Shown here: positions 1-64,000 of the stretch, piece by piece | Numbering within the stretch: position 1 is the stretch's first letter | Layout: each line of letters starts with the position of its first letter | Assembly: GCF_054482525.1 (NCBI RefSeq) | Contig: NZ_CM137006.1 | Direction: 5' to 3' (one strand) | Length of the DNA stretch: 64,000 bases | Notes under the pieces: generated by a model | The model's database searches: none | Told to the model about the DNA's origin: nothing | What the model saw: the letters and a program-made list of their open reading frames with translations, nothing else | Program-made: the position numbers and the translations under genes

Positions 1-2655
<2,655 letters not shown>

Positions 2656-2659
<4 letters not shown>

Positions 2660-3600
2660 GCGTGGGCTCCTTCATGACGACGAATGCGCGGGTCCAGCGC
2701 GGCGTTGAGCAAATCAACAATCAAATTACAGACCACAAAAACCACCACCATCATCAGCGTAAAGCACTGGATCACCGGATAGTCACGGTTAAAAATCGCC
2801 GATACCGCATAGCGCCCGACGCCCGGCCAGGCAAAGATGTTTTCGATAATCATCGTCCCGCCAATCAGTTCGCCAATGTGCATCCCCACGGCGGTGATCA
2901 TCGGCAGCGAGGCATTGCGCAGAATATGACGACGTTCGGTCTGTTTGTCGTTCAGGCCGCGTAGCCGCGCCCAGGTGACGTGACGCTGACCGGCGACGTC
3001 CAGCATACTGGCGCGCAGTAGCCGTGCATTAATCGCCAGCGACATAAAGGCAATGGAAACCGCAGGCAAAATGATGTGCTGCCAGCCGCCGTAGCCCATC
3101 GCGGGTAGCCATTGCAGATACACCGAAAACGCCATCACCAGTAAAAACGCCAGCCAGAAGTTGGGCATCGACACGCCGAGAAACGCGATGAAACGTACGG
3201 CGAAATCCGGCAGACGATCGCGATGGCGCGCCGCCCAGATACCGAGCGGTACGGAAGTGAGCAGAATTAACACCAGCGCGGCACCTGCAAGTTCCAGCGT
3301 GGCGGGCAGGAAGTTCAGCATATCGTCCAGCACCGGGCGTTGGCTGGCGAATGAGATACCAAAGTCAAGATGCAGCGCCTTCCACAACCAGGTGCCGTAC
3401 TGGACATACAGCGGCTGATCCAGCCCCAGCATGGTGCGGGTAGAAGCCAGCATCTCCGGCGTCGGCGGCAGGTTAGACAGACGCAGATAATCGAGCGCCG
3501 GGTCGCCGGTGCCGAGGCGCAGCATCAGAAAAATGATCACCGAGGCGGCGAGCACCATCGGGATCAGCAGCAGAAAGCGGCGTAATACGTAACGCAACAT
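2656..3600 (-). CDS. nikB: Nickel ABC transporter permease NikB
   Basis: 314 aa hydrophobic permease ORF; overlaps nikC by 4 nt. Confidence 0.9.
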
Positions 3601-5174
3601 TAAGGTTTCACCGGTTTAATCTGTTCGAACGGAATTTCGGTGGCGATCGGCGCGTAGGGGATGTTACCCAGCTCCGGTTTTGATACCACCATCATTGAGA
3701 TGTAACTGATAGGCAGATAAACCGCCTCGTCATGCAGACGGGTCAGAATGTCGCGATACAGCGCCTGACGTTGCGTTTCGTCATGGGTCGCCAGCACTTC
3801 GCCGATCTCTTTATCAATCAGCGGCTTGTCGGCTAATCCTTGCTGTGCCTGGAAATCAGCGTGCGACGGTACGCGCATTGAACTCAGGAAGGCGTGTGGA
3901 TCGTATGGCGCGCCCCAGGTGCGATGGAAAATCATGCCAAAACGACCGTCGCGCTGACGAGCATAGATACTGCTCTCTTCTTCGCCAACCAGTGAGACAT
4001 CTGCGCCAATCTGGCGCATATCAGCCTGAATGATTTCCGCCATCGATTTGCTTAACGCATCGGTGCCGATGAACGACAGTTCAATGCGCAGCGGCTGACC
4101 ATTTTTCTCGCGGATGTCTTTGCCCGCAGGAAGCGTCCAACCGGCTTTTTCCAGCAACGCTTTCGCTTTCTGCGGATCGTACTGGCGCGGTTTCAGGCCG
4201 AGGTTGGCGTAGGGCACAGAAGGGGCAAACAGGGTGTCGGCGACCTGCTGGGTGCCATACAACGCGTTATCAATCAGCGATTTTTTGTTTACCGCGTAAT
4301 TAAGAGCTTCACGTACGGCCAGCTCGTTGGTGGGGGCTTTGGCGGTATTGAGTGCCAGCATCACGGTTTCGATCGGCTGTGACAGTTGGGTGTGGTAAGC
4401 CGGGTTCTGGCTAAAGCGGGCGAAGGTATCGAGCGGTAATAACCCTTCATTTCCGTACAGCAGGTCGATATCGCCAGTTTCAAACGCCACCGCGCGGGTA
4501 GTCGGGTCCGGGATCACGTTAAAGGTGATCTTTTTAATCGCTGGCTTTTCGCCCCAGTAGTTTTCGTTACGGACGAAGACATCGTACTGATTCAGTTTCG
4601 ATTCCTGTAAAACCCACGGCCCGGTGCCAATCGGCGCTTTAATTCCGTTCATGGTTTCGTGGTTTTTAAACTGCGAGGGGGCGATAAAACGGAAAGGACG
4701 GGGCAGGGCCAGTTCTTGCAGGAAAGGATAGTAGGCGCTTTTCAGGGTGATTTGCAGCTCGTTTTTACTGAGTGCTTTGACATCAACAATCTGGTTTGCC
4801 AGCTCCAGCCAGGCGTGACGTTGACGGTTATCGAGCACTGCGCGGAAGTTTTCTGCCGCCGCCTCTGCATCAAACGGTTCGCCGTTGGAGAATTTCACGT
4901 CATCACGCAGGGTGAAGGTCCAGGTTTTACCATCTTCTGAATGAGTCCAGCTTTTTGCCAGCCACGGGATCACCGAACCGTCTGCCTGATATTTCACCAA
5001 TGGTTCATAAACCATGCTCTGGGCGAACATCTGGTTAGGCGTGTAAAGGTGCGGGTTTAGTGGCCCGACATTCACCGGCCAGGCGGTGGTGATTTCATCT
5101 GGTGCAGCGGCATGGACGATAAAAGACGCACAAGCCAGCAGCGCAAATAGAGTGCGGCGGAGTGTGGAGAGCAT
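3600..5174 (-). CDS. nikA: Periplasmic nickel-binding protein NikA
   Basis: 524 aa ORF with N-terminal signal peptide ([25 protein letters not shown]), family 5 solute-binding protein; first gene of the operon. Confidence 0.9.
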
Positions 5175-5211
5175 GGTAACCCCAATGGATTAAAATAGAT
5201 GGCGGAAATAA

Positions 5212-5239
5212 GTATGACGATTTTAAGTATTCGTCATAC
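5212..5239 (-). promoter_or_regulatory. NikR operator in the nikA promoter (GTATGA-N16-TCATAC)
   Basis: Perfect inverted repeat GTATGA cgattttaagtattcg TCATAC about 40 bp upstream of the nikA start, matching the remembered NikR operator architecture. Confidence 0.7.
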
Positions 5240-5284
5240 TGATAACCTGTTCTGGATCAAAAGATGGACAGTCGGGTGGGCGGA

Positions 5285-5872
5285 TCAGTTAACTGAATCG
5301 ATCCATTGCACACTGTCGGCGGAGAGCGTAAAGGGGGTGGGAGTGCAGATCGCCAGGCTTAAATTATCAAGCTGGCAATGGCTGACCGACAGTGATGACT
5401 GATAGGTGCTGTCTACGCTGACGATTTGCCAGGCGCTGCCGCCACGTTGTTTAACGATGGCTTCTTTGCGTGTCCAGATGCGCCAGAACATTTCCAGTTG
5501 CTGATCAGGATGCACGGCGTCCATCTCAGCGTGTTCCCCGAGGCTGAACACCGCGTTCGCCAGCCAGCGCCAGTTGGCGCGCGGGCGAATCACTTCGATA
5601 TCGCAGCCGACTTCGCCTTCATCGCTCAACAGCAGGGCGATATCGTCACCGCTATGGCTTAAGTTGAACCATAGCGGCGTTTCCGGCGCGAATGCAGGTT
5701 TGCCTTGTTCGCCATAGATGATCTCCGGTAGCGGGGAAAGCGTGTGCGAAAGCAATGCACGCCCCGCCAGCCAGCGTTCGCGTCGTGGACCTTGCGGTGC
5801 TTGATCGCGTAAAGCCGGTGGCAGTGGAGCTGCGCTTAAGGTCGAAACTTTCCCCAGAACTATCCGATACAT
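5285..5872 (-). CDS. acpT: 4'-phosphopantetheinyl transferase AcpT (holo-ACP synthase family)
   Basis: ORF track gives 5285..5992; the likely true start is the internal ATG at 5872-5870 (MYRIVLGKVSTLSAAPLPP..., 195 aa). That start lies 1 nt after the stop of the upstream ketosynthase gene. Confidence 0.8.
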   Translation of the reverse strand: MYRIVLGKVSTLSAAPLPPALRDQAPQGPRRERWLAGRALLSHTLSPLPEIIYGEQGKPAFAPETPLWFNLSHSGDDIALLLSDEGEVGCDIEVIRPRANWRWLANAVFSLGEHAEMDAVHPDQQLEMFWRIWTRKEAIVKQRGGSAWQIVSVDSTYQSSLSVSHCQLDNLSLAICTPTPFTLSADSVQWIDSVN

Positions 5873-5873
5873 A

Positions 5874-7103
5874 TCAGGGCCAACGTTTAATGATGATGGA
5901 TGTATTAATGCCACCAAAGGCAAAGTTGTTACTCTGCAAAAACTCACAATCAACTTTGCGGGCTTCATGCATGATGTAATCCAGCGCGCCACAATTCGGG
6001 TCTGGTTTATTCAGGTTTAGCGTAGGCGCAAACCAACCTTCGCGCATCATTTGCAGACTCATCCAGGCTTCGAGCGCGCCACAGGCACCAAGCGTATGAC
6101 CAAAATAACTTTTCAGCGAGGAGAGCGGCACATTATCACCGTAAATGGTTGCTGTCGCCAGACTTTCTGCCATATCACCGCGATCGGTCGCCGTACCATG
6201 CGCTGAAATATAGCCGATATCTTGTGCGCTTAACCCGGCGATTTTCAGCGATTGCTCCATACAATACTGCATGGTTTCGCGCTGCGGCTGGGTAATATGT
6301 GCCGCGTCGCAGTTAGTCGCAAAGCCGACGATTTCACCGTAAATGGTCGCGCCGCGCGCTTTGGCGTGCTCCAGTTCTTCGAGAATGAGCGTACCTGCGC
6401 CTTCACCAATCACCAGCCCGTCGCGGTTTTCATCGAACGGTGAAGGTGTGGTTTTCGGCGCATCATTGTGCTGGCTGGTGGCGAAAAGCGTATCAAATAC
6501 CGCTGCTTCTGAAGGGCATAACTCTTCGGCACCACCAGCAACCATCACCGTTTGATAACCGTGGCGAATGGCTTCCCACGCATAACCGATTGCCTGGCTG
6601 CCGGAGGTACAGGCGCTGGAGGTTGGAATCACCCGCCCGCGCAGGCCGAAAAAGAGGCCAGTATTAACGGCGGTGGTGTGTGGCATCATCTGCACATAGG
6701 TGGTGCCAGTGATGTTGTTCGTGTGCTTTTCCGTCAGCATGGTGGCGAACTCGCTCACCGGGCCGGTACTGCCGGTCGATGAACCGTACGCAATGCCCGT
6801 TTCGCCGCTGGTTAATATCGGATCGCCAATCAACCCTGCCTGCTCTAATGCCAGCTCTGTCGCACGGGTCGACATTTGCGACACGCGGCCCATCGCACGG
6901 ATACGCTTGCGGGTGTAATGCTCCGGCAGCGTAAAATCATCAACAGGCGCGCCAAGCAGGGTGTGCAGACCATCGTAGACCTGCCACTCCGGCATTTTGC
7001 GCACTGCATTCTCATACGCCAGCAGACGCGCGGAAACGTCCTGCCAGTTTTCACCAAAGGCAGTCACGCCGCCCATTCCTGTAATCACTACGCGACGTGT
7101 CAT
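5874..7103 (-). CDS. Beta-ketoacyl-ACP synthase (KS) with Cys-His-His active site; by gene order apeR-like
   Basis: 409 aa ORF with active-site Cys in SSACTSG and His motifs SAHGTATDRGD and FGHTLGACG; FabB/FabF fold. Confidence 0.85.
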   Translation of the reverse strand: MTRRVVITGMGGVTAFGENWQDVSARLLAYENAVRKMPEWQVYDGLHTLLGAPVDDFTLPEHYTRKRIRAMGRVSQMSTRATELALEQAGLIGDPILTSGETGIAYGSSTGSTGPVSEFATMLTEKHTNNITGTTYVQMMPHTTAVNTGLFFGLRGRVIPTSSACTSGSQAIGYAWEAIRHGYQTVMVAGGAEELCPSEAAVFDTLFATSQHNDAPKTTPSPFDENRDGLVIGEGAGTLILEELEHAKARGATIYGEIVGFATNCDAAHITQPQRETMQYCMEQSLKIAGLSAQDIGYISAHGTATDRGDMAESLATATIYGDNVPLSSLKSYFGHTLGACGALEAWMSLQMMREGWFAPTLNLNKPDPNCGALDYIMHEARKVDCEFLQSNNFAFGGINTSIIIKRWP

Positions 7104-7831
7104 AACATCCCTCCGTTGATGGAAATAACCTGGCGGGTGACGTAACCCGCAATATCAGACATTAAATAGCTGGCAAGCCCGGCAACTTCTTCCGCCTGGC
7201 CCATGCGTTTCATGGGGATCATCGACATTGCCTCTTTCAGAGCGCTCTCTTCCATTTCGATCATCCCGGTATCAATAAGCCCCGGCGCGATGCAGTTGAC
7301 GGTGATTTTGCGCTTCGCGAGTTCGATAGCCAGTGCTTTTGTTGCGCCGATAATTCCGGCTTTGGCAGCGCTGTAGTTCACCTGTCCGCGATTGCCCATC
7401 ACGCCGGAAACCGAGGACAGCGTGATGATTCGTCCACCCTGGCGTGCGCCGATCATCGGCATAATGCACGGCTGAATGACGTTGTAGAAACTGTCGAGGT
7501 TGGTGTGGATCACCGCATCCCAGTCGTCATCGCTTAAAGCCGGAAAAGCGGCATCGCGGGCGATCCCGGCGTTACTAACCACGCCGTACCAGGCACCGTG
7601 TTGCGCGATCTCGTGCTCCAGCACTTCCCGACACTGTTCGCGGTTTGCGACGTCGAAACTGAGCAAACGCCCGTTACCACCGTTAGCGACAATGGCATTC
7701 AGCGTTTCCTGAGCGCCTGCGGCGTCACGGTGATAGTGAACGCCAATGTTAAAACCGTCTGCCGCCAATTGGCAGGCGATGGCGCGACCAATGCCTTTGC
7801 TGGCACCAGTAACCAGAACTGAACGACTCAT
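7100..7831 (-). CDS. 3-oxoacyl-ACP reductase, FabG-like SDR (KR); apeQ-like
   Basis: 243 aa ORF with N-terminal TGASKGIGRAIA Rossmann motif and SDR catalytic region (YSAAKAG). Confidence 0.85.
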   Translation of the reverse strand: MSRSVLVTGASKGIGRAIACQLAADGFNIGVHYHRDAAGAQETLNAIVANGGNGRLLSFDVANREQCREVLEHEIAQHGAWYGVVSNAGIARDAAFPALSDDDWDAVIHTNLDSFYNVIQPCIMPMIGARQGGRIITLSSVSGVMGNRGQVNYSAAKAGIIGATKALAIELAKRKITVNCIAPGLIDTGMIEMEESALKEAMSMIPMKRMGQAEEVAGLASYLMSDIAGYVTRQVISINGGML

Positions 7832-8295
7832 CAGGACGCTCCTTGTTGAAACAGGGTGGTAAGTTCTTCCGCGGTCGGCTGGAAGGTGTTAATGCGGCCC
7901 GTTGCTTCGCCGTCGTTGATACTGCACTCAAAACTGCCGAAGCGATCGTCTTGCATCAGGAGTTTGACGGTAATGGTCAGCGTCTGGCCTGCGGGCAGAA
8001 TGCCAGCGGCGCAAAGCAATTCACGTGCGCCCAGTACCATCCCTAACTCAATACTGTTTTTGCCCTGCTGGTGGCGATGCCAGCCAGACCAGACGCCGAC
8101 GGTTTGCGCCATCAATTCAAGGGCAAACCAGCCAGGGAGATTGCCGTCCGGGTCGAGAAACGGTGCCAGTACGCCACTGGGCGAAACCGTCACGCGGCAC
8201 ACCGCGCTGTCATCGCTGACGCTCACCACGTCTTCCAGCAGTAACATGGGCGCGTCGTGGGGCAGATAAGCGCCGGGGGATAAATAGTGGCTCAC
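7831..8295 (-). CDS. Hotdog-fold dehydratase (DH); apeP-like
   Basis: 154 aa ORF, tightly coupled between the KR and KS genes; size and position fit a FabA/FabZ-like hotdog dehydratase. Confidence 0.7.
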   Translation of the reverse strand: MSHYLSPGAYLPHDAPMLLLEDVVSVSDDSAVCRVTVSPSGVLAPFLDPDGNLPGWFALELMAQTVGVWSGWHRHQQGKNSIELGMVLGARELLCAAGILPAGQTLTITVKLLMQDDRFGSFECSINDGEATGRINTFQPTAEELTTLFQQGAS

Positions 8296-9470
8296 GAAAC
8301 CCTCCCGAGCAGAATGCTGGCGTTATTGCCGCCAAAGGCGAAGGAATTGGACAGGATCACCGGACGTGCCAGCGGCTGTGGTTGTTCGATAATGCCGCAC
8401 GGTGGCAGCGTGGGATCGCGCGGCGACAGGCTGAAGTCCTGAGCGAGCAGCGGTAAATCACGCTGTAAAATCAACATGCTGATTGCCGCCTCGGTAATGC
8501 CCGCCGCGCCCAGCGTGTGTCCGGTCAAATGTTTGGTGGAACTGCAAGGTACGCGTTCGCCAAACAGGGCGTTAACCACCATCGATTCAATCTGGTCGTT
8601 GAGTTGTGTGGCGGTACCGTGCAGGTTGATATAGCCGACGTCATCTGGCGTAAGCTGCGCATCGGTCAGCGCCTGGTTAATGGCGCGGATCGCCCCTTCG
8701 CCCTGCGGATGCGGGGCCGAAATATGGTAAGCGTCGCTCGATTCACCAACGCCCAGTAACGCGATGGGCTGCGGTTCACGGGTTAATAACATCAGTCCCG
8801 CCCCTTCGCCAATGGTGATACCTGCGCGGTCACGACCAAACGGCTGACATAAGGTGGGCGAGAGCGATTCGAGGCTGTGAAAACCGTTAATCGGCATCCG
8901 GCTCAGAGTATCTGCGCCACCCACAATGGCGGCATCGACCAGCCCCGCTTCGATAAGCCTGCGCCCGCTGATCATCGCTCTGGCGCTGGAAGAGCAAGCG
9001 GTTGAAAGGGTATAAGCCGGGCCATCGAGCGCCAGCCAGTGGCTGAGAAAGCGCGACGGATCGCCAAGTTCCTGTTGCGCGTAGTGCCATGTGGTGCTCG
9101 GCTGTCCGTTGGTGCGCAGGTTAACGTGCGTGTCGCCCTCATGCAGGCCGGAGGTGCTGGTGCCAAGTACAATCGCGATGCGCTCGTGACCATATTTCGC
9201 GATAGCGTCATCAACCTGCGGCTGGATCTGCGCCAGCGCCGCCAGCAGGATCTGATTGTTGCGCGAGCGGTGCGCAGCGAATTTTTCGGGGATAAGCGGA
9301 AGCTCGCCATCCACGCCAGCCAGGACCGCCTGCGGATGCCCCTGCAACCAGCCTGCGCGCGGACGCATGCCGGGAGCGACACCGCGAGTCAGGTTGGCTG
9401 CGATCTCATCAAGGTTATTTCCCAGGGCGTTGATCATGCCGACGGCGGAAATATAAATCATATCAGTCAC
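8292..9470 (-). CDS. Beta-ketoacyl-ACP synthase (KS); apeO-like
   Basis: 392 aa ORF with TACSSSARAM (active Cys), LHGTATQLND and TGHTLGAAG His motifs. Confidence 0.85.
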   Translation of the reverse strand: MTDMIYISAVGMINALGNNLDEIAANLTRGVAPGMRPRAGWLQGHPQAVLAGVDGELPLIPEKFAAHRSRNNQILLAALAQIQPQVDDAIAKYGHERIAIVLGTSTSGLHEGDTHVNLRTNGQPSTTWHYAQQELGDPSRFLSHWLALDGPAYTLSTACSSSARAMISGRRLIEAGLVDAAIVGGADTLSRMPINGFHSLESLSPTLCQPFGRDRAGITIGEGAGLMLLTREPQPIALLGVGESSDAYHISAPHPQGEGAIRAINQALTDAQLTPDDVGYINLHGTATQLNDQIESMVVNALFGERVPCSSTKHLTGHTLGAAGITEAAISMLILQRDLPLLAQDFSLSPRDPTLPPCGIIEQPQPLARPVILSNSFAFGGNNASILLGRVS

Positions 9471-10047
9471 CTAAGTATTGAATGGTGATGTGGTATTTAA
9501 AGACATGCTGCTCAATGCTGATTGGCACGCGTTTGCCCTTGCGATTCAAATAGGTGATTTCCGTGACCAGCTTGCCGCTGGCGTTACGCAGCTCGCGTTT
9601 GTCACCGTTGTCGCGAAGTGTCCAGCCAGTGGGAAGTTGCGGCTGCCAGGCGCTAATCGGCCAGTGGCTGAGCATCACGTCAGCCAGTACCTGACTTGCG
9701 GGCGGTAACTGTGGGACGACGATCGATTGCTCGGCGCGTAGCCCTTGCGCATCGTAGGTCACCAGAAACAGGCGAATGCCGACCGACGACAGTCCGGCAA
9801 GGGTGATTTTCTGGTCGTCGGCGTTAAGCATCACTAGCAGCGACTGGGTTTTGCCGTTGAAGCTGCCGGTCAACAGTTGCTGGGAATTGACGGCGGGTGA
9901 AATCCCCGGCGCAGGCAGCGTGATGCGCGTGCCAGGTTGCAGCCACGCTTGCGGGCGGCCTTCCTGTTCTGGTTGCGAGTGGCTACAGCCGGTGAGGATA
10001 AGCGTAGCGGTCAGGGCGAACGCTCGCCAGAATGTGGGTTTGATCAT
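9463..10047 (-). CDS. Lipoprotein of unknown function, DUF3261-like; apeN-like
   Basis: 194 aa ORF with signal peptide and lipobox LTGC; overlaps neighbouring genes at both ends. Confidence 0.7.
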   Translation of the reverse strand: MIKPTFWRAFALTATLILTGCSHSQPEQEGRPQAWLQPGTRITLPAPGISPAVNSQQLLTGSFNGKTQSLLVMLNADDQKITLAGLSSVGIRLFLVTYDAQGLRAEQSIVVPQLPPASQVLADVMLSHWPISAWQPQLPTGWTLRDNGDKRELRNASGKLVTEITYLNRKGKRVPISIEQHVFKYHITIQYLGD

Positions 10048-12362
10048 TTTTTTGTTCTCTTTTTATCGGGCATGGCCAGCGGCGAAAGCAGGAAGGCGGT
10101 GAAAATACCGCTCACCAGCACAATGCCAAAACTGCTGATGGCCTGGGTGGCGCTGAATACCAGCATTCCCAGCGTCAGCAAGGTGGTGAGCATTGCCAGC
10201 GTGATCGCCAGTAGCGAAGTTAATGGTGTGCCGCGCGGATTACTGAAAAACAGCGTGTAGTTGATGCCGATGCCAAGCACCAGTACCAGCGCCAGCAGCG
10301 AAAAGAGATTCACCGCCTGCCCGCTCATCGCCAGCACCGCCAGACCGCAGCCCAGTGAAAGCACCGAAGGCACCAGGCTGATAAACCCTTTGCGCCAGCC
10401 GAGGCGGGCCACTGCGCCGCAGGCAATTACTGCCAGCGCCACCAGCAACAAGCCGGTTAACACATAACGGTAAAGTGCGAACAATTCATCAAAGGTGTTT
10501 TTGCGATCAACCCAGGCAATGCCACAAGGGTAATAGCTGGAGATTTCCTGTAGCGCCGCGCTATTTTTAACCCCTTCAACCGGCACCAGCACGCCGCTTG
10601 CGCCATTTTCCAGCGTCAGCCACAGCAGACGCCAGCCTTCACTGGCGGGGCTTGCCAGCCATTCATCAACCTTCACTGGCATGGCGTTAAGATCCGGGTT
10701 CACCGCCGTCAGCCCGGCATTTTGCAGTGCTTTTGTTACCGTCGGGGCAGCCGTTTTCAGCAGGTCTAAATCTTCCTCCTGCCGCGCCAGGGAGTTCAGC
10801 GGAATGGTGCGGTAGTTGCTGATAAGGCCGTCTTTTTTCGCTTTCTCCAGCGAGGTGGTAAATGTCTCCAGCCGTCCCAAGGTTTGCTGTGACGAATCGC
10901 CGTAAACCACAAACCATTTTTGATCGACGCTTTGTCCGGTCAGGGCGGTGATGGCTTTCTCCTGCGCCAGAATATGCTGCGGTAGCGCCTGTAACTGCGA
11001 GATATCGTCATCGACGCACAGCATTGACATCCCCGCCAGCGAAAACAGCGCCAGCGCGACGGGCAGACCCCGCGACAGTTTTTTATTACGCCGCCACGCT
11101 GCCAGCCAGCGCAGCATCAGCGCCATCGCTGGAACCGGACGCACCGGCAGGCCACGGCACAGCCACGGATGCCAGAACAGGACGGTCAGACAGGAGGCGC
11201 TCAACCCGACGGCGGCAAAAATCGCCATCTGGCGAATGCCGGGGAAGGGGGCGAGCATCATAATCAGATACGCCGCCACGGTGGTGAGCAGCGCCAGCAG
11301 CAGGGCATTGCGCACTTTCGCCAGGCTTTGCCACGGCGAAACGTCATTGCCGTGCACCATCCGCTCGGTGAGGTAATAGAGCGTGTAGTCAGCGGAAATG
11401 CCGATAACGCTCATGCTCATCACCAGCGTCATCAGGTGTAATTCGCCGAAAATCAACAAGGTGGCGACCGTTCCCGCCAGCGCGCCGATGCCGATGGAAA
11501 TCACACACATCAGCAACGGGCGCAAAGAGCGGAACACCGCCACAATCAGCAATATCACCCCCAGCAGCGTTGCCACGCCCAGGGTGGAGATATCCTGCTT
11601 CGCCTGTTGGCTGGCGTAATCGCTGTAAAACACCGTGCCGCGTGAGAGCAACTGAGCCTGCGGGTAACGCGTTTTCAGATCCTTTTCCAGCGTATTCAGG
11701 GTCGTGATGAGCTGGTGGGTTTGCTGCATATCAAACGACGATCCCGCCAGTTCGCCGTGCAGCAGATACCAGTAGTTGCCCTGGGGATCCTGCGTCACCA
11801 GCCAGCCGTCCATCAGCCGCAAACGCTGGCCGTTTTTCGCCATCGCCAGCTGCGAGCCACGCATTAACATCAGCGGATCGTTTTGCAGCTCCTTACCGCT
11901 TACCCCGGAGAACGCAGAATAAAGCTGGGAGAGGATCCACTGCGCCTGCGCTTCGCCGCCGTTTTGCAGGCGCGCGCGGGTGTCGGGGTCAATCAGACCG
12001 TTGCGATGCTGCCAGAAAAACGCTCCCCACGCCTGCTGGCTGGCGGCATCCATTGGCCCTTTAACGTCGCCGAGCGCAGCGGATTTTTGCAGCAGCGTCA
12101 GCCACTCCTGAGCGACCCTGGGATTAGCCTCTTTACCGGGGCTGACCAGCCACACCAGTTGGCGGTCCAGACGCTGCATAAAGCCGTCATTCAGCGCTGG
12201 GGGAATATCGCCCATCGCCTGTTTGGGTAACATAGCCAGTACGCTACTGTTCAGTCGTGATTGCGGCAACAGGATCAGCAACGCCGCCGCCATGACCAGG
12301 CAGACGATCCCCCATAACAGCGCCGGGCGTTTACTGGGCGGCAAAACGTTGGCGTTCGTCAT
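10044..12362 (-). CDS. MMPL/RND-superfamily membrane exporter; apeM-like
   Basis: 772 aa ORF with two blocks of transmembrane helices separated by soluble domains, typical of MMPL lipid exporters. Confidence 0.8.
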   Translation of the reverse strand: MTNANVLPPSKRPALLWGIVCLVMAAALLILLPQSRLNSSVLAMLPKQAMGDIPPALNDGFMQRLDRQLVWLVSPGKEANPRVAQEWLTLLQKSAALGDVKGPMDAASQQAWGAFFWQHRNGLIDPDTRARLQNGGEAQAQWILSQLYSAFSGVSGKELQNDPLMLMRGSQLAMAKNGQRLRLMDGWLVTQDPQGNYWYLLHGELAGSSFDMQQTHQLITTLNTLEKDLKTRYPQAQLLSRGTVFYSDYASQQAKQDISTLGVATLLGVILLIVAVFRSLRPLLMCVISIGIGALAGTVATLLIFGELHLMTLVMSMSVIGISADYTLYYLTERMVHGNDVSPWQSLAKVRNALLLALLTTVAAYLIMMLAPFPGIRQMAIFAAVGLSASCLTVLFWHPWLCRGLPVRPVPAMALMLRWLAAWRRNKKLSRGLPVALALFSLAGMSMLCVDDDISQLQALPQHILAQEKAITALTGQSVDQKWFVVYGDSSQQTLGRLETFTTSLEKAKKDGLISNYRTIPLNSLARQEEDLDLLKTAAPTVTKALQNAGLTAVNPDLNAMPVKVDEWLASPASEGWRLLWLTLENGASGVLVPVEGVKNSAALQEISSYYPCGIAWVDRKNTFDELFALYRYVLTGLLLVALAVIACGAVARLGWRKGFISLVPSVLSLGCGLAVLAMSGQAVNLFSLLALVLVLGIGINYTLFFSNPRGTPLTSLLAITLAMLTTLLTLGMLVFSATQAISSFGIVLVSGIFTAFLLSPLAMPDKKRTKK

Positions 12363-12936
12363 CGGTCAGTTGCGCTGGCGTCAGTTGATGTTGGGTAAGA
12401 GCGATATCGGTGCGATCGCCCTGTTTATCATTAAGCTGAATGCTCTCCAGATAGGTTTGCCCGGCGAGATCGATGGTGTTGAAAATTTTATCCAGCGGCG
12501 TGGTGGTCGGCGTCAGGCGCAGTGTCCAGCGGCCTTCGCCTTTGTCAGCAAATTCGACGCGGAAGTTTTGTTCCAGCACTTTGCGATCGGCCTGGAACAG
12601 CGCGCGCAGCAGGTGGTTAAACTGGAACATCTGCGGGTTATTTTCTGCCGTGATAATTTGCGGCGGCTGACCGTTGATCACCTGCACCATGCGTTTATCG
12701 TCCAGCAATAGTTGCATGGGGAACGGTGAGGTTTGATCCCACAACAGCCCCTGGTCGCGGGCGATCAACATCTGGCCCTGAGATCGTAGCGGCTGCGGCA
12801 GATCTTTAATCGTCCGGGTTTGATCGAAATGGGCGCGGATCACTGGCTGTTCGGTAAAGCGTTGCTGAAGATCGTCCAGGTTCAGGGCGCTCACAAACGG
12901 GCTAATCAGCAGCGCCAGCAGCGGTAAAAATTTCAT
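12331..12936 (-). CDS. LolA-like outer-membrane lipoprotein carrier protein; apeL-like
   Basis: 201 aa ORF with signal peptide (MKFLPLLALLISPFVSA); size and composition fit the LolA/LolB fold. Confidence 0.7.
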   Translation of the reverse strand: MKFLPLLALLISPFVSALNLDDLQQRFTEQPVIRAHFDQTRTIKDLPQPLRSQGQMLIARDQGLLWDQTSPFPMQLLLDDKRMVQVINGQPPQIITAENNPQMFQFNHLLRALFQADRKVLEQNFRVEFADKGEGRWTLRLTPTTTPLDKIFNTIDLAGQTYLESIQLNDKQGDRTDIALTQHQLTPAQLTDDERQRFAAQ

Positions 12937-13355
12937 GGTTTGACTCCCATGCGTTCAAACAGAATATCGGGGCTGACAAAGCACAGTTCGCGGCTTTGCT
13001 CGTCGACCGCGACCTGAATGGTGTATCCGGTGGTGGCGCGTTTTCCCGTTTCGGCATCGAAAATCTGATAGCCAATCCGCAGACGGTTTTCGAACTCTTC
13101 GATATGCGCACGCACGCGGATGCGTTGCTCAAAGGTGAGGGCGTGGCGATATTTCACCCTCGCATCGACCACTGGCCACAAATAACCGGACTCTTTCATC
13201 TGCCGATAGCCGTAATTGAACTGGTTGAGCAGCGCCTCGCGGGCCACTTCAAAGTAGCGAAAATAGTTACCGTGCCAGGCCACGCCCATCATATCGACGT
13301 CGTGAAAGGGAATGGTCAGCTCGACTTCAGCGGTAAATCGGGGATCGTTAAGCAC
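12933..13355 (-). CDS. Acyl-CoA/acyl-ACP thioesterase, 4HBT/YbgC hotdog family; apeK-like
   Basis: 140 aa ORF with the N-terminal ...ELTIPFHDVDMMGVAWHGNYFRYFE... motif typical of 4HBT-type thioesterases. Confidence 0.75.
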   Translation of the reverse strand: MLNDPRFTAEVELTIPFHDVDMMGVAWHGNYFRYFEVAREALLNQFNYGYRQMKESGYLWPVVDARVKYRHALTFEQRIRVRAHIEEFENRLRIGYQIFDAETGKRATTGYTIQVAVDEQSRELCFVSPDILFERMGVKP

Positions 13356-13358
13356 CCT

Positions 13359-15035
13359 TTACTCCTTGTCCTGGACTTCCGGCAGTTGCCAGAAATCGAA
13401 AAAATTAAACCAGTCGAGGGGGGACTGGAGCGCGTAATATTCCAGACGCGCGGCGTAATGATCGATAGCGTTTTGCAGCGCCTGCTGGCGTTCGCCACGC
13501 GGCAACAGCAGCGGGTCGGCAAAGGTTTCGCAGTGAATATGCAGCTTGCCGTGCTGGCGCAGCGCGAAAATCAGATTCACCGGGCAGCGCAAAATAGACG
13601 CAAGAATAAACGGCCCCTGCGGGAAGGGCGCAGGCTGGCCCATAAACGGACTCCAGCAGACTCGCCAGTCGCCGCCGCGTTGCGGGTTGACGGCGATGCG
13701 GTCACCGACAATCGCCACCCATTCGCCGTTATCCAGCTTCTCTTTGAGCAGGATGGCGGTTTCTGGGCCGATATCCGTCACCGGGAGCAGGTTGATGCCT
13801 GCCTGCGGGGCCATCTCCTGCATTATCTGTTTAAAGCGTTGGGCGTTTTCGCTAAACACCAGCGCGTTAATGGTTTTGTAGCCCTGAATTTTTGCCAGCG
13901 CCCGGCACACTTCCACATCGCCAAGATGCGAGGCCAGCAGCAATTTGCCGCGCGGATCGCTGACGTTAAGTGCCGCTTCTGCGCCTGGTGCAAACAGCAC
14001 ATCACGCCCGAGTTGCAGCTCGCCGCGCCAGCTGGCGATTTTGTCGAGCATGGCGTTGCCGAAACGTAGAAAGTGCTGATAGCTGTTGATTTTTGCTGCC
14101 AGTGGTTGTTGTTGGCGCACACGGGCGAGCCAGGCTTGCGACGCTTTACGCGCACGAGCAGCGGTGAGCCAGTAGACGCCCACCACCGGGTAAAGCAGCG
14201 CGGTAAACGCAGTTCTTCCCAGCAGACGCCAGACCAGCAGCATCAGGCGCATTCCCCATAATCCTTTCACTTCGCTCTGCCGCGCCCAGTGGCTGGAAGA
14301 GCTGCGCATCAGCAGTGAAGGAATACGCGGCAACATGCCGAAAAACAGACGTGTGTGCATGAGCGAGATGCGGACGTTATCTTTCAGGGCATCAAAATGC
14401 GAAAGCCCGTCCAGTGGATAGGTGACGCGGGTCGGCACGAAATAGCTGGTGTTTCCCTGCCAGTAGAGGCGCACCATCACTTCAGTGTCGAAATCCATCC
14501 GCTTGCCGATGGTGGCGTATTTTGCCAGTTGCAGCGTTGGCGCAACCGGATAAACGCGAAAGCCGCACATGCTGTCTTTCAGTTGCAGGGAGAGCGTTTC
14601 GATCCATACCCAGACGTGGGTGACCCAGCGCCCGTACAGCCGTGAGCGGGGGATGGAGTCATCGTAAATCGGCTGGCCGGAGATCAGCGCCGCAGGCTGC
14701 TGTTCAGCGAGTGCCAGCAGTTTAGGGATGTCTTCAATCGCGTGCTGACCGTCAGCATCCACCTGTACCGCATGGCTGAAGCCCGCGTCTGCCGCCGCCT
14801 GTAAGCCGCGCATTACCGCCGCGCCTTTGCCTGCGTTTTCTGCCAGGCGAATTAAGGTCACGCCAGGCTGTTCGGCAACCAGATTATCCAGTTGCTGTTG
14901 CGTGGCGGCATCGCTGCCGTCATCCACCACAATACAGGGCAGATTAAATGGCTTAAGACGCGCCAGCACGCCCGGCATCATCGCACCGTGGTTGTAGCAG
15001 GGGATCAACACACAGGGAGAAAAGTTTACCGACAT
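13359..15035 (-). CDS. Two-domain protein: family 2 glycosyltransferase (N-terminal) fused to a lipid-A-type acyltransferase domain (C-terminal); apeJ-like
   Basis: 558 aa ORF; N-terminus CVLIPCYNHG...VVDDGSDA...VDADGQH is the GT2 signature (DxD-type); C-terminal half resembles LpxL/HtrB-like acyltransferases. Confidence 0.7.
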   Translation of the reverse strand: MSVNFSPCVLIPCYNHGAMMPGVLARLKPFNLPCIVVDDGSDAATQQQLDNLVAEQPGVTLIRLAENAGKGAAVMRGLQAAADAGFSHAVQVDADGQHAIEDIPKLLALAEQQPAALISGQPIYDDSIPRSRLYGRWVTHVWVWIETLSLQLKDSMCGFRVYPVAPTLQLAKYATIGKRMDFDTEVMVRLYWQGNTSYFVPTRVTYPLDGLSHFDALKDNVRISLMHTRLFFGMLPRIPSLLMRSSSSHWARQSEVKGLWGMRLMLLVWRLLGRTAFTALLYPVVGVYWLTAARARKASQAWLARVRQQQPLAAKINSYQHFLRFGNAMLDKIASWRGELQLGRDVLFAPGAEAALNVSDPRGKLLLASHLGDVEVCRALAKIQGYKTINALVFSENAQRFKQIMQEMAPQAGINLLPVTDIGPETAILLKEKLDNGEWVAIVGDRIAVNPQRGGDWRVCWSPFMGQPAPFPQGPFILASILRCPVNLIFALRQHGKLHIHCETFADPLLLPRGERQQALQNAIDHYAARLEYYALQSPLDWFNFFDFWQLPEVQDKE

Positions 15036-15409
15036 AGGCGGATCTTCCCGCTACTGGCGGTGTGGCGGGCGTCACCGTCGTGACGCTGATAGCTAAAGCT
15101 CAGAATCTGGCGTTCTTCCTGCCAGTTAAGCGTGAGCGTGACGCGGTTTTCCGGCAGCAACGGGGACTGGAATTTGATGTTCTGAATAGAGTGAAAACGC
15201 CAGCCAGGCGCGAGCAGGGCAAGCGCGTAGCTCATCGCCCAGTCGATTTGTGCAACTCCTGGAAGTAACGGCTGCACGGCAAAATGACCGCGAAACCAGA
15301 ACAGATCCGCCCTGAGATGCAGAACAATTTCAAGGTGATTCGCTTGTGCCTGATGGCGCTCGATTTCATGGGGCTTCATGAAATAACTCCTGTAATTGCG
15401 CATAGACAC
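15026..15409 (-). CDS. Hotdog-fold dehydratase, FabA/FabZ-like (DH); apeI-like
   Basis: 127 aa ORF (true start possibly the internal Met at about 15379); small hotdog protein overlapping both neighbours. Confidence 0.6.
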   Translation of the reverse strand: MSMRNYRSYFMKPHEIERHQAQANHLEIVLHLRADLFWFRGHFAVQPLLPGVAQIDWAMSYALALLAPGWRFHSIQNIKFQSPLLPENRVTLTLNWQEERQILSFSYQRHDGDARHTASSGKIRLCR

Positions 15410-16766
15410 GCTTGTTCATACTGTTTACTGGCATTTCATCAATAACGCGCCAGTAACGCGGAATAGCAACTGGCTCCAGGGTCGGGCGCAGTAATCGCCG
15501 CCAGGTCATTTCCTGGCTATGCCCGCCGCCGTTCTGCCATTGCAGATGAGCTTCGTCATCCAGCACCAGCAAAACGCCGATGCTCTGACGCCCGCCGCGC
15601 GTAACGGGAACTGCCGCCGCCTCGCGAATGCCGTCCAGCGCCAGCAGACGTTGTTCTACTTCCTGGAGTGAAATACGTTTTTCTTCAATCTTAACGATGC
15701 GCCCACGACGCCCCATCAGATGGAACTGACCGTCCTGGCTAAACTGCAAGAGATCGTCGAGCAACAGGCCGTTATCTTCCGCTATCAGCGGTGAAAAGAG
15801 GCGAAATGCTTCACCTTCGACCTGGAAGTGCATACCTGGAAAGGGCCGCCAGCGGCGTTGCTCTTGTTCGCGGTAACGCCAGGCAATGACGCCGGTTTCC
15901 GTGCTGCCGAAGATTTCATCAGGCCAGACGCGCAGCCAGCTCTCGGTATATTGTACGTCCTGCCACGGCAGCTCACCGCCAGCAGAGAGAAGCACCTGAA
16001 CAGGCGGCGGGGATAGCTGAGCATCCAGACGCTTCAAAAATGCCGGGCTGCTGATGAAGATATAGCGATGCTGGTGACTCAATGCGGCAAACTGTTCGAC
16101 ATACCAGAGCATGGCGGCGTGCAGCGGTAATCCCAGCGCCATTGGCAGGAAAACGCGAAAAGTCAGGCCGTACAAATGCTGCGGCAAAACGGAACCGACG
16201 ACACGACATCCGGCAAGACGTGCGCCTAATCGTTCAGCCAGCAGTTCTGCTTCACGGTCCAGCAAATGAACAGGCTTAATTACCCGCTTTGGCTGCCCCG
16301 TAGAACCGGAGGTAAACAGCTCGATATAAGCGTCTGGCGCTATAGCGGCAAAGGTGAATGATTGTGTCGCGACTTGTGGGGAACTTGCTACCAACAGCAA
16401 TGAACCTTGCCAGTTAAGTTCGCTGTCGCTAAGTACACCATCGAACAGTTCACGTTGCTCATTAAGCTGGATGACACGGTTATGCCCCGGAAGCACCGGC
16501 GTTTTTCCGGCGTGTAGCGTGGCGAGCAGGGCAACGATAAATAGATAGCTGTTCTCAAAGCACAGCGCCCAGCGTTCACCCGGCTGTTGCTGCAAGCGGC
16601 AGATAAGTTGCGCGACATCGTGACGCAAATCGCCCAGTGTCCACGAGCTTTCGTCCAGCCACGCAATGGGCGTGTCATCAGGGCGTGGCGCAGTCAGCCA
16701 GCGTGCAAGCGGTAAGGTCTGCTTCATGAGCGATCTCTTTTTATCACCTGACGGCGCACCAGCCAT
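15366..16766 (-). CDS. AMP-dependent ligase (acyl-ACP/CoA synthetase-like adenylating enzyme); apeH-like
   Basis: 466 aa ORF with AMP-binding core motif TSGSTGQPKRV; the start may be the internal Met (MKQTLPL...) at about 16727. Confidence 0.8.
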   Translation of the reverse strand: MAGAPSGDKKRSLMKQTLPLARWLTAPRPDDTPIAWLDESSWTLGDLRHDVAQLICRLQQQPGERWALCFENSYLFIVALLATLHAGKTPVLPGHNRVIQLNEQRELFDGVLSDSELNWQGSLLLVASSPQVATQSFTFAAIAPDAYIELFTSGSTGQPKRVIKPVHLLDREAELLAERLGARLAGCRVVGSVLPQHLYGLTFRVFLPMALGLPLHAAMLWYVEQFAALSHQHRYIFISSPAFLKRLDAQLSPPPVQVLLSAGGELPWQDVQYTESWLRVWPDEIFGSTETGVIAWRYREQEQRRWRPFPGMHFQVEGEAFRLFSPLIAEDNGLLLDDLLQFSQDGQFHLMGRRGRIVKIEEKRISLQEVEQRLLALDGIREAAAVPVTRGGRQSIGVLLVLDDEAHLQWQNGGGHSQEMTWRRLLRPTLEPVAIPRYWRVIDEMPVNSMNKRVYAQLQELFHEAP

Positions 16767-17305
16767 TCACCTGCCATTAACGTTCCCATCAACAAATAAG
16801 CAATCATGCCGTTCCAGGCGGTCCATAACGACATATCGCCATAAAGCGCGGTAAAGAGGGCAATTCCGCCGTTAATGATGAAAAAGCCGCACCAGATTTG
16901 CGTGACACGGCGGGTATAGCGCACGCCCTTTTCCGGGAGGTCTGGCTCCTGCAAACGTGCCAGCCGCTCAACTATCGGCATTGTCGACCACAGCGAACCG
17001 CCAAAAACCGCCAGCATGATCGCGTTAACCACTACCGGGTAAAACAGCAGTAGCTGGTGCGTTTTCAACAGAAAGCTGGCGACACACAATGCGATGCCCA
17101 CGACAGCGACGATTTGTGTGACGGCTTGTAGCGGCCCCGCCCGGCGACGGGTCTGGCGCAGGCGCAACAAAAGCAGCAACGCTATTAGCGGCAACAACCA
17201 GTGCAGGCCGTTATGCGCCAGGCCAAACCAAATCACAAACGGCCAGGCGAGCAGCAATAATCCAGTCAGCAGCTTAATCATCGGTAGCGAGCGAATGCCC
17301 GACAT
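16724..17305 (-). CDS. Small integral membrane protein of unknown function; apeG-like
   Basis: 193 aa ORF with several hydrophobic helices; coding-dense position inside the cluster. Confidence 0.6.
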   Translation of the reverse strand: MSGIRSLPMIKLLTGLLLLAWPFVIWFGLAHNGLHWLLPLIALLLLLRLRQTRRRAGPLQAVTQIVAVVGIALCVASFLLKTHQLLLFYPVVVNAIMLAVFGGSLWSTMPIVERLARLQEPDLPEKGVRYTRRVTQIWCGFFIINGGIALFTALYGDMSLWTAWNGMIAYLLMGTLMAGEWLVRRQVIKRDRS

Positions 17306-17309
17306 CAGA

Positions 17310-17561
17310 TCAGGCTTCTTGTAGCAGGCGTTCTACAGCCTCTACGACATCCTGAACTGTGCGCACTGCTTTAAACTCTTCCGGCTTGATTTTCTTACCG
17401 GTTTTCTTTTGCAGGTGCACAATCATGTCAACGGCGTCGATGCTGTCCAGTTCCAGATCTTCGTACAGGCGCGCTTCAGGTTTGATGTCCTGCGGATCGA
17501 TTTCAAACAGCTTAACCAGCAGGGCTGAGACTTCCTGATAGACGGTTTGTTGTTCTGTCAT
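17310..17561 (-). CDS. Acyl carrier protein; apeF-like
   Basis: 83 aa acidic ORF with the phosphopantetheine attachment motif LELDSIDAVDMI. Confidence 0.85.
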   Translation of the reverse strand: MTEQQTVYQEVSALLVKLFEIDPQDIKPEARLYEDLELDSIDAVDMIVHLQKKTGKKIKPEEFKAVRTVQDVVEAVERLLQEA

Positions 17562-17572
17562 GATGGCTTTCC

Positions 17573-17830
17573 TCAGGCACGTTGCGCAGCAATGAAAGAG
17601 GCCAGAGTGGCGACGGAGAAAAAGTGCTGACGCATCTCTTCACTTTCCGCAGAAAGTACAACGCCATATTGATTTTTCACTGCCAGCCCCAGTTCCAGGG
17701 CATCGATGGAATCCAGTCCTAAACCGTCGCCGAACAGCGGCGCATCGGTCTCGATATCATCAGGAGTCAACTCGTCCAGATTGAGGGTACTGATGATGAG
17801 GTTTTTAATTTCCAGATAAAGCGCTTGCAT
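17573..17830 (-). CDS. Acyl carrier protein; apeE-like
   Basis: 85 aa ORF with LGLDSIDALELG attachment motif; tandem with the second ACP gene. Confidence 0.85.
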   Translation of the reverse strand: MQALYLEIKNLIISTLNLDELTPDDIETDAPLFGDGLGLDSIDALELGLAVKNQYGVVLSAESEEMRQHFFSVATLASFIAAQRA

Positions 17831-18644
17831 TATTTATTCCTGAGAGAGGTAAACAACCTTGTTGTAATTGAAGCAAAAGATGCCGGTTTAACTGCCTTGC
17901 TGCCAGCGCCGGTTCTTGTGAAGTTGCATCGTAAAATTTATTGATTTCAACCCGACCATGGACTTCAACCGTAAAAAACGGCCGGTCAGGTGGAACGTCA
18001 TACCATTTACTTTGTTTATCCAGCAGATGCTCGCTACAGCCGATCGTCACGATGCGTAAATCGCTGGCACAGCGCACGGCAATATTCGCCGCCCCGCGCT
18101 GCAGCGTCATTTTTTCACCGGGCTTCGTTCGCGTGCCTTCGGGGAAAATCAGGATAGTGTCACCCTGTGCCAGTCGCTGTTGGCAGCGGGGTAACAGGGT
18201 TTCAGCTTCGCTGTTGATTAAATAATCTGCCGCCCGCACGACGCCGCCAAGAAAAGGATTTTTTAACAGCGCGCTTTTCACCAGGCAGTCAGTTTCTGGC
18301 ATGACTGACGCCAGCAGCACGTAATCGATCAGCGTGGGATGATTGGCTACGACGAGGCAACCGCGTTCCTGACGTAAAATTTCAGCGCCATCAATACGAT
18401 AATCCAGCACGCCAAGCCCTTTCGCGACAGTTAAAAACAGGCGAAAACTGGCGGCAATGCTGCGACGCGCCAAACGACGGCGGCGGGAAGTATCCCACAC
18501 CAAAACTAACAATATGTTAAACCACACGACAGAAAGCAGCAGGCCGCCGAGACCAAACAGGGCAAAACATAACCCGGTCATGACCAGTCGCCAGGTCCAC
18601 TCCAGACGTGACATCAGCTTACTCATCTGCGGCTCCAGCGCCAT
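17805..18644 (-). CDS. Lysophospholipid (PlsC-type) acyltransferase; apeD-like
   Basis: 279 aa ORF with N-terminal transmembrane segment and H(X)4D-type motif NHPTLID; likely start at the Met giving an ATGA overlap with the upstream stop near 18626. Confidence 0.75.
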   Translation of the reverse strand: MALEPQMSKLMSRLEWTWRLVMTGLCFALFGLGGLLLSVVWFNILLVLVWDTSRRRRLARRSIAASFRLFLTVAKGLGVLDYRIDGAEILRQERGCLVVANHPTLIDYVLLASVMPETDCLVKSALLKNPFLGGVVRAADYLINSEAETLLPRCQQRLAQGDTILIFPEGTRTKPGEKMTLQRGAANIAVRCASDLRIVTIGCSEHLLDKQSKWYDVPPDRPFFTVEVHGRVEINKFYDATSQEPALAARQLNRHLLLQLQQGCLPLSGINNASALSGN

Positions 18645-19345
18645 TGCACGCGCTCGCCAGGCAGTGAAAATGCGTCTGCATTTTGTAAATAGTGCTGTAA
18701 AAACAACATGCTTTGCGGCAGTGATGTTTCATTGCCCGCAATGGCTGACTGCGTTTCACATTGCCAGTCATCGCCAGCTTCAATCACCAGCGCGACGGCG
18801 TACGGCCAGGTCGGCATTTCTGATGGCAGTTGTGGGTGATAAAACTCAGGCAGAAAGCCATCAAAATCGACCATCAGCACGCGCTGGTATCCCGCTTGTA
18901 ACAGGCTAAGCACTTCACACAAACCTTGCTGGAAAGTGTCGCGACCAGCAGAAAGCGATGACGAAACGATCGGCTGTTTGGCCGCAATGGTCAGGTTACC
19001 CACGGAAGAGTTGTGTACGGAGAGCGCGAAGTCGGTCGGAGAAAGCGCCTGTTCAGTTGCCAGTGCATGAACAATGCGGTAATTGCGCTCCAGTTCGCCA
19101 TGACGACTGGTATACAAAACGGCGTCTGGCTGATGGCGGCGTAGCATTGCCAGACCGCATTCAACAGCCAGTTTGCTGCCTGAACTAAGGCGGCGGGCGG
19201 TCATCATTGGCAGTTCACTTAATTTTGCCAACGGCGCGGCAGGGTCAATCGCCCACGGCTGGCGCGACCATGCTTGCCATTGCTGCGCTTCGCTAAGTCC
19301 AGGCGCCAGTGCCTGCCAGTCGGTAATATTTAATGTAAATTTCAT
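18623..19345 (-). CDS. Beta-ketoacyl synthase N-terminal-domain protein lacking the catalytic Cys (chain-length-factor-like); apeC-like
   Basis: ORF track gives 18623..19369 (248 aa); probable start MKFTLNITDW at about 19345. About half the size of a full KS with no active-site Cys motif recognisable. Confidence 0.6.
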   Translation of the reverse strand: MKFTLNITDWQALAPGLSEAQQWQAWSRQPWAIDPAAPLAKLSELPMMTARRLSSGSKLAVECGLAMLRRHQPDAVLYTSRHGELERNYRIVHALATEQALSPTDFALSVHNSSVGNLTIAAKQPIVSSSLSAGRDTFQQGLCEVLSLLQAGYQRVLMVDFDGFLPEFYHPQLPSEMPTWPYAVALVIEAGDDWQCETQSAIAGNETSLPQSMLFLQHYLQNADAFSLPGERVQWRWSRR

Positions 19346-19385
19346 CAACGCGCGCCCGCGGTAAACCAAAATTATTAAGTGACGA

Positions 19386-20453
19386 TTATTTCTTTTGGCA
19401 TATCAAAAGTGTATGCCCAACGCCTAAATTATCGTGGCGCTCTGCTACCTGGAATCCTGCTTTATTCAGATAGTCGTAAAATTTCTCTGCACTATAGAAA
19501 CGGCTGTTACCGTTTGCCATGCAGGTAAAATAAAGTGAGGACGCGTTCAGGCTAAATGATGCTGCTTCAAACCGCTGCGCATCCCAGAACAACTCCATGA
19601 TGCAAACTTTTGCGCCAGGCTTCATTACGCTGGCGATTTTGCTGAGTATGCTAATTATTTGTTCGGGTGAAAAACAGTCTAAAAATTGGCTCATCCACCA
19701 GATATCAGCCTCGCCCGGTAATGGGGCATCGCTTAGCATATCCACCGCATGGAAATCTATGCGATCAGAAAAACCTGCATTCGCGATATTTTCTTTCGCT
19801 AGTACGATTTGTTGTGGCAGATCTAATAACGTCACGGCGATGTTTTCATTGTATTTGCAGCAACGCAAAGCCCACTTACCCGTATTGCCGCCTACATCGT
19901 ACAATGTTGTGGGGTTGTTGGCGAATACATAAGGCAGTGCGGCGTTAAATGCGCCATCTGAATAGTAATGATCAAACGCAAACCAGCTTTCACGAGCGGC
20001 GTCTGGTAATTGTGAAAGTGCCGGATATATCGTCGGCCAGTCGCCAAATACTTTTAACCCGGACGGTTTTCCTTCATTGAGTGAATCGGCGAGGAAGAAG
20101 AGCCCCTGGTAACAGACATCCTGGGTGAAATCCATATTCACGCGAGTCATAGTGTCATGCAGGAGGTAATGACCGATTTTCGCCAGGTAATACATTCCCT
20201 CTTTACAGGTAATAATTCGCCCGCTTAAGCCCATATCTAACAGAACGCTGGCCGCATATTCGTTGATATGGCTATGTTCGGTGATATCAGCCAGCGTTGC
20301 GCCATGTTTGCCTTGCCGATCCAGATATGAAAGTACACCCGCATTACGTAGGCAGAGTGCTGTTTGAAAAAGCATAGGGGCAAAGGCAATGCGTTGAGCT
20401 TCGGTAATCGCATCCAGTGCGCTAAGAGAATCCTGTTCGTACATGTTGGGCAC
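19386..20453 (-). CDS. SAM-dependent methyltransferase (O-methyltransferase family); apeB-like
   Basis: 355 aa ORF with glycine-rich SAM-binding motif LYDVGGNTGKWAL and C-terminal catalytic region. Confidence 0.8.
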   Translation of the reverse strand: MPNMYEQDSLSALDAITEAQRIAFAPMLFQTALCLRNAGVLSYLDRQGKHGATLADITEHSHINEYAASVLLDMGLSGRIITCKEGMYYLAKIGHYLLHDTMTRVNMDFTQDVCYQGLFFLADSLNEGKPSGLKVFGDWPTIYPALSQLPDAARESWFAFDHYYSDGAFNAALPYVFANNPTTLYDVGGNTGKWALRCCKYNENIAVTLLDLPQQIVLAKENIANAGFSDRIDFHAVDMLSDAPLPGEADIWWMSQFLDCFSPEQIISILSKIASVMKPGAKVCIMELFWDAQRFEAASFSLNASSLYFTCMANGNSRFYSAEKFYDYLNKAGFQVAERHDNLGVGHTLLICQKK

Positions 20454-20512
20454 AACCTGTTAAGAGGGAATTAAATTATTATCGGACCGCAGCGGCCCGA
20501 CTTTAGGAAGAA

Positions 20513-20902
20513 TTATAAATCTGCGCCCGCTGACAAATTCAGTTGAATATCTTTGTCGAGATTGCGGACCCAGCGATTGTAGTTTTTATGAATTTGTCCG
20601 CCTGACGCTTGTAGGTTCTGGCTATTTTCATAATTGATATCGTAGCTGGATGCCGTGTAGTTAATGCGAATTTCGGCTGAATGATCGCGTGACTGTTGAC
20701 GTGCTTTAATTACGCCTTGTCCGGCTTCGGACATAATCCATTTGCGTTCAACGCCAGCTTTCAGAATCGCTTTTTTCACTTGTTCCTGGGTATGACCAGC
20801 GCTGACGGTTGAGTGAACCTGATCAATTGGCGCAGTACGCGCGCAACCCGCTAAAGCACCCACAACAGCAATAGCCGCAAACCATTTCATGTAATGTCTC
20901 AT
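20513..20902 (-). CDS. Small lipoprotein of unknown function; first gene of the cluster
   Basis: 129 aa ORF with signal peptide and lipobox LAGC; its start codon lies inside the IS1 target duplication. True start may be the second Met (MKWFAA...). Confidence 0.6.
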   Translation of the reverse strand: MRHYMKWFAAIAVVGALAGCARTAPIDQVHSTVSAGHTQEQVKKAILKAGVERKWIMSEAGQGVIKARQQSRDHSAEIRINYTASSYDINYENSQNLQASGGQIHKNYNRWVRNLDKDIQLNLSAGADL

Positions 20903-20904
20903 TA
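20896..20904. repeat. IS1 target-site duplication, left copy (gtctcatta)
   Basis: 9 bp direct repeat identical to 21673-21681, directly flanking the IS1 ends. Confidence 0.85.
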
Positions 20905-20919
20905 GGTAATGACTCCAAC

Positions 20920-21423
20920 TTATTGATAGTGTTTTATGTTCAGATAATGCCCGATGACTTTGTCATGCAGCTCCACCGATTTTGAAAACGACAGCGACTT
21001 CCGTCCCAGCCGTGCCAGGTGCTGCCTCAGATTCAGGTTATGCCGCTCAATTCGCTGCGTATATCGCTTGCTGATTACGTGCAGCTTTCCCTTCAGGCGG
21101 GATTCATACAGCGGCCAGCCATCCGTCATCCATATCACCACGTCAAAGGGTGACAGCAGGCTCATAAGACGCCCCAGCGTCGCCATAGTGCGTTCACCGA
21201 ATACGTGCGCAACAACCGTCTTCCGGAGCCTGTCATACGCGTAAAACAGCCAGCGCTGGCGCGATTTAGCCCCGACGTATCCCCACTGTTCGTCCATTTC
21301 CGCGCAGACGATGACGTCACTGCCCGGCTGTATGCGCGAGGTTACCGACTGCGGCCTGAGTTTTTTAAGTGACGTAAAATCGTGTTGAGGCCAACGCCCA
21401 TAATGCGGGCGGTTGCCCGGCAT
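20920..21423 (-). CDS. insB: IS1 transposase InsB
   Basis: 167 aa ORF matching IS1 InsB (…[54 protein letters not shown]…). Confidence 0.9.
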
Positions 21424-21617
21424 CCAACGCCATTCATGGCCATATCAATGATTTTCTGGTGCGTACCGGGTTGAGAAGCGGTGTAAGTGAACTGCAGTTG
21501 CCATGTTTTACGGCAGTGAGAGCAGAGATAGCGCTGATGTCCGGCGGTGCTTTTGCCGTTACGCACCACTCCGTCAGTAGCTGAACAGGAGGGACAGCTG
21601 ATAGAAACAGAAGCCAC
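21342..21617 (-). CDS. insA: IS1 protein InsA
   Basis: 91 aa [46 protein letters not shown]... matching IS1 InsA. Confidence 0.9.
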
Positions 21618-21672
21618 TGGAGCACCTCAAAAACACCATCATACACTAAATCAGTAAGTTGGCAGCATCACC

Positions 21673-21681
21673 GTCTCATTA
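21673..21681. repeat. IS1 target-site duplication, right copy (gtctcatta)
   Basis: Identical to 20896-20904. Confidence 0.85.
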
Positions 21682-32228: not shown

Positions 32229-32897
32229 ATGATTCGCTTTGAACATGTCAGCAAGGCTTATCTCGGTGGGAGACAGGCGCTGCAGGGCGTTACGTTCCAT
32301 ATGCAGCCGGGTGAGATGGCGTTTCTGACCGGTCATTCCGGCGCAGGGAAAAGTACCCTCCTGAAGCTGATCTGTGGGATTGAGCGGCCCAGCGCCGGGA
32401 AAATCTGGTTTAGCGGCCATGACATCACGCGTCTGAAAAACCGTGAAGTTCCGTTTCTGCGCCGCCAGATTGGCATGATTTTCCAGGATCACCATCTCCT
32501 GATGGACCGTACTGTCTACGATAATGTGGCGATCCCGCTGATTATCGCCGGTGCCAGCGGTGACGATATTCGTCGCCGGGTGTCGGCGGCACTGGATAAA
32601 GTCGGGCTACTGGACAAAGCGAAGAACTTCCCTATTCAACTTTCGGGCGGTGAACAACAGCGTGTTGGCATTGCCCGCGCGGTGGTGAACAAGCCCGCGG
32701 TACTGCTGGCGGACGAACCGACTGGTAACCTGGACGACGCGTTGTCGGAAGGCATTTTACGTCTGTTTGAAGAGTTTAACCGCGTTGGGGTAACCGTATT
32801 GATGGCAACGCACGACATCAACCTGATTTCACGGCGTTCCTATCGCATGCTCACCCTGAGCGATGGTCACTTGCATGGAGGCGTGGGCCATGAATAA
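32229..32897 (+). CDS. ftsE: Cell-division ABC ATPase FtsE
   Basis: 222 aa ORF with Walker [10 protein letters not shown] and signature LSGGEQQRV. Confidence 0.95.
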
Positions 32898-33948
32898 GCG
32901 CGATGCAATCAATCATATTCGGCAGTTTGGCGGGCGTCTGGATCGCTTCCGTAAATCGGTCGGCGGCTCAGGCGACGGCGGTCGTAACGCGCCGAAACGC
33001 GCGAAATCCTCGCCAAAACCGGTAAATCGCAAAACCAACGTTTTCAACGAACAGGTGCGCTATGCCTTCCACGGCGCATTGCAGGATCTGAAAAGCAAAC
33101 CGTTCGCCACGTTTTTAACGGTGATGGTTATCGCCATCTCTCTGACGCTGCCCAGCGTCTGTTATATGGTGTACAAAAACGTTAACCAGGCGGCGACGCA
33201 GTATTATCCGTCACCGCAAATCACTGTTTATCTGCAAAAAACGCTGGACGATGACGCTGCTGCGGGCGTGGTGGCACAGTTGCAGGCCGAGCAAGGCGTG
33301 GAGAAAGTGAACTATCTTTCTCGTGAAGACGCGCTGGGCGAGTTCCGTAACTGGTCTGGTTTTGGTGGTGCGCTGGATATGCTGGAAGAAAACCCGCTTC
33401 CGGCAGTGGCGGTGGTGATCCCGAAACTCGATTTTCAGGGGACAGAATCACTGAATACGCTGCGTGATCGTATCACCCAGATCAACGGCATTGACGAAGT
33501 GCGGATGGATGACAGCTGGTTTGCCCGTCTGGCGGCGTTAACCGGGCTGGTCGGGCGCGTTTCCGCGATGATCGGCGTGTTGATGGTGGCAGCAGTGTTT
33601 CTCGTCATCGGCAACAGTGTGCGTCTGAGCATCTTTGCTCGCCGTGACTCCATTAACGTGCAGAAACTGATTGGTGCGACGGATGGATTCATCCTGCGCC
33701 CGTTCCTGTACGGAGGCGCATTGCTGGGATTTTCTGGCGCATTGCTGTCATTAATTTTGTCAGAAATTCTGGTACTGCGTTTGTCATCGGCGGTTGCGGA
33801 AGTGGCACAGGTTTTCGGAACAAAGTTTGATATCAATGGCTTATCGTTCGATGAATGCCTGCTGTTGCTGCTGGTATGCTCGATGATTGGCTGGGTGGCA
33901 GCGTGGCTTGCCACGGTACAACATTTACGCCACTTTACGCCTGAATAA
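32890..33948 (+). CDS. ftsX: Cell-division ABC permease-like protein FtsX
   Basis: ORF track 32863..33948; likely start [15 protein letters not shown] at 32890 (352 aa), overlapping the ftsE stop. Confidence 0.9.
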
Positions 33949-34072
33949 TAAAAGCGTGTTATACTCTTTCCCTGCAATGGGTTCCGTAGCAGGGAAAGAG
34001 ACCCCGTTGTCTCTTCCCGGTATTTCATCTCTATGTCACATTTTGTGCGTAATTTATTCACAGCGTTGCATT

Positions 34073-34099
34073 GAACTTGTGGATAAAATCACTGTCTGA
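34073..34099 (+). promoter_or_regulatory. Sigma-E-type promoter upstream of rpoH (GAACTT-N16-TCTGA)
   Basis: gaactt at 34073-34078 and tctga at 34095-34099 with a 16 nt spacer, about 95 bp upstream of the rpoH ATG; matches the extracytoplasmic sigma-factor consensus. Confidence 0.65.
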
Positions 34100-34192
34100 T
34101 AAAACAGTGAATGATAACCTCGTTGCTCTTAAGCTCTGGCACAGTTGTTGCTGCCACTGAAGCGCCAGAAGATATCGATTGAGAGGATTTGA

Positions 34193-35047
34193 ATGACTGA
34201 CAAAATGCAAAGTTTAGCTTTAGCCCCTGTTGGCAACCTGGATTCCTACATCCGGGCAGCTAACGCGTGGCCGATGTTGTCGGCTGACGAGGAGCGGGCG
34301 CTGGCTGAAAAGCTGCATTACCATGGCGATCTGGAAGCAGCTAAAACGCTGATCCTGTCTCACCTGCGGTTTGTTGTTCATATTGCTCGTAATTATGCGG
34401 GCTATGGCCTGCCACAGGCGGATTTGATTCAGGAAGGTAACATCGGCCTGATGAAAGCAGTGCGCCGTTTTAACCCGGAAGTGGGTGTGCGCCTGGTCTC
34501 CTTCGCCGTCCACTGGATCAAAGCAGAGATCCACGAATACGTTCTGCGTAACTGGCGTATCGTCAAAGTTGCGACCACCAAAGCGCAGCGCAAACTGTTC
34601 TTCAACCTGCGTAAAACCAAGCAGCGTCTGGGCTGGTTTAACCAGGATGAAGTCGAAATGGTGGCCCGTGAACTGGGCGTAACCAGCAAAGACGTACGTG
34701 AGATGGAGTCGCGTATGGCGGCACAGGACATGACCTTTGACCTGTCTTCCGACGACGATTCCGATAGCCAGCCGATGGCTCCGGTGCTCTATCTGCAGGA
34801 TAAATCATCTAACTTTGCTGACGGCATCGAAGATGATAACTGGGAAGAGCAGGCGGCAAACCGTCTGACCGACGCGATGCAAGGTCTGGACGAGCGTAGC
34901 CAGGATATCATCCGCGCGCGCTGGCTGGATGAAGACAACAAGTCCACGTTGCAGGAACTGGCTGACCGTTACGGTGTTTCCGCTGAGCGTGTGCGCCAGC
35001 TGGAAAAGAACGCGATGAAAAAACTTCGCGCTGCCATTGAAGCGTAA
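34193..35047 (+). CDS. rpoH: RNA polymerase sigma-32 (heat-shock sigma factor RpoH)
   Basis: 284 aa [65 protein letters not shown]... with sigma-70 regions 2 and 4. Confidence 0.95.
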
Positions 35048-35066
35048 TTTCCGCTACTCAGCAGAG

Positions 35067-35100
35067 AACCCTGGATGAGAATCCGGGGTTTTTGTTTTTT
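35067..35100 (+). terminator. Putative rho-independent terminator after rpoH
   Basis: Hairpin aaccctgg-N8-ccggggtt (one G-U pair) followed by tttttgtttttt. Confidence 0.55.
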
Positions 35101-35318
35101 GGACCTCTGCAATAATCAGTTTCCCCCTCCGGCAAAACGCCAATCCCCACGCAGATTGTTAATAAACTGTCAAAATAGCTATTCCAATATCATAAAAATG
35201 GGGTATGTTTTAGCAGAGTATGCTGCTAAAGCACGGGTAGTCATGCATAAAACGAAATAAAGTGCTGAATCACAACACCACAACACACGTAATAACCAGA
35301 AGAATGGGGATTCTCAGG

Positions 35319-36422
35319 ATGAATATAAAGGGTAAAGCGTTACTGGCAGGATGTATCGCGCTGGCATTCAGCAATATGGCTCTGGCAGAAGATATTAAAG
35401 TCGCGGTCGTGGGCGCGATGTCTGGTCCGGTGGCCCAGTACGGTGACCAGGAGTTCACTGGCGCAGAGCAGGCAGTAGCGGATATCAATGCTAAAGGTGG
35501 TATCAAAGGCAACAAACTGCAAATCGTAAAATATGACGATGCCTGTGACCCGAAACAGGCGGTTGCGGTGGCGAACAAAGTCGTTAACGACGGCATTAAA
35601 TATGTGATTGGTCACCTCTGTTCTTCATCAACGCAGCCAGCGTCAGACATCTATGAAGATGAAGGCATTTTAATGATCACCCCAGCGGCAACCGCGCCGG
35701 AGCTGACCGCCCGTGGCTATCAGCTGATCCTGCGCACTACCGGCCTGGACTCCGACCAGGGGCCGACGGCGGCGAAATATATTCTTGAGAAAGTGAAACC
35801 GCAGCGTATTGCTATCGTCCACGACAAACAGCAGTACGGCGAAGGTCTGGCGCGTGCGGTGCAGGACGGCCTGAAGAAAGGCAATGCTAACGTGGTGTTC
35901 TTTGATGGTATCACCGCTGGGGAAAAAGATTTCTCAACGCTGGTGGCGCGTCTGAAAAAAGAGAATATCGACTTCGTTTACTACGGCGGTTATCACCCGG
36001 AAATGGGGCAGATCCTGCGTCAGGCACGCGCGGCAGGGCTGAAAACTCAGTTTATGGGGCCGGAAGGCGTAGCTAACGTCTCGCTGTCTAACATTGCGGG
36101 CGAATCAGCGGAAGGGCTGCTGGTGACCAAGCCGAAGAACTACGATCAGGTTCCGGCGAACAAACCCATTGTTGATGCGATCAAAGCGAAAAAACAGGAC
36201 CCAAGCGGCGCATTCGTTTGGACCACCTACGCCGCGCTGCAATCTTTGCAGGCGGGCCTGAATCAGTCTGACGATCCGGCAGAAATCGCCAAATACCTGA
36301 AAGCGAACTCCGTGGATACCGTGATGGGACCGCTGACCTGGGATGAGAAAGGCGATCTGAAAGGCTTTGAGTTCGGCGTATTTGACTGGCACGCCAACGG
36401 CACGGCGACCGATGCGAAGTAA
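35319..36422 (+). CDS. livJ: Leu/Ile/Val periplasmic binding protein LivJ
   Basis: ORF track 35262..36422; likely start [23 protein letters not shown] at 35319 (367 aa); paralogous to the livK product in this window. Confidence 0.9.
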
Positions 36423-36481
36423 TCATTAATCGGCAACTTTGGGTTGCCGCCAAATTGCTAATATCGAGTACGTTGCTTCAT

Positions 36482-36581
36482 GCCGGATGCGGCGTAAATG
36501 CCTTATCCGGCCTACAAAATCCAAAGAAATCAGTAAATTGCAACACACGTTGTAGGCCTGATAAGCGTAGCGCATCAGGCA
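36482..36581. repeat. REP/BIME cluster (two inverted palindromic units) downstream of livJ
   Basis: gccggatgcggcgtaaatgccttatccggcctac and tgtaggcctgataagcgtagcgcatcaggca match the REP consensus. Confidence 0.75.
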
Positions 36582-36621
36582 ATTTCTCGTTGGTCATCAC
36601 TTTTGAAATCAAACTTTACGA

Positions 36622-37005
36622 TTAACGCTTCTCCCAGCCGCCCTGTTGTGCCGTAAACCCCAGTGCCTGCATAAACGCCGTCATCACACCGCGATCTTCC
36701 ACGCCTGCATCCGCCATCCACCAGCATGAAACGCCAGGATTGTTACGCAAAACCTCTTCCAGCAGATATTGCCCCACACCGCGACGGCGGGTGACTTCCC
36801 TAACACGCAGGGAATCCAGTGCGCCCTCCGTGCCGCTTAAGGTTACCCGCACGGCCGCGAGAAGGCGCTCGTTAAAACGCGCGGCGTAGATACGGTGGTT
36901 ATCGTCAACCTGTAACGAGGAAGGGGAATACTCCGGCCAGATCTTTTGCAGGTCAATCCGGTCCTGGTCGCTAAAGTTTTCTAATCGAATGATGGTCAGC
37001 TTCAT
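36622..37005 (-). CDS. panM: PanD maturation/regulatory factor PanM (PanZ), GNAT fold
   Basis: 127 aa ORF MKLTIIRLENFSDQDRIDLQKIWPEYSPSSLQVDD... located between livJ and livK. Confidence 0.85.
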   Translation of the reverse strand: MKLTIIRLENFSDQDRIDLQKIWPEYSPSSLQVDDNHRIYAARFNERLLAAVRVTLSGTEGALDSLRVREVTRRRGVGQYLLEEVLRNNPGVSCWWMADAGVEDRGVMTAFMQALGFTAQQGGWEKR

Positions 37006-37428
37006 GGGGAACCCGTGTAAATCACAAAAGTGGAACCAGTGTAGCGAAATAATTTAATCGGAGGCTTTCTCTTTTTTAATTCTTTTGGCAGGTGATTAAT
37101 TTTTTAACAGCAATAATTACAAAGTTAAAACATTAGAGAATGAAAAATACCCAGCATAATCCCCTGAATGGTAGTGAATTATTCCGCCCTTTGTGCCGTT
37201 ATTTTATGCTGACAAAGGCACTTTTTTCTGTTTATCTATCAATAAATTCAGAATATTATCTGTTCTTAATCGACTGAAAAATAGGGGTTTTAATCGCTAT
37301 TATCACAAAATACTGCGCTAAACCCTTAATCAGACAGGCAAAAACAGTGCAGTATAAAAAAAGAACAGTCTGATTTGTTAACACATAAAAACAAAGCAAC
37401 ACAACATCACGAATGGGGATTTTTGACT

Positions 37429-38538
37429 ATGAAACGGAATGCGAAACCTATCATCGCAGGGATGATTGCACTGGCAATTTCACACACCGCTATGGCTGAC
37501 GATATTAAAGTCGCCGTTGTCGGCGCGATGTCCGGCCCGATTGCCCAGTGGGGCGATATGGAATTTAACGGCGCGCGTCAGGCGATTAAAGACATTAATG
37601 CCAAAGGGGGAATTAAAGGCGATAAGCTGGTTGGCATGGAATATGACGACGCCTGCGACCCGAAACAAGCCGTTGCGGTCGCCAACAAAATCGTTAACGA
37701 CGGCATTAAATACGTTATTGGGCACCTGTGTTCCTCCTCTACCCAACCTGCATCAGATATCTACGAAGACGAAGGTATTCTGATGATTTCGCCGGGAGCG
37801 ACCAACCCGGAGCTGACCCAACGCGGTTATCAATACATCATGCGTACTGCCGGGCTGGACTCTTCCCAGGGGCCAACGGCGGCAAAATACATTCTTGAGA
37901 CGGTGAAGCCCCAGCGCATCGCCATCATTCACGACAAACAACAGTATGGCGAAGGGCTGGCACGTTCGGTGCAGGACGGGCTGAAAGCGGCTAACGCCAA
38001 CGTCGTCTTCTTCGACGGCATTACCGCTGGCGAGAAAGATTTCTCCGCACTGATCGCTCGTCTGAAAAAAGAAAACATCGACTTCGTTTACTACGGCGGT
38101 TACTACCCGGAAATGGGGCAGATGCTGCGCCAGGCCCGTTCCGTTGGCCTGAAAACCCAGTTTATGGGGCCGGAAGGTGTGGGTAACGCATCATTGTCGA
38201 ACATTGCCGGTGATGCTGCCGAAGGCATGTTGGTCACTATGCCAAAACGCTATGACCAGGACCCGGCAAACCAGGGCATCGTTGATGCGCTGAAAGCAGA
38301 CAAGAAAGATCCGTCCGGGCCTTATGTCTGGATCACTTATGCGGCGGTGCAATCTCTGGCAACTGCCCTTGAGCGTACCGGCAGCGATGAGCCGCTGGCG
38401 CTGGTGAAAGATTTAAAAGCTAACGGTGCAAACACCGTGATTGGGCCGCTGAACTGGGATGAAAAAGGCGATCTTAAGGGATTTGATTTTGGTGTCTTCC
38501 AGTGGCACGCCGACGGTTCATCCACGGCAGCCAAGTGA
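37429..38538 (+). CDS. livK: Leucine-specific periplasmic binding protein LivK
   Basis: ORF track 37375..38538; likely start [23 protein letters not shown] at 37429 (369 aa); first gene of livKHMGF. Confidence 0.9.
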
Positions 38539-38585
38539 TCATCCCACCGCCCGTGAAAAACGGGCGGGTTTAGAAAGGTTACCTT

Positions 38586-39512
38586 ATGTCTGAGCAGTTT
38601 TTGTATTTCTTGCAGCAGATGTTTAACGGCGTCACGCTGGGCAGTACCTACGCGCTGATAGCCATCGGCTACACCATGGTTTACGGCATTATCGGCATGA
38701 TCAACTTCGCCCACGGCGAGGTTTATATGATTGGCAGCTATGTCTCATTTATGATCATCGCCGCGCTGATGATGATGGGCATTGATACCGGCTGGCTACT
38801 GGTGGCGGCTGGATTCGTCGGCGCAATCGTCATTGCCAGCGCCTACGGCTGGAGTATCGAACGGGTAGCCTATCGCCCGGTGCGTAACTCTAAGCGCCTG
38901 ATTGCGCTCATCTCGGCAATCGGTATGTCCATCTTCCTGCAAAACTACGTCAGCCTGACCGAAGGTTCGCGCGACGTGGCGCTGCCGAGCCTGTTTAACG
39001 GTCAGTGGGTGGTGGGTCATAGCGAAAACTTCTCTGCCTCTATTACCACCATGCAGGCGGTGATCTGGATTGTTACTTTCCTCGCCATGCTGGCGCTGAC
39101 GATTTTCATTCGTTATTCCCGTATGGGGCGCGCCTGCCGTGCCTGCGCGGAAGATCTGAAAATGGCGAGTCTGCTTGGCATTAACACCGACCGGGTGATT
39201 GCGCTGACCTTTGTGATTGGCGCGGCGATGGCGGCGGTGGCGGGTGTGCTGCTCGGTCAGTTCTACGGCGTCATTAACCCCTACATCGGCTTTATGGCCG
39301 GGATGAAAGCCTTTACCGCTGCGGTGCTCGGTGGGATTGGCAGCATTCCGGGAGCGATGATTGGCGGCCTGATTCTGGGGATTGCGGAGGCGCTCTCTTC
39401 TGCCTATCTGAGTACGGAATATAAAGATGTGGTCTCATTCGCCCTGCTGATTCTGGTGTTGCTGGTGATGCCGACCGGTATTCTGGGTCGCCCGGAGGTA
39501 GAGAAAGTATGA
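38586..39512 (+). CDS. livH: Branched-chain amino acid ABC permease LivH
   Basis: 308 aa hydrophobic permease ORF. Confidence 0.9.
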
Positions 39513-40786
39513 AACCGATGCATATTGCAATGGCGCTGCTTTCTGCCGCGATGTTCTTTGTCCTCGCTGGCGTCTTTATGGGCGTGCAACTGGAGCTGGA
39601 TGGCACCAAACTGGTGGTCGATAGCGCTTCGGATGTCCGTTGGCAGTGGGTGTTTATCGGCACGGCGGTGGTCTTTTTCTTCCAGCTTTTGCGACCGGCT
39701 TTCCAGAAAGGGTTGAAAAGCATTTCCGGACCGAAGTTTATTCTGCCCGCCATTGATGGCTCCACGGTGAAGCAAAAGCTGTTTCTCGTGGCGCTGCTGG
39801 TGCTTGCGGTGGCGTGGCCGTTTATGGTCTCACGCGGGACGGTGGATATCGCCACTCTGACCATGATCTACATTATTCTTGGTCTCGGGCTGAACGTGGT
39901 GGTAGGGCTTTCTGGTCTGCTGGTGCTCGGTTACGGCGGCTTTTACGCCATCGGCGCTTACACCTTTGCGCTGCTCAATCACTATTACGGTCTGGGGTTC
40001 TGGACCTGTCTGCCCATTGCCGGGTTAATGGCAGCGGCGGCGGGCTTCCTGCTCGGCTTCCCGGTGTTGCGTTTACGTGGCGACTATCTGGCGATCGTTA
40101 CCCTCGGTTTCGGCGAAATTGTGCGCATATTGCTGCTCAATAACACTGAAATCACCGGCGGCCCGAACGGAATCAGTCAGATCCCGAAACCGACGCTCTT
40201 CGGACTCGAGTTCAGCCGTACCGCCCGTGAAGGCGGCTGGGACACGTTCAGTAATTTCTTTGGCCTGAAATACGATCCCTCCGATCGCGTCATTTTCCTC
40301 TACCTGGTGGCGTTGCTGCTGGTGGTGTTAAGCCTGTTTGTCATTAACCGCCTGCTGCGGATGCCGTTGGGTCGTGCGTGGGAAGCGTTGCGTGAAGACG
40401 AAATTGCCTGCCGTTCGCTGGGCTTAAGCCCGCGTCGTATCAAGCTGACCGCCTTTACCATCAGCGCCGCGTTTGCCGGTTTTGCCGGAACGCTGTTTGC
40501 TGCGCGTCAGGGCTTTGTCAGCCCGGAATCCTTCACCTTTGCCGAATCAGCCTTTGTGCTGGCAATAGTGGTGCTCGGCGGTATGGGTTCGCAATTTGCA
40601 GTGATTCTGGCGGCAGTTCTGCTGGTGGTGTCGCGCGAATTGATGCGCGACTTTAACGAATACAGCATGTTAATGCTCGGTGGTTTGATGGTGCTGATGA
40701 TGATCTGGCGTCCGCAGGGCTTGCTGCCCATGACGCGCCCGCAACTCAAGCTGAAAAACGGCGCAGCGAAAGGAGAGCAGGCATGA
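39509..40786 (+). CDS. livM: Branched-chain amino acid ABC permease LivM
   Basis: 425 aa hydrophobic permease ORF overlapping livH and livG. Confidence 0.9.
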
Positions 40787-41550
40787 GTCAGCCATTATTA
40801 TCTGTTAACGGCCTGATGATGCGCTTCGGCGGCCTGCTGGCGGTGAACAACGTCAATCTTGAACTGTACCCGCAGGAGATCGTCTCGTTAATCGGCCCTA
40901 ACGGTGCCGGAAAAACCACGGTCTTCAACTGCCTGACCGGATTCTACAAACCTACCGGCGGCACCATTTTACTGCGCGATCAGCATCTGGAAGGTTTACC
41001 GGGGCAGCAAATCGCCCGCATGGGCGTGGTGCGCACCTTCCAGCATGTGCGTCTGTTCCGTGAAATGACGGTGATTGAAAACCTGCTGGTGGCACAGCAT
41101 CAGCAACTGAAAACCGGGCTGTTCTCCGGCCTGTTGAAAACACCCTCTTTCCGTCGCGCCCAGAGTGAAGCACTCGACCGCGCCGCCACCTGGCTTGAGC
41201 GTATTGGTTTGCTGGAACACGCCAACCGCCAGGCGAGCAACCTGGCCTATGGCGACCAGCGTCGTCTGGAGATCGCCCGCTGCATGGTGACGCAGCCGGA
41301 GATTTTAATGCTCGACGAACCGGCAGCAGGTCTTAACCCAAAAGAGACGAAAGAGCTGGATGAGCTGATTGCCGAACTGCGTAACCATCACAACACCACT
41401 ATCTTGTTGATTGAACACGATATGAAGCTGGTGATGGGGATTTCAGACAGAATTTACGTGGTCAACCAGGGGACGCCGCTGGCAAACGGTACGCCGGAGC
41501 AGATCCGTAATAACCCGGACGTGATCCGTGCCTATTTAGGTGAGGCATAA
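40783..41550 (+). CDS. livG: Branched-chain amino acid ABC ATPase LivG
   Basis: 255 aa ORF with Walker [10 protein letters not shown]. Confidence 0.9.
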
Positions 41551-41551
41551 G

Positions 41552-42265
41552 ATGGAAAAAGTCATGTTGTCCTTTGACAAAGTCAGCGCCCACTACGGCA
41601 AAATCCAGGCGCTGCATGAGGTGAGCCTGCATATCAATCAGGGCGAGATTGTCACCCTCATTGGCGCGAACGGCGCGGGGAAAACCACCTTGCTCGGCAC
41701 GTTATGCGGCGACCCACGCGCCACCAGCGGGCGAATTGTGTTTGATGATAAAGACATTACCGACTGGCAGACGGCGAAAATCATGCGCGAAGCGGTGGCG
41801 ATTGTCCCGGAAGGGCGTCGTGTTTTCTCGCGGATGACGGTGGAAGAGAACCTGGCGATGGGCGGTTTTTTTGCTGAACGTGACCAGTTCCAGGAACGCA
41901 TAAAGTGGGTGTATGAACTGTTTCCGCGTCTCCATGAACGCCGTGTTCAGCGGGCGGGCACCATGTCCGGCGGTGAGCAGCAGATGCTGGCGATTGGTCG
42001 CGCGCTGATGAGCAACCCGCGTTTATTGTTGCTTGATGAGCCATCGCTCGGTCTTGCGCCGATTATCATCCAGCAGATTTTCGACACCATCGAGCAGCTG
42101 CGCGAGCAGGGGATGACCATCTTCCTCGTCGAGCAGAACGCCAACCAGGCGCTAAAGCTGGCGGATCGCGGCTACGTGCTGGAAAACGGCCATGTTGTGC
42201 TCTCCGATACCGGCGATACGCTGCTGGCGAATGAAGCGGTGAGAAGTGCGTATTTAGGCGGGTAA
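41552..42265 (+). CDS. livF: Branched-chain amino acid ABC ATPase LivF
   Basis: ORF track 41540..42265; likely start MEKVMLSFDKVSAHYG at 41552 (237 aa); Walker A GANGAGKTT. Confidence 0.9.
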   Translation: MEKVMLSFDKVSAHYGKIQALHEVSLHINQGEIVTLIGANGAGKTTLLGTLCGDPRATSGRIVFDDKDITDWQTAKIMREAVAIVPEGRRVFSRMTVEENLAMGGFFAERDQFQERIKWVYELFPRLHERRVQRAGTMSGGEQQMLAIGRALMSNPRLLLLDEPSLGLAPIIIQQIFDTIEQLREQGMTIFLVEQNANQALKLADRGYVLENGHVVLSDTGDTLLANEAVRSAYLGG

Positions 42266-42285
42266 TAACACGTTGATTGATAAGG

Positions 42286-42304
42286 AGTCAAAAGACTCCT
42301 TTGA
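42286..42304 (+). terminator. Putative rho-independent terminator after livF
   Basis: Hairpin ggagtc-aaaa-gactcc followed by ttt, about 20 bp after the livF stop. Confidence 0.5.
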
Positions 42305-42325
42305 GACAGGTGACAAATGTAAAAT

Positions 42326-42355
42326 TGCCTGATGCGCTGCGCTTATCAGGCCTAC
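42326..42355. repeat. REP palindromic unit
   Basis: tgcctgatgcgctgcgcttatcaggcctac matches the REP consensus. Confidence 0.75.
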
Positions 42356-42413
42356 TGGGTGAGTTGCAATATATTGAATTTGCACGATCTTGTAGGCCGG
42401 ATAAGGCGTTTAC

Positions 42414-43318
<905 letters not shown>

Positions 43319-43960
43319 TTTTCCAGGAGATGCTCCTGCATGGCTTTCAGATATGCATTTTCTGCGCGAAGATAACGCAGCTCATTCTTCATCTCTTCCG
43401 GCGTCATGTTTGCCTCGTTTTCATGGGTATCATCAGAACGGGTCATGCTTTTCTCCTTCCTGCGCCTGATAAAGGCCTCATTACCAGATTTGCGGTAGCC
43501 TTTTATCCAGTTTTTAACCGTGTTGTGGCTGGGAATGTTAAACCGGGCAGCTACCCGGGGTAGAGACTCAGAATGCCCGAGAGCATAAAGAACCACGCAA
43601 AGTTTATCTTCAGGAGAATAGCTACGCTTGTGTCTGCAATCCAGTGCCCGAGGACCGTGAAGAAGAAAAAGATTAATCCAGTGTGAGAGGCTGGTGTGAG
43701 AAAGTTGAAAGAGTTTTGCCGTAGAAATGATGCCTGCATGACCAGCCAGGTAGTGATTTACAGCGGCAAGTTTTACTTCAAATGAATGTTTCATAAACTG
43801 CACCTTCAGATGTCAGATTATGTCCAACATTTGGGGTGCAGTTCATACGCCGCATCCGGCATGAAACGATGAGCAATCTGTAGAGTTTGATTCAGACCTT
43901 CTATTTTTCCCGCTTATCCGTGCCCCATCTCCCATTTTCCCTCACACGTACCGTCACCGC

Positions 43961-44037
43961 CTTGTCATCTTTCTGACACCTTACTATCTTACAAATGTAA
44001 CAAAAAAGTTATTTTTCTGTAATTCGAGCATGTCATG
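43961..44037 (+). promoter_or_regulatory. ugpB promoter region with Pho-box-like direct repeats
   Basis: cTTGTCATctttCTGACAC and CTGTAATtcgagcaTGTCAT resemble PhoB-binding repeats (CTGTCAT-type 7 bp repeats spaced by 4 bp), 60-140 bp upstream of ugpB. Confidence 0.45.
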
Positions 44038-44097
44038 TTACCCCGCGAGCATAAAACGCGTGAATTCGCGCATTCGGTACAACAAGAGAGATAAACG

Positions 44098-45414
44098 ATG
44101 AAACCGTTACATTATACAGCTTCAGCACTGGCGCTCGGACTGGCGTTAATGGGGAATGCACAGGCAGTGACGACCATTCCGTTCTGGCATTCTATGGAAG
44201 GGGAACTGGGTAAAGAGGTGGATTCTCTGGCCCAACGTTTTAACGCCGAAAACCCGGATTACAAAATTGTACCGACCTATAAAGGCAACTACGAACAGAA
44301 TTTAAGCGCGGGGATTGCCGCATTTCGTACCGGCAACGCGCCTGCTATTTTGCAGGTTTATGAAGTTGGCACCGCCACCATGATGGCGTCGAAGGCCATT
44401 AAACCGGTGTATGACGTGTTTAAAGAGGCGGGGATTCAGTTCGATGAGTCGCAGTTTGTGCCGACGGTTTCAGGCTACTACTCCGACAGCAAAACCGGCC
44501 ACTTACTCTCCCAGCCGTTCAACAGCTCGACTCCCGTTCTCTATTACAACAAAGACGCCTTCAAGAAAGCCGGTTTAGACCCGGATCAGCCGCCGAAAAC
44601 CTGGCAGGATCTGGCGGACTATGCCGCAAAACTGAAAGCCTCCGGTATGAAGTGCGGCTACGCCAGCGGCTGGCAGGGCTGGATCCAACTGGAAAACTTT
44701 AGCGCCTGGAACGGTCTGCCGTTTGCCAGCAAAAACAACGGCTTTGACGGCACAGACGCGGTGCTGGAGTTCAACAAGCCGGAGCAGGTGAAACACATCG
44801 CTATGCTCGAAGAGATGAACAAGAAGGGCGATTTCAGCTACGTCGGGCGTAAGGATGAATCCACTGAGAAGTTCTATAACGGTGATTGCGCGATGACCAC
44901 CGCCTCTTCCGGTTCTCTCGCCAACATTCGCGAGTACGCCAAATTTAACTACGGCGTAGGCATGATGCCTTACGACGCCGATGCGAAAGATGCGCCACAA
45001 AACGCCATTATCGGCGGAGCCAGCTTGTGGGTAATGCAGGGTAAAGATAAAGAAACTTATACGGGTGTGGCGAAGTTCCTCGACTTCCTCGCGAAGCCAG
45101 AAAACGCTGCCGAGTGGCATCAGAAAACTGGTTATCTGCCAATCACCAAAGCGGCGTATGACCTGACCCGTGAGCAGGGTTTTTATGAGAAAAACCCAGG
45201 GGCGGATACCGCGACGCGTCAGATGCTGAATAAGCCGCCGTTACCGTTCACCAAAGGGCTGCGTCTGGGCAACATGCCGCAGATCCGCGTGATTGTGGAT
45301 GAAGAGCTGGAGAGCGTGTGGACCGGTAAGAAGACGCCACAGCAGGCGCTGGATACCGCCGTTGAGCGTGGGAATCAGTTACTGCGCCGCTTTGAGCAGT
45401 CTACGAAGTCTTAA
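44098..45414 (+). CDS. ugpB: sn-glycerol-3-phosphate periplasmic binding protein UgpB
   Basis: 438 aa ORF with signal peptide [23 protein letters not shown]. Confidence 0.95.
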
Positions 45415-45420
45415 TTCTCT

Positions 45421-45575
45421 TACCCTCACCCTAACCCTCTCCCAAAGGGAGAGGGGACCGATCGGCGTGGTATCCAGGTGCCGTGTCGGTTTGCAACTTC
45501 GCTCGGTGGGAAAGTATGCACCGCCTTTCTCCCTCGCCCCTCTGGGGAGAGGGCCGGGGTGAGGGGAACACAACA
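45421..45575. repeat. GC-rich intergenic palindromic repeat (boxC-like), long copy with two inverted arms
   Basis: Left arm ccctcaccctaaccctctccc and right arm gggagagggccggggtgagggg are inverted copies; the left part matches the element at 26250-26300. Confidence 0.5.
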
Positions 45576-45589
45576 CGAAGAGTTTAACT

Positions 45590-46477
45590 ATGTCATCATC
45601 CCGTCCGGTGTTCCGCTCGCGCTGGCTGCCCTATTTGCTGGTCGCGCCGCAGCTCATCATCACCGTTATCTTTTTTATCTGGCCTGCGGGCGAAGCGTTG
45701 TGGTACTCGCTGCAAAGCGTCGATCCGTTTGGTTTCTCCAGCCAGTTTGTCGGCCTGGATAACTTCGTCACGCTGTTTCATGACAGCTACTATCTCGACT
45801 CCTTCTGGACGACGATAAAATTCAGCACCTTTGTCACCGTCAGTGGTTTGCTGGTGTCGCTGTTCTTTGCGGCGCTGGTGGAGTACATCGTGCGCGGCAG
45901 CCGTTTCTATCAAACCTTGATGCTGCTGCCGTATGCCGTGGCTCCCGCCGTTGCCGCCGTATTGTGGATCTTCCTGTTTAACCCTGGTCGCGGGCTGATC
46001 ACCCATTTTCTCGCTGAGTTCGGCTACGACTGGAACCACGCGCAAAACAGCGGTCAGGCGATGTTTCTGGTGGTGTTTGCCTCGGTGTGGAAGCAAATCA
46101 GCTACAACTTCCTGTTCTTCTATGCCGCGCTGCAATCCATTCCCCGTTCGTTGATCGAAGCCGCAGCCATCGACGGTGCAGGCCCGATTCGCCGCTTCTT
46201 TAAGATTGCGCTGCCGCTTATCGCTCCGGTGAGTTTCTTCCTGCTGGTGGTGAACCTGGTATACGCCTTCTTCGACACCTTCCCGGTGATCGACGCCGCC
46301 ACGTCCGGCGGGCCGGTTCAGGCCACCACGACGCTGATTTATAAGATTTACCGCGAAGGCTTTACCGGACTGGATCTGGCTTCGTCTGCCGCGCAGTCGG
46401 TGGTGTTGATGTTCCTCGTCATCGTGCTGACGGTGGTGCAGTTCCGCTATGTTGAAAGCAAGGTGCGTTACCAATGA
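45590..46477 (+). CDS. ugpA: Glycerol-3-phosphate ABC permease UgpA
   Basis: 295 aa hydrophobic permease ORF. Confidence 0.9.
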
Positions 46478-47319
46478 TTGAGAACCGTCCGTGGCTGACA
46501 ATATTCAGCCATACCATGTTGATCCTCGGGATCGCGGTGATCCTCTTCCCGCTGTACGTGGCGTTTGTCGCGGCGACGCTGGATAAACAGGCCGTCTATG
46601 CCGCGCCGATGACGCTCATCCCCGGCACACATCTGCTGGAAAATATCCACAACATCTGGGTGAACGGGGTAGGCACGAATAGTGCGCCTTTCTGGCGGAT
46701 GTTGCTTAACAGCTTTGTGATGGCGTTCAGCATTACGCTCGGCAAAATTACCGTCTCGATGCTCTCGGCATTTGCCATTGTCTGGTTTCGTTTTCCGCTG
46801 CGTAACCTCTTCTTCTGGATGATTTTTATCACTCTGATGTTGCCGGTTGAAGTGCGTATTTTCCCGACGGTGGAAGTCATCGCCAATCTGAAGATGCTCG
46901 ACAGCTACGCCGGCTTAACGCTGCCGCTGATGGCCTCGGCGACCGCCACCTTCCTGTTCCGCCAGTTCTTTATGACGCTGCCGGATGAGCTGGTGGAAGC
47001 TGCGCGGATCGACGGCGCGTCACCAATGCGTTTCTTTTGCGACATCGTTTTTCCGCTGTCCAAAACCAATCTGGCGGCGCTGTTTGTGATCACCTTTATC
47101 TACGGCTGGAACCAGTATTTGTGGCCGTTGTTGATTATTACCGATGTGGATCTCGGCACCACCGTAGCAGGGATTAAAGGGATGATCGCCACAGGCGAAG
47201 GCACCACGGAATGGAACTCGGTGATGGCGGCGATGTTGTTAACCCTGATCCCACCAGTAGTGATTGTTTTAGTGATGCAGCGTGCCTTCGTGCGCGGCCT
47301 GGTCGATAGTGAGAAATAA
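46474..47319 (+). CDS. ugpE: Glycerol-3-phosphate ABC permease UgpE
   Basis: 281 aa hydrophobic permease ORF; 4 nt overlap with ugpA. Confidence 0.9.
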
Positions 47320-47320
47320 G

Positions 47321-48391
47321 ATGGCAGGACTGAAATTACAGGCAGTAACCAAAAGCTGGGATGGCAAAACCCAGGTCATTAAACCGCTGACCCTTGATGT
47401 GGCGGATGGCGAATTTATCGTGATGGTCGGGCCGTCTGGCTGCGGGAAATCGACGTTATTGCGAATGGTGGCCGGACTGGAGCGGGTAACGACGGGCGAT
47501 ATCTGGATCGACCGCAAGCGTGTCACCGAAATGGAGCCGAAAGATCGCGGGATTGCGATGGTGTTTCAGAACTACGCGCTTTATCCGCATATGAGCGTCG
47601 AAGAAAACATGGCGTGGGGGCTGAAAATTCGCGGCATGGGCAAGCAGCAAATTGCCGAGCGCGTTAAAGAAGCGGCGCGCATTCTGGAGCTGGACGGCCT
47701 GCTTAAGCGCCGCCCGCGTGAGCTATCTGGCGGTCAGCGTCAGCGTGTGGCGATGGGGCGTGCGATTGTGCGTGAGCCGGCAGTGTTCCTGTTTGATGAG
47801 CCGCTCTCTAACCTCGATGCCAAGCTGCGCGTACAGATGCGTCTTGAACTGCAACAGCTGCACCGTCGCCTGAAAACGACTTCACTCTACGTTACTCACG
47901 ATCAGGTTGAGGCGATGACGCTCGCCCAGCGAGTAATGGTGATGAACGGCGGCGTTGCCGAACAGATTGGCACGCCAGTTGAAGTCTACGAAAAGCCCGC
48001 CAGCCTGTTTGTGGCGAGTTTTATTGGCAGTCCGGCGATGAATCTGCTGACAGGCCGCGTGAATAATGAAGGCACGCATTTTGAACTGGACGGCGGTATC
48101 GTGCTACCGCTAAACGGTGGCTACCGTCAGTATGCCGGGCGTAAAATGACTCTCGGCATTCGCCCGGAACATATTGCGCTAAGCTCGCAGGCAGAAGGCG
48201 GCGTACCGCTGGTGATGGACACGCTGGAGATCCTCGGCGCTGATAATCTGGCGCACGGACGCTGGGGCGAACAGAAGCTGGTGGTGCGACTGGCGCATCA
48301 GGAGCGCCCGACGGCAGGCAGCACGCTGTGGCTGCATCTGCCGGAAAATCAGCTGCATCTTTTTGATGGTGAAACAGGACAACGAGTATGA
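47321..48391 (+). CDS. ugpC: Glycerol-3-phosphate ABC ATPase UgpC
   Basis: ORF track 47282..48391; likely start [21 protein letters not shown] at 47321 (356 aa); Walker [10 protein letters not shown]. Confidence 0.9.
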
Positions 48392-49131
48392 GTAACTGGC
48401 CTTATCCCCGCATCGTCGCCCATCGTGGCGGCGGTAAACTGGCCCCGGAAAACACCCTGGCGGCAATCGACGTGGGGGCAAAATACGGTCATAAGATGAT
48501 CGAATTTGACGCGAAGTTATCGAAAGATGGCGAGATCTTCCTGCTCCATGACGACAATCTCGAACGTACCAGCAACGGCTGGGGCGTCGCGGGTGAACTG
48601 AACTGGCAGGATTTACTGCGCGTGGATGCGGGCAGTTGGTACAGCAAAGCGTTTAAAGGTGAGCCGCTGCCGTTGCTTTCGCAGGTGGCGGAACGCTGTC
48701 GTGAACACGGGATGATGGCGAATATCGAAATCAAGCCCACCACTGGCACCGGGCCATTAACGGGCAAAATGGTGGCGCTGGCGGCACGCGAACTGTGGGC
48801 CGATATGACGCCGCCGCTGCTGTCATCGTTTGAGATTGATGCTTTAGAAGCTGCACAACAGGCTGCACCGGAACTGCCGCGCGGTTTGTTGTTGGATGAG
48901 TGGCGCGACGACTGGCGAGAACTGACCGCGCGACTGGGCTGCGTCTCTATTCATCTCAATCATAAGTTGCTTGATAAAGCGCGAGTGATGCAGTTGAAAG
49001 ACGCCGGATTACGGATTCTGGTTTATACCGTCAATAAACCCCAGCGCGCGGCAGAGTTGCTGCGCTGGGGCGTGGATTGCATCTGCACCGATGCGATTGA
49101 CGTGATTGGTCCGAACTTTACGGCCCAATAG
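48388..49131 (+). CDS. ugpQ: Glycerophosphodiester phosphodiesterase UgpQ
   Basis: 247 aa ORF with the GDPD-family N-terminus (IVAHRGGG...ENTLAA). Confidence 0.9.
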
Positions 49132-49558
49132 TTTTCAACGGAATGTCAGGCTGCGGCGTGCTGGGCTGATTCAGCATGTCGCCGTTTCTCCTCTCCGGCA
49201 GCATATGCTGCTGATTCAACGAACTATCCGGATTACGGTTGCTGTTTAACATCCCGCCGTTGGTGTTGGGCAGCATTTGCTGCCGGGCGGGATTTCGCTC
49301 CCCCGGCTGCGACTGCAACACCCGCTGGGAGTTGTTGTTTATCTGGTTTTCTAAATGCTGCTGTTGCAGCTGCGTTTGCGTTTTCAGTTGCTGGTTCAGC
49401 ATCCCTTTTTGCTGGATTTGCTGCGTCTGCATTTGAGTCTGCATCCGCTGCTGGCTGGGGATCTGATATCCCGGCTGGTTGGGGTTGTTCAGAGTATTAA
49501 TGGGCTGTGCAAAGCCGACAAACGGCAGGAGTGCCGTAAGAATCAGAAGTCGTTTCAT
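49118..49558 (-). CDS. yhhA: Gln-rich secreted protein YhhA (DUF2756)
   Basis: 146 aa ORF with signal peptide [19 protein letters not shown] and a long Q/N-rich low-complexity region; convergent with ugpQ, 14 nt 3' overlap. Confidence 0.8.
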
Positions 49559-49677
49559 CGCGTATCCTCCTCTGAAGATATCCTTTAAGTTTACTCGCTT
49601 CCCGGCAAAACGATGATTAATTCAGAGTTATATACCAGGCTTAGCTGGGGTTGCCCCTTAATCTCTGGAGAATAACG

Positions 49678-51420
49678 ATGATAAAACCGACGTTTTTACG
49701 CCGGGTGGCCATTGCTGCTCTGCTCTCAGGAAGTTGTTTTAGCGCCGCCGCCGCGCCTCCTCCGCCACCTGTTTCTTATGGCGTGGAGGAAGATGTCTTC
49801 CATCCGGTACGCGCGAAACAGGGGATGGTGGCGTCTGTAGATGCTACTGCCACTCAGGTGGGGGTGGATATCCTCAAGGAGGGCGGGAATGCCGTTGATG
49901 CCGCCGTGGCTGTGGGCTACGCGCTGGCGGTAACGCATCCGCAGGCAGGGAATCTGGGCGGTGGTGGTTTTATGCTGATCCGCTCGAAAAATGGCAATAC
50001 CACCGCTATCGATTTCCGCGAAATGGCACCCGCCAAAGCGACCCGCGATATGTTCCTCGATGACCAGGGCAACCCGGACAGCAAAAAATCACTCACTTCG
50101 CATCTGGCCTCCGGTACGCCAGGTACGGTCGCAGGTTTCTCGCAGGCGCTGGAGAAGTACGGCACCATGCCGTTAAATAAAGTGGTGCAGCCGGCGTTTA
50201 AACTGGCACGCGATGGTTTTATCGTTAATGACGCGCTGGCTGACGATCTCAAAACCTACGGTAGCGAAGTGTTGCCGAATCACGAAAACAGCAAGGCTAT
50301 CTTCTGGAAAGAGGGCGCGCCGCTGAAAAAGGGCGACAAGCTGGTGCAGGCGAACCTGGCAAAGAGCCTGGAGATGATTGCCGAAAACGGCCCGGACGAA
50401 TTCTACAAAGGCACAATAGCGGAGCAGATCGCTCAGGAGATGCAGAAAAACGGTGGCTTGATCACTAAAGAAGATTTAGCGGCGTATAAAGCGGTCGAAC
50501 GTACACCGATTAGCGGCGAATATCGCGGGTATCAGGTTTACTCGATGCCACCGCCATCTTCCGGTGGGATTCATATCGTGCAGATCCTCAATATCCTGGA
50601 AAACTTCGATATGCAGAAATACGGCTTTGGCAGCGCCGATGCGATGCAAATCATGGCAGAAGCGGAGAAATACGCCTACGCCGACCGCTCGGAATATCTT
50701 GGCGATCCGGATTTTGTGAAAGTCCCGTGGCAGGCGCTGACCAATAAAGCCTATGCCAAATCTATTGCCGATCAAATCGATATCAATAAAGCGAAGCCAT
50801 CCAGCGAAATTCGCCCCGGCAAGCTTGCGCCTTATGAGAGTAATCAAACTACCCATTACTCAGTGGTGGATAAAGACGGCAACGCGGTAGCGGTGACCTA
50901 TACGCTGAACACCACCTTCGGTACGGGCATTGTCGCGGGTGATAGCGGTATTCTGCTTAATAACCAAATGGATGATTTCTCCGCCAAACCTGGCGTACCG
51001 AACGTTTACGGGCTGGTGGGCGGTGACGCCAACGCGGTCGGGCCGAATAAACGCCCGCTGTCGTCGATGTCCCCAACCATTGTGGTGAAAGACGGTAAAA
51101 CCTGGCTGGTTACCGGTAGCCCTGGCGGGAGCCGGATTATCACCACCGTGCTGCAAATGGTAGTGAATAGTATCGATTATGGCATGAACGTCGCCGAAGC
51201 GACCAATGCGCCGCGTTTCCACCATCAGTGGTTGCCGGACGAGCTGCGTGTCGAAAAAGGGTTTAGCCCGGATACGATCAAGCTGCTGGAAGCAAAAGGT
51301 CAGAAAGTGGCGCTGAAAGAGGCGATGGGCAGTACACAAAGCATTATGGTTGGGCCTGACGGTGAGCTGTACGGTGCATCTGACCCGCGCTCGGTAGATG
51401 ATTTAACGGCGGGGTATTAA
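49678..51420 (+). CDS. ggt: Gamma-glutamyltranspeptidase
   Basis: ORF track 49651..51420; likely start MIKPTFLRRVAIAALLSGSCFSAAAA at 49678 (580 aa); catalytic Thr region present (...NQTTHYSVVDKDGNAVAVTYTLNTTFGTG...). Confidence 0.9.
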   Translation: MIKPTFLRRVAIAALLSGSCFSAAAAPPPPPVSYGVEEDVFHPVRAKQGMVASVDATATQVGVDILKEGGNAVDAAVAVGYALAVTHPQAGNLGGGGFMLIRSKNGNTTAIDFREMAPAKATRDMFLDDQGNPDSKKSLTSHLASGTPGTVAGFSQALEKYGTMPLNKVVQPAFKLARDGFIVNDALADDLKTYGSEVLPNHENSKAIFWKEGAPLKKGDKLVQANLAKSLEMIAENGPDEFYKGTIAEQIAQEMQKNGGLITKEDLAAYKAVERTPISGEYRGYQVYSMPPPSSGGIHIVQILNILENFDMQKYGFGSADAMQIMAEAEKYAYADRSEYLGDPDFVKVPWQALTNKAYAKSIADQIDINKAKPSSEIRPGKLAPYESNQTTHYSVVDKDGNAVAVTYTLNTTFGTGIVAGDSGILLNNQMDDFSAKPGVPNVYGLVGGDANAVGPNKRPLSSMSPTIVVKDGKTWLVTGSPGGSRIITTVLQMVVNSIDYGMNVAEATNAPRFHHQWLPDELRVEKGFSPDTIKLLEAKGQKVALKEAMGSTQSIMVGPDGELYGASDPRSVDDLTAGY

Positions 51421-51424
51421 TATC

Positions 51425-51455
51425 TTAAGCCCTCTCCCGATAGGCGAGGGCTTAA
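51425..51455. terminator. Putative bidirectional terminator hairpin between convergent ggt and yhhY
   Basis: ttaagccctctcc-cgatag-gcgagggcttaa inverted repeat in the 60 bp gap. Confidence 0.5.
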
Positions 51456-51480
51456 ATGACAAACTTAGATTGCAAATTCT

Positions 51481-51969
51481 CTATTTCACCCGCGCCATAT
51501 AATACGCATCGACATATTCACCATTACGTAATGCGTACTTCTTGCCAGTCCCTTCAATCTCAAATCCAAATTTTTTATAGACCTTAATTGCTGGCGCGTT
51601 ATCGACGAACACCGTTAGCTCAATACGATCTACCCGCAACCAGTTGTCGCACATTTCAATCATCTCTCGCATCAGGGCGCTGGCGACGCCGCGATTCTTC
51701 CAACGGGAGTCGACACAAATACCAAAATCGGCAACATGACTGCGGCGTGGGCGCTGTTGCACGTCAATGGTGAGGTGACCCACGACGGTTCCATCAATAC
51801 AGGCAACTAACTGTTTGATGCCGGGACGATCGGCGAGTCGCTCCTGCCACATATGATCGGAAGGATGAGGCACCTGTAGTGTGTTGCAATACACCTCCGG
51901 CTGGGCGTGAATCTGCCTGATGGCCTCGTAATCGCGCGTTTCAGCATGGCGTATCACTATCTCACTCAT
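51481..51969 (-). CDS. yhhY: GNAT-family N-acetyltransferase YhhY
   Basis: ORF track 51481..52047; likely start MSEIVIRHAETRDYEAIRQ at 51969 (162 aa); acetyl-CoA binding motif RWKNRGVASAL. Confidence 0.8.
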   Translation of the reverse strand: MSEIVIRHAETRDYEAIRQIHAQPEVYCNTLQVPHPSDHMWQERLADRPGIKQLVACIDGTVVGHLTIDVQQRPRRSHVADFGICVDSRWKNRGVASALMREMIEMCDNWLRVDRIELTVFVDNAPAIKVYKKFGFEIEGTGKKYALRNGEYVDAYYMARVK

Positions 51970-52065
51970 TCCTTTGTCCTCTTTGGGGTAAATGTCCCTT
52001 TCAACATCATTGACTTTCCAATGCGAGTCAAATGCATTTTTTTGCAAAAAGTGTTGGACAAGTGC

Positions 52066-52088
52066 GAATGAGAATGATTATTATTGTC
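52066..52088 (+). promoter_or_regulatory. Fur-box-like operator in the ryhB promoter
   Basis: AT-rich tgagaatgattattattgtc immediately upstream of the ryhB +1 resembles the Fur consensus (GATAATGATAATCATTATC). Confidence 0.55.
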
Positions 52089-52090
52089 TC

Positions 52091-52180
52091 GCGATCAGGA
52101 AGACCCTCGCGGAGAACCTGAAAGCACGACATTGCTCACATTGCTTCCAGTATTACTTAGCCAGCCGGGTGCTGGCTTTT
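52091..52180 (+). ncRNA. ryhB: Iron-responsive small regulatory RNA RyhB
   Basis: The 90 nt sequence gcgatcaggaagaccctcgcggagaacctgaaagcacgacattgctcacattgcttccagtattacttagccagccgggtgctggctttt matches RyhB as I remember it, ending in a terminator hairpin (gccagccgggtgctggc) plus U-run; lies between yhhY and yhhX. Confidence 0.9.
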
Positions 52181-52301
52181 TTTTGATCTTTCGTTTTCAA
52201 TTTATCCACGGGAAGTGCTTGTGTTCGTTATGCGCACTCCAGTAGGAACCACGTCCGCTTTGCGCTAAGGTGTAAATAATCACCTTAAAAAGGACGAAAT
52301 C

Positions 52302-53339
52302 ATGGTCATCAACTGCGCCTTTATTGGCTTCGGCAAAAGCACCACCCGTTACCATCTGCCGTATGTACTTAACCGCAAGGATAGCTGGCATGTCGCGCAT
52401 ATTTTTCGCCGCCATGCGAAGCCGGAAGAACAGGCCCCCATTTACTCTCATATCCATTTCACCAGCGATCTCGACGAAGTACTAAACGATCCCGATGTTA
52501 AGCTGGTTGTGGTCTGCACCCATGCAGACAGCCACTTCGAGTACGCGAAGCGCGCGCTGGAAGCCGGGAAAAATGTGCTGGTCGAAAAACCGTTCACCCC
52601 GACGCTTGCGCAGGCGAAAGAGCTGTTTGCTCTGGCGAAAAGTAAAGGGCTGACCGTCACGCCATATCAGAATCGTCGCTTTGATTCCTGCTTCCTGACG
52701 GCGAAAAAAGCGATTGAAAGCGGCAAGCTGGGAGAGATTGTCGAAGTGGAAAGCCATTTTGACTATTACCGCCCGGTGGCAGAAACCAAACCTGGGCTGC
52801 CGCAGGATGGCGCGTTCTATGGCCTTGGTGTGCATACGATGGACCAGATTATTTCTCTGTTCGGTCGCCCGGATCACGTCGCTTATGACATCCGCAGCCT
52901 GCGTAATAAAGCCAATCCTGACGACACCTTTGAAGCGCAGCTGTTTTATGGCGACCTGAAAGCCATCGTCAAAACCAGCCATCTGGTGAAAATCGATTAT
53001 CCGAAATTTATCGTTCACGGTAAGAAAGGTTCGTTTATTAAATACGGTATCGACCAGCAGGAAACCAGCCTCAAGGCTAATATTATGCCGGGCGAACCGG
53101 GATTCGCGGCGGATGATTCGGTCGGTGTGCTGGAGTATGTCAATGACGAGGGCGTGACGGTCAGAGAAGAGATAAAGCCGGAGATGGGCGATTACGGGCG
53201 CGTTTATGATGCGTTGTATCAAACCATCACTAACGGTGCGCCAAATTACGTCAAGGAATCTGAAGTTCTTACCAATCTGGAAATCCTTGAACGAGGATTT
53301 GAGCAAGCCTCTCCCTCCACAGTGACTCTCGCGAAGTAA
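52302..53339 (+). CDS. yhhX: Gfo/Idh/MocA-family NAD(P)-dependent oxidoreductase YhhX
   Basis: 345 aa ORF with N-terminal Rossmann motif CAFIGFGKSTTRYHLPYV. Confidence 0.85.
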   Translation: MVINCAFIGFGKSTTRYHLPYVLNRKDSWHVAHIFRRHAKPEEQAPIYSHIHFTSDLDEVLNDPDVKLVVVCTHADSHFEYAKRALEAGKNVLVEKPFTPTLAQAKELFALAKSKGLTVTPYQNRRFDSCFLTAKKAIESGKLGEIVEVESHFDYYRPVAETKPGLPQDGAFYGLGVHTMDQIISLFGRPDHVAYDIRSLRNKANPDDTFEAQLFYGDLKAIVKTSHLVKIDYPKFIVHGKKGSFIKYGIDQQETSLKANIMPGEPGFAADDSVGVLEYVNDEGVTVREEIKPEMGDYGRVYDALYQTITNGAPNYVKESEVLTNLEILERGFEQASPSTVTLAK

Positions 53340-53348
53340 GTTTGATGG

Positions 53349-53383
53349 CCCCTCGAATAGTTCAATTTTTTTGAACAGAGGGG
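53349..53383 (+). terminator. Putative rho-independent terminator after yhhX
   Basis: Inverted repeat cccctcgaatagttcaa-tttttt-tgaacagagggg 10 bp after the yhhX stop. Confidence 0.45.
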
Positions 53384-53461
53384 TCAATTTTCACCCTCTA
53401 TCATCCCAGGCAGATCGGGTCCACACTAAGCCCATCGAAATCATTCAGGGGGCGAATACAA

Positions 53462-54157
53462 ATGATCTACTTACGCAAAGCAAATGAACGTGGCCATGCA
53501 AATCATGGCTGGCTGGACTCCTGGCATACTTTCTCTTTTGCCAACTATTACGATCCGAACTTTATGGGCTTCTCCGCGCTGCGCGTGATTAACGACGACG
53601 TGATTGAAGCAGGGCAGGGCTTCGGCACTCACCCGCATAAAGATATGGAAATTTTGACCTACGTGCTGGAAGGTACTGTTGAGCATCAGGACAGCATGGG
53701 CAATAAAGAGCAGGTTCCGGCGGGTGAGTTCCAGATTATGAGTGCGGGTACGGGTATTCGTCACTCAGAGTACAACCCAAGCAGCACCGAGCGTCTGCAT
53801 CTGTATCAAATCTGGATCATGCCGGAAGAAAACGGTATTACGCCGCGTTATGAACAGTGTCGCTTCGATGCCGTACAGGGCAAACAGCTGGTGCTCTCGC
53901 CGGATGCGCGAGATGGTTCGCTGAAAGTGCATCAGGATATGGAACTGTATCGTTGGGCATTGCTGAAAGATGAGCAGTCGGTGCATCAGATTGCCGCTGA
54001 ACGCCGCGTCTGGATCCAGGTGGTGAAAGGCAATGTCACCATTAACGGCGTGAAAGCCTCGACCAGCGATGGTCTGGCAATCTGGGATGAGCAGGCAATC
54101 TCCATTCATGCGGATAGCGACAGCGAAGTGTTACTGTTCGATCTGCCGCCGGTTTAA
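53462..54157 (+). CDS. yhhW: Pirin-like cupin protein (quercetin 2,3-dioxygenase) YhhW
   Basis: 231 aa ORF with cupin metal-binding His motifs (GFGTHPHKDMEILTYVLEG). Confidence 0.85.
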   Translation: MIYLRKANERGHANHGWLDSWHTFSFANYYDPNFMGFSALRVINDDVIEAGQGFGTHPHKDMEILTYVLEGTVEHQDSMGNKEQVPAGEFQIMSAGTGIRHSEYNPSSTERLHLYQIWIMPEENGITPRYEQCRFDAVQGKQLVLSPDARDGSLKVHQDMELYRWALLKDEQSVHQIAAERRVWIQVVKGNVTINGVKASTSDGLAIWDEQAISIHADSDSEVLLFDLPPV

Positions 54158-54380
54158 AACTCAACGGCATCTTTGAAGCCTGCCTTTTTGCAGGCTTCCT
54201 CGCTCGCTCCGGTCGCGTGCTGATGTACGCTTCCGGGGTTTTGCCGCGTCGTTAGCACAATGCGATGCAATTGATTTAGTGTATATCTAATAATTGTAAA
54301 CAAGCACTGTTTTCCCCGGGAAGGTTCTGATGCGTCCGTGTTAAACTAAGAGAATCTATCTCTTTTGTACCTTCAGGACG

Positions 54381-55376
54381 ATGAAAAAGAAAAGACCCGT
54401 ACTTCAGGATGTGGCTGACCGTGTAGGCGTGACCAAAATGACGGTCAGCCGCTTTTTGCGTAACCCGGAGCAGGTTTCCGTCGCTCTACGCGGCAAGATT
54501 GCCGCCGCTCTTGATGAACTGGGTTATATTCCCAATCGCGCACCCGATATCCTCTCTAACGCCACCAGCCGGGCGATTGGCGTCCTGTTACCTTCTCTCA
54601 CCAACCAGGTTTTCGCGGAAGTATTACGCGGAATCGAAAGCGTCACCGACGCGCACGGTTATCAGACCATGCTGGCCCACTACGGTTATAAACCGGAAAT
54701 GGAGCAAGAACGCCTCGAATCAATGCTCTCATGGAATATCGACGGACTGATCCTCACCGAACGTACCCACACGCCGCGCACCTTAAAGATGATTGAAGTG
54801 GCGGGGATTCCGGTGGTGGAGTTGATGGACAGCAAGTCGCCGTGCCTCGATATTGCCGTCGGTTTTGATAACTTTGAAGCGGCACGCCAGATGACCACCG
54901 CCATTATTGCTCGCGGGCATCGCCACATTGCCTATCTCGGCGCACGTCTCGACGAACGTACTATCATCAAACAGAAGGGATACGAACAGGCGATGCTGGA
55001 TGCAGGCCTGGTGCCATATAGCGTGATGGTTGAGCAATCTTCTTCTTACTCTTCCGGTATTGAACTGATTCGCCAGGCGAGGCGGGAATATCCGCAGCTG
55101 GATGGCGTGTTCTGTACTAATGATGACCTGGCGGTCGGCGCGGCGTTTGAATGCCAGCGTCTGGGGTTAAAAGTTCCTGACGATATGGCGATTGCCGGTT
55201 TCCATGGTCATGACATTGGTCAGGTGATGGAACCACGGTTGGCGAGCGTACTGACGCCGCGTGAGCGGATGGGCAGTATTGGCGCTGAACGCCTGCTGGC
55301 GCGTATTCGTGGCGAATCTGTGACACCGAAAATGTTAGATTTAGGTTTCACCTTGTCACCGGGCGGATCTATTTAA
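54381..55376 (+). CDS. gntR: LacI-family gluconate repressor GntR
   Basis: 331 aa ORF with N-terminal HTH (VLQDVADRVGVTKMTVSRFL) and periplasmic-binding-like C-terminal domain. Confidence 0.9.
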   Translation: MKKKRPVLQDVADRVGVTKMTVSRFLRNPEQVSVALRGKIAAALDELGYIPNRAPDILSNATSRAIGVLLPSLTNQVFAEVLRGIESVTDAHGYQTMLAHYGYKPEMEQERLESMLSWNIDGLILTERTHTPRTLKMIEVAGIPVVELMDSKSPCLDIAVGFDNFEAARQMTTAIIARGHRHIAYLGARLDERTIIKQKGYEQAMLDAGLVPYSVMVEQSSSYSSGIELIRQARREYPQLDGVFCTNDDLAVGAAFECQRLGLKVPDDMAIAGFHGHDIGQVMEPRLASVLTPRERMGSIGAERLLARIRGESVTPKMLDLGFTLSPGGSI

Positions 55377-55455
55377 GCCCACAAATTTGAAGTAGCTCAC
55401 ACTTATACACTTAAGGCACGGATGGATATTGCTTCTGATATTGTCCGGCTGGACA

Positions 55456-55484
55456 ATGTTACCGATAACAGTTACCCGTAACAT
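55456..55484 (+). promoter_or_regulatory. GntR operator(s) in the gntK promoter
   Basis: aatgttaccgataacagttacccgtaacat contains two overlapping near-palindromes of the ATGTTACCnnTAACAT type, 30-60 bp upstream of gntK. Confidence 0.6.
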
Positions 55485-55513
55485 TTTTATTTCTTGTATT
55501 GTGGGGGCACCAC

Positions 55514-56042
55514 TTTGAGCACGACTAACCATGATCACCACATTTACGTTCTGATGGGCGTCTCAGGCAGCGGCAAATCTGCGGTCGCCAGTGAAGTGGC
55601 GCATCAACTTCATGCCGCGTTTCTTGATGGCGATTTCCTCCATCCGCGCTGCAATATCGAAAAAATGGCGTCTGGCGAACCGCTGAATGACGACGATCGC
55701 AAACCGTGGTTGCAGGCGCTGAACGACGCCGCGTTTGCTATGCAGCGCACTAATAAAGTGTCGCTGATTGTCTGTTCTGCACTGAAAAAACACTATCGCG
55801 ACCTGCTACGCGCGGGTAATCCGAATCTCTCGTTCATCTACCTGAAAGGCGATTTTGATGTGATTGAAAACCGCCTGAAAGCGCGCAAAGGCCATTTCTT
55901 TAAAACCCAAATGTTGGTGACGCAGTTTGAAACGCTGCAGGAGCCGGGTGCGGACGAAACCGATGTACTGGTGGTAGATATCGATCAACCGCTGGAAGGT
56001 GTTGTGGCAAGCACCATTGAGGTTATTAAAAAAGGCAAATAA
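55514..56042 (+). CDS. gntK: Gluconate kinase (thermoresistant) GntK
   Basis: ORF track 55494..56042; likely TTG start giving MSTTNHDHHIYVLMGVSGSGKSAV (175 aa); P-loop GVSGSGKS. Confidence 0.85.
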
Positions 56043-56045
56043 GTA

Positions 56046-57386
56046 GTGACTACATTAACGCTTGTTTTAACAGCAGTAGGGTCTGTTTTACTGCTGCTGT
56101 TTTTAGTCATGAAGGCGCGTATGCACGCTTTCCTGGCTTTGATGGTGGTGTCCATGGGGGCTGGCCTTTTTTCCGGTATGCCGCTCGATAAAATCGCAGC
56201 GACGATGGAAAAAGGGATGGGAGGCACCCTCGGCTTCCTGGCGGTGGTTGTCGCCCTGGGAGCTATGTTTGGCAAGATCTTACATGAAACCGGCGCAGTC
56301 GATCAGATTGCCGTCAAAATGCTCAAATCCTTCGGTCACAGCCGCGCACATTATGCCATCGGCCTTGCGGGGCTGGTTTGTGCACTACCGCTGTTCTTTG
56401 AAGTGGCGATTGTTCTGCTGATTAGCGTTGCTTTCTCAATGGCGCGCCACACCGGTACGAACCTGGTGAAGCTGGTAATCCCATTATTCGCAGGCGTGGC
56501 GGCCGCGGCTGCGTTCCTGGTGCCTGGACCAGCGCCAATGCTGCTGGCATCGCAGATGAATGCCGACTTTGGCTGGATGATCCTGATTGGCCTGTGTGCG
56601 GCAATTCCGGGAATGATTATTGCCGGGCCGCTGTGGGGTAATTTCATCAGCCGCTACGTGGAGTTGCATATTCCTGACGACATCAGCGAACCACATCTCG
56701 GTGAAGGCAAAATGCCGTCCTTCGGATTCAGCCTGTCGCTGATCCTGTTGCCACTGGTGCTGGTGGGGCTGAAAACCATTGCCGCGCGTTTTGTGCCAGA
56801 AGGCTCTACCGCTTACGAATGGTTCGAGTTTATTGGTCATCCGTTTACCGCGATTCTGGTTGCTTGTCTGGTAGCGATTTATGGCCTGGCAATGCGTCAG
56901 GGCATGCCAAAAGACAAAGTGATGGAGATTTGCGGTCACGCGCTGCAACCGGCGGGGATCATTCTGCTGGTGATTGGTGCAGGCGGCGTGTTCAAACAGG
57001 TGCTGGTTGACTCTGGCGTAGGTCCGGCACTGGGCGAAGCGTTAACCGGCATGGGCCTGCCGATTGCCATCACCTGCTTCGTGCTGGCAGCTGCAGTGCG
57101 CATCATTCAGGGTTCTGCCACCGTTGCCTGTTTAACGGCGGTGGGACTGGTGATGCCGGTTATTGAACAACTGAACTATTCCGGAGCGCAAATGGCGGCG
57201 CTGTCGATTTGTATCGCCGGTGGTTCGATTGTTGTCAGCCACGTTAACGACGCCGGTTTCTGGTTGTTCGGTAAATTTACCGGCGCGACTGAAGCCGAAA
57301 CACTGAAAACCTGGACCATGATGGAAACCATCCTCGGCACTGTCGGTGCCATCGTTGGGATGATTGCGTTCCAGCTGTTGAGTTAA
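56046..57386 (+). CDS. gntU: Low-affinity gluconate transporter GntU
   Basis: 446 aa hydrophobic GntP-family ORF with GTG start, immediately after gntK. Confidence 0.85.
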   Translation: MTTLTLVLTAVGSVLLLLFLVMKARMHAFLALMVVSMGAGLFSGMPLDKIAATMEKGMGGTLGFLAVVVALGAMFGKILHETGAVDQIAVKMLKSFGHSRAHYAIGLAGLVCALPLFFEVAIVLLISVAFSMARHTGTNLVKLVIPLFAGVAAAAAFLVPGPAPMLLASQMNADFGWMILIGLCAAIPGMIIAGPLWGNFISRYVELHIPDDISEPHLGEGKMPSFGFSLSLILLPLVLVGLKTIAARFVPEGSTAYEWFEFIGHPFTAILVACLVAIYGLAMRQGMPKDKVMEICGHALQPAGIILLVIGAGGVFKQVLVDSGVGPALGEALTGMGLPIAITCFVLAAAVRIIQGSATVACLTAVGLVMPVIEQLNYSGAQMAALSICIAGGSIVVSHVNDAGFWLFGKFTGATEAETLKTWTMMETILGTVGAIVGMIAFQLLS

Positions 57387-57388
57387 GT

Positions 57389-57422
57389 TTGTTCGCCCGG
57401 TAGTTGTGACGCTACCGGGCTC
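57389..57422 (+). terminator. Putative rho-independent terminator after gntU
   Basis: gcccggtag-ttgtgacg-ctaccgggc hairpin followed by tcttttcg. Confidence 0.6.
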
Positions 57423-57442
57423 TTTTCGAAAAACTCTCCTCG

Positions 57443-58036
57443 TTACCCCTTCATCCACATTCGAATGCCGTCGAGGAACATCTGAGTTGCCATCATCACC
57501 AGAATCAATCCCATCAGGCGTTCAAGTGCGTTCACCCCTTTCTCGCCCAGCAGACGTAAAAATAGCGAAGACTGTAGCAGGATGACAAAGGTGCCGCCCC
57601 AGGCCAGTAGCAGAGCAATTACCAGATGTCCCATCTGATTCGGGTACTGATGAGACAACAACATCAGCGTGGCGAGAATAGTCGGCCCGGCGACTAACGG
57701 AATTGCCAACGGCACGATAAACGGCTCTTCACCTGCCGGAAGCCCGCTGCTATTTCCTGAAGCACTGGGGAAAATCATCTTAATGGCGATCAGAAACAGA
57801 ATGATGCCGCCAGAAATGGAGACGGTTTCTGCCCGCAGGCTAAGAAATGCCAGAATTTTCTCACCCGCAAACAGGAACACCAGCATCACCAGGAGAGCAA
57901 TAAGCAACTCTCGCACCATGATTGCCCGCCGTCTTTTCGGTTCAGTATGTTTCAGTACGGACATGAAAATAGGTAGGTTTCCGAGCGGATCCATAATCAG
58001 GATCAATAAAACTGCTGCAGAAATGATTTCATTCAT
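57443..58036 (-). CDS. yhgN: MarC-family (UPF0056) inner-membrane protein YhgN
   Basis: 197 aa hydrophobic ORF MNEIISAAVLLILIMDPLGNLPIFMSVL... Confidence 0.85.
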   Translation of the reverse strand: MNEIISAAVLLILIMDPLGNLPIFMSVLKHTEPKRRRAIMVRELLIALLVMLVFLFAGEKILAFLSLRAETVSISGGIILFLIAIKMIFPSASGNSSGLPAGEEPFIVPLAIPLVAGPTILATLMLLSHQYPNQMGHLVIALLLAWGGTFVILLQSSLFLRLLGEKGVNALERLMGLILVMMATQMFLDGIRMWMKG

Positions 58037-58227
58037 AACTCAAATTCCCTGATAATTGCCGCGGACTTTCTGCGTGCTAACAAAGCAGGATAAGTCGCAT
58101 TACTGATGGCTTCGCTATCATTGATTAATTTCACTTGCGACTTTGGCTGCTTTTTGTATGGTGAAAGATGTGCCAAGAGGAGACCGGCACATTTATACAG
58201 CACACATCTTTGCAGGAAAAAACGCTT

Positions 58228-59331
58228 ATGAAAAATGTTGGTTTTATCGGCTGGCGCGGTATGGTCGGCTCCGTTCTCATGCAACGCATGGTTGAAGAGC
58301 GCGACTTCGACGCCATTCGCCCTGTCTTCTTTTCTACTTCTCAGCTTGGTCAGGCTGCGCCGTCTTTTGGCGGAACCACTGGCACACTTCAGGATGCCTT
58401 TGATCTGGAGGCGCTAAAGGCCCTCGATATCATTGTGACCTGTCAGGGCGGCGATTATACCAACGAAATCTATCCAAAGCTTCGTGAAAGCGGATGGCAA
58501 GGTTACTGGATTGACGCAGCATCATCTCTGCGCATGAAAGATGACGCCATCATCATTCTTGACCCCGTCAATCAGGACGTCATTACCGACGGATTAAATA
58601 ATGGCATCAGGACTTTTGTTGGCGGTAACTGTACCGTAAGCCTGATGTTGATGTCGTTGGGTGGTTTATTCGCCAATGATCTTGTTGATTGGGTGTCCGT
58701 TGCAACCTACCAGGCCGCTTCCGGCGGTGGTGCGCGACATATGCGTGAGTTATTAACCCAGATGGGCCATCTGTATAGCCATGTGGCAGATGAACTCGCG
58801 ACCCCGTCCTCTGCTATTCTCGATATCGAACGCAAAGTCACAACCTTAACCCGTAGCGGTGAGCTGCCGGTGGATAACTTTGGCGTGCCGCTGGCGGGTA
58901 GCCTGATTCCGTGGATCGACAAACAGCTTGATAACGGTCAGAGCCGCGAAGAGTGGAAAGGGCAGGCGGAAACCAACAAGATCCTCAACACATCTTCCGT
59001 AATTCCGGTAGATGGTTTATGTGTGCGTGTCGGGGCATTGCGCTGCCACAGCCAGGCATTCACTATTAAATTGAAAAAAGATGTGTCTATTCCGACCGTG
59101 GAAGAACTGCTGGCTGCGCACAATCCGTGGGCGAAAGTCGTTCCGAACGATCGGGAAATCACTATGCGTGAGCTAACCCCAGCTGCCGTTACCGGCACGC
59201 TGACCACGCCGGTAGGCCGCCTGCGTAAGCTGAATATGGGACCAGAGTTCCTGTCAGCCTTTACCGTGGGCGACCAGCTGCTGTGGGGGGCCGCGGAGCC
59301 GCTACGTCGGATGCTTCGTCAACTGGCGTAA
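58228..59331 (+). CDS. asd: Aspartate-semialdehyde dehydrogenase
   Basis: ORF track 58168..59331; likely start [21 protein letters not shown] at 58228 (367 aa); active-site Cys in GGNCTVSLM. Confidence 0.95.
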
Positions 59332-59603
59332 TCTTTATTCATTAAATCTGGGGCGCGATGCCGCCCCTGTTAGTGCGTAATACAGGAGTAAGCGCAGATG
59401 TTTCATGATTTACCGGGAGTTAAATAGAGCATTGGCTATTCTTTAAGGGTGGCTGAATACATGAGTATTCACAGCCTTACCTGAAGTGAGGACGACGCAG
59501 AGAGGATGCACAGAGTGCTGCGCCGTTCAGGTCAAAAAAATGTCACAACCAGAAGTCAAAAATCCAGTTGGATGGGGTGACACAATAAAACAGGAAGACA
59601 AGC

Positions 59604-61790
59604 ATGTCCGATCGTATCGATAGAGACGTGATTAACGCGCTAATTGCAGGCCATTTTGCGGATCCTTTTTCCGTACTGGGAATGCATAAAACCACCGCGG
59701 GACTGGAAGTCCGTGCCCTTTTACCCGACGCTACCGATGTGTGGGTGATTGAACCGAAAACCGGGCGCAAACTCGCAAAACTGGAGTGTCTCGACTCCCG
59801 TGGATTCTTTAGCGGTGTCATTCCGCGACGTAAGAATTTTTTCCGCTATCAACTGGCTGTTGTCTGGCATGGTCAGCAAAACCTGATAGATGATCCTTAC
59901 CGTTTTGGTCCGCTAATCCAGGAAATGGATGCCTGGCTATTATCTGAAGGTACTCACCTGCGCCCGTATGAAACCTTAGGCGCGCATGCAGATACTATGG
60001 ATGGCGTCACAGGTACGCGTTTTTCTGTCTGGGCTCCAAACGCCCGTCGGGTCTCGGTGGTTGGGCAATTCAACTACTGGGACGGTCGCCGTCATCCGAT
60101 GCGCCTGCGTAAAGAGAGCGGCATCTGGGAACTGTTTATCCCTGGTGCGCATAACGGTCAGCTCTATAAATATGAGATGATTGATGCTAATGGCAACTTG
60201 CGTCTGAAGTCCGACCCTTATGCCTTCGAAGCGCAAATGCGCCCGGAAACCGCGTCTCTTATTTGCGGGCTACCGGAAAAGGTTGTGCAGACTGAAGAGC
60301 GCAAAAAAGCGAATCAGTTTGATGCGCCAATCTCTATTTATGAAGTTCACCTGGGCTCCTGGCGTCGCCACACCGACAACAATTTCTGGTTAAGCTACCG
60401 CGAGCTGGCCGATCAACTGGTGCCTTATGCTAAATGGATGGGCTTTACCCACCTCGAACTGCTGCCCATTAACGAGCATCCGTTCGATGGCAGTTGGGGT
60501 TATCAGCCAACCGGCCTGTATGCACCGACCCGCCGTTTTGGTACCCGCGACGACTTCCGTTATTTCATTGATGCCGCACACGCAGCTGGTCTGAACGTGA
60601 TTCTCGACTGGGTGCCAGGCCACTTCCCGACCGATGACTTTGCGCTTGCCGAATTTGATGGCACGAACTTGTATGAACACAGCGATCCGCGCGAAGGCTA
60701 TCATCAGGACTGGAATACGCTGATCTACAACTATGGTCGCCGTGAAGTCAGTAACTTCCTTGTCGGTAACGCGCTTTACTGGATTGAACGTTTTGGTATT
60801 GATGCGCTGCGCGTCGATGCGGTGGCGTCAATGATTTATCGCGACTACAGCCGTAAAGAGGGGGAGTGGATCCCGAACGAATTTGGCGGGCGCGAGAATC
60901 TTGAAGCGATTGAATTCTTGCGTAATACCAACCGTATTCTTGGTGAGCAGGTTTCCGGTGCGGTGACAATGGCGGAGGAGTCTACCGATTTCCCTGGCGT
61001 TTCTCGTCCGCAGGACATGGGCGGTCTGGGCTTCTGGTACAAGTGGAACCTAGGCTGGATGCATGACACCCTGGACTACATGAAGCTCGACCCGGTTTAT
61101 CGTCAGTATCATCACGATAAACTGACCTTCGGGATGCTCTACAACTACACTGAAAACTTCGTCCTGCCGTTGTCGCATGATGAAGTGGTCCACGGTAAAA
61201 AATCGATTCTCGACCGGATGCCGGGCGACGCATGGCAGAAATTCGCTAACCTGCGCGCCTACTACGGCTGGATGTGGGCATTCCCGGGCAAGAAATTGCT
61301 GTTCATGGGGAACGAATTTGCCCAGGGCCGCGAGTGGAACCATGACGCCAGCCTCGACTGGCATCTGTTGGAAGGCGGCGATAACTGGCACCACGGTGTC
61401 CAGCGTCTGGTGCGCGATCTGAACCTCACCTACCGCCACCATAAAGCAATGCATGAACTGGATTTTGACCCGTACGGCTTTGAATGGCTGGTGGTGGATG
61501 ACAAAGAACGCTCGGTGCTGATCTTTGTGCGTCGCGATAAAGAGGGTAACGAAATCATCGTTGCCAGTAACTTTACTCCGGTGCCGCGTCATGATTATCG
61601 CTTCGGCATTAACCAGCCGGGCAAATGGCGTGAAATCCTCAATACCGATTCCATGCACTATCACGGCAGTAATGCCGGCAATGGCGGCACGGTACACAGC
61701 GATGAGATTGCCAGCCACGGTCGTCAGCATTCACTAAGCCTGACACTACCACCGCTGGCCACTATCTGGCTGGTTCGGGAGGCAGAATGA
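59604..61790 (+). CDS. glgB: 1,4-alpha-glucan branching enzyme GlgB
   Basis: 728 aa ORF with GH13 catalytic motifs ([30 protein letters not shown]). Confidence 0.95.
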
Positions 61791-63760
61791 CACAACTCGC
61801 CATTGGCAAACCCGCACCCCTCGGCGCGCATTACGACGGTCAGGGCGTCAACTTCACACTTTTCTCCGCTCATGCCGAGCGGGTAGAACTGTGTATCTTT
61901 GACGCCAATGGCCAGGAACATCGCTATGACTTGCCAGGGCACAGTGGCGACATTTGGCACGGTTATCTGCCGGATGCGCGTCCGGGTTTGCGTTATGGTT
62001 ATCGCGTTCATGGCCCCTGGCAACCCGCCGAGGGGCATCGCTTTAACCCGGCGAAGTTGTTGATTGATCCTTGCGCGCGGCAAATTGACGGGGAATTTAA
62101 AGATAACCCGCTGCTGCACGCCGGTCATAATGAACCTGACTATCGCGACAACGCCGCCATTGCGCCGAAATGCGTAGTGGTGGTTGATCACTATGACTGG
62201 GAGGATGATGCTCCGCCGCGCACGCCGTGGGGCAGTACCATCATTTATGAAGCCCATGTCAAAGGATTAACGTACCTGCACCCGGAGATCCCGGTCGAGA
62301 TCCGTGGCACTTATAAAGCCCTGGGGCATCCGGTGATGATCAACTATTTGAAACAGTTGGGCATTACCGCGCTGGAACTGCTGCCGGTGGCGCAGTTTGC
62401 CAGCGAACCACGCCTGCAACGTATGGGTCTAAGTAACTACTGGGGTTATAACCCGGTGGCGATGTTTGCGCTGCATCCGGCGTATGCCTGCTCCCCAGAA
62501 ACGGCGCTGGATGAGTTTCGCGATGCAATCAAAGCACTGCATAAAGCGGGTATCGAAGTCATTCTTGATATCGTGCTCAACCATAGTGCGGAACTGGACC
62601 TCGACGGCCCGTTATTCTCTCTGCGTGGGATCGACAACCGTAGCTATTATTGGATAAGAGAAGACGGCAATTATCACAACTGGACCGGTTGTGGCAACAC
62701 GCTCAATTTGAGTCATCCGGCGGTGGTGGATTATGCCAGCGCCTGCCTGCGTTATTGGGTAGAAACCTGCCACGTCGATGGTTTCCGCTTTGATCTGGCG
62801 GCAGTCATGGGCCGTACGCCAGAGTTCCGTCAGGATGCGCCGTTGTTTACCGCTATCCAGAACTGCCCGGTGCTCTCGCAGGTGAAGTTAATTGCTGAAC
62901 CGTGGGATATTGCTCCTGGTGGTTATCAGGTGGGAAATTTCCCGCCGCTGTTTGCCGAGTGGAACGATCATTTCCGCGATGCTGCCCGTCGTTTCTGGCT
63001 TCATTATGATTTGCCTCTGGGGGCGTTTGCCGGGCGTTTTGCTGCCTCCAGCGATGTTTTTAAACGTAATGGTCGTCTGCCGAGTGCCGCGATTAATCTC
63101 GTCACCGCGCATGACGGTTTTACGCTTCGCGACTGCGTTTGCTTCAACCATAAACATAATGAAGCAAACGGAGAAGAAAATCGCGACGGGACCAACAACA
63201 ATTACAGTAACAATCATGGTAAAGAAGGGTTAGGCGGTACTCTTGACCTGGTTGAACGGCGTCGCGACAGCATTCACGCCCTGTTAACAACGTTGTTGCT
63301 CTCCCAGGGTACGCCGATGTTACTGGCCGGTGACGAACATGGTCACAGCCAGCATGGCAATAACAATGCCTACTGTCAGGATAACCAATTAACCTGGTTG
63401 GACTGGTCGCAGGCAAGCAGTGGTTTAACCGCATTTACCGCCGCGTTAATCCATCTGCGCAAGCGCATTCCCGCTTTGGTGGAGAATCGCTGGTGGGAAG
63501 AAGGCGACGGCAATGTCCGTTGGCTAAATCGATATGCTCAACCTTTAAGCACGGATGAGTGGCAAAACGGGCCGAAACAGCTGCAAATTCTGCTCTCGGA
63601 TCGCTTTTTGATCGCAATTAACGCCACGCTTGAGGTAACAGAGATTGTTTTACCTGCTGGGGAGTGGCACGCCATTCCCCCATTCGCTGGAGAGGATAAC
63701 CCAGTGATTACGGCTGTCTGGCAGGGACCTGCACACGGATTGTGTGTGTTCCAGAGATGA
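61787..63760 (+). CDS. glgX: Glycogen debranching enzyme GlgX
   Basis: 657 aa GH13 ORF ([28 protein letters not shown]), 4 nt overlap with glgB. Confidence 0.95.
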
Positions 63761-63777
63761 TAAAAAAGGAGTTAGTC

Positions 63778-64000
63778 ATGGTTAGTTTAGAGAAGAACGA
63801 TCACTTAATGTTGGCGCGCCAGCTGCCATTGAAATCTGTTGCCCTGATACTGGCGGGAGGACGTGGTACCCGCCTGAAGGATTTAACCAATAAGCGAGCA
63901 AAACCGGCCGTACACTTCGGCGGTAAGTTCCGCATTATCGACTTTGCGCTGTCTAACTGCATCAACTCCGGGATCCGTCGTATGGGCGTGATCACCCAGT
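63778..64000 (+). CDS. glgC: Glucose-1-phosphate adenylyltransferase GlgC, 5' part; runs off the window end
   Basis: ATG at 63778 preceded by aaggag; reads [56 protein letters not shown]...; not in the ORF track because no stop is reached. Confidence 0.9.

Follow-up and report, generated by a model that had tools for sequence, protein, structure and literature searches.

The acpT-nikA junction carries the known NikR operator and FNR-dependent nikA promoter, and transcription arriving from upstream is probably ended there by Rho

Does transcription of acpT, and of the genes that precede it, run on into the nickel-import operon nikABCDE-nikR? The question is raised by a short gap in the stretch of DNA analysed here (64,000 nt from contig NZ_CM137006.1 of NCBI RefSeq assembly GCF_054482525.1, hereafter the window), in which acpT and nikA follow one another on the minus strand. 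Since the acpT stop codon TGA occupies 5287-5285 and the nikA ATG 5174-5172, positions 5175-5284 are exactly the whole 110-nt space between them. Read along the sense strand from the acpT stop, this space holds a pyrimidine tract, an FNR site, the NikR operator with its -10 element and the leader, up to the nikA ATG (Table 1).

Table 1. Features in and around the acpT-nikA gap, in window coordinates
Feature	Position	Strand	Basis
nikR, first 84 codons (window 253-2); gene runs off the window start	1..253	-	NCBIfam
nikB, nikC, nikD, nikE	259..3600	-	RefSeq annotation of the PCN033 locus, 100% identical
nikA, periplasmic nickel-binding protein, first gene of nikABCDE-nikR	3600..5174	-	NCBIfam
nikA 5' UTR, 39 nt, Shine-Dalgarno GGGG at 5183-5180	5175..5213	-	sequence; 5' boundary is the inferred start
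Equivalent of K-12 Rho coordinate 3613642 (+)	5199..5199	-	Adams et al. 2021 and coordinate mapping
Inferred nikA transcription start, an A, 7 nt past the -10	5213..5213	-	FNR spacing and sigma70 peak
NikR operator, dyad GTATGA-N16-TCATAC	5212..5239	.	exact match, conservation, review
Putative -10 hexamer TAAAAT, within the operator spacer	5220..5225	-	sequence, orthologues, K-12 sigma70 peak
FNR site TTGAT-CCAG-AACAG, 8/10 consensus positions, centre 5253.5	5247..5260	-	sequence, K-12 ChIP-seq, conservation
Pyrimidine-rich, G-poor tract UCCGCCCACCCGACUGUCCAUCU, candidate Rho loading (rut) region	5262..5284	-	composition
acpT, 4'-phosphopantetheinyl transferase, 195 aa	5285..5872	-	NCBIfam, PCN033 annotation
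Last beta-ketoacyl-ACP synthase gene before acpT	5874..7103	-	ORF list, annotation, NCBIfam
Aryl-polyene-type cluster, roughly 15 kb	5874-20900 (PCN033 locus, L001:4511-19527)	-	gene content

The flanking genes were identified by NCBIfam equivalog models. The acpT product matches the AcpT equivalog NF007676 over its full length (residues 1-195; 394.6 bits, cut-off 174), NikA matches TIGR02294 (838.6 bits, cut-off 393), and the truncated nikR at the window start still matches the NikR equivalog (141.6 bits, cut-off 83). In the corresponding locus of E. coli PCN033, nikR, which encodes the cognate repressor of the operator, is complete and lies at the end of the nik operon. A mechanical list of open reading frames starts acpT at a GTG, as a 235-aa frame (5285-5992, minus strand) that reaches about 120 nt into the upstream ketosynthase gene; this start at 5992 was rejected, as the family model fits the product from the ATG at 5872 over residues 1-195 and RefSeq annotates that ATG. 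A 67-aa frame on the plus strand (5199-5402) was likewise dismissed as a mechanical ORF antisense to the 3' end of acpT.

Over 301 bp spanning the junction, the window and E. coli PCN033 agree at 100% of positions, and the two genes are annotated as neighbours, acpT then nikA, in 5425 of 5426 complete E. coli genomes. In MG1655, where acpT occupies 3612969-3613556 and nikA begins at 3613667 (window position p corresponding to 3613667 + (5174 - p)), the gap is identical to that of the window at 107 of 110 bases, and none of the three SNPs (window 5268, 5261 and 5244) falls in the operator, the -10 element or the FNR half-sites.

The dyad GTATGA-N16-TCATAC has a single exact match in the 64 kb, against 0.01 expected per window from dinucleotide-preserving shuffles, and it lies inside the 110-bp gap, where the initial annotation had placed it. 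On the plus strand it reads GTATGACGATTTTAAGTATTCGTCATAC; its arms can be extended to 10 bp (AGTATGACGA / TCGTCATACT, 5240-5211), and it ends 37 nt before the nikA ATG. When two mismatches are allowed the pattern is found once against 1.2 expected, which is not significant, so the evidence for the operator depends on the exactness of the match. A review (PMC7055735) gives a nanomolar affinity for Ni-NikR at GTATGA-N16-TCATAC in the nikABCDE promoter, and the same consensus is quoted in PMC545781. The 28-bp operator, the embedded -10, the 39-nt leader and the 37-nt spacing to the nikA ATG are all identical to those of the K-12 nikABCDE promoter, which differs by the three flank SNPs and by its upstream context, yhhT there lying 54 bp upstream of acpT. 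The exact consensus, the nikA and nikR family matches and the conservation at orthologous loci described below bear out the earlier assignment of the dyad to NikR: the element is the NikR operator, already known, as is the FNR-dependent nikA promoter that contains it.

The anatomy of that promoter can be read against the K-12 data of Myers 2013, in which nikABCDE is directly activated by FNR from one site at -40.5, with an FNR ChIP-seq peak at 3611593/3611605 and a sigma70 peak at 3611651 (U00096.2 coordinates). Sigma70 occupancy there is 68.7 aerobically and 1896.9 anaerobically, and the aerobic mRNA level is 0.030 of the anaerobic level for nikA and 0.05-0.06 for nikB-E. Addition of 1977 converts the coordinates, so that the sigma70 peak becomes 3613628, which is window position 5213. 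With the centre of the FNR site set at -40.5 and the sigma70 peak at 5213, we infer that nikA transcription starts at 5213; the operator would then span about -26 to +2 and cover the hexamer TAAAAT (5225-5220), which probably functions as the nikA -10. FNR-like matches number 36 in the window against 26.4 expected, and the nikA site is not significant by sequence alone, so its assignment rests on position, ChIP data and conservation; TTGATyCAGAACA is indeed conserved in Citrobacter and Superficieibacter. A generic sigma70 scan of 4900-6200 returned 0 matches, which is uninformative for an activator-dependent promoter that lacks a -35. The arrangement resembles that of the class II FNR promoters (site near -41.5), of which narG, dmsA and pykA appear with nikABCDE in Table 1 of Myers 2013: a TTGAT-N4-type site at -40.5, no recognisable -35, anaerobic recruitment of sigma70 and, in K-12, about 33-fold anaerobic induction. 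The nikA site departs from the class II consensus in its degenerate distal half-site (AACAG for ATCAA), and is recognised through its position and the ChIP data.

Matches to the NarL-type heptamer (TACYYMT) were also observed in this region. A perfect copy, TACTTAT, lies on the minus strand at 5214-5208, across the inferred +1 and overlapping the right operator half, and a second copy, TACTTAA, matching at 6 of 7 positions (5229-5223, minus strand), lies 15 bp upstream of the first; such short heptamers are common by chance. Repression of nikA by nitrate through NarL has been reported.

How far this control region depends on its upstream neighbour was judged from 80 NikA-encoding loci of other species. 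A dyad with at most one mismatch is present upstream of nikA in 75 of them and is exact in 53; TAnAAT occupies spacer positions 15-20 in 69 of the 75 orthologous operators, and about 20-40 nt separate the dyad from nikA in most loci. Only 10 of the 80 loci have an AcpT homologue in the 3 kb upstream (Escherichia, some Citrobacter and one Superficieibacter). The operator-promoter module therefore goes with nikA, not with acpT, and its conservation whatever the upstream gene indicates that nik regulation is independent of the acpT neighbour. Within Escherichia the gap is nearly invariant.

Insertions between the operator and nikA were seen in individual Escherichia strains. In Escherichia sp. 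MOD1-EC7003 (L007:2853-3000) an insertion of about 112 bp separates an intact NikR operator from the nikA ribosome-binding site and lengthens the 5' UTR; it belongs to a dispersed repeat that occurs at 24,043 places in all, the median E. coli genome having 5, and that we take to resemble an ERIC/IRU-type intergenic repeat. Escherichia sp. E1V33 (L005:2454-3000) carries an insertion of about 440 bp after the operator, made of repeated G+C-rich units CCCTCTCCC...GGGAGAGGG in which GCAGTTACAGCCACAAAAGTGCACGGACAGTCCCCTCGCCCC recurs three times. After this insertion, just before nikA, there is a degenerate second copy of the right operator half (...AATCGTCGCCATACTTATTTCG).

What could enter the gap from upstream is a matter of strain. 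According to the PCN033 annotation, nik is preceded by 18 co-directional genes of a fatty-acid/polyketide-type cluster, encoding a methyltransferase, a chain-length factor, two carrier proteins (ACPs), an AMP-binding (adenylating) enzyme, dehydratases, a glycosyltransferase, a thioesterase, a LolA-like protein, an MMPL transporter, ketosynthases and FabG2. In gene content this cluster corresponds to the aryl-polyene cluster of Johnston et al., who note that AcpT activates the carrier proteins of the aryl-polyene cluster in O157:H7; that cluster has no dedicated phosphopantetheinyl transferase, and AcpT was termed an orphan. In the strain studied here, as against that label, acpT directly abuts the last cluster gene. 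Its ATG begins 1 nt past the ketosynthase stop codon (TGA-T-ATG), which makes acpT the terminal cistron of the cluster gene array and, from the spacing, suggests that the ketosynthase gene and acpT may be translationally coupled. K-12 is without the cluster. Downstream of nikR the strains differ as well, PCN033 having a hicA/hicB toxin-antitoxin pair and then yhhJ (L001:25669-26300), and K-12 having rhsB (L002:11750 onward). Given these strain differences on both sides of the nik operon, the flanks are variable and the acpT-nikA junction itself is fixed.

The initial annotation had seen no obvious terminator hairpin after acpT, and for canonical intrinsic terminators this is correct: a permissive scan of both strands over 4900-6200, the kind of prediction that had been proposed as a check, found 0 sites against 1.2 expected by chance. 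As the same scan returned 20 sites in 12 kb elsewhere in the window, it is lenient, and its empty result at the junction is meaningful. Rfam gave no match at E <= 1 over 4800-5700, so that the gap is taken to hold none of the known riboswitches, leaders or sRNAs. The operator dyad itself would fold as a hairpin when transcribed: as sense RNA it forms a 10-bp stem with a 10-nt loop (dG -12.1 kcal/mol, z = -5.5 against shuffles) followed by UUAUUUCC, the best hairpin-plus-T-tail candidate in 5330-5120. With only 4 G-C pairs, a large loop and an interrupted U tract, it is not a canonical intrinsic terminator, and its d'Aubenton-Carafa-type score of -30 to -39 compares with +25 to +30 for the controls trpA t and lambda tR2. 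The score is negative even for plausible terminators elsewhere in the window and was recalibrated on the controls, so that its absolute threshold is soft; the operator hairpin nonetheless scores well below canonical terminators.

A missing hairpin terminator does not imply missing termination. For K-12, Adams et al. 2021 (Supplementary file 2) report a Rho termination region at 3613642 on the plus strand of NC_000913.3, of class 'orphan', with a Rho score of 8.94 (p 5.5e-27). Adjacent rows of that table (zntA internal, yhhS antisense) fit NC_000913.3, which places the coordinate within the acpT-nikA gap, at +15 relative to the inferred nikA start; the operator hairpin ends 12 nt 5' of it, and the nikA ATG follows 25 nt later. 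The counts, which are 3' ends in 800-nt counting windows from one treated and one untreated culture of K-12 (without the cluster) in aerobic LB, are 147 upstream and 28 downstream without treatment, and 158 and 269 with bicyclomycin. For this one pair of cultures there is hence a 5.3-fold fall across the junction in untreated K-12, which bicyclomycin abolishes. A drop in signal after acpT, which the initial annotation had itself set against read-through, is seen in these untreated counts. As Adams et al. 2021 point out, the coordinates of such regions lie closer to 3' ends left by processing than to the points of actual termination. The Rho-region row is the only one in the Adams 2021 tables to match the junction, their Term-seq tables containing no entry for acpT, nikA or 36135xx-36137xx, and the SMRT-Cappable-seq supplements likewise have no junction entry.

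The composition of the junction is of the kind that Rho is expected to use, C-rich, G-poor sequence being associated with Rho loading sites (Adams et al. 2021, methods). The pyrimidine-rich tract begins right after the acpT stop and is part of a longer stretch, from about 5380 to 5001, in which C exceeds G. The C:G counts are 30:16 in the gap, within the top 1.5% of 110-nt windows on either strand, and 120:72 over 5380-5001, within the top 0.03% of windows of that size; overall, the C:G skew of the junction falls in the top 0.03-2.5% of same-size windows. On this basis we infer that the tract at 5262-5284 may serve as a rut site. Rho-dependent termination calls for roughly 80 nt or more of such untranslated RNA, a length that the 110-nt gap provides. 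Between the acpT stop and the FNR site, Escherichia species differ almost only by C/T exchanges, and the equivalent stretch in Citrobacter (L011, L057) is also G-poor despite an otherwise different upstream sequence; such a pattern may be due to a rut site or to a promoter-upstream contact. Like the 1078 Rho regions of Adams et al., one of which is the orthologous position in K-12 itself, the junction has untranslated C-rich, G-poor sequence past a stop codon, and in the K-12 counts the downstream signal is sensitive to bicyclomycin. It differs from those regions in the shortness of its gap (110 nt), which leads directly into a promoter and a ribosome-binding site.

Taken together, these observations favour a known nikA control region at which transcripts from upstream are mostly terminated by Rho, leaving the nik operon largely insulated, and we hold this reading with good confidence. 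The alternatives turn on what the bicyclomycin response and the operator hairpin mean. The first, that transcription of acpT and the lipid/aryl-polyene cluster continues substantially into nikABCDE and couples nickel uptake to the cluster, is suggested by the co-directional order of all genes from the cluster through nikR, by the 1-nt spacing of acpT from the synthase gene and by the lack of a canonical terminator in 4900-6200. It also draws on the roughly tenfold rise of downstream 3'-end counts when Rho is inhibited, a rise which indicates that polymerases arrive from upstream of the junction or at it. The same experiment, however, shows the 5.3-fold drop across the K-12 junction that bicyclomycin relieves; aerobic nikA mRNA stands at 3% of its anaerobic level, in step with FNR and sigma70 occupancy of the operon's own promoter; and the operator-promoter module is retained in 75 of 80 species, an AcpT homologue within 3 kb upstream in only 10. 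From the 3% figure, all input other than from the FNR promoter, read-through included, amounts to a few percent at most, and we consider substantial read-through unlikely. The proposal of the initial annotation that read-through into nik is possible stands, then, as far as mechanism goes: there is no intrinsic terminator, and read-through is physically possible since it appears when Rho is inhibited. As an appreciable source of nik expression it is opposed by the Rho termination at the K-12 equivalent and by the low basal level of nikA.

The bicyclomycin effect might alternatively concern transcripts begun at the nikA promoter and ended early by Rho, an attenuation in the 5' UTR or early reading frame, in place of termination of read-through from acpT. 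The Rho coordinate lies just 14 nt past the inferred start (+15), the early nikA coding region is likewise C-rich and G-poor, and with bicyclomycin the downstream count of 269 exceeds the upstream count of 158, so that part of the gain may stem from nikA-promoter transcripts. Against this, sigma70 occupancy at the nikA promoter under aerobic conditions, those of the LB cultures used, is about 4% of the anaerobic value, which means that few transcripts start there, and the polymerases behind the 147-158 reads of the upstream counting window must end somewhere. As the whole explanation, attenuation of this kind seems quite improbable.

A further possibility is that DNA-bound proteins and the transcribed dyad take part in termination. 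At the lacI-lacZYA junction the upstream gene has no terminator of its own, and read-through from it is limited by repressor bound at the operator; the acpT-nikA junction is alike in that a co-directional upstream gene lacking an intrinsic terminator runs into a repressor-operated promoter. By analogy, it is conceivable that NikR or FNR acts as a roadblock to elongating polymerase at the junction. The fuller version, in which the NikR dyad hairpin in acpT-derived RNA of cluster-positive strains would pause polymerase for Rho or fix the mature 3' end of the cluster mRNA, with DNA-bound NikR and FNR as roadblocks, strikes us as very doubtful; if it were true, nickel, oxygen and Rho would all control how far transcription leaks from the lipid cluster into nickel import.

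Weakest is the notion that the transcribed operator palindrome is by itself a weak intrinsic terminator or a 3'-end-protecting hairpin of acpT mRNA, so that one DNA element would be both protein operator and RNA terminator: it has in its favour the fold and T-tail described above and a Rho-region coordinate 12 nt 3' of the hairpin, in a dataset whose coordinates lie nearer to processed 3' ends, yet it is made highly implausible by its score and weak stem, by the bicyclomycin sensitivity of termination at the junction, by the lack of a recorded Term-seq 3' end there (Adams 2021) and by the fact that any dyad operator trivially folds in this way.

Returning to Rho-dependent insulation of a known control region, its operation could be pictured as follows. 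Under anaerobiosis FNR bound at -40.5 would recruit RNA polymerase by class II activation. When nickel is sufficient, Ni-NikR on the dyad would exclude polymerase, as the putative -10 lies inside the dyad spacer, and nickel import would be switched off. Transcripts from acpT, and potentially from the whole aryl-polyene-type cluster, would meet no canonical intrinsic terminator; past the acpT stop they would leave translation and expose the C-rich, G-poor untranslated stretch, and Rho would terminate most of them around the nikA start. The nik operon would as a result be largely insulated from upstream transcription. In this scheme the anatomy of the gap, the gene identities and the conservation are drawn from the sequences compared here, and NikR binding, FNR and sigma70 occupancy, oxygen regulation and bicyclomycin-sensitive termination from published K-12 data; the exact start and the rut site are placed by the arguments given above, and the Rho result would carry over from K-12 to the present strain.

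With an operator identical to that of K-12, the finding matters little beyond correct annotation, and a published dataset already flags Rho-dependent termination at the acpT-nikA junction. Were read-through substantial in cluster-positive pathogens, nickel import would be linked to the expression of envelope lipids, and nothing found here suggests that it is. For the Enterobacterales, the operator with its embedded -10 appears as a portable module that accompanies nikA regardless of the upstream gene. For strains that keep the cluster, in which acpT is the terminal cistron, the junction is the end point for about 15 kb of co-directional genes, which, if co-transcribed, would have to end there.

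Follow-up and report, generated by a model that had tools for sequence, protein, structure and literature searches.

In Enterobacteriaceae, the gene acpT is very probably the 19th and last biosynthetic cistron, in effect, of the aryl-polyene (APE) operon ape. It would be transcribed and translated together with the preceding gene apeR, would encode the 4′-phosphopantetheinyl transferase (PPTase) for the carrier proteins ApeE and ApeF, and would have been orphaned by deletions of the cluster. This reading is built on the anatomy of the locus, its conservation, the enzyme family of AcpT, and the relics that deletions have left behind. The relation between AcpT and the carrier proteins is already known, having been published in 2006. 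According to De Lay and Cronan (2006, Mol Microbiol 61:232), as cited in PMC8253772 and PMC4103896, AcpT modifies the two carrier proteins of O-island 138 of E. coli O157:H7 in vitro, and K-12 acpT lost its substrates through a genome rearrangement. To this extent, the finding restates published biology, in which AcpT acts on both carrier proteins of the neighbouring O157:H7/UPEC cluster, a cluster that K-12 has lost. What is new here is the conservation of the junction across genera, the multiplicity of deletion breakpoints, and the analysis of selection.

The window (the whole 64,000-nt stretch of DNA analysed, from contig NZ_CM137006.1) comes from E. coli, and the ketosynthase gene preceding acpT is apeR, the last gene of the 18-gene APE cluster apeA–apeR. 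In O157:H7, this cluster is known as O-island 138. As the initial annotation had noted, the acpT start codon follows the ketosynthase stop codon at a distance of one nucleotide on the minus strand: the TGA occupies 5874–5876, the spacer base (T on that strand) 5873, and the ATG 5870–5872, so that the junction reads AAA CGT TGG CCC TGA T ATG TAT CGG. Strain PCN033, which served as the reference for RefSeq annotation (100% match over 5100–7200), is annotated with the identical two coding sequences, apeR and acpT, separated by one base, and the O157-like strain 06-3462 has the same 1-nt arrangement. The acpT stop codon lies at 5285–5287. An upstream in-frame start, GTG at 5992, which would give an ORF of 235 aa, was rejected because the AcpT model spans exactly residues 1–195, and because cluster-free strains, including K-12, have an in-frame TGA 45 nt upstream of the ATG with no start codon between them. 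On these sequence grounds, the ATG at 5872 is taken as the true start. The features of the locus are collected in Table 1.

Table 1. Features of the ape–acpT locus and its flanks, in coordinates of the window.
Feature	Position	Strand	Basis and remarks
GTATGA-N16-TCATAC palindrome between acpT and nikA	5212..5239	.	sequence; fold z = −2.18
acpT, Sfp-type (group II) 4′-phosphopantetheinyl transferase, 195 aa	5285..5872	-	ORF, translation, NF007676, PF01648
apeR stop/acpT start junction TGA-T-ATG	5870..5876	-	direct reading; RefSeq CDS ends agree
SD-less acpT leader (last 6 codons of apeR plus stop, 20 nt)	5873..5892	-	retained in cluster-free E. coli including K-12
apeR, terminal beta-ketoacyl-ACP synthase of the aryl-polyene cluster, 409 aa	5874..7103	-	NF006587, 778 bits; RefSeq
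apeQ, FabG2 ketoreductase	7100..7831	-	NCBIfam (TIGR01831/NF006618 matches across apeQ–apeO), RefSeq CDS
apeP, dehydratase	7831..8295	-	NCBIfam, RefSeq CDS
apeO, ketosynthase	8292..9461	-	NCBIfam, RefSeq CDS
apeN to apeG (DUF3261 protein, MMPL exporter, LolA-like, thioesterase, GT2 glycosyltransferase, FabZ-like dehydratase, AMP-binding ApeH, hypothetical protein)	9463..17305	-	profile matches and RefSeq; all junctions overlap or ≤4 nt
apeF, acyl carrier protein, 83 aa, serine motif LELDSIDAVD, presumed AcpT substrate	17310..17561	-	NF003757, 146 bits; translation
apeE, phosphopantetheine-binding carrier protein, 85 aa, motif LGLDSIDALE, presumed AcpT substrate	17573..17830	-	NF006617, 91 bits; translation
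apeD acyltransferase, apeC chain-length factor, apeB FlxJ-family methyltransferase, apeA lipoprotein; cluster start	17805..20890	-	profiles, RefSeq
IS1 element, 768 bp, 9-bp target duplication TAATGAGAC	20905..21672	-	sequence, IS1 transposase match
Terminator-like hairpin followed by a T-rich tract, closely behind the yhhT stop	22009..22039	-	fold, 9-bp stem, z = −1.86
yhhT, conserved upstream flank	22059..23108	-	RefSeq, locus comparison

The cluster in the window has a type II FAS/PKS-like core, comprising two ACPs, KS/CLF, ketoreductase, two dehydratases, an aryl-activating AMP-ligase, and a thioesterase (NCBIfam, RefSeq). The attachment and export set is also present (LolA-like, MMPL, and DUF3261 proteins, acyltransferase, and GT2), along with a methyltransferase of the FlxJ type, and Pfam gave ApeP-like matches in orthologous loci. 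Judged by profile and by the DSID serine motif in their translations, ApeE and ApeF are genuine ACPs. From apeC through acpT, all genes lie on a single strand with junctions that overlap or do not exceed 11 nt (apeQ, apeP, and apeO overlap by 1–4 nt), and the spacing between apeR and acpT is as close as that of any pair of genes within the cluster. The IS1 element lies in front of apeA, 14 nt from its ATG, and is missing from the PCN033 RefSeq record, giving a 777-bp coordinate offset versus L001.

The adjacency of apeR and acpT was followed across 80 Enterobacteriaceae species and 5426 complete E. coli genomes. In the species survey, the upstream neighbour of acpT is always either apeR, at a gap of 1–3 nt, or yhhT, from which the remains of a decayed apeR tail separate it. 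An apeR-derived frame ends just before the acpT ATG in 58 of the 80 species: the gap is 1 nt in 23, 2 nt in 31, and 3 nt in 3, while in the remaining one it is 8 nt and the apeR frame is a decayed relic. The 57 species with a gap of 1–3 nt represent more than 12 genera, and Cronobacter shows this spacing as well. Within E. coli, the junction occurs in 569 of the 5426 genomes, and acpT itself is present in 5425. Chance does not account for the arrangement. No PPTase follows the terminal ketosynthase in Pantoea or in three APE-like clusters that are more distant.

The idea that K-12 acpT is orphaned from its cognate ACPs, also put forward in the initial annotation, is borne out by the locus itself: in K-12, acpT is still preceded by the final 20 nt of apeR with their stop codon, and hence the K-12 state arose by deletion. 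Homology of the window to cluster-free genomes stops at position 5892, the retained stretch is seen in the W150 and MG1655 sequences, and, overall, the apeR tails before acpT in cluster-free genomes range from 20 nt to 190 codons, with several different breakpoints. The yhhT stop lies 51–104 nt before acpT in these genomes, and the hairpin that follows yhhT in the window is gone from the leaders of cluster-free strains. Deletions of apeA to apeR would have given rise to cluster-free strains such as K-12, sparing acpT with at least 20 nt of the apeR end and leaving it at this distance behind the co-oriented yhhT. In K-12, a filler of 34 nt separates yhhT from the apeR relic; it matches nothing in the window and occurs only in cluster-free loci of Escherichia. 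The K-12 leader also contains a mini-ORF of 18 codons, whose ATG overlaps the yhhT TGA and whose stop is that of the apeR relic, 1 nt before acpT. It was considered as a coupling chain and rejected, since it is not conserved (L006 and Citrobacter have no ATG or no frame), and from its distribution it is probably fortuitous.

The dS values of ape genes between E. coli and Citrobacter (0.85–1.3) are on par with those of the flanking nikA and yhhT, indicating that the cluster is an old resident and not a recent insert; a recent horizontal import into E. coli was rejected on this basis. The same data bear on a quite different reading of the locus, in which acpT belongs to the backbone and has a transcript of its own, and the cluster is an island (O-island 138) that was acquired horizontally and inserted immediately upstream of it by chance. 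The cluster is indeed classed as a strain-specific island in O157:H7, and no more than about 10% of E. coli genomes have it; its GC content (about 0.55–0.60) is somewhat above that on the yhhT side (0.47–0.50), and the APE literature treats it as a cluster without a PPTase. However, an insertion cannot produce the apeR 3′ remnants lying between yhhT and acpT, which extend from 20 nt up to ApeR residues 218–408. Aside from these relics, which strongly disfavour a chance insertion, the recurrence of the same locus with its 1–3 nt junction in more than 12 genera, the agreement of ape dS with that of flanking core genes, a 1-nt gap too small for a promoter, and the lack of a conserved element within apeR all make such an origin highly improbable.

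A promoter or terminator separating apeR from acpT would have spoken against a common transcript, and neither a sigma-70-like nor a terminator-like site was found on the minus strand from 7133 to 5285. A consensus scan of the whole of 5285–10101 on this strand likewise gave no sigma-70-like match, although weak or non-sigma-70 promoters can escape such a scan. Nor are the final 40 codons of apeR unusually conserved at synonymous sites (0.50–0.58 versus a gene mean of 0.56 ± 0.06). Given neither a consensus match nor a synonymous-conservation peak, a promoter embedded in apeR was set aside as improbable. This is relevant to the proposal that acpT is co-transcribed with the cluster but, in addition, has a constitutive promoter inside apeR that makes AcpT available when the ape operon is silent. 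Any cluster-independent role of AcpT would need expression with the ape promoter off, and in the window acpT is intact although IS1 separates the native upstream region from apeA. Aside from the two negative results just described, such a promoter would have to be dispensable in cluster-free genomes that keep only 20–35 nt of apeR, and the proposal is regarded as improbable.

Co-expression with apeR, the preferred reading, is also suggested by the translation signals of acpT. Its Shine–Dalgarno (SD) sequence is almost absent: the anti-SD duplex energy is −1.5 kcal/mol, as compared with −8 to −11 for apeR, apeQ, and apeP, which places acpT among the weakest of 20 genes checked. The combination of UGA-U-AUG with a weak SD has the geometry expected for termination–reinitiation. 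No RNA structure gating the acpT start was found at the junction (fold z = 0.05), so that coupling would rest solely on this geometry and on the missing SD. With neither a recognisable promoter nor a ribosome-binding site, acpT would most likely be transcribed together with apeR, and ribosomes ending at the apeR UGA may re-initiate one base further on, at acpT, which would give a small, cluster-linked supply of the enzyme. AcpT would then convert apo-ApeE and apo-ApeF to the holo form, and the polyene chain would be built on both. From the spacing, the negative scans, and the missing SD we infer co-transcription and translational coupling of acpT with apeR, both being well supported. At the same time, acpT remains conserved in cluster-free E. 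coli, where the same SD-less leader lacks a conserved upstream ORF; thus, it can be expressed without apeR translation. SD strength in cluster-free and cluster-bearing species does not differ significantly (Mann–Whitney p = 0.13), and acpT is not among the genes listed in the TosR RNA-seq paper and supplements to it.

The view of acpT as the terminal gene of the cluster transcript stands only in part. The 1-nt packing onto apeR on the same strand agrees with it, but there is no clear terminator between acpT and the nik promoter region, which leaves acpT a candidate for the last gene of the transcript. The sole stable hairpin 3′ of acpT is formed by the palindrome listed in Table 1, presumably a NikR-operator-type site of the nik promoter.

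The enzyme itself matches the NCBIfam AcpT equivalog NF007676 over its full length (394.6 bits against a cut-off of 174, residues 1–195 of 195), and the Pfam domain PF01648 (ACPS/4′-PPTase superfamily) covers residues 88–164. Alignment with Sfp pairs H73 with H90, D91 with D107, E93 with E109, K136 with K150, E137 with E151, and K141 with K155; the Mg-binding D-x-E motif is G-C-D91-I-E93, and the W-x-x-K-E-x-x-x-K motif is W133-T-R-K136-E137-A-I-V-K141. D76, also considered as a catalytic residue, was rejected since the Sfp alignment shows no known ligand there. By this alignment, AcpT is an Sfp-type PPTase with every Mg/CoA-binding residue. These six residues are invariant in 50 out of 50 cluster-bearing species, and the catalytic residues are kept in 26 of 28 cluster-free ones, the only changes being D91S and H73Q in two related species, a difference that is not significant (Fisher p = 0.13). 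After cluster loss, an apparent shift of constraint is seen at a few sites, with recurrent A79V and R98H/Q and an occasional loss of the Mg-binding Asp91.

AcpT had been proposed as the dedicated PPTase of the two cluster ACPs. With respect to the substrates, this agrees with the published in vitro modification of the O157:H7 homologues, by analogy with which ApeE and ApeF are presumed to be AcpT substrates here. It does not hold in the sense of an only role, for acpT stays under purifying selection without the cluster. The gene is intact in about 27 cluster-free species, and its dN/dS is about 0.07 (0.065–0.08) among cluster-free pairs and 0.09–0.16 in cluster-bearing groups, all values being pairwise and without phylogenetic correction. 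The cluster-free pairs include the C. freundii complex (21 pairs, dS 0.24–0.90), whose members share one deletion junction, so that the cluster was lost before the complex split. Strong purifying selection has thus persisted long after cluster loss, and "dedicated" probably does not mean "sole function".

This raises the modest question of why Salmonella, the C. freundii complex, and most E. coli have retained an intact and constrained "orphan" PPTase. A second, APE-independent and possibly non-catalytic function that maintains strong purifying selection after cluster loss is a possibility to be taken seriously, though short of an even chance; a candidate is envelope/LPS homeostasis via YejM/LapC–LpxC. 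If it exists, it would explain how several independent 15-kb deletions of the cluster came to spare acpT together with its SD-less leader. It is a step further, and rather unlikely, that the main selected role of AcpT is independent of the APE cluster, be it through a second substrate or through a non-catalytic envelope/LPS role via YejM(LapC)/LpxC. In that case, the place of acpT at the end of the ape operon would bring additional, cluster-linked amounts of an enzyme that is kept anyway, which is compatible with the main explanation. Such a role would account for the near-universal presence of acpT in E. coli as against a junction in 569 genomes, for its integrity in cluster-free species, and for the lower dN/dS there. 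D91S (equivalent to Sfp D107) occurs in two cluster-free Enterobacter species, between which dN/dS is still 0.13. Overexpression of acpT is, moreover, reported to suppress yejM/lapC truncations and to stabilise LpxC, reportedly without enzymatic activity (PMC10607373, PMC7773988). On the other hand, these suppression phenotypes are weak and come from overexpression, no AcpT substrate is known in K-12, the dN/dS values have the limits given above, and ApeE/F-like proteins could sit elsewhere in cluster-free genomes outside E. coli. Retention of the catalytic residues in 26 of 28 cluster-free species also suggests that catalysis is still important.

For the APE field, the place of acpT at the end of the ape operon is of practical value. 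In the literature, the boundary of the cluster is drawn at apeR, and a dedicated PPTase is said to be absent (PMC8253772), whereas the operon of Enterobacteriaceae has a PPTase gene physically fused to its 3′ end. The heterologous proof that all genes of the cluster are required was obtained in a K-12 host, where acpT is supplied from the chromosome. Therefore, acpT should accompany the APE cluster into non-enterobacterial hosts or in vitro reconstitution.

The 18 genes at 5874–20890 have the same order and functions as the APE cluster of E. coli CFT073 (the carrier proteins ApeE/F, the ApeH ligase, the ApeC/O/R ketosynthases, the reductase ApeQ, the dehydratases ApeI/P, and the LolA/MMPL/DUF3261 genes for export). 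Xenorhabdus, Vibrio, and the flexirubin type provide the other APE clusters compared (Cimermancic 2014; Johnston 2021, PMC8253772). With AcpT (YhhU) and O-island 138 of O157:H7, the gene, the cluster, and the two carrier proteins are the same, and nothing essential differs. Some PPTase genes lie within or next to the pathway that needs them, as sfp does with srf, entD with ent, and pfaE with pfa, and acpT is like them in adjoining the genes for its carrier-protein substrates. Like the Sfp/EntD-type enzymes, AcpT is a single-domain-pair member of the Sfp family with conserved Mg and CoA ligands, but it is shorter (195 aa), and its relation to Sfp is only a distant one (E = 8e-9 over 91 residues). 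Unlike the genes of these enzymes, acpT has no ribosome-binding site of its own, its start codon abuts the stop of the preceding biosynthetic gene, and it outlasts the repeated loss of its pathway.

The minus strand of the window carries all the genes discussed here, and on it the end of the terminal ketosynthase gene apeR (the "last ketosynthase" of the initial annotation) and the beginning of acpT together read ATC ATT AAA CGT TGG CCC TGA T ATG TAT CGG ATA GTT. The initial annotation had placed the ketosynthase stop and the acpT ATG one nucleotide apart on one strand, and this is exactly what the sequence contains. The E. coli PCN033 chromosome is 100% identical over 5100-7200, its RefSeq annotation has the same two CDSs with one base between them, and the apeR-acpT layout of the O157-like strain 06-3462 is identical. 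GTG 5992, the upstream limit of the mechanical ORF, was ruled out as the acpT start by the curated AcpT model, which aligns over 1-195 of 195; it is also ruled out by cluster-free strains, with an in-frame TGA 45 nt upstream and no start codon between.

Features of the apeR-acpT region and apeR relics in other genomes
Feature	Position	Strand	Remark
acpT ORF, 195 aa	ATG 5870-5872, end 5285-5287	-	ORF and translation
Spacer base, single T	5873	-	read from sequence
apeR ketosynthase ORF, 409 aa	5874..7103	-	TGA stop 5874-5876
apeA-apeR, 18 genes	5874-20890	-	aryl-polyene cluster upstream of acpT; NCBIfam matches
ApeF carrier protein	17310-17561	-	motif LELDSIDAVD
ApeE carrier protein	17573-17830	-	motif LGLDSIDALE
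nikABCDE	110 nt downstream of acpT
Palindrome GTATGA-N16-TCATAC	5212-5239		between acpT and nikA, ahead of nikABCDE
IS1, complete, 768 bp	20905-21672		14 nt upstream of apeA ATG
IS1 target duplication	20896-20904, 21673-21681		TAATGAGAC
Terminator-like hairpin	22009-22039	-	9 bp, GC-rich, followed by TTGATTTG
AcpT codon 73	about 5654-5656
AcpT codon 79	about 5636-5638
AcpT codon 91	about 5600-5602
AcpT codon 98	about 5579-5581
Genome loci for residues 79/98/91/73			L011, L015, L021, L024, L060, L064, L075, L079, L082
apeR relic, two Enterobacter species	residues 367-408
apeR relic, a Leclercia and an Enterobacter MAG	residues about 360-409
apeR relic, E. asburiae strain	residues 218-408
Degenerate apeR tails, Citrobacter and Salmonella			about 30 nt

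NCBIfam matches in the cluster include a FlxJ-family methyltransferase, FabG2 (which also matches the flexirubin FlxB model), a LolA2-flexirubin-like protein, an MMPL exporter, three KS/CLF-type proteins, two FabZ-like dehydratases, an AMP-ligase, a thioesterase, an acyltransferase and a GT2. The finding that acpT belongs with this cluster is already known: the gene with its neighbours and substrates, and the deletion account for K-12, go back to De Lay & Cronan 2006 (cited in PMC8253772 and PMC4103896). The present analysis supports the interpretation of the initial annotation, with co-transcription and coupling as what we infer, and adds the finding that the 1-3 nt junction is conserved across genera, recurrent cluster deletions with apeR relics, and evidence of constraint on acpT without its cluster, which alone may be worth pursuing further.

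The comparison took one genome per species and covered 80 loci of Enterobacteriaceae that have an AcpT orthologue. The same-strand gene upstream of acpT is apeR or yhhT in all 80, and the gap between the apeR-derived frame and the acpT ATG is 1 nt in 23 species, 2 nt in 31 and 3 nt in three. The pattern recurs in Cronobacter, where apeR is followed at 2 nt by a PF01648 gene.

From apeC to acpT all junctions overlap or leave gaps of <=11 nt, and acpT is no more loosely packed than any gene pair inside the cluster. Consensus scans of the minus strand from 7133 to 5285 detected no sigma-70-like or terminator-like site. Synonymous-site conservation in the last 40 codons of apeR (0.50-0.58 in 49 species) is ordinary for the gene (mean 0.56 +/- 0.06), so that no conserved embedded element is visible in the apeR 3' end. 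Anti-SD pairing in the 18 nt upstream of the acpT ATG amounts to -1.5 kcal/mol versus -8 to -11 kcal/mol for apeR, apeQ and apeP, and no unusual RNA structure was seen on folding the junction. Taken together, the packing, the lack of a promoter or terminator match, the ordinary conservation and the weak SD point to co-transcription of acpT with the cluster and to its translation by termination-reinitiation at UGA-U-AUG. The position of acpT as the terminal gene of this transcript, also claimed initially, is less secure, because scanning and folding downstream found no canonical terminator. The only stable hairpin up to nikA is the palindrome, presumably a NikR-type nik operator; it has TTATTT after it and might serve as a weak terminator for transcripts from acpT.

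Next to apeA on its upstream side comes an IS1 copy, and beyond that yhhT. The PCN033 RefSeq record, identical in other respects, lacks the IS1; among 5426 complete E. coli genomes none has IS1 at the exact site, and three have it elsewhere in the yhhT-apeA intergenic region. The insertion may separate the cluster, together with acpT, from the native promoter. The terminator-like hairpin just 3' of the yhhT stop belongs to the cluster-bearing arrangement; cluster-free strains have deleted it, and its loss there would allow yhhT transcription into acpT.

The apeR-acpT junction is present in 569 of the 5426 genomes, and the acpT region is matched in 5425. In cluster-free genomes homology to the window ends 20 nt upstream of the acpT ATG. 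K-12 MG1655 reads yhhT-TGA, a 34-nt filler and CATTAAACGTTGGCCCTGAT-ATG; the last six codons and stop of apeR thus remain before acpT, which fits the idea that K-12 AcpT is orphaned from its cognate ACPs. At least four to five distinct deletion junction classes argue that the cluster has been lost by deletion several times, with acpT spared each time, and the apeR relics in cluster-free genomes exclude an insertion model. Since synonymous divergence between E. coli and Citrobacter is the same for ape genes (0.85-1.3) as for nikA and yhhT, the cluster is an old resident of the locus and not a recent island. The AcpT protein WP_000285784.1 is identical in a cluster-bearing and a cluster-free strain. 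In E. coli FDAARGOS_1058 (locus L083, NZ_CP065970.1, 3990-4001) the apeR TGA is followed immediately by unrelated pseudogene-rich DNA (garD region), and acpT is located elsewhere on the chromosome, so that a natural rearrangement breakpoint coincides with the exact apeR/acpT junction.

Cluster-free Escherichia, Citrobacter and Salmonella (loci L003-L027; 4416-4469 of the K-12 locus L092) have in common a homologous leader of 51-63 nt (ggcgacaagtgatac / gatgacaaatgatac / ggcgacagatgctac ... apeR tail). This implies a single, very old deletion allele; full clusters whose divergence is at backbone level are nonetheless still found in some E. coli and Citrobacter. In K-12 MG1655 (L092, 4411-4467) an 18-codon ORF, MRRQVIRYALSFSIKRWP, starts with an ATG overlapping the yhhT stop (GGATGA) and terminates with the stop of the apeR relic, 1 nt ahead of the acpT ATG. 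It could link yhhT to acpT by a chain of translational coupling, but is probably fortuitous because conservation is lacking in Escherichia sp. MOD1-EC7003 and in Citrobacter.

AcpT belongs to the Sfp-type PPTases: it matches PF01648 and aligns with B. subtilis Sfp (1QR0, E = 8e-9), where H73, D91, E93, K136/E137 and K141 correspond to H90, D107, E109, K150/E151 and K155, the Mg and CoA ligands of Sfp. The protein evolves much faster than its neighbours: between-genera identity is 59-84% for AcpT, 84-95% for ApeR and 83-92% for ApeQ, and the E. coli-Citrobacter comparison gives dN values of about 0.13 (acpT) and about 0.035 (apeR).

If AcpT served ApeE and ApeF only, it should decay after cluster loss, which is not seen. 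Orthologues are intact in 78 of 80 cases, the two short ones being in clusters or assemblies with other frameshifts, and Nei-Gojobori dN/dS (pairwise, with no tree correction) is 0.065-0.08 in cluster-free pairs versus 0.09-0.16 in cluster-bearing groups. Seven species of the C. freundii complex have one deletion junction in common and therefore diverged after the loss; their 21 pairs (dS 0.24-0.90) give omega = 0.065. There are also signs that the constraint changes. A79 and R98 are invariant in 50/50 cluster-bearing species, while A79 is replaced by V and R98 by H or Q in 10/28 cluster-free species of several lineages (Fisher p 1e-5, uncorrected and with kinship ignored). D91S, at an Mg ligand by the Sfp alignment, and H73Q are confined to two cluster-free, related Enterobacter species, which still give omega = 0.13 when compared with each other. 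At these four residues, sites of carrier-protein recognition or catalysis may have been freed from constraint once the cluster was lost, and the pattern would fit a cluster-tied catalytic role together with a second, cluster-independent one. One candidate from the literature is the suppression of yejM/lapC truncations and stabilisation of LpxC by acpT overexpression, for which enzymatic activity is reportedly not needed (PMC10607373, PMC7773988). The initial view of AcpT as dedicated to the two upstream ACPs agrees with the published substrates, but "dedicated" probably has to be qualified, as acpT is constrained without the cluster.

The gene order in the window is that of the CFT073 APE cluster, and the sufficiency of the 18 ape genes has been shown in Top10 (PMC8253772), a K-12 host that supplied chromosomal acpT. 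In Pantoea, apeR is followed after 165 nt by a TonB-dependent receptor, and three more distant APE-like clusters (ApeR identity 52-60%) have a terminal ketosynthase with no PPTase after it. Because the junction is kept within the Enterobacteriaceae and the link is gone outside the family, the apeR-acpT fusion is a family-level feature and not one of APE clusters generally.

Follow-up and report, generated by a model that had tools for sequence, protein, structure and literature searches.

Described Aryl Polyene Clusters

The genetically dissected aryl polyene (APE) cluster of E. coli is APE_Ec of strain CFT073, which spans c1186–c1204 (Johnston et al. 2021, PMC8253772), and the identification of its product is credited to an earlier study in the papers that cite it. 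APE genetics and the function of the lipid toward reactive oxygen species and in biofilms are described in PMC8253772 and PMC12871727. The ape cluster of Xenorhabdus doucetiae, covering apeB to apeR with the same gene set as the locus studied here, was reconstituted in vitro by Grammbitter et al. (2019), as related in PMC8253772 and PMC12624758. The complete APE lipid was solved for a homologous Xenorhabdus cluster, and 4-hydroxy-3-methylphenyl hexaene is the chromophore common to Xenorhabdus and CFT073 (bioRxiv 10.1101/2020.12.19.423268). The island adjoining acpT in E. coli O157:H7 is known in the literature as O-island 138 (OI-138); its ApeE and ApeF homologues are activated by AcpT and are the two cognate substrates of this enzyme, according to the account of De Lay and Cronan (2006) given in PMC8253772. 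Flexirubin and xanthomonadin, which represent other aryl-polyene subfamilies, have their enzyme logic in common with these clusters.

Organization of the ape Locus

The window, i.e., the whole 64,000-nt stretch of contig NZ_CM137006.1 (GCF_054482525.1) analysed here, contains 18 uninterrupted ORFs on the minus strand from apeA to apeR (Table 1). ORF listing and re-translation detected no internal stop and confirmed the tightly packed 18-gene block noticed in the preliminary description, with neighbouring genes overlapping by 1–32 nt or lying 1–68 nt apart. A gap of 1 nt separates the apeR stop from the start of acpT, which functions as the 19th gene of the ape unit. The apeB–apeR content and order named in the preliminary description equal the apeA–apeR arrangement tabulated for CFT073 (PMC8253772, Table 1). 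Judged from its sequence, the block is an already described aryl-polyene gene cluster, of the kind whose lipid is yellow, antioxidant, and placed in the outer membrane; it is intact and ordinary apart from a strain-specific IS1 upstream of apeA; the earlier view that it belongs to a described family, with no novelty to claim, was correct. NCBIfam flexirubin models matched ApeQ (FlxB), ApeB (FlxJ family), and ApeL (LolA2_flexi), all under the curated equivalog cut-offs, and the gene order and partners are those of the enterobacterial ape type, unlike the flexirubin type.

Table 1. Features of the ape locus, with positions in the window.
Feature	Position	Strand	Assignment	Evidence
acpT	5285–5872	−	4'-phosphopantetheinyl transferase	NF007676, 395 bits (cut-off 174)
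apeR	5874–7103	−	second ketosynthase (Cys-His-His), homodimeric type	NF006587, 778 bits (cut-off 470); triad aligned with FabF
apeQ	7100–7831	−	FabG2 3-ketoacyl-ACP reductase	TIGR01831, 476 bits (cut-off 339)
apeP	7831–8295	−	hotdog dehydratase subunit, ApeI partner	PF22817 ApeP-like, 1.1e-40; 6qsr_B, 2.7e-47
apeO	8292–9461	−	elongating ketosynthase (Cys-His-His), ApeC partner	NF006618, 558 bits (cut-off 407); 6qsp_A, 1.5e-172
apeN	9463–10047	−	DUF3261 (LolB-like) lipoprotein	PF11659 DUF3261, 3.5e-39; lipobox LTGC in translation
apeM	10044–12362	−	MMPL/RND-superfamily exporter	HAE3, HpnN, MMPL family matches; RefSeq "MMPL family transporter"
apeL	12331–12936	−	LolA-like periplasmic carrier	TIGR00547 lolA, 1.5e-16; LolA2_flexi, 6.5e-15
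apeK	12933–13355	−	4HBT/YbgC-type thioesterase	TIGR00051, 1.3e-16; 100% to CFT073 and O157
apeJ	13359–15035	−	GT2 glycosyltransferase fused to LpxM/PatA-like acyltransferase	
apeI	15026–15379	−	hotdog dehydratase subunit, FabZ-like GHFxxxPxxPG motif	PF22818 ApeI-like, 5.7e-40; 6qsr_A, 6.6e-39; 72% to CFT073
apeH	15366–16727	−	adenylate-forming aryl-ACP synthetase	AMP-binding family matches; 66% to CFT073 c1197
apeG	16724–17305	−	COG4648-type integral membrane protein	RefSeq "COG4648 family protein"; 83% to CFT073
apeF	17310–17561	−	second ACP	NF003757, 146 bits (cut-off 65); 100% to O157
apeE	17573–17830	−	starter ACP, Gly-rich GDGLGLDS motif	NF006617, 91 bits (cut-off 70); 96.5% to O157
apeD	17805–18626	−	PlsC/LPLAT-type lysophospholipid acyltransferase	TIGR00530 domain, 3.6e-15; HX4D (NHPTLID) and FPEGTR motifs in translation
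apeC	18623–19345	−	ketosynthase-like chain-length factor	PF13723, 3.4e-67; 6qsp_B (X. doucetiae ApeC), 7.8e-93
apeB	19386–20444	−	SAM-dependent methyltransferase, putative aryl head group methylation	NF053543 FlxJ-family MTase, 475 bits, E 9.8e-143; 94% to CFT073 c1203
apeA	20513–20902	−	small lipoprotein, first gene	ORF; signal peptide and lipobox (…VGALAGC)
IS1, 768 bp	20905–21672	−	insA/insB in ape orientation	breakpoints vs IS1-free SCU-102 locus
apeA–yhhT native intergenic region	21682–22058	−	AT-rich, presumed promoter region, displaced by IS1	

The enzyme classes named in the preliminary description were confirmed. Both Cys-His-His ketosynthases, ApeR and ApeO, scored over their cut-offs, and their Cys/His/His residues align with C164/H304/H341 of FabF. 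The Cys-less ketosynthase-like protein is ApeC, for which the alignment with FabF revealed no active-site Cys motif. The FabG-like ketoreductase (ApeQ) and the two tandem ACPs (ApeE and ApeF) likewise exceeded their cut-offs, and the two hotdog dehydratases fell into the ApeP-like and ApeI-like families. ApeO/ApeC and ApeI/ApeP matched the solved X. doucetiae complexes 6qsp and 6qsr strongly (1e-172 to 7e-39); X. doucetiae belongs to another genus, and the identity to its four solved proteins is strong and clearly incomplete. The ligase, thioesterase, methyltransferase, and PlsC-type acyltransferase correspond to the AMP-binding, YbgC/4HBT, FlxJ-family, and PlsC/LPLAT matches of ApeH, ApeK, ApeB, and ApeD. 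A structure model of ApeJ gave a mean pLDDT of 68.5, which is moderate confidence only. The export set comprises the MMPL/RND protein, the LolA-like carrier, and the DUF3261 and ApeA lipoproteins. ApeA found no curated family in the family profile search, and ApeG had no significant match in Pfam and NCBIfam.

Proposed Pathway and Product

These assignments indicate that the ape block very probably encodes a type II PKS/FAS-like pathway, in which a pigmented polyene acid is built and fixed on a membrane lipid, and the lipid is exported to the outer membrane. The steps are carried over from characterised homologues, with the sequence evidence taken from the window and the chemistry inferred. 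AcpT would turn both ACPs into holo forms, and 4-hydroxybenzoate (4-HBA) from UbiC would be adenylated by ApeH and loaded directly on ApeE, which ApeH prefers when loading 4-HBA (PMC12624758). Malonyl-unit extension is presumably carried out by ApeR and the ApeO:ApeC ketosynthase/chain-length-factor pair, each extension being followed by ApeQ reduction and ApeI:ApeP dehydration without enoyl reduction, to give an aryl-hexaene chain. ApeB may methylate the ring, and ApeK would serve as the thioesterase. On the lipid side, ApeD is predicted to acylate a lysophospholipid, the GT2 domain of ApeJ to place an N-acetylhexosamine onto the lipid phosphate, and the LpxM/PatA-like domain to esterify the polyene acid to this sugar. 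The lipid would then reach the outer membrane by ApeM with ApeG, ApeL, ApeN, and ApeA (the roles of ApeA, ApeG, ApeL, and ApeN are those proposed in the literature), where it may quench reactive oxygen species and promote biofilm. The product and the lipid anchor had been regarded as open at the outset. This is no longer fully so, since the Xenorhabdus lipid has been solved; the GalNAc-phosphate-glycerol anchor with a C26:5 acyl chain was demonstrated in Xenorhabdus only, and its presence in E. coli is extrapolated.

The older "FAS-like" label of O-island 138 suggests another function, namely a secondary FAS whose product is an uncommon fatty acid, neither aryl nor pigmented, or a lipid A modification. 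Such a function would suit the enzymes, most of which score as FabF, FabG, or FabZ relatives, the LpxM-like and PlsC-like acyltransferases in the cluster, and the conjugated C26:5 fatty acyl chain of the Xenorhabdus lipid, which is thought to be made on ApeF by the same enzymes. We consider it highly improbable, however, because the cluster has no enoyl reductase and contains a dedicated aryl-acid-type adenylating enzyme, a ketosynthase/chain-length-factor pair, and ApeI/ApeP-specific Pfam families, and because E. coli Top10 expressing a near-identical cluster produces a yellow aryl polyene.

Comparison with Other Loci

The aryl-polyene cluster of the window is best matched by clusters at the same site. 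All 18 ape proteins have counterparts of 100% identity in E. coli SCU-102, and the comparison with the O157:H7 (TR01) acpT island, suggested earlier as a check, gave 96–100% amino acid identity; at the DNA level, PCN033 is 100% identical over the 14.8-kb cluster. O-island 138 shares the site (nikA–acpT, ape, yhhT–yhhS), the 18 genes and their order, and the ApeH/I/G/A allele type, and the only difference between loci of this type (PCN033 and SCU-102 included) and the window is the IS1 between apeA and its upstream region. In K-12 MG1655 the block is missing, and acpT (b3475) and yhhT (b3474) are adjacent, as the preliminary description stated, 54 bp apart. The cluster is present in 825 of 5426 complete E. 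coli genomes (~15%), ~10% at acpT (~566 genomes) and ~5% as a CFT073-type island copy. Its description as an accessory block holds in this respect and can be refined: the yhhS–yhhT–ape–acpT order is shared by Citrobacter, Lelliottia, Kosakonia, and further Enterobacteriaceae genera, which most likely makes the locus an ancestral one that K-12 has lost, not one acquired elsewhere. K-12 also retains the last 19–20 nt of apeR.

The CFT073 cluster has an identical apeA–apeR order and the same predicted functions. Its site differs, being an integrase- and IS-flanked island beside pga/dgcT without adjoining acpT, and its upstream region is unrelated. Nucleotide identity to the window is ~96–97% over most of the length, and 14 of the 18 proteins are 93–100% identical. 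Identity falls sharply to 60–75% at ~14900–17250 (apeI–apeH–apeG) and ~20150–20900 (apeA); ApeA, for example, has only 66% identity to c1204, against 100% to its SCU-102 and 99% to its O157 counterpart. At the sequence level the acpT-locus type is thus sharply distinct from CFT073 in apeG, apeH, apeI, and apeA, a point beyond the preliminary description. Since ApeH chooses the starter unit, and these four proteins (66, 72, 83, and 66% for ApeH, ApeI, ApeG, and ApeA) stand apart from the other 14 over the very segments of the nucleotide drop, the acpT-locus product might have another starter unit, chain length, or anchor than the CFT073 APE. This appears unlikely. The ApeH core motifs (TSGSTGQPK, GSTETG, GRRGR-VKIEEKRISL) are kept, and the adenylation core motifs and post-A4 segment (PQHLYGLTFR-FLPMALGLPLHAAMLWY) are essentially identical in both alleles. 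Nearly all columns at least 95% conserved among ~40 orthologs are kept in ApeH, ApeI, ApeG, and ApeA of the window, ApeH deviating at 7 of 193 such columns (six conservative changes and L87Q), and with 41 orthologs of other genera as the reference, nearly all conserved columns are kept in both alleles. Moreover, the chain-length factor ApeC, the ketosynthase ApeO, ApeB, and ApeJ/ApeD are 94–98% identical to CFT073, and even the distant Xenorhabdus orthologs give the same hexaene as CFT073. Compared with the CFT073-type alleles, those of the window lie slightly nearer to the orthologs of Citrobacter.

IS1 Insertion Upstream of apeA

The preliminary description placed the cluster between acpT and yhhT, which stands on the acpT side; on the other side, IS1 separates apeA from yhhT. 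The element is flanked by a 9-bp target duplication, TAATGAGAC, read at 20896–20904 and 21673–21681, and its junction was not found in the 5426 complete genomes. Counting upstream from the annotated apeA ATG (RefSeq, 20890; 125 aa; an alternative ATG at 20902 gives 129 aa), IS1 is reached after 14 nt, so the operon is physically cut off from its native 377-bp upstream region, which is shifted by 777 bp. The displaced region agrees with SCU-102 at 100% and with O157 at 96% identity, and nothing in the CFT073 locus matches it.

IS1 insertions are usually polar, and the element may silence the operon or alter its control. A genuine APE cluster that is transcriptionally silent or deregulated in this strain, because IS1 stands between the native promoter region and the whole set of 18 genes plus acpT, is therefore a possibility, which we hold tentatively. 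It gains from the short distance to apeA and from the packed and overlapping genes, which leave no obvious internal intergenic regions. Against such an effect, the promoter scan of the displaced region gave a single minus-strand sigma-70-like site, no more than chance, and native APE clusters are reported to show little or no expression under laboratory conditions (bioRxiv 10.1101/2020.12.19.423268), so the baseline would be low anyway. The 19 reading frames are all intact and identical to those of IS1-free relatives, which indicates no decay of the ape genes. Transcription of the operon might also come from read-through or from a hybrid promoter, since IS1 points the same way as the genes and is known to create promoters. 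In other genomes, IS1 has independently entered this 5' boundary, inside apeA in Eco_23-3511 and adjoining yhhT in JX21CE8, in line with an altered control of the operon.

Assignment and Occurrence of the Gene Cluster

The aryl-polyene (APE) system found here is already described, and our understanding of it is unchanged; its assignment as an APE cluster is correct, and the system is known, because of its identity to and gene-for-gene collinearity with known clusters. The order from apeA to apeR was set by one-to-one collinear tblastn matches to c1204–c1186 of the uropathogenic E. coli CFT073, checked against Table 1 of PMC8253772. The CFT073 cluster (c1186–c1204), which has been dissected genetically as APE_Ec, is collinear gene for gene, and 14 of its 18 proteins are 93–100% identical to those of the window (ApeM, 98%). 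It lies at another site, on an island flanked by an integrase and IS elements. All 18 Ape proteins and AcpT are 100% identical in E. coli SCU-102, and the cluster DNA of PCN033 is 100% identical over window positions 6000–20800. At the same site of O157:H7 TR01, which is called OI-138 in the literature, the proteins are 96–100% identical, and both the acpT–yhhT location of OI-138 and its absence from K-12 are matched here. The genes bearing the ketosynthase, chain-length factor, ACP and adenylase functions are collinear with CFT073 and near-identical to the O157:H7 island, in agreement with the preliminary description, which had recognized a described APE family and made no claim of novelty; public genomes contain 100% identical sequence. 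The CFT073 and Xenorhabdus clusters have been shown to give a cell-bound yellow aryl-polyene pigment. Only two features are noteworthy in the present strain, namely a mosaic departure from the CFT073 model cluster and a strain-specific IS1.

Of 5426 complete E. coli genomes searched by megablast, 825 contain the cluster, and 566 genomes have it in the nikA–acpT/yhhT–yhhS context. The block is missing from K-12 MG1655 at the acpT–yhhT site by genome comparison, and it was rightly called accessory in the sense of presence or absence within E. coli. The cluster matches amounted to 835 places in 826 records, with two places each in NZ_CM147849.1 (strain 33F4) and about nine further genomes; strain 33F4 has one copy at the acpT locus.

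The ape region is listed with the other features in the table below. With the RefSeq starts of the identical SCU-102 genes, neighboring ape genes overlap by 1–32 nt or are separated by gaps of 1–68 nt, and the whole arrangement, as read from the sequence, is that of a single long operon running from apeA to apeR and acpT. A scan of window 4000–24000 at the Rfam gathering thresholds gave zero families.

Coordinates of the ape genes and associated elements, with direct matches to the solved Ape complexes from Xenorhabdus doucetiae (positions refer to the window unless a comparison locus is named)
Feature	Position	Strand	Observation
apeA–apeR	5874–20902	minus	18 uninterrupted reading frames (re-translated)
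acpT	5285–5872		start 1 nt past the apeR stop
ApeO			PDB 6qsp_A, E 1.5e-172
ApeC			PDB 6qsp_B, E 7.8e-93
ApeP			PDB 6qsr_B, E 2.7e-47
ApeI	15026–15379	minus	PDB 6qsr_A, E 6.6e-39
apeR end retained in K-12	5873–5892; K-12 locus L004 6950–6969		…ATTAAACGTTGGCCCTGA
Low-identity segments vs CFT073	~14900–17250 (apeI-apeH-apeG) and ~20150–20900 (apeA); CFT073 locus L003 37880–40156 and 43100–43749		60–75% DNA identity
IS1 (insA/insB)	20905–21672	minus, as the ape genes	768 bp, sequence read
Target duplication of IS1	20896–20904 and 21673–21681		9 bp, TAATGAGAC
IS1 inside apeA	Eco_23-3511 locus L002 17224–17995		independent copy
IS1 adjoining yhhT stop	JX21CE8 locus L052 ~1951–2720		independent copy
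apeJ ortholog	Superficieibacter sp. 1612_C1 locus L013 11681–13369		in-frame stop at codon 465 (tblastn-defined frame)

Enzymes and Export Proteins

All enzyme and export classes that had been named from the sequence alone were backed by curated family models and Pfam. ApeR (NF006587, 778 bits) and ApeO (NF006618, 558 bits) are ketosynthases scoring above the cut-offs, and in both the Cys-His-His residues align at C164/H304/H341 of K-12 FabF; two ketosynthases form part of the APE core-gene definition given in the legend to Fig. 1 of bioRxiv 10.1101/2020.12.19.423268. ApeC (240 aa) is a ketosynthase-like chain-length factor (PF13723, 3.4e-67) without the active-site Cys motif, and is predicted to be the partner of ApeO. 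ApeQ is a FabG2 ketoreductase (TIGR01831, 476 bits against a cut-off of 339), and the two hotdog dehydratases match the ApeI-like (PF22818, 5.7e-40) and ApeP-like (PF22817, 1.1e-40) families. ApeE (NF006617) and ApeF (NF003757) are tandem ACPs, both above cut-off, whose translations contain the DSI motif with the phosphopantetheine-attachment Ser. Family matches and motif comparison identified ApeH as an adenylate-forming enzyme whose core motifs are intact; the PDB search gave no solved homologue for it at E ≤ 1e-10. Family models further identified ApeK as a YbgC/4HBT-type thioesterase and ApeB as a FlxJ-family methyltransferase, and ApeD is a PlsC/LPLAT acyltransferase with HX4D. NCBIfam holds no model for ApeC and ApeN and gave weak matches only for ApeA, ApeG, ApeI and ApeP; Pfam models cover four of these six proteins. 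Residue 50 of the window ApeI is Ser, where His occurs in at least 95% of 41 orthologs; this H50S position is distinct from the FabZ-type catalytic His (near residue 31, in a GHF motif).

The GT2 domain of ApeJ has the polyprenyl-phospho-GalNAc synthase family as its best curated match. The Pfam search showed nothing beyond this GT2 domain, and a phmmer search of residues 245–558 against the PDB returned spurious DARPin matches only. An H370-x4-E375 motif is invariant across the family, and ApeJ is considered, with moderate confidence and on fold-level support, to be a fusion with an acyltransferase half. The motif and the GT2 match agree with the GalNAc-1-phosphate-glycerol linkage of the Xenorhabdus APE lipid and the role proposed there for ApeJ (bioRxiv 10.1101/2020.12.19.423268). 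The stop codon found in the Superficieibacter sp. 1612_C1 apeJ ortholog could denote a pseudogene or a sequencing error. Among the export proteins, ApeM is an RND/MMPL transporter (HAE3, HpnN and MMPL matches), while family models and Pfam identified ApeL as LolA-like, ApeN as a DUF3261 lipoprotein and ApeA as a small lipoprotein.

Proposed Pathway

Enzyme identities in the following scheme come from the present sequence, and the chemistry is transferred from work on Xenorhabdus, Acinetobacter and CFT073. AcpT would convert ApeE and ApeF into their holo-forms; according to Johnston et al. (PMC8253772), who cite De Lay & Cronan 2006, the O157:H7 homologues of ApeE/F are activated by AcpT, and the O157 proteins are 100% (ApeF) and 96.5% (ApeE) identical to those of the window. 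ApeH would then load 4-hydroxybenzoate, its predicted substrate, onto ApeE, and ApeR together with ApeO:ApeC would add malonyl units to the chain. Each round would comprise reduction by ApeQ and dehydration by ApeI:ApeP without enoyl reduction, giving an aryl hexaene, whose ring would be methylated by ApeB. ApeD and ApeJ are the putative builders of the glycolipid anchor to which the polyene would be attached, and ApeM, ApeG, ApeL, ApeN and ApeA would carry the lipid to the outer membrane; there it is expected to scavenge reactive oxygen species and favor biofilm. Published work credits APE lipids with shielding Gram-negative pathogens from oxidative stress and with promoting biofilm formation (PMC8253772, PMC12871727), and a record of the intact cluster in this strain is therefore useful for annotation.

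Probable Deletion in K-12 and Proposed Ancestry of the acpT Locus

The interval from yhhT (b3474) to acpT (b3475) of K-12 MG1655 is 54 bp, and K-12 homology ends at window position 5892 and restarts at 22063. The 19–20 nt ahead of K-12 acpT are the final apeR codons and stop, CATTAAACGTTGGCCCTGA, and nothing in the window matches the 38-bp junction sequence that is specific to K-12. Because these last codons and the stop are kept before acpT, the K-12 junction is read from its sequence as a deletion scar.

GTDB species representatives were scanned with an ApeH alignment, which yielded 43 loci. The order yhhS-yhhT-apeA…apeR-acpT was observed in several Citrobacter species, Superficieibacter, Lelliottia, Kosakonia and Huaxiibacter, as well as in Klebsiella michiganensis, Pluralibacter and a cryptic Escherichia clade. 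Since this synteny is conserved across several Enterobacteriaceae genera, the acpT-linked position looks ancestral rather than horizontally acquired in E. coli, and the most plausible reading of the ape block is an ancestral locus that was lost in most lineages. Origin as a horizontally acquired island is less likely than ancestral presence and loss given the same synteny.

Two Types of ape Cluster in E. coli

The DNA of the CFT073 cluster is approximately 96–97% identical to that of the window overall, but falls sharply in two segments, and the corresponding proteins are only 66% (ApeH), 72% (ApeI), 83% (ApeG) and 66% (ApeA) identical. The region upstream of apeA likewise has no counterpart at the CFT073 locus. 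The CFT073-type alleles are also found in O103:H2, where they lie on a comparable island rich in IS elements. The CFT073 island copy looks like a mosaic form, because the Citrobacter orthologs are slightly nearer to the window-type ApeH, ApeG and ApeA than to the CFT073-type alleles. Among the 43 loci, no donor of the CFT073-type apeH/I/G/A was nearer than approximately 73–76%.

Both allele sets keep nearly every column with a conservation of 95% or more in about 40 orthologs, and the two types of ApeH share identical adenylation core motifs; we take both sets to be functional, and a difference in product between the two types appears unlikely. Two kinds of cluster can be told apart in E. coli, one at acpT that looks ancestral and another, carried by a mobile island, that looks mosaic. 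The experiments have been done on the island type, and O157:H7 and the window strain carry the acpT type, for which the literature searches found no experiment. It is conceivable, though we consider it improbable, that the cluster linked to acpT represents the enterobacterial form passed on vertically and that apeI-apeH-apeG, apeA and the promoter region of CFT073 were replaced from an unsampled donor. If this were true, the cluster types might diverge in how the starter is loaded, in export or anchoring, or in how the genes are regulated.

IS1 Insertion Upstream of apeA

The IS1 element, bordered by its target duplication, precedes the annotated apeA ATG (20890) by 14 nt and an alternative ATG (20902) by 2 nt, and it displaces the native 377-bp AT-rich upstream region from the ape operon. 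The same junction was present in none of the 5426 complete E. coli genomes. A consensus scan of 20400–22200 gave three promoter-like sites against 3.0 expected from shuffles, which is chance level, and four terminator-like sites against 1.7 (sd 1.4); no promoter is claimed because these counts are close to those of shuffles. Expression of the ape operon may have been rewired by IS1 in this strain, by which the operon would be silenced, read through, or served by a new promoter. Independent IS1 copies occur in Eco_23-3511 and JX21CE8, and the repeated arrival of IS1 at this 5′ boundary of the acpT-type cluster may reflect either an AT-rich target or selection on expression. Such recurrence could matter for whether a given strain makes the pigment.

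Follow-up and report, generated by a model that had tools for sequence, protein, structure and literature searches.

A probable lipid-anchoring and export module, apeJ–apeN, in an Escherichia coli-type aryl polyene gene cluster

Introduction

[quoted passage not shown] In a 64,000-nucleotide stretch of contig NZ_CM137006.1 (hereafter the window), an original prediction had proposed that an MMPL exporter, a LolA-like carrier, a lipoprotein and a glycosyltransferase/acyltransferase fusion, interleaved with biosynthetic genes, attach a product to a glycolipid-like anchor and move it to the outer membrane. The locus raises the question of what these genes are and which anchoring and transport route they would serve.

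Results

Identity of the locus

Five intact, closely packed ORFs occupy positions 9463–15035 of the window on the minus strand (ORF coordinates checked; Table 1), and are joined, from apeN to apeJ, by overlaps of 4, 32 and 4 nt and a gap of 3 nt. The four ORFs already named (772, 201, 194 and 558 aa) were recovered where predicted on the minus strand, as was their interleaving with biosynthetic genes, with apeO–R on one side and apeI/H on the other. The earlier inventory had overlooked the thioesterase gene apeK, and its lipoprotein, ApeN, had not been identified as a LolB-like member of DUF3261.

Table 1 Features of the APE locus, in window positions.
Feature	Positions	Strand	Description	Basis or role
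apeN	9463..10047	-	DUF3261 lipoprotein, LolB-like fold, 194 aa	proposed outer-membrane acceptor
apeM	10044..12362	-	MMPL/RND-type inner-membrane transporter, 772 aa	PF03176
apeL	12331..12936	-	secreted LolA-like carrier, 201 aa	PF03548, PF19574
apeK	12933..13355	-	hotdog-fold YbgC/FadM 4HBT-type thioesterase, 140 aa	TIGR00051
apeJ	13359-15035	-	GT2/acyltransferase fusion, 558 aa	PF00535 and fold comparison
apeJ, N-terminal half	14316..15035	-	residues 1-240, GT2 (GT-A) glycosyltransferase domain	PF00535
apeJ, C-terminal half	13359..14303	-	residues 245-558 and stop codon, predicted LpxL/PatA-type (LPLAT) acyltransferase	fold
APE cluster, apeR...apeA	5874..20890	-	18 genes, apeJ-apeN in the middle	CFT073 collinearity, PCN033 annotation
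apeO-R	5874-9461	-	KS/DH/KR/KS genes	biosynthetic
apeI/H	15026-16727	-	DH and adenylating-enzyme genes	biosynthetic
apeG	16724-17305	-		proposed anchoring/export role
apeD	17805-18626	-	LPLAT	proposed anchoring/export role
apeA	20513-20890	-	lipoprotein	proposed anchoring/export role
acpT	5285..5872	-	phosphopantetheinyl transferase adjoining the cluster	PCN033 and Sakai annotation

All 18 ape genes are intact and collinear with c1186–c1204 of E. coli CFT073 (64–100% protein identity), and the two clusters form one alignment of 14,954 columns at 91.5% DNA identity. The E. coli-type APE gene set is complete, with KS/CLF, two ACPs, KR, two DHs, an adenylating enzyme and an LPLAT, together with the GT2-acyltransferase, thioesterase, LolA-like protein, MMPL transporter and DUF3261 protein. 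ApeN, ApeM, ApeL, ApeK and ApeJ share 96.9–100% protein identity with c1190–c1194 (97.9% for ApeM and c1191, 98.5% for ApeL and c1192, 100% for ApeK and c1193), whereas ApeI, ApeH, ApeG and ApeA are just 64–82% identical to their CFT073 counterparts. The window also differs in carrying an IS1 element ~15 bp upstream of apeA, which makes APE expression in this strain uncertain. In O157:H7, the homologues of ApeE/F are activated by AcpT (De Lay and Cronan 2006, cited in PMC8253772).

Gene order, sizes, domains and functional model all match those of the CFT073 and Xenorhabdus doucetiae ape clusters, and apeJ–apeN is a previously described system, for which the published model already covers both anchoring and export. 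The analysis establishes what the apeJ–apeN genes are, the domains, folds and targeting signals of their products, and that their linkage is conserved. We consider it probable that apeJ-apeK-apeL-apeM-apeN forms the section of the E. coli APE cluster devoted to lipid anchoring and export, and would act by the transport mechanism set out in the Discussion.

Distribution and conserved gene order

DNA matching apeJ–apeN was found in 825 of 5426 complete E. coli genomes (826 matching records). The 5.6-kb stretch is at least 95% identical in all but one of these records, so the arrangement is not due to chance. In the window the cluster is flanked by acpT and yhhT, the same site as in O157:H7 Sakai, whereas the CFT073 cluster occupies a different chromosomal site, in an island adjoining cdiBA-type genes. 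The possibility of two diverged paralogous APE clusters in E. coli was rejected, since a sensitive DNA search returned one type at two alternative sites.

Across 80 related loci from alpha-, beta- and gammaproteobacteria, the order J-K-L-M-N was invariable. The GT2 sequence lay directly upstream of the acyltransferase in 78 loci, fused to it in 53 and as a separate adjacent gene in 25, and apeK was present in 77, apeM in 75 and apeL in 66. Detection of apeN by tblastn (E ≤ 1e-5) succeeded in 52 loci, and the remainder may reflect divergence, loci ending at a contig edge or true absence. The contigs of two distant DUF3261 proteins were too short for useful gene context.

ApeJ combines a glycosyltransferase with a predicted acyltransferase

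The N-terminal half of ApeJ matches the GT2 family PF00535 over residues 8–130 (Pfam, E = 9.2e-20) and carries the motifs D38-D39-G-S and D93-A-D95 (DDGS and DXD, for nucleotide-sugar and metal binding). Among NCBIfam models it matched the polyprenyl-phospho-GalNAc synthase PpgS best, at a score far below the model cut-off (1.5e-14, 54 bits against 370), in agreement with the GalNAc-1-phosphate link in the Xenorhabdus lipid. In that end product of X. doucetiae, GalNAc carries the polyene in ester linkage and is joined via phosphate to diacylglycerol, and a ΔapeJ mutant accumulates an unglycosylated acylated glycerol-phosphate intermediate (bioRxiv 10.1101/2020.12.19.423268). In E. coli CFT073, ΔapeD and ΔapeJ mutants yield late intermediates and a mutant lacking apeK accumulates early APE carboxylic acids (PMC8253772). 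ApeK of the window matches TIGR00051 (1.3e-16) and a MenI-like model (2.7e-21) in NCBIfam.

Direct scans of the C-terminal half returned no match of its own in Pfam and no genuine match among PDB sequences, and its assignment comes through homologues and fold. The lipid A acyltransferase family PF03279 was matched by 15 of 38 homologues of the domain (41–81% identical to the E. coli domain; best E = 5.7e-14), and a profile built from the homologues matched LpxM (5kn7) at E = 0.001 among PDB sequences, below stronger matches to designed ankyrin repeat proteins (DARPins). The DARPins, top in both PDB searches, were rejected as a chance similarity of one short stretch, LLASHLGDVEVCRAL, to the ankyrin consensus, boosted by its repetition. 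An AlphaFold model of the domain (pLDDT 84.4) was compared with the PDB using Foldseek, which gave 12 PatA chains and 2 LpxM entries (3.6e-11 to 3.6e-9, probability 1.00) and nothing else significant, the next match being at 8e-3. H370 and E375 do not vary among 38 sequences and form an HX4E motif, H370-x4-E375, and G372 is likewise invariant. These comparisons indirectly confirm the C-terminal half as a putative PatA/LpxM-type LPLAT acyltransferase domain, such that the domain analysis bears out both halves of the predicted fusion, the first by PF00535 and the second by homologues and fold.

PatA and LpxM both acylate glycolipid sugars. PatA, the phosphatidylinositol mannoside 6-O-acyltransferase, and LpxM, the lipid A secondary acyltransferase, share the fold and the catalytic-type HX4E motif with the ApeJ domain, and each of the three is taken to act on the sugar of a membrane glycolipid. 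The ApeJ domain is only 14–18% identical to them in sequence and, unlike either, is fused to GT2 in 53 of 78 loci. Its presumed donor would be an ACP-bound aryl polyene, whereas PatA and LpxM use fatty acyl-CoA or acyl-ACP.

The likeness to LpxM bears on an alternative in which ApeJ decorates lipid A or LPS in an LpxM-like manner and the product rides on LPS via Lpt, leaving ApeL, ApeM and ApeN some other role. LpxM is one of the two significant folds for the domain, homologues match a lipid A family, PF03279, and Johnston et al. suggested lipid A as a possible anchor (PMC8253772). The fold match to PatA is nevertheless stronger than that to LpxM (3.6e-11 against 1e-9; TM-score normalised by target length 0.71 against 0.55), the backbone of the solved orthologous product is glycerophosphate-GalNAc rather than lipid A, and carriage by Lpt would make a dedicated MMPL/LolA/LolB set unnecessary. 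We consider lipid A decoration very improbable, and favor a glycophospholipid as the substrate.

ApeM resembles lipid-transporting members of the RND superfamily

ApeM matches the MMPL family PF03176 (Pfam, E = 2.7e-7) and, below the NCBIfam thresholds, the HAE3 (1.4e-13), HpnN (1.6e-11) and BstA models. HpnN is the closest solved relative (PDB sequences 5khn, 2.3e-6; 6wu0, 3.1e-5), a remote one with E about 1e-6 and one half of the protein aligned, and at 877–883 residues the solved HpnN chains are longer than ApeM. A simple Kyte-Doolittle scan, as distinct from a topology predictor, indicated 12 hydrophobic segments in a 1+5/1+5 pattern, with peaks at residues 14–32, 258–397 (five), 432–450 and 634–759 (five) and two large loops of ~225 and ~180 residues. 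D325-Y326, which falls in the predicted fourth membrane segment, was the same in all 73 homologues, and we take this pair to resemble the Asp-Tyr proton-relay pairs of MmpL3. The position corresponding to D325 in the second half, 701, holds D in 47 of the 73 and N in the other 26, with N701 in E. coli and other enterobacteria, while Y702 is retained in 71. ApeM would thus share with MmpL3 and HpnN, RND transporters of lipids toward the outer envelope, the MMPL domain, the 12 segments with two periplasmic loops and the fourth-segment Asp-Tyr pair, but differs from them in the replacement of the second-half Asp by Asn in enterobacteria and in being paired with LolA- and LolB-like partners.

The RND superfamily includes drug exporters, and ApeM also weakly matches CmeB and multidrug RND models, which would suit a pump for efflux of, or self-protection against, the free aryl polyene acid or by-products, with ApeL and ApeN as accessories unrelated to outer-membrane insertion. 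Retention of pigment and of UV/H2O2 protection in a Lysobacter enzymogenes mutant without its LolA-like gene (PMC3691225) is compatible with such a role. The closest solved relatives, however, are lipid transporters of the HpnN type and not tripartite pumps, and the annotation of the 18 cluster genes includes no periplasmic adaptor and no outer-membrane channel. Furthermore, the CFT073 cluster in a cloning strain gives a cell-bound yellow pigment that does not diffuse into the medium, and deletion of apeM in CFT073 renders APE metabolites undetectable rather than causing them to accumulate (PMC8253772). Efflux is accordingly a very unlikely function for ApeM, and export of a finished lipid remains our preferred reading.

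ApeL and ApeN resemble LolA and LolB

ApeL matches LolA (PF03548, 2e-11) and LolA_3 (PF19574, 3e-11) in Pfam, as well as the PDB entry 8t5j, a 'LolA family protein' (E = 1e-22); a literature search found no describing paper for 8T5J, 9COZ or 9CWL. It begins with a cleavable signal sequence, MKFLPLLALLISPFVSA|LN, with the cleavage site VSA|L. ApeL falls below the cut-off of the LolA equivalog model TIGR00547 (60.4 bits against 112) and matches the NCBIfam model 'flexirubin biosynthesis/transport protein LolA2' (55 bits, 6.5e-15). Judged by these models, ApeL is a predicted LolA-like paralogue and not the housekeeping LolA.

DUF3261 (PF11659, E = 3.5e-39) is the sole Pfam assignment of ApeN, which matched no NCBIfam family, and the protein carries a lipobox, L18-T-G-C21, with an outer-membrane-type sorting signal. 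Its link to LolB was seen by fold alone: structure comparison shows a LolB-like fold, whereas a profile of 82 homologues found no LolB among PDB sequences. A word-index search had given close relatives only (at least 81% identity), and the diverse alignment was taken from a representative library.

LolA and LolB folds normally handle lipoproteins, and the cluster encodes one, ApeA, with the lipobox LAGC, such that ApeL and ApeN could sort ApeA to the outer membrane with the polyene being, or attached to, its lipid anchor, an alternative raised by Johnston et al. (PMC8253772). Against this, what was purified from Xenorhabdus is a glycophospholipid in free form (bioRxiv 10.1101/2020.12.19.423268), pigmentation of a ΔapeA mutant is near wild-type (PMC8253772), and an apeA homologue was detected in 24 of the 80 loci compared with 66–75 for apeL and apeM. 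Between the E. coli alleles, no other protein of the cluster diverges as much as ApeA (64% identity). We regard ApeA as a highly improbable anchor, and return to a lipid cargo for ApeL and ApeN.

Discussion

Under the mechanism that we favor, ApeD would supply a phosphatidic-acid-type lipid, and on the cytoplasmic side of the inner membrane the GT2 domain of ApeJ would attach a sugar to its phosphate (in Xenorhabdus, the product carries GalNAc). The PatA/LpxM-like domain would then esterify the ACP-bound aryl polyene to that sugar, with the thioesterase ApeK possibly assisting release or editing. Using the proton gradient, the RND/MMPL pump ApeM would extract the finished aryl polyene lipid from the inner membrane and pass it to the secreted LolA-fold carrier ApeL, which would deliver it to the LolB-fold lipoprotein ApeN as outer-membrane acceptor, and the pigment in the outer membrane would protect the cell from oxidative stress. 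The order and direction of transfer from ApeM through ApeL to ApeN are inferred, as are its energy source and the precise E. coli anchor. Counting against this mechanism are the unimpaired pigmentation and UV/H2O2 protection of the L. enzymogenes mutant without its LolA-like gene (PMC3691225), the Asn at position 701 of enterobacterial ApeM, and the detection of apeN in only 52 of the 80 loci.

A secreted LolA-fold protein and a LolB-fold lipoprotein with an outer-membrane signal are likewise the components of the LolA-LolB pathway. There, however, the inner-membrane partner is the LolCDE ABC transporter, where the APE system has an RND/MMPL pump, and the cargo is a lipoprotein, whereas the APE cargo is thought to be a glycophospholipid. 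Whether ApeM, ApeL and ApeN form a self-contained, proton-gradient-driven route across the periplasm for a non-protein glycophospholipid, with an RND pump replacing LolCDE, is in our assessment evenly balanced.

Related aryl polyene pigments, xanthomonadin and flexirubin, are specified by clusters in Xanthomonas, Lysobacter and Flavobacterium that likewise contain genes for exporters, for a LolA-like protein and for a GT2 resembling dolichyl-phosphate-mannose synthase (PMC3691225), but which differ in gene order and in head-group tailoring. The halogenase and ammonia-lyase genes of this tailoring were seen in Shewanella-type loci.

The glycolipid-type anchor and outer-membrane delivery put forward in the original prediction correspond to the published model (Johnston 2021; Grammbitter 2020), and the domain, fold and synteny analyses are consistent with it. 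For CFT073, ApeM, ApeL and ApeN were already proposed as the export route, and the only E. coli ΔapeL and ΔapeN mutants made were insertions that may be polar (PMC8253772). The export genes of the window, being nearly identical to the studied CFT073 genes, add nothing new to this picture. The APE literature examined reports no membrane-fractionation or in vitro transfer test for ApeL, ApeM or ApeN, and as outer-membrane delivery is still a model, the apeJ–apeN module is a sensible subject for biochemical work on lipid transport. If the model is true, ApeM-ApeL-ApeN would constitute a distinct pathway by which E. coli delivers lipid to its outer membrane.

Organization and distribution of the export and anchoring genes

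The original prediction placed an MMPL exporter, a LolA-like carrier, a lipoprotein and a glycosyltransferase/acyltransferase fusion in this region, and all four open reading frames were found at the predicted place, while a fifth gene, encoding the thioesterase ApeK, had been overlooked. Each of the 18 cluster genes was set against its counterpart in CFT073 c1186-c1204, the aryl polyene (APE) cluster defined by Johnston et al. 2021 (PMC8253772, Table 1), and all were collinear. In the annotation of E. coli PCN033, the five genes lie within an 18-gene fatty-acid/polyketide-like cluster and are labeled, from apeN to apeJ, DUF3261 protein, MMPL family transporter, LolA family protein, acyl-CoA thioesterase and GT2 protein. 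Their successive junctions were a 4-nt overlap, a 32-nt overlap, a 4-nt overlap and a 3-nt gap, a packing typical of co-translated operon genes.

Features of the export and anchoring genes and of compared regions (window coordinates unless L043 is given; identities are of proteins versus CFT073)
Feature	Position	Strand	Description	Identity
apeN	9463-10047	-	194 aa, DUF3261; intact ORF	96.9%
apeM	10044-12362	-	772 aa, MMPL; intact ORF	97.9%
apeL	12331-12936	-	201 aa, LolA-like; intact ORF	98.5%
apeK	12933-13355	-	140 aa, thioesterase; intact ORF	100%
apeJ	13359-15035	-	558 aa, GT2/acyltransferase; intact ORF	97.7%
apeI	within 15026-17305			71.8%
apeH	within 15026-17305		starter-activating adenylating enzyme	66.4%
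apeG	within 15026-17305			82.4%
apeA	20513-20890			64.3%
IS1 copy	20905-21672		in the yhhT-ape operon interval; ~15 bp upstream of the start codon of apeA	
Histidine/tyrosine ammonia-lyase-type gene	L043 (10975-12534 / 16166-17443)		tailoring; between apeJ and apeK	
Flavin-dependent halogenase-like gene	L043 (10975-12534 / 16166-17443)		tailoring; between apeM and apeN	

The 5.6-kb apeN-apeJ DNA was 100% identical to the PCN033 chromosome and to several further strains, and was present in 825 of 5426 complete E. coli genomes; among the 826 records matching it, identity was at least 95% in all except one. No further, diverged copy of the APE cluster turned up in E. coli in a sensitive DNA search. 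One APE cluster occupies two alternative chromosomal sites across the species: between acpT and yhhT in the window (5285-20890 with acpT), PCN033 and O157:H7 Sakai, where ECs_4324-4341 share the arrangement and site of the window, or, in CFT073-like strains (CFT073 and AST216 compared), in an integrase-bearing island far from acpT, with decayed sugar-utilization genes and cdiBA-type genes as neighbors. Most cluster proteins were 92-100% identical to those of CFT073, with ApeI, ApeH, ApeG and ApeA as outliers. The window alleles of these four are common to O157:H7 Sakai (94-99%), so that E. coli has two allele families, one acpT-linked and one of the CFT073-type island, which probably arose by recombination. 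The IS1 copy upstream of apeA is flanked by a target duplication, GTCTCATTA(G), at ~20896-20905 and 21673-21682; it is absent from PCN033 and most other strains, with IS1 occupying this site in only 4 of 5426 complete genomes, and the insertion may separate the ape operon from its native promoter.

Conservation of the module was assessed in 80 gamma-, beta- and alphaproteobacterial loci returned by a genome scan using the acyltransferase alignment. In 78 loci the GT2 part immediately preceded the acyltransferase, as a single ORF in 53 and as adjacent separate ORFs in 25; that both fused and split versions occur argues that the two activities would serve the same pathway step. apeK was found in 77 loci, apeM in 75, apeL in 66 and apeN in 52, in the order J-K-L-M-N without exception and flanked by the same biosynthetic genes. 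Spacing within the module was wider in many non-enterobacterial APE loci (many of L029-L086); in that of Shewanella gelidimarina (L043) the extra space is filled by two tailoring genes.

Domain architecture of ApeJ

Domain analysis bore out the predicted fusion, with GT2 at the N-terminus and an acyltransferase at the C-terminus, the latter recognized through homologues, motif and predicted fold. Residues 8-130 matched Pfam GT2 (9.2e-20) and carry the motifs DDGS (38-41) and DAD (93-95), and the best NCBIfam match, with a score far under the cut-off, was polyprenyl-phosphate GalNAc transferase. Enzymes of this type couple sugar to lipid phosphate. This is the same linkage as the GalNAc-1-phosphate-glycerol of the Xenorhabdus aryl polyene lipid (bioRxiv 10.1101/2020.12.19.423268).

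The C-terminal half (residues 245-558) had no Pfam or PDB sequence match of its own, and the acyltransferase label therefore needed further support. Homologues 41-50% identical to it, many of them stand-alone proteins of about 310-330 aa, carry PF03279 (LpxL/LpxP family). In the alignment, 15 of 38 homologues matched PF03279, and H370, G372 and E375 of the HX4E motif were invariant. The AlphaFold model (pLDDT 84.4, pTM 0.85) matched only PatA (3.6e-11) and LpxM (1e-9) among solved structures, the next match being at 8e-3, and this predicted fold confirmed the PatA-like assignment. Both PatA and LpxM transfer acyl groups to the sugar of membrane glycolipids. Such activity fits the aryl polyene esterification to GalNAc proposed previously (bioRxiv 10.1101/2020.12.19.423268).

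Predicted export route

ApeM matched Pfam MMPL (E = 2.7e-7), HpnN among PDB sequences and, below threshold, the HAE3, HpnN and BstA lipid-transporter models of NCBIfam; a hydropathy scan resolved twelve segments, arranged 1+5/1+5 as in RND proteins, and two large loops. In 73 aligned homologues from related loci, the predicted fourth segment always carried D325-Y326. Residue 701, the second-half counterpart of Asp325, was Asp in 47 of them and Asn in the other 26, E. coli among these, and Tyr followed it directly in 71. In MmpL3 the proton relay consists of Asp-Tyr pairs at the equivalent positions, and by analogy the likeliest reading of ApeM is a proton-driven pump. ApeG has been suggested to power export by hydrolysis (PMC8253772; bioRxiv 10.1101/2020.12.19.423268), an energy source not needed by an RND protein such as ApeM. 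Plain efflux by ApeM is less likely than lipid export, as the pigment is cell-bound (PMC8253772) and the PCN033 annotation assigns no adaptor or outer-membrane channel to the cluster.

ApeL matched Pfam LolA and LolA_3 (both about 2e-11) and fell below the cut-off of the NCBIfam housekeeping LolA model. Its N-terminus is a typical signal peptide, MKFLPLLALLISPFVSA|LN, from which a periplasmic location should be expected; the sequence lends no support to the cytoplasmic location given in the preprint of Grammbitter et al. 2020 (bioRxiv 10.1101/2020.12.19.423268). The 'LolA family' structure 8t5j, a structural-genomics deposit, matched ApeL at E = 1e-22, compared to 0.0066 for the best true LolA, and may be an ApeL orthologue. 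ApeL was also compared with 9coz and 9cwl, and a literature search found no paper describing any of the three. ApeN matched DUF3261 (Pfam, 3.5e-39), and the predicted fold confirmed its LolB-like assignment. Its lipobox, LTGC, places Ser at +2 after Cys21, which in E. coli lipoproteins predicts sorting to the outer membrane. ApeK is a YbgC/FadM-type hotdog thioesterase (NCBIfam).

Relation to the published model

Johnston et al. gave c1190-c1194 exactly these functions, proposing that ApeD and ApeJ fix the pigment to a lipid anchor and that the pigment then crosses the inner membrane via ApeM and reaches the outer membrane via ApeL and ApeN (PMC8253772). In their mutants, ΔapeD and ΔapeJ yielded late intermediates, ΔapeK early acids and ΔapeM no detectable APE metabolites, and clean ΔapeL and ΔapeN mutants were not obtained (PMC8253772). 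The Xenorhabdus product, solved by Grammbitter et al. 2020, comprises an aryl polyene, GalNAc, phosphate, glycerol and two further acyl chains, and an unglycosylated intermediate builds up in ΔapeJ (bioRxiv 10.1101/2020.12.19.423268). Because that structure is a free lipid, lipid A is less likely to be the pigment anchor, and ApeA is less likely to be the cargo of the Lol-like proteins ApeL and ApeN, apeA being also weakly conserved (24 of 80 loci). Deletion of the LolA-like gene in Lysobacter left both pigment and protection intact (PMC3691225), and our literature search found no published report of fractionation or transfer experiments for ApeL, ApeM or ApeN.

The glycolipid-type anchor and outer-membrane delivery of the original prediction match the work of Johnston et al. 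(PMC8253772) and the Xenorhabdus preprint, and therefore amount to the accepted model, a supported reading that is already published rather than new. What our analysis adds to this model is small: the LolB-like assignment of ApeN and the PatA-like assignment of ApeJ are confirmed at the level of fold, ApeL was found to begin with a signal peptide, an Asp-Tyr pair is conserved in ApeM, and fused and split versions of apeJ have been counted.

Follow-up and report, generated by a model that had tools for sequence, protein, structure and literature searches.

Two small genes on the minus strand of the window, a term used here for the whole 64-kb stretch of DNA that was analysed, encode acyl carrier proteins (ACPs) and lie within an aryl polyene (APE) biosynthesis cluster. 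Few types of bacterial biosynthetic gene cluster are as widespread as APE clusters, and APE lipids shield pathogens against oxidative stress and favour the formation of biofilms. The genes were identified as apeE and apeF, the characterised and already known carrier pair of this cluster; what the analysis adds for the window is a firm annotation and not a discovery.

The entire 64 kb is collinear with Escherichia coli PCN033 at 99.99-100% identity, one insertion apart, and the segment 15300-19000 is 100% identical. In the annotation of the identical PCN033 sequence, 18 co-oriented genes, apeA to apeR, are located between yhhT and acpT, and the order of apeA-R plus acpT agrees with that given for E. 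coli CFT073 in Table 1 of PMC8253772. Following the direction of transcription, the gene encoding the 85-amino acid carrier comes first and is thus apeE, and that encoding the 83-amino acid carrier is apeF. The core set of an APE cluster is found on a single strand, comprising the ketosynthases ApeO and ApeR, the chain-length factor ApeC, the ACPs ApeE and ApeF, the dehydratases ApeI and ApeP, the ketoreductase ApeQ, the adenylating enzyme ApeH, and the transporter ApeM; the same core gene set was found in related loci. The positions of apeI to apeR in the window were obtained by adding 2299 to the coordinates of the PCN033 locus, and the RefSeq names of their products include a FabZ-like dehydratase, a GT2 glycosyltransferase, and an FabG2 ketoreductase. 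ApeH gives weak NCBIfam matches to 4-coumarate and benzoate ligase models. An earlier sequence-only reading of this DNA had placed an AMP-ligase at 15366-16766; that ORF exists, but its annotated start is an internal ATG at 16727, which yields a protein of 453 amino acids and overlaps the stop codon of apeG.

Features of the ape locus and of its surroundings in the window
Feature	Position	Strand	Description
acpT	5285-5872	-	4'-phosphopantetheinyl transferase (annotation); adjoins apeR
apeI-apeR (I, J, K, L, M, N, O, P, Q, R)	5874-15379	-	dehydratases, glycosyl/acyltransferase, thioesterase, LolA-like protein, MMPL transporter, DUF3261 protein, ketosynthases, ketoreductase (PCN033 annotation)
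apeH	15366-16727	-	adenylating enzyme (4-hydroxybenzoate:ACP ligase); annotated as AMP-binding protein, role from PMC8253772
apeG	16724-17305	-	COG4648 membrane protein (annotation); no NCBIfam model matched
apeF	17310-17561	-	83 aa; FAS-like acyl carrier protein; Ser40; Phe63, Val66
apeE	17573-17830	-	85 aa; specialised acyl carrier protein; Ser41; Gly-rich G34-D-G36-L-G38; Gly48; extended alpha2-alpha3 loop
apeD	17805-18626	-	lysophospholipid acyltransferase
apeC	18623-19345	-	ketosynthase chain-length factor (annotation)
apeB	19386-20444	-	methyltransferase (annotation)
apeA	20513-20890	-	lipoprotein; first gene of the operon
Target duplication (9 bp)	20896-20904 and 21673-21681		flanks IS1
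IS1	20905-21672	-	complete, 768 bp; insA 91 aa, insB' 167 aa
IS1397	about 42.4-43.8 kb		IS3-family; between ugpB and livF
RyhB	52120-52184	+	Rfam RF00057, 83 bits

The 3' end of apeD overlaps the start of apeE by 26 nt, 11 nt separate the apeE stop from the start of apeF, and 4 nt separate the apeF stop from the start of apeG; the genes are thus tightly packed in one operon. A promoter and terminator scan of positions 17200-22100 returned 9 promoter-like sites versus 5.8±2.5 expected and 7 terminator-like sites versus 5.7±2.9 expected; neither number is above chance, and an internal promoter of the ACP genes is thus unsupported. The Rfam scan of the whole window had no match in or near the cluster and detected only RyhB, in its customary position between yhhX and yhhY. 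The IS1397 element is common to the window and PCN033 (locus L086, 20913-22261). The start of the window (approximately positions 1-300) corresponds to the nikE/nikR boundary of PCN033 (locus L087, approximately 2630-2929), and a hicAB toxin-antitoxin pair of PCN033 is encoded just past it (L087, 3198-3829), outside the window.

Sequence and predicted fold of the two carriers

The sequence-only reading had described two adjacent ORFs of 83 and 85 amino acids, both with a DSID attachment motif and clearly different in sequence. Their coordinates proved to be exact, and the motif is read in both translations as part of a common L-D-S-I-D-A stretch, namely LELDSIDAV in ApeF and LGLDSIDAL in ApeE; the conserved serine is present in either protein, at position 40 and position 41, respectively. 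The Pfam PP-binding model matches both (E 3e-13 and 1.7e-7), and each protein is recognised by an NCBIfam model of its own. NF003757 scores ApeF with 146 bits over the full length (cut-off, 65), and NF006617 scores ApeE with 91.2 bits over residues 2-84 (cut-off, 70). Plausible ribosome-binding sites, AGGA and GAGGAA, are located 7-9 nt 5' of the respective ATG, and both carriers are annotated by RefSeq in the identical PCN033 sequence. Both ORFs encode genuine carrier proteins and are no chance ORFs. The difference between them was borne out by a BLASTP alignment with 24 identities in 81 positions (30%) and 10 gap positions; when the families are compared profile to profile, the value is 34% over 71 columns.

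Likeness to AcpP of E. coli, the carrier of type II fatty acid synthesis, is seen in the four-helix bundle, the D-S-(L/I)-D motif that opens helix 2, and the acidic pI (4.05-4.6), while AcpP is only about 23-24% identical to ApeE or ApeF. ApeE differs from AcpP by loop insertions of 3 and 6 residues, and ApeF is richer in Lys/Arg (11 versus 5). The insertions of ApeE are located in the alpha1-alpha2 and the alpha2-alpha3 loop, are likewise apparent relative to ApeF, and are conserved.

The best PDB sequence match of ApeE is the NMR structure of ApeE of Acinetobacter baumannii (9LS6; E 5.7e-25), followed at a large distance by a runner-up at E 2e-4. For ApeF, it is the NMR structure of A. baumannii ApeF (9L1V; E 5.7e-19), after which ordinary FAS ACPs are listed. 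Sequence identity to the window proteins amounts to 56% for ApeE and about 44% for ApeF. The structure prediction which the earlier reading had proposed as a check gave confident AlphaFold (AF2) models, built on the orthologue alignments from this analysis, with pLDDT values of 88.9 for ApeE and 87.5 for ApeF. The ApeE model superimposes on 9LS6 with a TM score of 0.91 and an rmsd of 1.3 Å, and only 3 PDB chains are retrieved with it at E<=1e-3. The ApeF model retrieves 110 chains at the same threshold, among which canonical FAS ACPs, some of them malonyl-ACP complexes, rank first and 9L1V fourth (TM 0.84). ApeE is thus a distinctive carrier, and the model of ApeF suggests a resemblance to the housekeeping ACP.

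ApeE contains the features defined in PMC12624758, which are the Gly-rich motif before helix 2, Gly48 in the middle of helix 2, the two loop insertions, and the attachment residue Ser41; G36, G38, S41, G48, and F70 are invariant across 40 ApeE orthologues. In ApeF, the attachment residue S40 and the shallow-cavity residues A43, F63, K64, and V66 are identical to those of A. baumannii ApeF, and S40, A43, F63, and V66 are invariant across 38 ApeF orthologues. Ser41/Ser40, the Gly-rich motif, Gly48, the lid insertion, and Phe63/Val66 are shared with ApeE/ApeF of A. baumannii and Xenorhabdus doucetiae. As to differences, the lid reads S-A-E in ApeE of the window versus N-A-E in the A. baumannii and X. 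doucetiae orthologues, and residue 38 of ApeF is Leu in the window versus Val in the orthologue, the host species being different. In every sequence-level, structural, and contextual feature by which the ApeE and ApeF families are defined, the two predicted proteins agree with them.

Conservation and distribution of the carrier pair

Within E. coli, the ApeE/ApeF pair is found in 824 of 5,426 complete genomes and is chromosomal in all of them. Three examples were examined, which are PCN033, an O157:H7 strain, and BH100N. The gene order around the ACP pair in PCN033 and in the O157:H7 strain is as in the window; adjacency to acpT was observed in PCN033, and for O157:H7 it is assumed on the basis of De Lay & Cronan. 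O-island 138 of O157:H7 EDL933, which encodes the AcpT substrates, has the same genes in the same order and cluster, presumably at an acpT-adjacent position, and the O157-type proteins are 96% (ApeE) and 99% (ApeF) identical to those of the window. The same genes, order, and cluster are also found in CFT073, where ApeE and ApeF are encoded by c1200 and c1199, respectively. In the uropathogenic strain BH100N (locus L002), the cluster copy is located beside cdiBA, without an adjacent acpT, and is 93-94% identical to the window; its CFT073-like proteins are 93% (ApeE) and 96% (ApeF) identical to the window proteins. We take this cdiBA-side location to be the CFT073-type placement. The APE cluster is therefore seen at at least two chromosomal positions in E. 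coli, beside acpT or beside cdiBA, and in some E. coli genomes the ACP region is matched at two places. In K-12 MG1655, yhhT and acpT are 54 nt apart, without a cluster between them, an arrangement which fits the account of an "orphaned AcpT" by De Lay & Cronan 2006, as far as it is rendered in PMC8253772.

The 120 matches listed by a homologue search were all at least 84% identical and, hence, too similar for assessing diversity, so that a genome scan with an alignment of ApeE was used instead. Scanning one genome per species yielded 80 loci, against which all 19 window proteins were compared by tblastn. The set was chosen by ApeE similarity (>=60% identity), which places remoter APE-type clusters, such as those for xanthomonadin, outside of it. 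It covers Enterobacterales, Vibrionaceae, Aeromonadales/Succinivibrionaceae, Sutterella, Jeongeupia (Neisseriales), Xanthomonadaceae, and Verrucomicrobia.

An ApeF-type gene follows apeE on the same strand, 11-65 nt 3' of it, in 78 of the 80 loci, or in 78 of the 79 that can be judged. One exception (L073) is due to the end of a contig, which leaves only 180 nt of room. The other one, in Enterobacter asburiae INSAq146 (L007, 10258-10900), was considered as a natural single-ACP cluster and rejected, since a deletion runs from just past apeE to approximately codon 218 of apeR. This locus is a decayed cluster in which only apeA-apeE are kept and acpT follows directly; acpT thus adjoins apeR outside E. 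coli, too.

ApeE proteins from different genomes are 48-100% identical to each other (median, 68%) and ApeF proteins 32-100% (median, 63%), whereas ApeE and ApeF from the same genome share only 21-37% (median, 29%; 74 genomes). Median identity of AcpP is 23% to ApeE and 24% to ApeF. With orthologues at about 65% and paralogues at about 29% identity, an ancient duplication is indicated, the families having split long before these lineages did. ApeE and ApeF are therefore ancient paralogues, each under its own constraint, and the supposition that the pair did not arise from a recent duplication stands.

Roles proposed for ApeE and ApeF

Gene identity, family membership, motifs, fold, and conservation of the pair were obtained here. 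The assignment of loading enzymes to carriers would follow from what has been published on orthologues. 4-Hydroxybenzoate is adenylated by ApeH, which transfers it to an ACP without a CoA intermediate (PMC8253772). In competition, it strongly prefers ApeE (Grammbitter 2019, as summarised in PMC8253772 and PMC12624758), and in an NMR titration it perturbs the spectrum of ApeE and not that of ApeF (PMC12624758); preferential loading of ApeE with 4-hydroxybenzoate has been demonstrated for the Xenorhabdus and Acinetobacter orthologues, and the proteins of these two genera that were used for the biochemistry share 56% (ApeE) and about 44% (ApeF) of their residues with those of the window. The cavity of A. 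baumannii ApeF is shallow, and the protein accepts malonyl and, according to ITC and NMR, interacts with FabD in vitro (PMC12624758). The cluster of CFT073 makes aryl polyene pigment upon heterologous expression. In-frame deletion of apeE from it abolishes all APE metabolites, and deletion of apeF leaves partial pigment, with yellow intermediates and no mature lipid (PMC8253772). Concerning activation of the carriers, the O157:H7 homologues of ApeE and ApeF are substrates of AcpT (De Lay & Cronan 2006, as reported in PMC8253772, ref. 25).

The best explanation, to which we assign a probability of roughly 0.7, is that the two ORFs encode the discrete carriers ApeE and ApeF of a type II PKS-like APE pathway that would proceed as follows. 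AcpT, whose gene closes the cluster, would phosphopantetheinylate Ser41 of ApeE and Ser40 of ApeF. ApeH would adenylate 4-hydroxybenzoate and load it directly onto holo-ApeE. The growing aryl polyene chain would be presented on ApeE to the ketosynthases ApeR and ApeO:ApeC, the ketoreductase ApeQ, and the dehydratases ApeI/ApeP. Extender units would be supplied by the FAS-like ApeF after its malonylation by the housekeeping FabD, a task in which ApeE or AcpP could partly replace ApeF. Once finished, the chain would be moved by ApeD/ApeJ from ApeE onto the lipid anchor, and ApeL/M/N would export it.

A division of labour between aromatic starter loading and elongation, as suggested by the sequence-only reading, is essentially the published model, both with regard to the preference of ApeH for ApeE and the affinity of ApeF for FabD and malonyl, and with regard to the deletions, of which that of apeE is pigment-free and that of apeF leaky (PMC8253772). 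One caveat concerns ApeE, which would carry the growing chain beyond the starter alone. Starter and growing chain on ApeE, with malonyl extender from ApeF, would be the best-supported model. The predicted atypical structure of ApeE and the FAS-like one of ApeF fit this distribution of tasks without proving it. Alignment, structures, single deletions, and ligase preference, on which a check of the suggestion would draw, have already been published for orthologues, as have the genes, the activating enzyme, and the starter-versus-extender model itself. Within the APE pathway, ApeE and ApeF are the textbook case of separate carriers that each have partners of their own.

A different task for ApeF has been proposed by the Bode group on the basis of the solved APE-lipid structure and of deletions in X. 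doucetiae (bioRxiv 10.1101/2020.12.19.423268). ApeE would be the carrier of the aryl polyene chain and ApeF that of the conjugated fatty acid found in the APE lipid; one and the same set of ketosynthases, ketoreductase, and dehydratases would also build this fatty acid on ApeF, from which ApeD would move it to lysophosphatidylglycerol. Retention of yellow intermediates without mature lipid in the E. coli apeF deletion (PMC8253772) is compatible with this proposal, and in all clusters examined apeF comes directly after apeD, which encodes the acyltransferase, and apeE. However, the shallow cavity of ApeF, blocked by Phe63, has been read by the authors of its structure as suited for malonyl rather than for long chains, and ApeF binds FabD (PMC12624758); the invariance of Phe63 in the 38 ApeF orthologues argues for short acyl groups; furthermore, a second ACP is absent from xanthomonadin clusters (PMC8253772). 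We consider it unlikely that carrying the fatty acid is the proper role of ApeF. If true, the choice of carrier would decide which of two products is made by a single type II synthase. Clusters devoid of apeF or of apeD/apeJ were sought, and each of the 79 intact loci was found to possess apeD, apeE, apeF, and apeJ; with all four genes together throughout, comparative data cannot separate the two roles of ApeF, and shuttling of malonyl and carriage of a fatty acyl chain could coexist.

Far less probable is that the two proteins are redundant tandem ACPs which, like the repeats of PUFA synthases, merely raise flux. Partial pigment is kept upon deletion of apeF, and both ACPs accept 4-hydroxybenzoate in vitro, ApeF with much lower efficiency (PMC8253772). 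Against this stand the asymmetry of the deletions, with a null phenotype for apeE and a leaky one for apeF (PMC8253772), and the binding of ApeH to ApeE but not to ApeF as seen by NMR (PMC12624758). Highly similar copies in the style of PUFA synthases or type I PKSs would be expected to look different from a pair with about 30% identity and with family-specific insertions and motifs, and both families have been kept separately across distant phyla. Redundancy is already largely refuted; for the window proteins, the starter-versus-extender model with ApeE and ApeF as dedicated carriers is preferred.

An IS1 element upstream of apeA

The one insertion by which the window deviates from PCN033, and their sole structural difference over 64 kb, is a complete IS1 co-oriented with the ape operon and flanked by a 9-bp target duplication, TAATGAGAC. 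The element ends 14 nt 5' of the apeA ATG and lies between the operon and the 377 nt that natively precede it. Unlike the window copy, the cluster copies of CFT073 and O157 have no IS1 before apeA, and the element is not part of the native APE system. In this strain, it may reduce, alter, silence, drive, or rewire expression of the whole ape operon, both carrier genes included.

A search of the complete E. coli genomes of the collection for the IS1/apeA junction gave no contiguous match; three apparent matches at full coverage are due to IS1 copies located approximately 370 nt further upstream of apeA. These three E. coli genomes, in which the IS1 likewise lies in the apeA-yhhT spacer, are JX21CE8 (L085, 1941-2638) and those of the matches H37 and H38. 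This AT-rich spacer may be a recurrent target of IS1.

Follow-up and report, generated by a model that had tools for sequence, protein, structure and literature searches.

The 64,000-nucleotide stretch of the E. coli contig NZ_CM137006.1 (assembly GCF_054482525.1) analyzed here, referred to as the window, contains two full-length ketosynthase genes and, at 18623-19345 on the minus strand, a gene whose product resembles only half of a ketosynthase. The locus raises the question of whether this shorter gene is a decayed ketosynthase or the functional, non-catalytic partner of one. [quoted passage not shown] As such it is an ordinary gene, already characterized and annotated; the protein, the structures of orthologues and the role are all published.

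Identification of the apeC gene

The open reading frame at 18623-19345 is intact, starts with ATG and encodes 240 amino acids followed by a stop codon. The sequence-only reading had assigned a 248-residue protein to these coordinates. The open reading frame is real, but that length belongs to a longer, mechanically defined frame that begins at an upstream TTG (19369). The N-terminus, MKLTLDITDW, also begins the crystallized ApeC homologue. E. coli PCN033 has the identical protein (RefSeq WP_001366678.1), which carries the name 'beta-ketoacyl synthase chain length factor'. The gene is present in 824 E. coli genomes and is conserved across Enterobacteriaceae, and its stop codon overlaps the ATG of the following gene, apeD (ATGA), as read from the sequence. 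Its description as a half-size, ketosynthase-like chain length factor combines the RefSeq name with the domain, structural match and AlphaFold (AF2) model presented below.

Domain composition and fold of ApeC

The sole Pfam match of ApeC is PF13723 (Ketoacyl-synt_2; 'Beta-ketoacyl synthase, N-terminal domain'), which covers residues 23-238 and the entire model (1-223 of 223) with an E-value of 3.4e-67. The Pfam profile search revealed no Ketoacyl-synt_C domain in ApeC and thus no complete ketosynthase domain with catalytic residues, and none of the NCBIfam models matched. Assignment as a housekeeping elongating ketosynthase of type II fatty acid synthesis (FAS II; FabF/FabB) was rejected for ApeC on the grounds that it has neither an NCBIfam match nor a catalytic triad. 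Among proteins of known structure, ApeC aligns over its whole length with Xenorhabdus doucetiae ApeC (PDB 6QSP_B; E 7.8e-93, 59% identity) and also matches Acinetobacter baumannii ApeC (7F28_A; E 1.2e-14). Because of these E-values, chance as the source of the matches is excluded.

The AF2 model of ApeC, computed from a diverse alignment, has a pLDDT of 95.7 and superposes on 6QSP_B with a TM-score of 0.95 and an rmsd of 1.4 Å. An initial model, for which the input alignment was shallow and its sequences 73-95% identical, was discarded (pLDDT 62, TM 0.49 to 6QSP_B). The next structural matches are other CLFs and FabF, of which about half of the target is covered; the TM-scores to these chains are ~0.6-0.67 relative to the query and ~0.38-0.47 relative to the ~400-residue targets. 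The sequence-only reading had considered the protein to resemble only the N-terminal half of a ketosynthase, and PF13723 without Ketoacyl-synt_C, together with the half-target fold match, bears this out at the profile and fold level, although not in pairwise comparison. Its description as truncated is not appropriate, as ~240 residues are normal for the whole family: the lengths of 77 diverse members range from 233 to 272 residues, and grouping the family at 50% identity yields 2119 clusters. All members share eight invariant residues, Arg51, Arg52, Ser102, Pro103, Phe106, Val110, His111 and Asn112.

Sequence comparison of ApeC with ketosynthases yields little by itself. BLASTP against ApeO, one of the two full-length ketosynthases, gave an E-value of 0.2, and the best segment lay in the C-terminal half of that protein. 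When the three sequences ApeO, ApeR and ApeC were aligned with MAFFT, ApeC was scattered across the alignment, which was dropped for residue mapping. Two-sequence profiles in hhalign found nothing. The 77-sequence ApeC profile placed residues 12-164 collinear with ApeO residues 30-188, at a non-significant E-value of 0.089. Searches of the PDB with the ApeC profile HMM returned only ApeC chains and one weak match to a ketosynthase-family chain, 9S5H_C (E 1.2), which spans the SPxxF..VHN..G motif region and was used solely to guide the choice of the nucleophile column. Since none of these comparisons is significant, the relationship between ApeC and the ketosynthases depends on structure and the Pfam clan assignment.

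Loss of the catalytic residues in ApeC

ApeC contains three cysteines, at positions 63, 143 and 196, and none falls in a conserved cysteine column among the 77 diverse homologues. In the column that lines up with the ketosynthase nucleophile, ApeC has Arg135; this column varies within the family (Glu, Ala, Lys, Val, Arg or Thr). An active-site cysteine motif is therefore lacking, as had been proposed. The C-terminal half that would carry the two catalytic histidines is likewise missing. Of the two thiolase-fold halves, ApeC thus retains essentially the first alone, and it has lost the Cys-His-His catalytic residues.

The full-length ketosynthases ApeO and ApeR

Both full-length ketosynthases, encoded on the minus strand, contain PF00109 and PF02801 and carry intact Cys-His-His triads, in agreement with the earlier assignment. 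ApeO (8292-9461), the catalytic elongating ketosynthase and probable partner of ApeC, matches PDB 6QSP_A with an E-value of 7.9e-173 and 69% identity, and NF006618 with 558 bits (cut-off 407). Its catalytic residues, aligned to the FabF triad, are Cys156, His281, Lys310 and His315 when numbered from the RefSeq start; from the GTG start at 9470 used in the sequence-only reading, the triad is Cys159, His284 and His318. ApeR (5874-7103), a FabB/FabF-like second ketosynthase, matches NF006587 with 778 bits (cut-off 470) and has the triad Cys165, His302 and His336. These residues were numbered against a FabF sequence, and the translations themselves show the motifs TACSS/SACTS, HGT and GHxxGA. The FabF cut-off of 493.75 bits was reached by neither ApeO (208 bits) nor ApeR (353 bits), whose scores instead exceed the thresholds of NF006618 and NF006587, the subfamilies to which they respectively belong.

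The A. baumannii ApeR orthologue is homodimeric (PMC8358021). Reports on the function of ApeR differ: it was needed for initiation in Xenorhabdus in vitro, whereas E. coli did not require it for its main APE lipid and in A. baumannii it only boosted throughput.

Organization of the aryl polyene cluster

The whole region 5874-20890 is an APE cluster. Its 18 genes, apeA-apeR, are all intact, lie on the minus strand and follow the order of the characterized E. coli CFT073 aryl polyene cluster. This known biosynthetic gene cluster had gone unrecognized in the sequence-only reading.

The first gene, apeA (20513-20890), encodes a lipoprotein (RefSeq; CFT073 gene table), and apeB (19386-20444) a FlxJ-like SAM-dependent methyltransferase (RefSeq; NF053543, E 9.8e-143, 475 bits, under the equivalog cut-off of 560). 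apeC is the third gene. It is followed by apeD (17805-18626), a lysophospholipid acyltransferase gene according to RefSeq, whose score against TIGR00530 (1-acylglycerol-3-phosphate O-acyltransferase) is sub-threshold (55.9 bits, cut-off 102.95), and by two acyl carrier protein (ACP) genes, apeE (17573-17830; NF006617, 91 bits, cut-off 70) and apeF (17310-17561; NF003757, 146 bits, cut-off 65). The order apeC-apeD-ACP-ACP is kept even where the homologues are only 27-30% identical. apeG (16724-17305) encodes a membrane protein (COG4648), a hypothetical protein in RefSeq that is listed in the CFT073 gene table. The role of apeH (15366-16727), loading of the aryl starter by an adenylating acyl-ACP synthetase, is taken from the literature (PMC8253772); its matches to adenylate-forming families are sub-threshold, the best being 4-coumarate-CoA ligase (79.5 bits, cut-off 334.7).

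RefSeq names the products of apeI (15026-15379; FabZ-family dehydratase subunit), apeJ (13359-15035; family-2 glycosyltransferase/acyltransferase, best sub-threshold NCBIfam glycosyltransferase score 54 bits, cut-off 370) and apeK (12933-13355; thioesterase, sub-threshold YbgC/FadM family score 61.0 bits, cut-off 68.7). A LolA-like carrier is encoded by apeL (12331-12936; RefSeq), with sub-threshold NCBIfam scores for LolA (60.4 bits, cut-off 112) and flexirubin LolA2 (55.0 bits, cut-off 125). The RefSeq names and the CFT073 gene table identify apeM (10044-12362) as an MMPL/RND-type transporter gene and apeN (9463-10047) as the gene for a DUF3261/LolB-like protein. Between apeO and apeR lie apeP (7831-8295), a 3-hydroxyacyl-ACP dehydratase gene on the basis of a weak FabZ match, the RefSeq name '3-hydroxy-fatty acyl-ACP dehydratase' and its position in the CFT073 table, and apeQ (7100-7831), which encodes a 3-ketoacyl-ACP reductase (FabG2; RefSeq; TIGR01831, 476 bits, cut-off 339).

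The cluster is situated between acpT and yhhT. The adjoining acpT (5285-5872, minus strand) encodes a 4'-phosphopantetheinyl transferase (NF007676, 395 bits, cut-off 174), and in O157:H7 AcpT reportedly activates the homologues of ApeE and ApeF (PMC8253772).

Comparison with known systems and alternative interpretations

In orthologous aryl polyene type II polyketide synthases, ApeO and ApeC form a ketosynthase-CLF heterodimer and ApeR is a FabB-like homodimeric ketosynthase (PMC8358021, PMC8253772, PMC9006962). X. doucetiae ApeC, the CLF of such a heterodimer, belongs to the same Pfam family as the window protein and has the same size (239-240 residues); its partner ApeO is that of 6QSP_A, and the two genes reside in the same kind of cluster. 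The X. doucetiae protein differs in having an isoleucine at the former nucleophile position and in its host. Closer still is ApeC of CFT073 (c1202, APE_Ec cluster), represented here by the copy of E. coli Nissle (EcN), which stands for CFT073 in the identity figures and is taken as the same cluster type: ApeC is 95.4% and ApeO 98% identical, and the 18-gene order is common to both. The EcN cluster, in contrast, occupies an island with a hemagglutinin and IS remnants. A. baumannii ApeC belongs to the same family and forms the same heterodimer with ApeO, although it is only ~24% identical to the window protein in the Foldseek structural alignment and lacks roughly the first 20 residues. The claim that a ketosynthase, a non-catalytic partner and a second ketosynthase denote an iterative type II polyketide synthase rather than housekeeping fatty acid synthesis is thus supported, the window proteins being close orthologues of the published ApeO-ApeC/ApeR system.

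More distant relatives are the actinorhodin KS-beta (1TQY_B) and ishigamide Iga12 (6KXF_B), which like ApeC are non-catalytic partners with a ketosynthase fold that shape the substrate pocket. This shared role, together with fold similarity (TM 0.62-0.67 relative to the query, with 1TQY_B at just 0.39 relative to the target), might suggest that ApeC is a classical actinorhodin-type KS-beta that also primes synthesis by malonyl-ACP decarboxylation through an active-site glutamine. However, classical type II CLFs comprise ~360-400 residues and both thiolase halves, whereas ApeC, with its single PF13723 domain and no Ketoacyl-synt_C, is a half-size protein of 240 residues. The actinorhodin CLF has a glutamine at the cysteine position; the ApeC family has no conserved residue there. 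Classical CLF genes are usually adjacent to and translationally coupled with the ketosynthase gene, whereas apeO lies 9161 bp (9.2 kb) downstream of apeC, with 11 genes in between. Moreover, APE priming proceeds by ApeH loading of 4-hydroxybenzoate onto an ACP (PMC8253772). A classical KS-beta is accordingly most improbable, and the KS/CLF architecture put forward in the sequence-only reading is supported in a form that departs from the classical arrangement, a full-length CLF whose gene adjoins that of the ketosynthase.

The size typical of the family, the eight invariant residues and the compact, confident model with the fold of a crystallized functional subunit all argue against a functionless pseudogene, a full-length ketosynthase gene decayed to a remnant by loss of the part for the C-terminal half; so do the conservation of apeC in E. 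coli and across Enterobacteriaceae and its translational coupling to apeD. A protein only ~60% as long as ApeO and ApeR, devoid of the triad and with non-significant pairwise similarity to them, would fit such a remnant, yet decay is hardly conceivable given the above. As to which ketosynthase pairs with ApeC, the window alone is silent, and apeC adjoins neither gene. Pairing with ApeR, or with both enzymes, rather than with ApeO specifically is nevertheless very unlikely: ApeO-ApeC heterodimers are present in two independent crystal structures (6QSP, 7F28), ApeR crystallizes as a homodimer and is described as a FabB-like homodimeric ketosynthase, and ApeO and ApeC of the window are both close orthologues of the crystallized pair. 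The CLF of an ApeO-ApeC heterodimer remains the preferred assignment.

Proposed role of ApeC

The role outlined here is drawn by analogy, with heterodimer formation, chain-length control, pathway steps and product identity transferred from orthologues that are 59-95% identical. Because the Cys-His-His residues are lost, ApeC would be incapable of condensing substrates itself. It would instead associate with catalytic ApeO in a pseudo-symmetric heterodimer, in which it would form one wall of the substrate cavity as well as its end. ApeH would load 4-hydroxybenzoate onto an ACP (ApeE or ApeF), and ApeO-ApeC would extend the chain repeatedly with malonyl-ACP, each round being followed presumably by reduction by ApeQ and then dehydration by ApeI/ApeP. 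The result would be a conjugated polyene whose length is capped by the depth of the ApeO-ApeC pocket. In published work, ApeC is described as a single thiolase-fold CLF and ApeO-ApeC alone made the full-length polyene in vitro (PMC8358021), and the final chain length is under CLF control (PMC9006962). ApeR, as a second, FabB/F-like homodimeric ketosynthase, may aid initiation or throughput. The product would probably be methylated by ApeB and released by ApeK, attached to lipid via ApeD and ApeJ, and exported to the outer membrane via ApeL, ApeM and ApeN.

IS1 insertion and divergent genes

An IS1 element (20905-21672, minus strand), recognized by its insA/insB ORFs and a 9-bp target duplication, GTCTCATTA, is located immediately upstream of apeA, at a distance of 14 bp. 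The element does not belong to the biosynthetic system, and strain PCN033, otherwise 99.99% identical, lacks it. In this strain, the insertion may have silenced or rewired expression of the whole ape operon.

Compared with the EcN (CFT073-type) copy, the ketosynthase machinery with ApeC shows 95-99% identity, while four other proteins are strongly divergent: ApeA (66% identity), ApeH (67%), ApeI (72%) and ApeG (82%). Because these four differ so strongly from the CFT073-type cluster, the exact product of the window cluster is uncertain. The divergence leaves some room for the idea, doubtful on present sequence evidence, that the acpT-linked cluster differs functionally from that of CFT073, through another aryl starter or a differently anchored product, with IS1 perhaps altering operon expression.

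Biological significance

The identification of apeC itself brings no new biology, as the RefSeq name is already correct. Its value is that correct recognition of apeC avoids mistaking the gene for a broken ketosynthase. Few bacterial biosynthetic gene clusters are as widespread as the aryl polyene clusters, which in E. coli have been associated with biofilm formation and with protection against oxidative stress (PMC8253772).

Sequence and predicted structure of ApeC

The apeC gene is a real open reading frame at 18623-19345 on the minus strand, in which ATG at 19345 yields a protein of 240 amino acids followed by a stop codon. Sequence comparison indicates that this is the right start codon, because the N-terminus MK(F/L)TL(N/D)ITDW is common to ApeC and its crystallised homologue, and the RefSeq annotation of the near-identical E. 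coli strain PCN033 holds an identical 723-nt gene. The sequence-only reading had located the frame correctly, but its length of 248 aa fits the longer mechanical ORF from TTG at 19369. RefSeq names the product 'beta-ketoacyl synthase chain length factor', and the DNA from 18000 to 20000 is present in 824 of 5426 complete E. coli genomes.

A Pfam search returned a single match, PF13723 ('Ketoacyl-synt_2, beta-ketoacyl synthase N-terminal domain', E 3.4e-67), which spans residues 23-238 and model positions 1-223 of 223; the Ketoacyl-synt_C domain was not found by this search. In the PDB, ApeC aligned along its full length with 6QSP chain B (59% identity, E 7.8e-93) and also matched 7F28 chain A (E 1.2e-14), the ApeC proteins of Xenorhabdus doucetiae and Acinetobacter baumannii, respectively. 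In both crystal structures ApeC forms a heterodimer with the ketosynthase (KS) ApeO. An AlphaFold model built from a diverse alignment (77 sequences, 28-52% identity) had a pLDDT of 95.7 and superposed on 6QSP_B with a TM-score of 0.95 and an rmsd of 1.4 Å. The first model, built from a shallow alignment (25 sequences, 73-95% identity), was wrong and of low confidence (pLDDT 62, TM 0.49 to the true homologue) and was rejected. After 6QSP_B, the accepted model matched AbApeC, the ishigamide and actinorhodin chain length factors (CLFs) and FabF enzymes. The TM-scores of the CLF and FabF matches are about 0.6-0.67 by the query, whereas they are only 0.38-0.47 by the ~400-aa targets, and thus, as modelled, ApeC is about half a ketosynthase. 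Together with the isolated PF13723 match, this agrees with the earlier proposal that ApeC resembles only the N-terminal half of a KS.

ApeC contains three cysteines, at positions 63, 143 and 196, and no cysteine is conserved among the 77 diverse homologues. The column collinear with the KS nucleophile is occupied by R135 in ApeC and by E/A/K/V/R/T in other homologues. It follows the invariant S102-P103-x-x-F106 ... V110-H111-N112 ... G116 motif, the counterpart of FabF ISPFF..N..AG..I. The active-site cysteine is therefore missing, as had been noticed from the sequence. The description of ApeC as truncated does not hold: its relatives form 2119 clusters (E <= 0.001, 1.84 billion representative proteins searched) and the 77 full-length members aligned are 233-272 aa long, which indicates that a small size is normal for the family and does not reflect a truncation in this genome.

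The full-size ketosynthases

ApeO (8292-9461) and ApeR (5874-7103) each contain PF00109 and PF02801. Alignment to E. coli FabF placed the catalytic residues at C156, H281, K310 and H315 in ApeO (C159, H284, K313 and H318 when numbered from GTG 9470) and at C165, H302, K331 and H336 in ApeR, and the motifs are also plain in the translations themselves. The Cys-His-His triads ascribed to both genes are thus retained. ApeO matched 6QSP chain A with 69% identity (E 7.9e-173). The mechanical ORF of apeO starts at GTG 9470; RefSeq and the crystallised homologue favour ATG 9461 (MIYISAVGM...), so the start first assigned was probably 9 nt too far upstream.

Organization of the aryl polyene cluster

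The apeC gene is the third of 18 intact, co-directional genes on the minus strand, from 20890 down to 5874. Both in gene order and in predicted function they correspond to apeA to apeR in the characterised aryl polyene (APE) cluster of E. coli CFT073, c1204-c1186. In order, they encode a lipoprotein (apeA), a methyltransferase (apeB), the CLF (apeC), a lysophospholipid acyltransferase (apeD), two ACPs (apeE, apeF), a membrane protein (apeG), an adenylating enzyme (apeH), a dehydratase (apeI), a glycosyltransferase (apeJ), a thioesterase (apeK), a LolA-like protein (apeL), an MMPL transporter (apeM), a DUF3261 protein (apeN), a ketosynthase (apeO), a dehydratase (apeP), FabG2 (apeQ) and a ketosynthase (apeR). 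The stop codon of apeC overlaps the start codon of apeD (ATGA), which indicates that the two are co-translated. Between them, apeC and apeO enclose eleven genes (9161 bp). Since the order apeC-acyltransferase-ACP-ACP-...-adenylating enzyme is kept in homologues at only 27-30% identity, the wide separation of the CLF gene from its KS is conserved among such clusters, as already remarked (PMC8253772). Directly downstream of apeR lies acpT, encoding a phosphopantetheinyl transferase for which activation of the O157:H7 ApeE/ApeF homologues has been reported (PMC8253772).

The order apeC-apeD-ACP-ACP recurs in a distant APE-like cluster in CP009238.1 (positions 19214-20455 of the compared locus, 30% ApeC identity). 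Because that cluster also includes a fusion of ApeH with an ApeI-like domain and a gene of the tryptophan-halogenase family, its product may be halogenated and similar to xanthomonadin.

A complete 768-bp IS1 (20905-21672), whose insA/insB share the strand of the ape operon, has inserted 14 bp ahead of the apeA start codon annotated by RefSeq and cuts the 18-gene cluster off from the sequence natively upstream of it. A 9-bp target duplication, GTCTCATTA, flanks the element at 20896-20904 and 21673-21681. PCN033, 99.99% identical apart from this insertion, lacks the IS1. None of the 5426 complete E. coli genomes has the exact IS1/apeA junction; three carry IS1 ~380 bp further upstream, beside yhhT.

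Chromosomal sites and allele divergence

In E. coli, this 18-gene cluster is located at two different chromosomal positions. The first, between acpT/nikA and yhhT (5285-21700 in the window, and in PCN033), is that reported for the O157:H7 ApeE/ApeF homologues beside AcpT (PMC8253772). The second, in the E. coli Nissle derivative EcN_Sk (EcN), is an island bordered by hemagglutinin, two-partner-secretion and transposase/IS remnants. With the EcN copy as a stand-in for the CFT073-type cluster, identity is 93-100% for most Ape proteins; the outliers are ApeH (67%), ApeI (72%) and ApeG (82%), encoded at 15026-17305, and ApeA (66%), at 20513-20890, all on the minus strand. Two apeH allele classes exist in E. 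coli: relative to the window, nucleotide identity is >=90% in about 569 genomes and 60-80% in 256. ApeH is the starter-activating enzyme (PMC8253772). This divergence and the two allele classes suggest that the cluster is mosaic, and the acpT-linked form possibly uses a different starter or anchoring.

Proposed role of ApeC

Assignment of these ketosynthases to housekeeping fatty-acid synthesis was rejected, as neither ApeO nor ApeR reaches the FabF equivalog cut-off and each passes that of its own subfamily. The alternative put forward from the sequence, a type II PKS arrangement of a KS, a non-catalytic partner and a second KS, is sustained by this result, by the match of ApeO and ApeC to the 6QSP pair and by the APE synteny. 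Membership of ApeC among classical type II PKS CLFs was rejected: it would work in a similar way, but it is half-size, no conserved Gln occupies the former nucleophile position and its gene does not adjoin the KS gene. ApeC instead shows the features of the ApeC family, namely its Pfam family, the match in sequence and fold to the crystallised proteins, a lost triad, an intact partner ApeO and the APE synteny. The sequence-only observation and interpretation were essentially right, and ApeC is already known: it is published, its structure is solved in orthologues, it is correctly annotated and the cluster is well known.

The second ketosynthase, ApeR, is a homodimeric FabB/F-like KS whose reported roles disagree (PMC8358021, PMC8253772): it was required for initiation in the Xenorhabdus reconstitution, only raises throughput in A. 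baumannii and is largely dispensable in E. coli.

By analogy to the mechanism described in orthologues (PMC8253772, PMC8358021, PMC9006962), we infer that ApeC pairs with ApeO and controls chain length. Devoid of catalytic residues, ApeC would form a pseudo-two-fold heterodimer with ApeO and supply part of the substrate cavity. 4-Hydroxybenzoate would be loaded onto ACP by ApeH and the chain then extended iteratively by ApeO-ApeC with malonyl-ACP, each round comprising ketoreduction by ApeQ and dehydration by ApeI/ApeP. The final polyene length would be fixed by the depth of the ApeO-ApeC pocket.

Follow-up and report, generated by a model that had tools for sequence, protein, structure and literature searches.

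IS1 in an operon leader is polar whichever way it faces, the classical cases being those in gal and lac, where the element separates the promoter region from the first cistron of a long operon of co-directional genes. The element's own promoter, that of insA, is weak and is autorepressed by InsA. IS1 can also generate fusion promoters, the examples given in a review (PMC9330008, citing Prentki 1986 and Olliver 2005) being those for blaTEM and acrEF. The aryl-polyene (APE) cluster apeA-apeR of Escherichia coli CFT073 has been described in content and order (Table 1 of PMC8253772), and the same paper reports that deletion of apeA alone leaves pigmentation in place but prevents formation of the mature APE lipid, and cites De Lay & Cronan 2006 for the activation of both carrier proteins by AcpT in O157:H7. 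The CFT073 work used a strain engineered for constitutive APE expression, the wild type being just modestly induced under chronic oxidative stress (PMC12871727). Here we describe an IS1 that has inserted immediately upstream of apeA, within a 64-kb stretch of contig NZ_CM137006.1 (assembly GCF_054482525.1). This whole stretch is called the window, and all coordinates are positions in it unless another record is named.

The interrupted cluster and the IS1 element

An 18-gene cluster occupies the minus strand of the window from 20902 down to 5874, with acpT and then nikA-E beyond its end and yhhT upstream of its first gene:

20513-20902, minus strand: apeA, lipoprotein gene and first gene of the aryl-polyene cluster, 129 aa from the conserved ATG, with the lipobox LAGC
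5874-20453, minus strand: apeB-apeR, the other 17 cluster genes, all intact, with one synonymous difference from PCN033
5285-5872, minus strand: acpT, phosphopantetheinyl transferase gene directly downstream of the cluster (annotation comparison, NCBIfam)
22059-23108, minus strand: yhhT, core-genome gene upstream of the cluster and on the same strand (annotation, NCBIfam)

The first part of the cluster encodes a lipoprotein, a FlxJ-family methyltransferase, a ketosynthase chain-length factor, a lysophospholipid acyltransferase and two acyl carrier proteins, which are followed by a hypothetical protein (in the COG4648 position), an AMP-binding ligase, a dehydratase, a family-2 glycosyltransferase and a thioesterase, and finally by a LolA-like protein, an MMPL/RND transporter, a DUF3261 protein, a ketosynthase, a dehydratase, FabG2 and the last ketosynthase. 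In gene set and order, both the NCBIfam matches and the RefSeq annotation of E. coli PCN033 agree with Table 1 of PMC8253772; the 18 genes correspond to those of CFT073 in both order and predicted function, starting with the lipoprotein and ending with the final ketosynthase. On gene content and order, the interrupted cluster is thus identified as the acpT-linked 18-gene APE cluster apeA-apeR. It also resembles the acpT-linked island of O157:H7, where acpT likewise adjoins the cluster and apeA shares 99% DNA identity with the copy described here. For CFT073, however, the locus tags (c1186-c1204) do not fit a position next to yhhT, and complete E. coli genomes carry two distinct apeA-type genes, one acpT-linked and of at least 95% identity (569 genomes) and a second of 60-80% DNA identity at other chromosomal positions (256 genomes). 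We infer that the latter group includes the CFT073 type, and for both of these reasons the ape gene names are applied here by homology. The ApeA protein matched no family in an NCBIfam search; the names 'YifL' and 'LptM family lipoprotein', which some sources give to its homologs, look like over-annotation prompted by the lipoprotein signal peptide.

The element next to apeA, together with the short direct repeats on either side of it, comprises the following features:

20905-21672, minus strand: IS1, complete, 768 bp, IS1A-type (sequence, script, NCBIfam and identity to annotated copies)
20905-20927, minus strand: IS1 right inverted repeat (IRR), 18/23 match to the left inverted repeat
21650-21672, minus strand: IS1 left inverted repeat (IRL), from script comparison of the ends
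21342-21617, minus strand: insA, 91 aa, GTG start (open reading frame and NCBIfam match)
20920-21617, minus strand: insAB' transposase, 232 aa, -1 frameshift at A6C (translation of the fused frames)
20896-20904, unstranded: target-site duplication, gene-proximal copy (GTCTCATTA), which on the minus strand reads TA-ATG-AGA-C and holds the apeA ATG
21673-21681, unstranded: target-site duplication, distal copy (GTCTCATTA) (sequence and script)

It is a complete, apparently functional and entirely standard IS1. Its terminal inverted repeats agree in 18 of their 23 positions, the imperfect pattern that is usual for IS1, insA is followed by the A6C frameshift motif AAAAAAC (21366-21360), InsAB' contains no internal stop and ends in TAA (20922-20920), and NCBIfam model NF033558 (transpos_IS1, 'IS1 family transposase') matches both reading frames. 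Many chromosomal and plasmid copies that carry the annotation 'IS1-like element IS1A family transposase' match the whole 768 bp at 100% identity, and the joined insAB' coding sequence of 698 nt is annotated in the same way in RefSeq IS1 copies. Length, inverted repeats of about 23 bp, frameshift, 9-bp duplication and AT-rich target are those of the IS1A/IS1R-type IS1 of E. coli, from which the element itself does not differ; the insertion site alone is new. IS1 is transcribed in the same direction as the cluster, its IRL end pointing toward yhhT while its IRR end abuts apeA.

The insertion event, its age and its distribution

The 9-bp sequence GTCTCATTA flanks IS1 on both sides (20896-20904 and 21673-21681) and occurs just these two times in the window when both strands are searched; two given 9-mers would match by chance with a probability of 4^-9, or about 4e-6. 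When IS1 and one repeat are removed from 20400-22200, the remaining sequence is identical to that of E. coli PCN033 (NZ_CP006632.1) over 1024 of 1024 bp. A blastn comparison of the window with the PCN033 region returned two gapless blocks (1-20905 and 21673-64000) with five mismatches in 63.2 kb, so that IS1 plus 9 bp is the sole structural difference between the two, there being no other insertion or deletion in the 63.2 kb. Over this stretch the host appears as an E. coli that is almost identical to strain PCN033. The exact empty site and the five single-nucleotide differences show that IS1 arrived by simple transposition, and recently in terms of this lineage. In these respects the preliminary description is borne out: it had reported a complete 768-bp IS1 with a perfect 9-bp duplication, had taken the insertion for a simple and probably recent transposition, and had proposed a comparison with genomes lacking IS1 at the site, for which PCN033 provides the exact empty site with the 9 bp in single copy.

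Three of the five differences from PCN033 leave protein sequences unchanged, namely a synonymous change in apeR codon 397 (the single one in the cluster), a synonymous change in yhhT and a change at 37265 between panM and livK. The other two are non-synonymous and fall in yhhW codon 133 (53858; Cys in the window, Arg in PCN033) and asd codon 204 (58838; Val in the window, Ala in PCN033). An IS3-family element between ugpB and livF (approximately 42446-43794, minus strand) is annotated as an IS1397 transposase in the gaplessly aligned PCN033 record; it is common to both strains and must therefore be older than the IS1 insertion.

The apeA-yhhT junction is present in 569 of the 5,426 complete E. 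coli genomes that we searched, and in none of the 5,426 does an IS1 lie at the apeA start position. A 34-nt probe across the IRR junction found no match in a metagenome contig collection, and the IRR-apeA junction was likewise absent from contigs encoding the exact ApeA protein (24 blocks examined per look-up). The insertion is a strain-private instance of a textbook event, of a kind that is already well known.

The apeA start codon and the translation signals at the junction

Two in-frame ATG codons could serve as the start of apeA, ATG1 (20902-20900), which lies inside the duplication, and ATG2 (20890-20888), which is the next in frame and lies 12 nt downstream. RefSeq/PGAP annotates a 378-nt apeA from ATG2 (125 aa, MKWFAAIAVV...) in every RefSeq match examined in which the gene is intact, whereas GenBank CP006632 and the E. 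coli 042 record have the 129-aa form. Homologs from Citrobacter, Klebsiella, Enterobacter, Serratia, Pantoea, Siccibacter and other genera are also 129 aa long and begin M-[KN]-[KQN]-x-x-K-[WL], residue 5 usually being I, V, A, G or T and not M. At the DNA level, Enterobacter, Klebsiella, Serratia and Siccibacter all have an ATG at the position equivalent to ATG1, preceded at 5-8 nt by a Shine-Dalgarno sequence (GGAG, GGGAG, GGAG or AGGA), while their codon 5 is GTT, ATT, GCT or GCA and thus not a start codon. Predicted anti-Shine-Dalgarno pairing in these four genera is -4.3 to -8.5 kcal/mol for the ATG1 equivalent but 0.4 to -2.2 kcal/mol for codon 5. In the empty E. coli allele, ATG1 is preceded by GGGG at a 5-nt spacing, which aligns with the Klebsiella GGGAG and has a predicted pairing of -5.4 kcal/mol, compared to -2.7 kcal/mol for the GAG-type match at ATG2. 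The conserved ATG and Shine-Dalgarno sequence, together with the lack of a start at codon 5 in the other genera, make ATG1 the better-supported, family-conserved start, although ATG2 may be used in E. coli. This would amount to a small annotation correction, favoring the 129-aa start over the 125-aa RefSeq form in several hundred E. coli genomes.

Relative to ATG1, the duplicated 9 bp correspond to positions -2 to +7, and the insertion point is 2 nt upstream of the start codon. On the sense strand the order is now yhhT, the AT-rich spacer, the native GGGG, the distal repeat, IS1 from IRL to IRR, its GGAG, 10 nt and ATG1. The translation signals around the two ends of the element are:

21685-21688, minus strand: native apeA Shine-Dalgarno sequence GGGG with a 5-nt spacer (alignment with Klebsiella GGGAG)
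21668-21679, minus strand: orphan mini-ORF ATG AGA CGG TGA, read directly from the sequence
20913-20916, minus strand: GGAG in IRR, possible substitute Shine-Dalgarno sequence, 10 nt upstream of the apeA ATG

The native GGGG and the whole 380-bp upstream spacer are now 777 bp farther from apeA, and the native ribosome-binding site with the distal ATG reads three codons into IRL before it meets a stop. After the insertion, apeA keeps its reading frame and each of the 18 cluster genes is intact. The stop codon of insB' (TAA, 20922-20920) lies 17 nt before ATG1 and in a frame other than that of apeA, so that no fusion protein would be made. The GGAG in IRR is separated from ATG1 by exactly 10 nt (TCATTACCTA), a spacer that is longer than the usual optimum. 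Its predicted anti-Shine-Dalgarno pairing of -5.9 kcal/mol is about equal to that of the native GGGG. Folding of the RNA around the start codon gave structures no better than those of shuffled sequence for either allele, and a 5-bp UCAUU/AAUGA hairpin at the new junction is too weak to be of consequence. The earlier claims that the duplicated ATG is the apeA start and that IS1 separates the cluster from its upstream region thus hold, the former against the RefSeq annotation. The further claim, that expression of the first gene now depends on sequence in the IS1 end, fares differently for its two parts: a GGAG with predicted pairing comparable to that of the native site, if a long spacer, is present for translation, but no promoter-like pair reads out of that end.

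Transcription across IS1 and the expected effect on the cluster

The yhhT-apeA spacer is 66% AT, compared to 46% for the window, and consensus scans for sigma-70-like sites drew attention to two positions:

21845-21873, minus strand: TTGCCT-17-TATAGT, the best sigma-70-like site in the yhhT-apeA spacer and candidate native cluster promoter (consensus match)
21638-21665, minus strand: CTGCCA-16-TATGAT, promoter-like site in IRL pointing to apeA (consensus scan)

The former is the only good promoter-like site in the 380-bp spacer and now lies upstream of IS1; the latter coincides with what we take to be the location of IS1's own insA promoter. Scans were run at the default threshold and at a relaxed threshold of 8/12 consensus matches, and even the latter returned no outward -35/-10 pair, either within the final ~540 bp of IS1 or spanning the IRR junction. 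With no promoter-like site reading out of this end of the element, transcription of the cluster would have to cross IS1. Comparison of the upstream regions from five genera adds little to the candidate promoter, as only the last ~30 nt align, and these between E. coli and Klebsiella only; PMC8253772, PMC12871727 and a literature search for 'OI-138' yielded no promoter or transcription-start data for the APE cluster.

An intact IS1 has transposed simply into the AT-rich leader of the acpT-linked APE cluster, displacing its upstream signals, and the likely outcome is a polar knock-down; to this explanation as a whole we assign a probability of roughly 0.85, the knock-down taken by itself being moderately likely. 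Cluster transcripts would now begin either at the old upstream promoter or at the weak, InsA-repressed promoter in IRL and would run through the whole of IS1 in the sense direction. Translation of apeA would then rely on the GGAG carried by IS1, 10 nt from ATG1, or on ATG2, the native ribosome-binding site having been left to drive a three-codon dead-end reading frame. Given the classical polarity of IS1 in operon leaders and a weak, repressed insA promoter, apeA and the operon are expected to be expressed at a lower level, and a polar knock-down of both is probably the net effect. The arrangement is that of the gal and lac insertions, except that here the ribosome-binding site has been swapped as well (GGGG at 5 nt for GGAG at 10 nt) and no rut-like region is evident on the sense strand; polarity would be the expectation from precedent. 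The phenotype may depend on how far polarity extends, and internal promoters downstream of apeA are possible. Since the mature APE lipid is not made when apeA is deleted (PMC8253772), an effect confined to this one gene would already have a phenotype.

How much transcription passes the element bears on the first alternative, in which the insertion is nearly neutral, apeA being translated from ATG2 and the cluster transcribed by read-through or from internal promoters. Across insB the sense RNA is rich in G (31%, against 24% C), with C exceeding G in 1 of 362 78-nt windows, so that no obvious Rho-loading region is present and the sequence lends polarity no support. A weak hairpin-plus-T with a 5-bp stem (21012-20995) is the only terminator-like site on the IS1 sense strand, so read-through could be substantial. 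All RefSeq/PGAP matches examined have the 125-aa form, the 14 nt upstream of ATG2 are unchanged by the insertion, and no damage has built up in the cluster. If the insertion is very recent, however, an intact cluster would be seen in any case, so its integrity says little about neutrality, and ATG2 compares poorly with ATG1 of the empty allele in predicted pairing (-2.7 versus -5.4 kcal/mol). As the four other genera have no start codon at the ATG2 position and a Shine-Dalgarno sequence that serves ATG1, we consider near-neutrality rather unlikely.

A second alternative would have IS1 activate a poorly expressed cluster, whether by a fusion promoter, by read-through from the IRL promoter or by lost silencing of an AT-rich region. 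There is precedent in the fusion promoters documented for blaTEM and acrEF, where an IS1 end likewise abuts the 5' end of a gene or operon (PMC9330008), and the wild-type CFT073 cluster is just modestly induced under chronic oxidative stress (PMC12871727). Moreover, IS1 is sense-oriented here with its promoter-like IRL site pointing at apeA, and the upstream spacer is markedly richer in AT than the window. A fusion promoter requires an outward -35 in the element at 16-18 bp from a -10 in the flanking DNA, the pair lying ahead of the ribosome-binding site of the gene. The -35-like TTGGAG in IRR matches the consensus at 3 of 6 positions, the hexamer that follows it after 17 nt (ATTACA) does not qualify as a -10, and a transcript from this pair would begin inside the apeA coding sequence. 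The locus in this respect differs from the blaTEM and acrEF cases, having no -10-like hexamer 16-18 bp from TTGGAG, and the fusion-promoter mechanism therefore does not apply; an outward or fusion promoter at the IRR end was rejected as the likely transcription source, no pair having been found at either threshold. The insA promoter is weak and repressed by InsA, and insertions that relieve silencing normally lie upstream of an intact promoter and not between the promoter region and the start codon. Activation by any of these routes thus seems very unlikely.

More doubtful still is the idea that this IS1 is a naturally selected regulatory allele, with constitutive cluster expression from IS1-derived or read-through transcription and the IS1 GGAG as ribosome-binding site; if it were true, an APE cluster that is normally weakly expressed would have been freed from its usual control. 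The insertion is most likely not an engineered or adaptive switch. That it is an assembly artefact is extremely improbable, for although IS1 is multicopy in E. coli (median 11 places per genome) and repeats are often misassembled, a misplaced copy would not make a perfect 9-bp duplication whose removal restores the empty site base for base.

The strain represents a natural, otherwise near-isogenic partner of PCN033 (five single-nucleotide differences in 63.2 kb) with a disrupted APE leader, and the pair could serve for comparing the role of the APE lipid in protection against oxidative stress and in biofilm formation. Knowledge of IS1 and of APE biosynthesis is unchanged by the finding, the importance of which is mostly local.

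Other IS1 copies occur at the locus. Four complete E. coli genomes have IS1 inside the 1.8-kb region at two other sites, one in the interior of apeA (strain Eco_23-3511, 9-bp duplication GCCTTGTCC) and one 20 bp from the yhhT stop (JX21CE8, 9-bp duplication TGCCTGCTC), the latter site appearing from annotation to be shared by 23CRST027 and 23CRST031; one further E. coli genome (L021) has IS1 inside yhhT. In the coordinates of their own records, independent insertions at the locus in other E. coli lie at L002:1824-2591, L003:2372-3139 and L021:1045-1742. The copies in Eco_23-3511 and JX21CE8 have the same orientation as that in the window and differ from it by 4-5 bases. By simple arithmetic (~12 chromosomal IS1 places per genome), about 1-2 of the 569 genomes would be expected to carry IS1 in the region by chance. 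Four against this number is no convincing enrichment, and a hot spot or selection at the locus was rejected; we read these copies as reflecting the known preference of IS1 for AT-rich DNA and not selection. In Klebsiella pneumoniae contig JBLUQL010000009.1, where no methyltransferase gene separates apeA from the gene for the ketosynthase chain-length factor, an IS1-like element (L005:471-1225) with 89.5% identity to the copy in the window is located 275 nt upstream of the apeA homolog; it is oppositely oriented, its IRL end toward the cluster.
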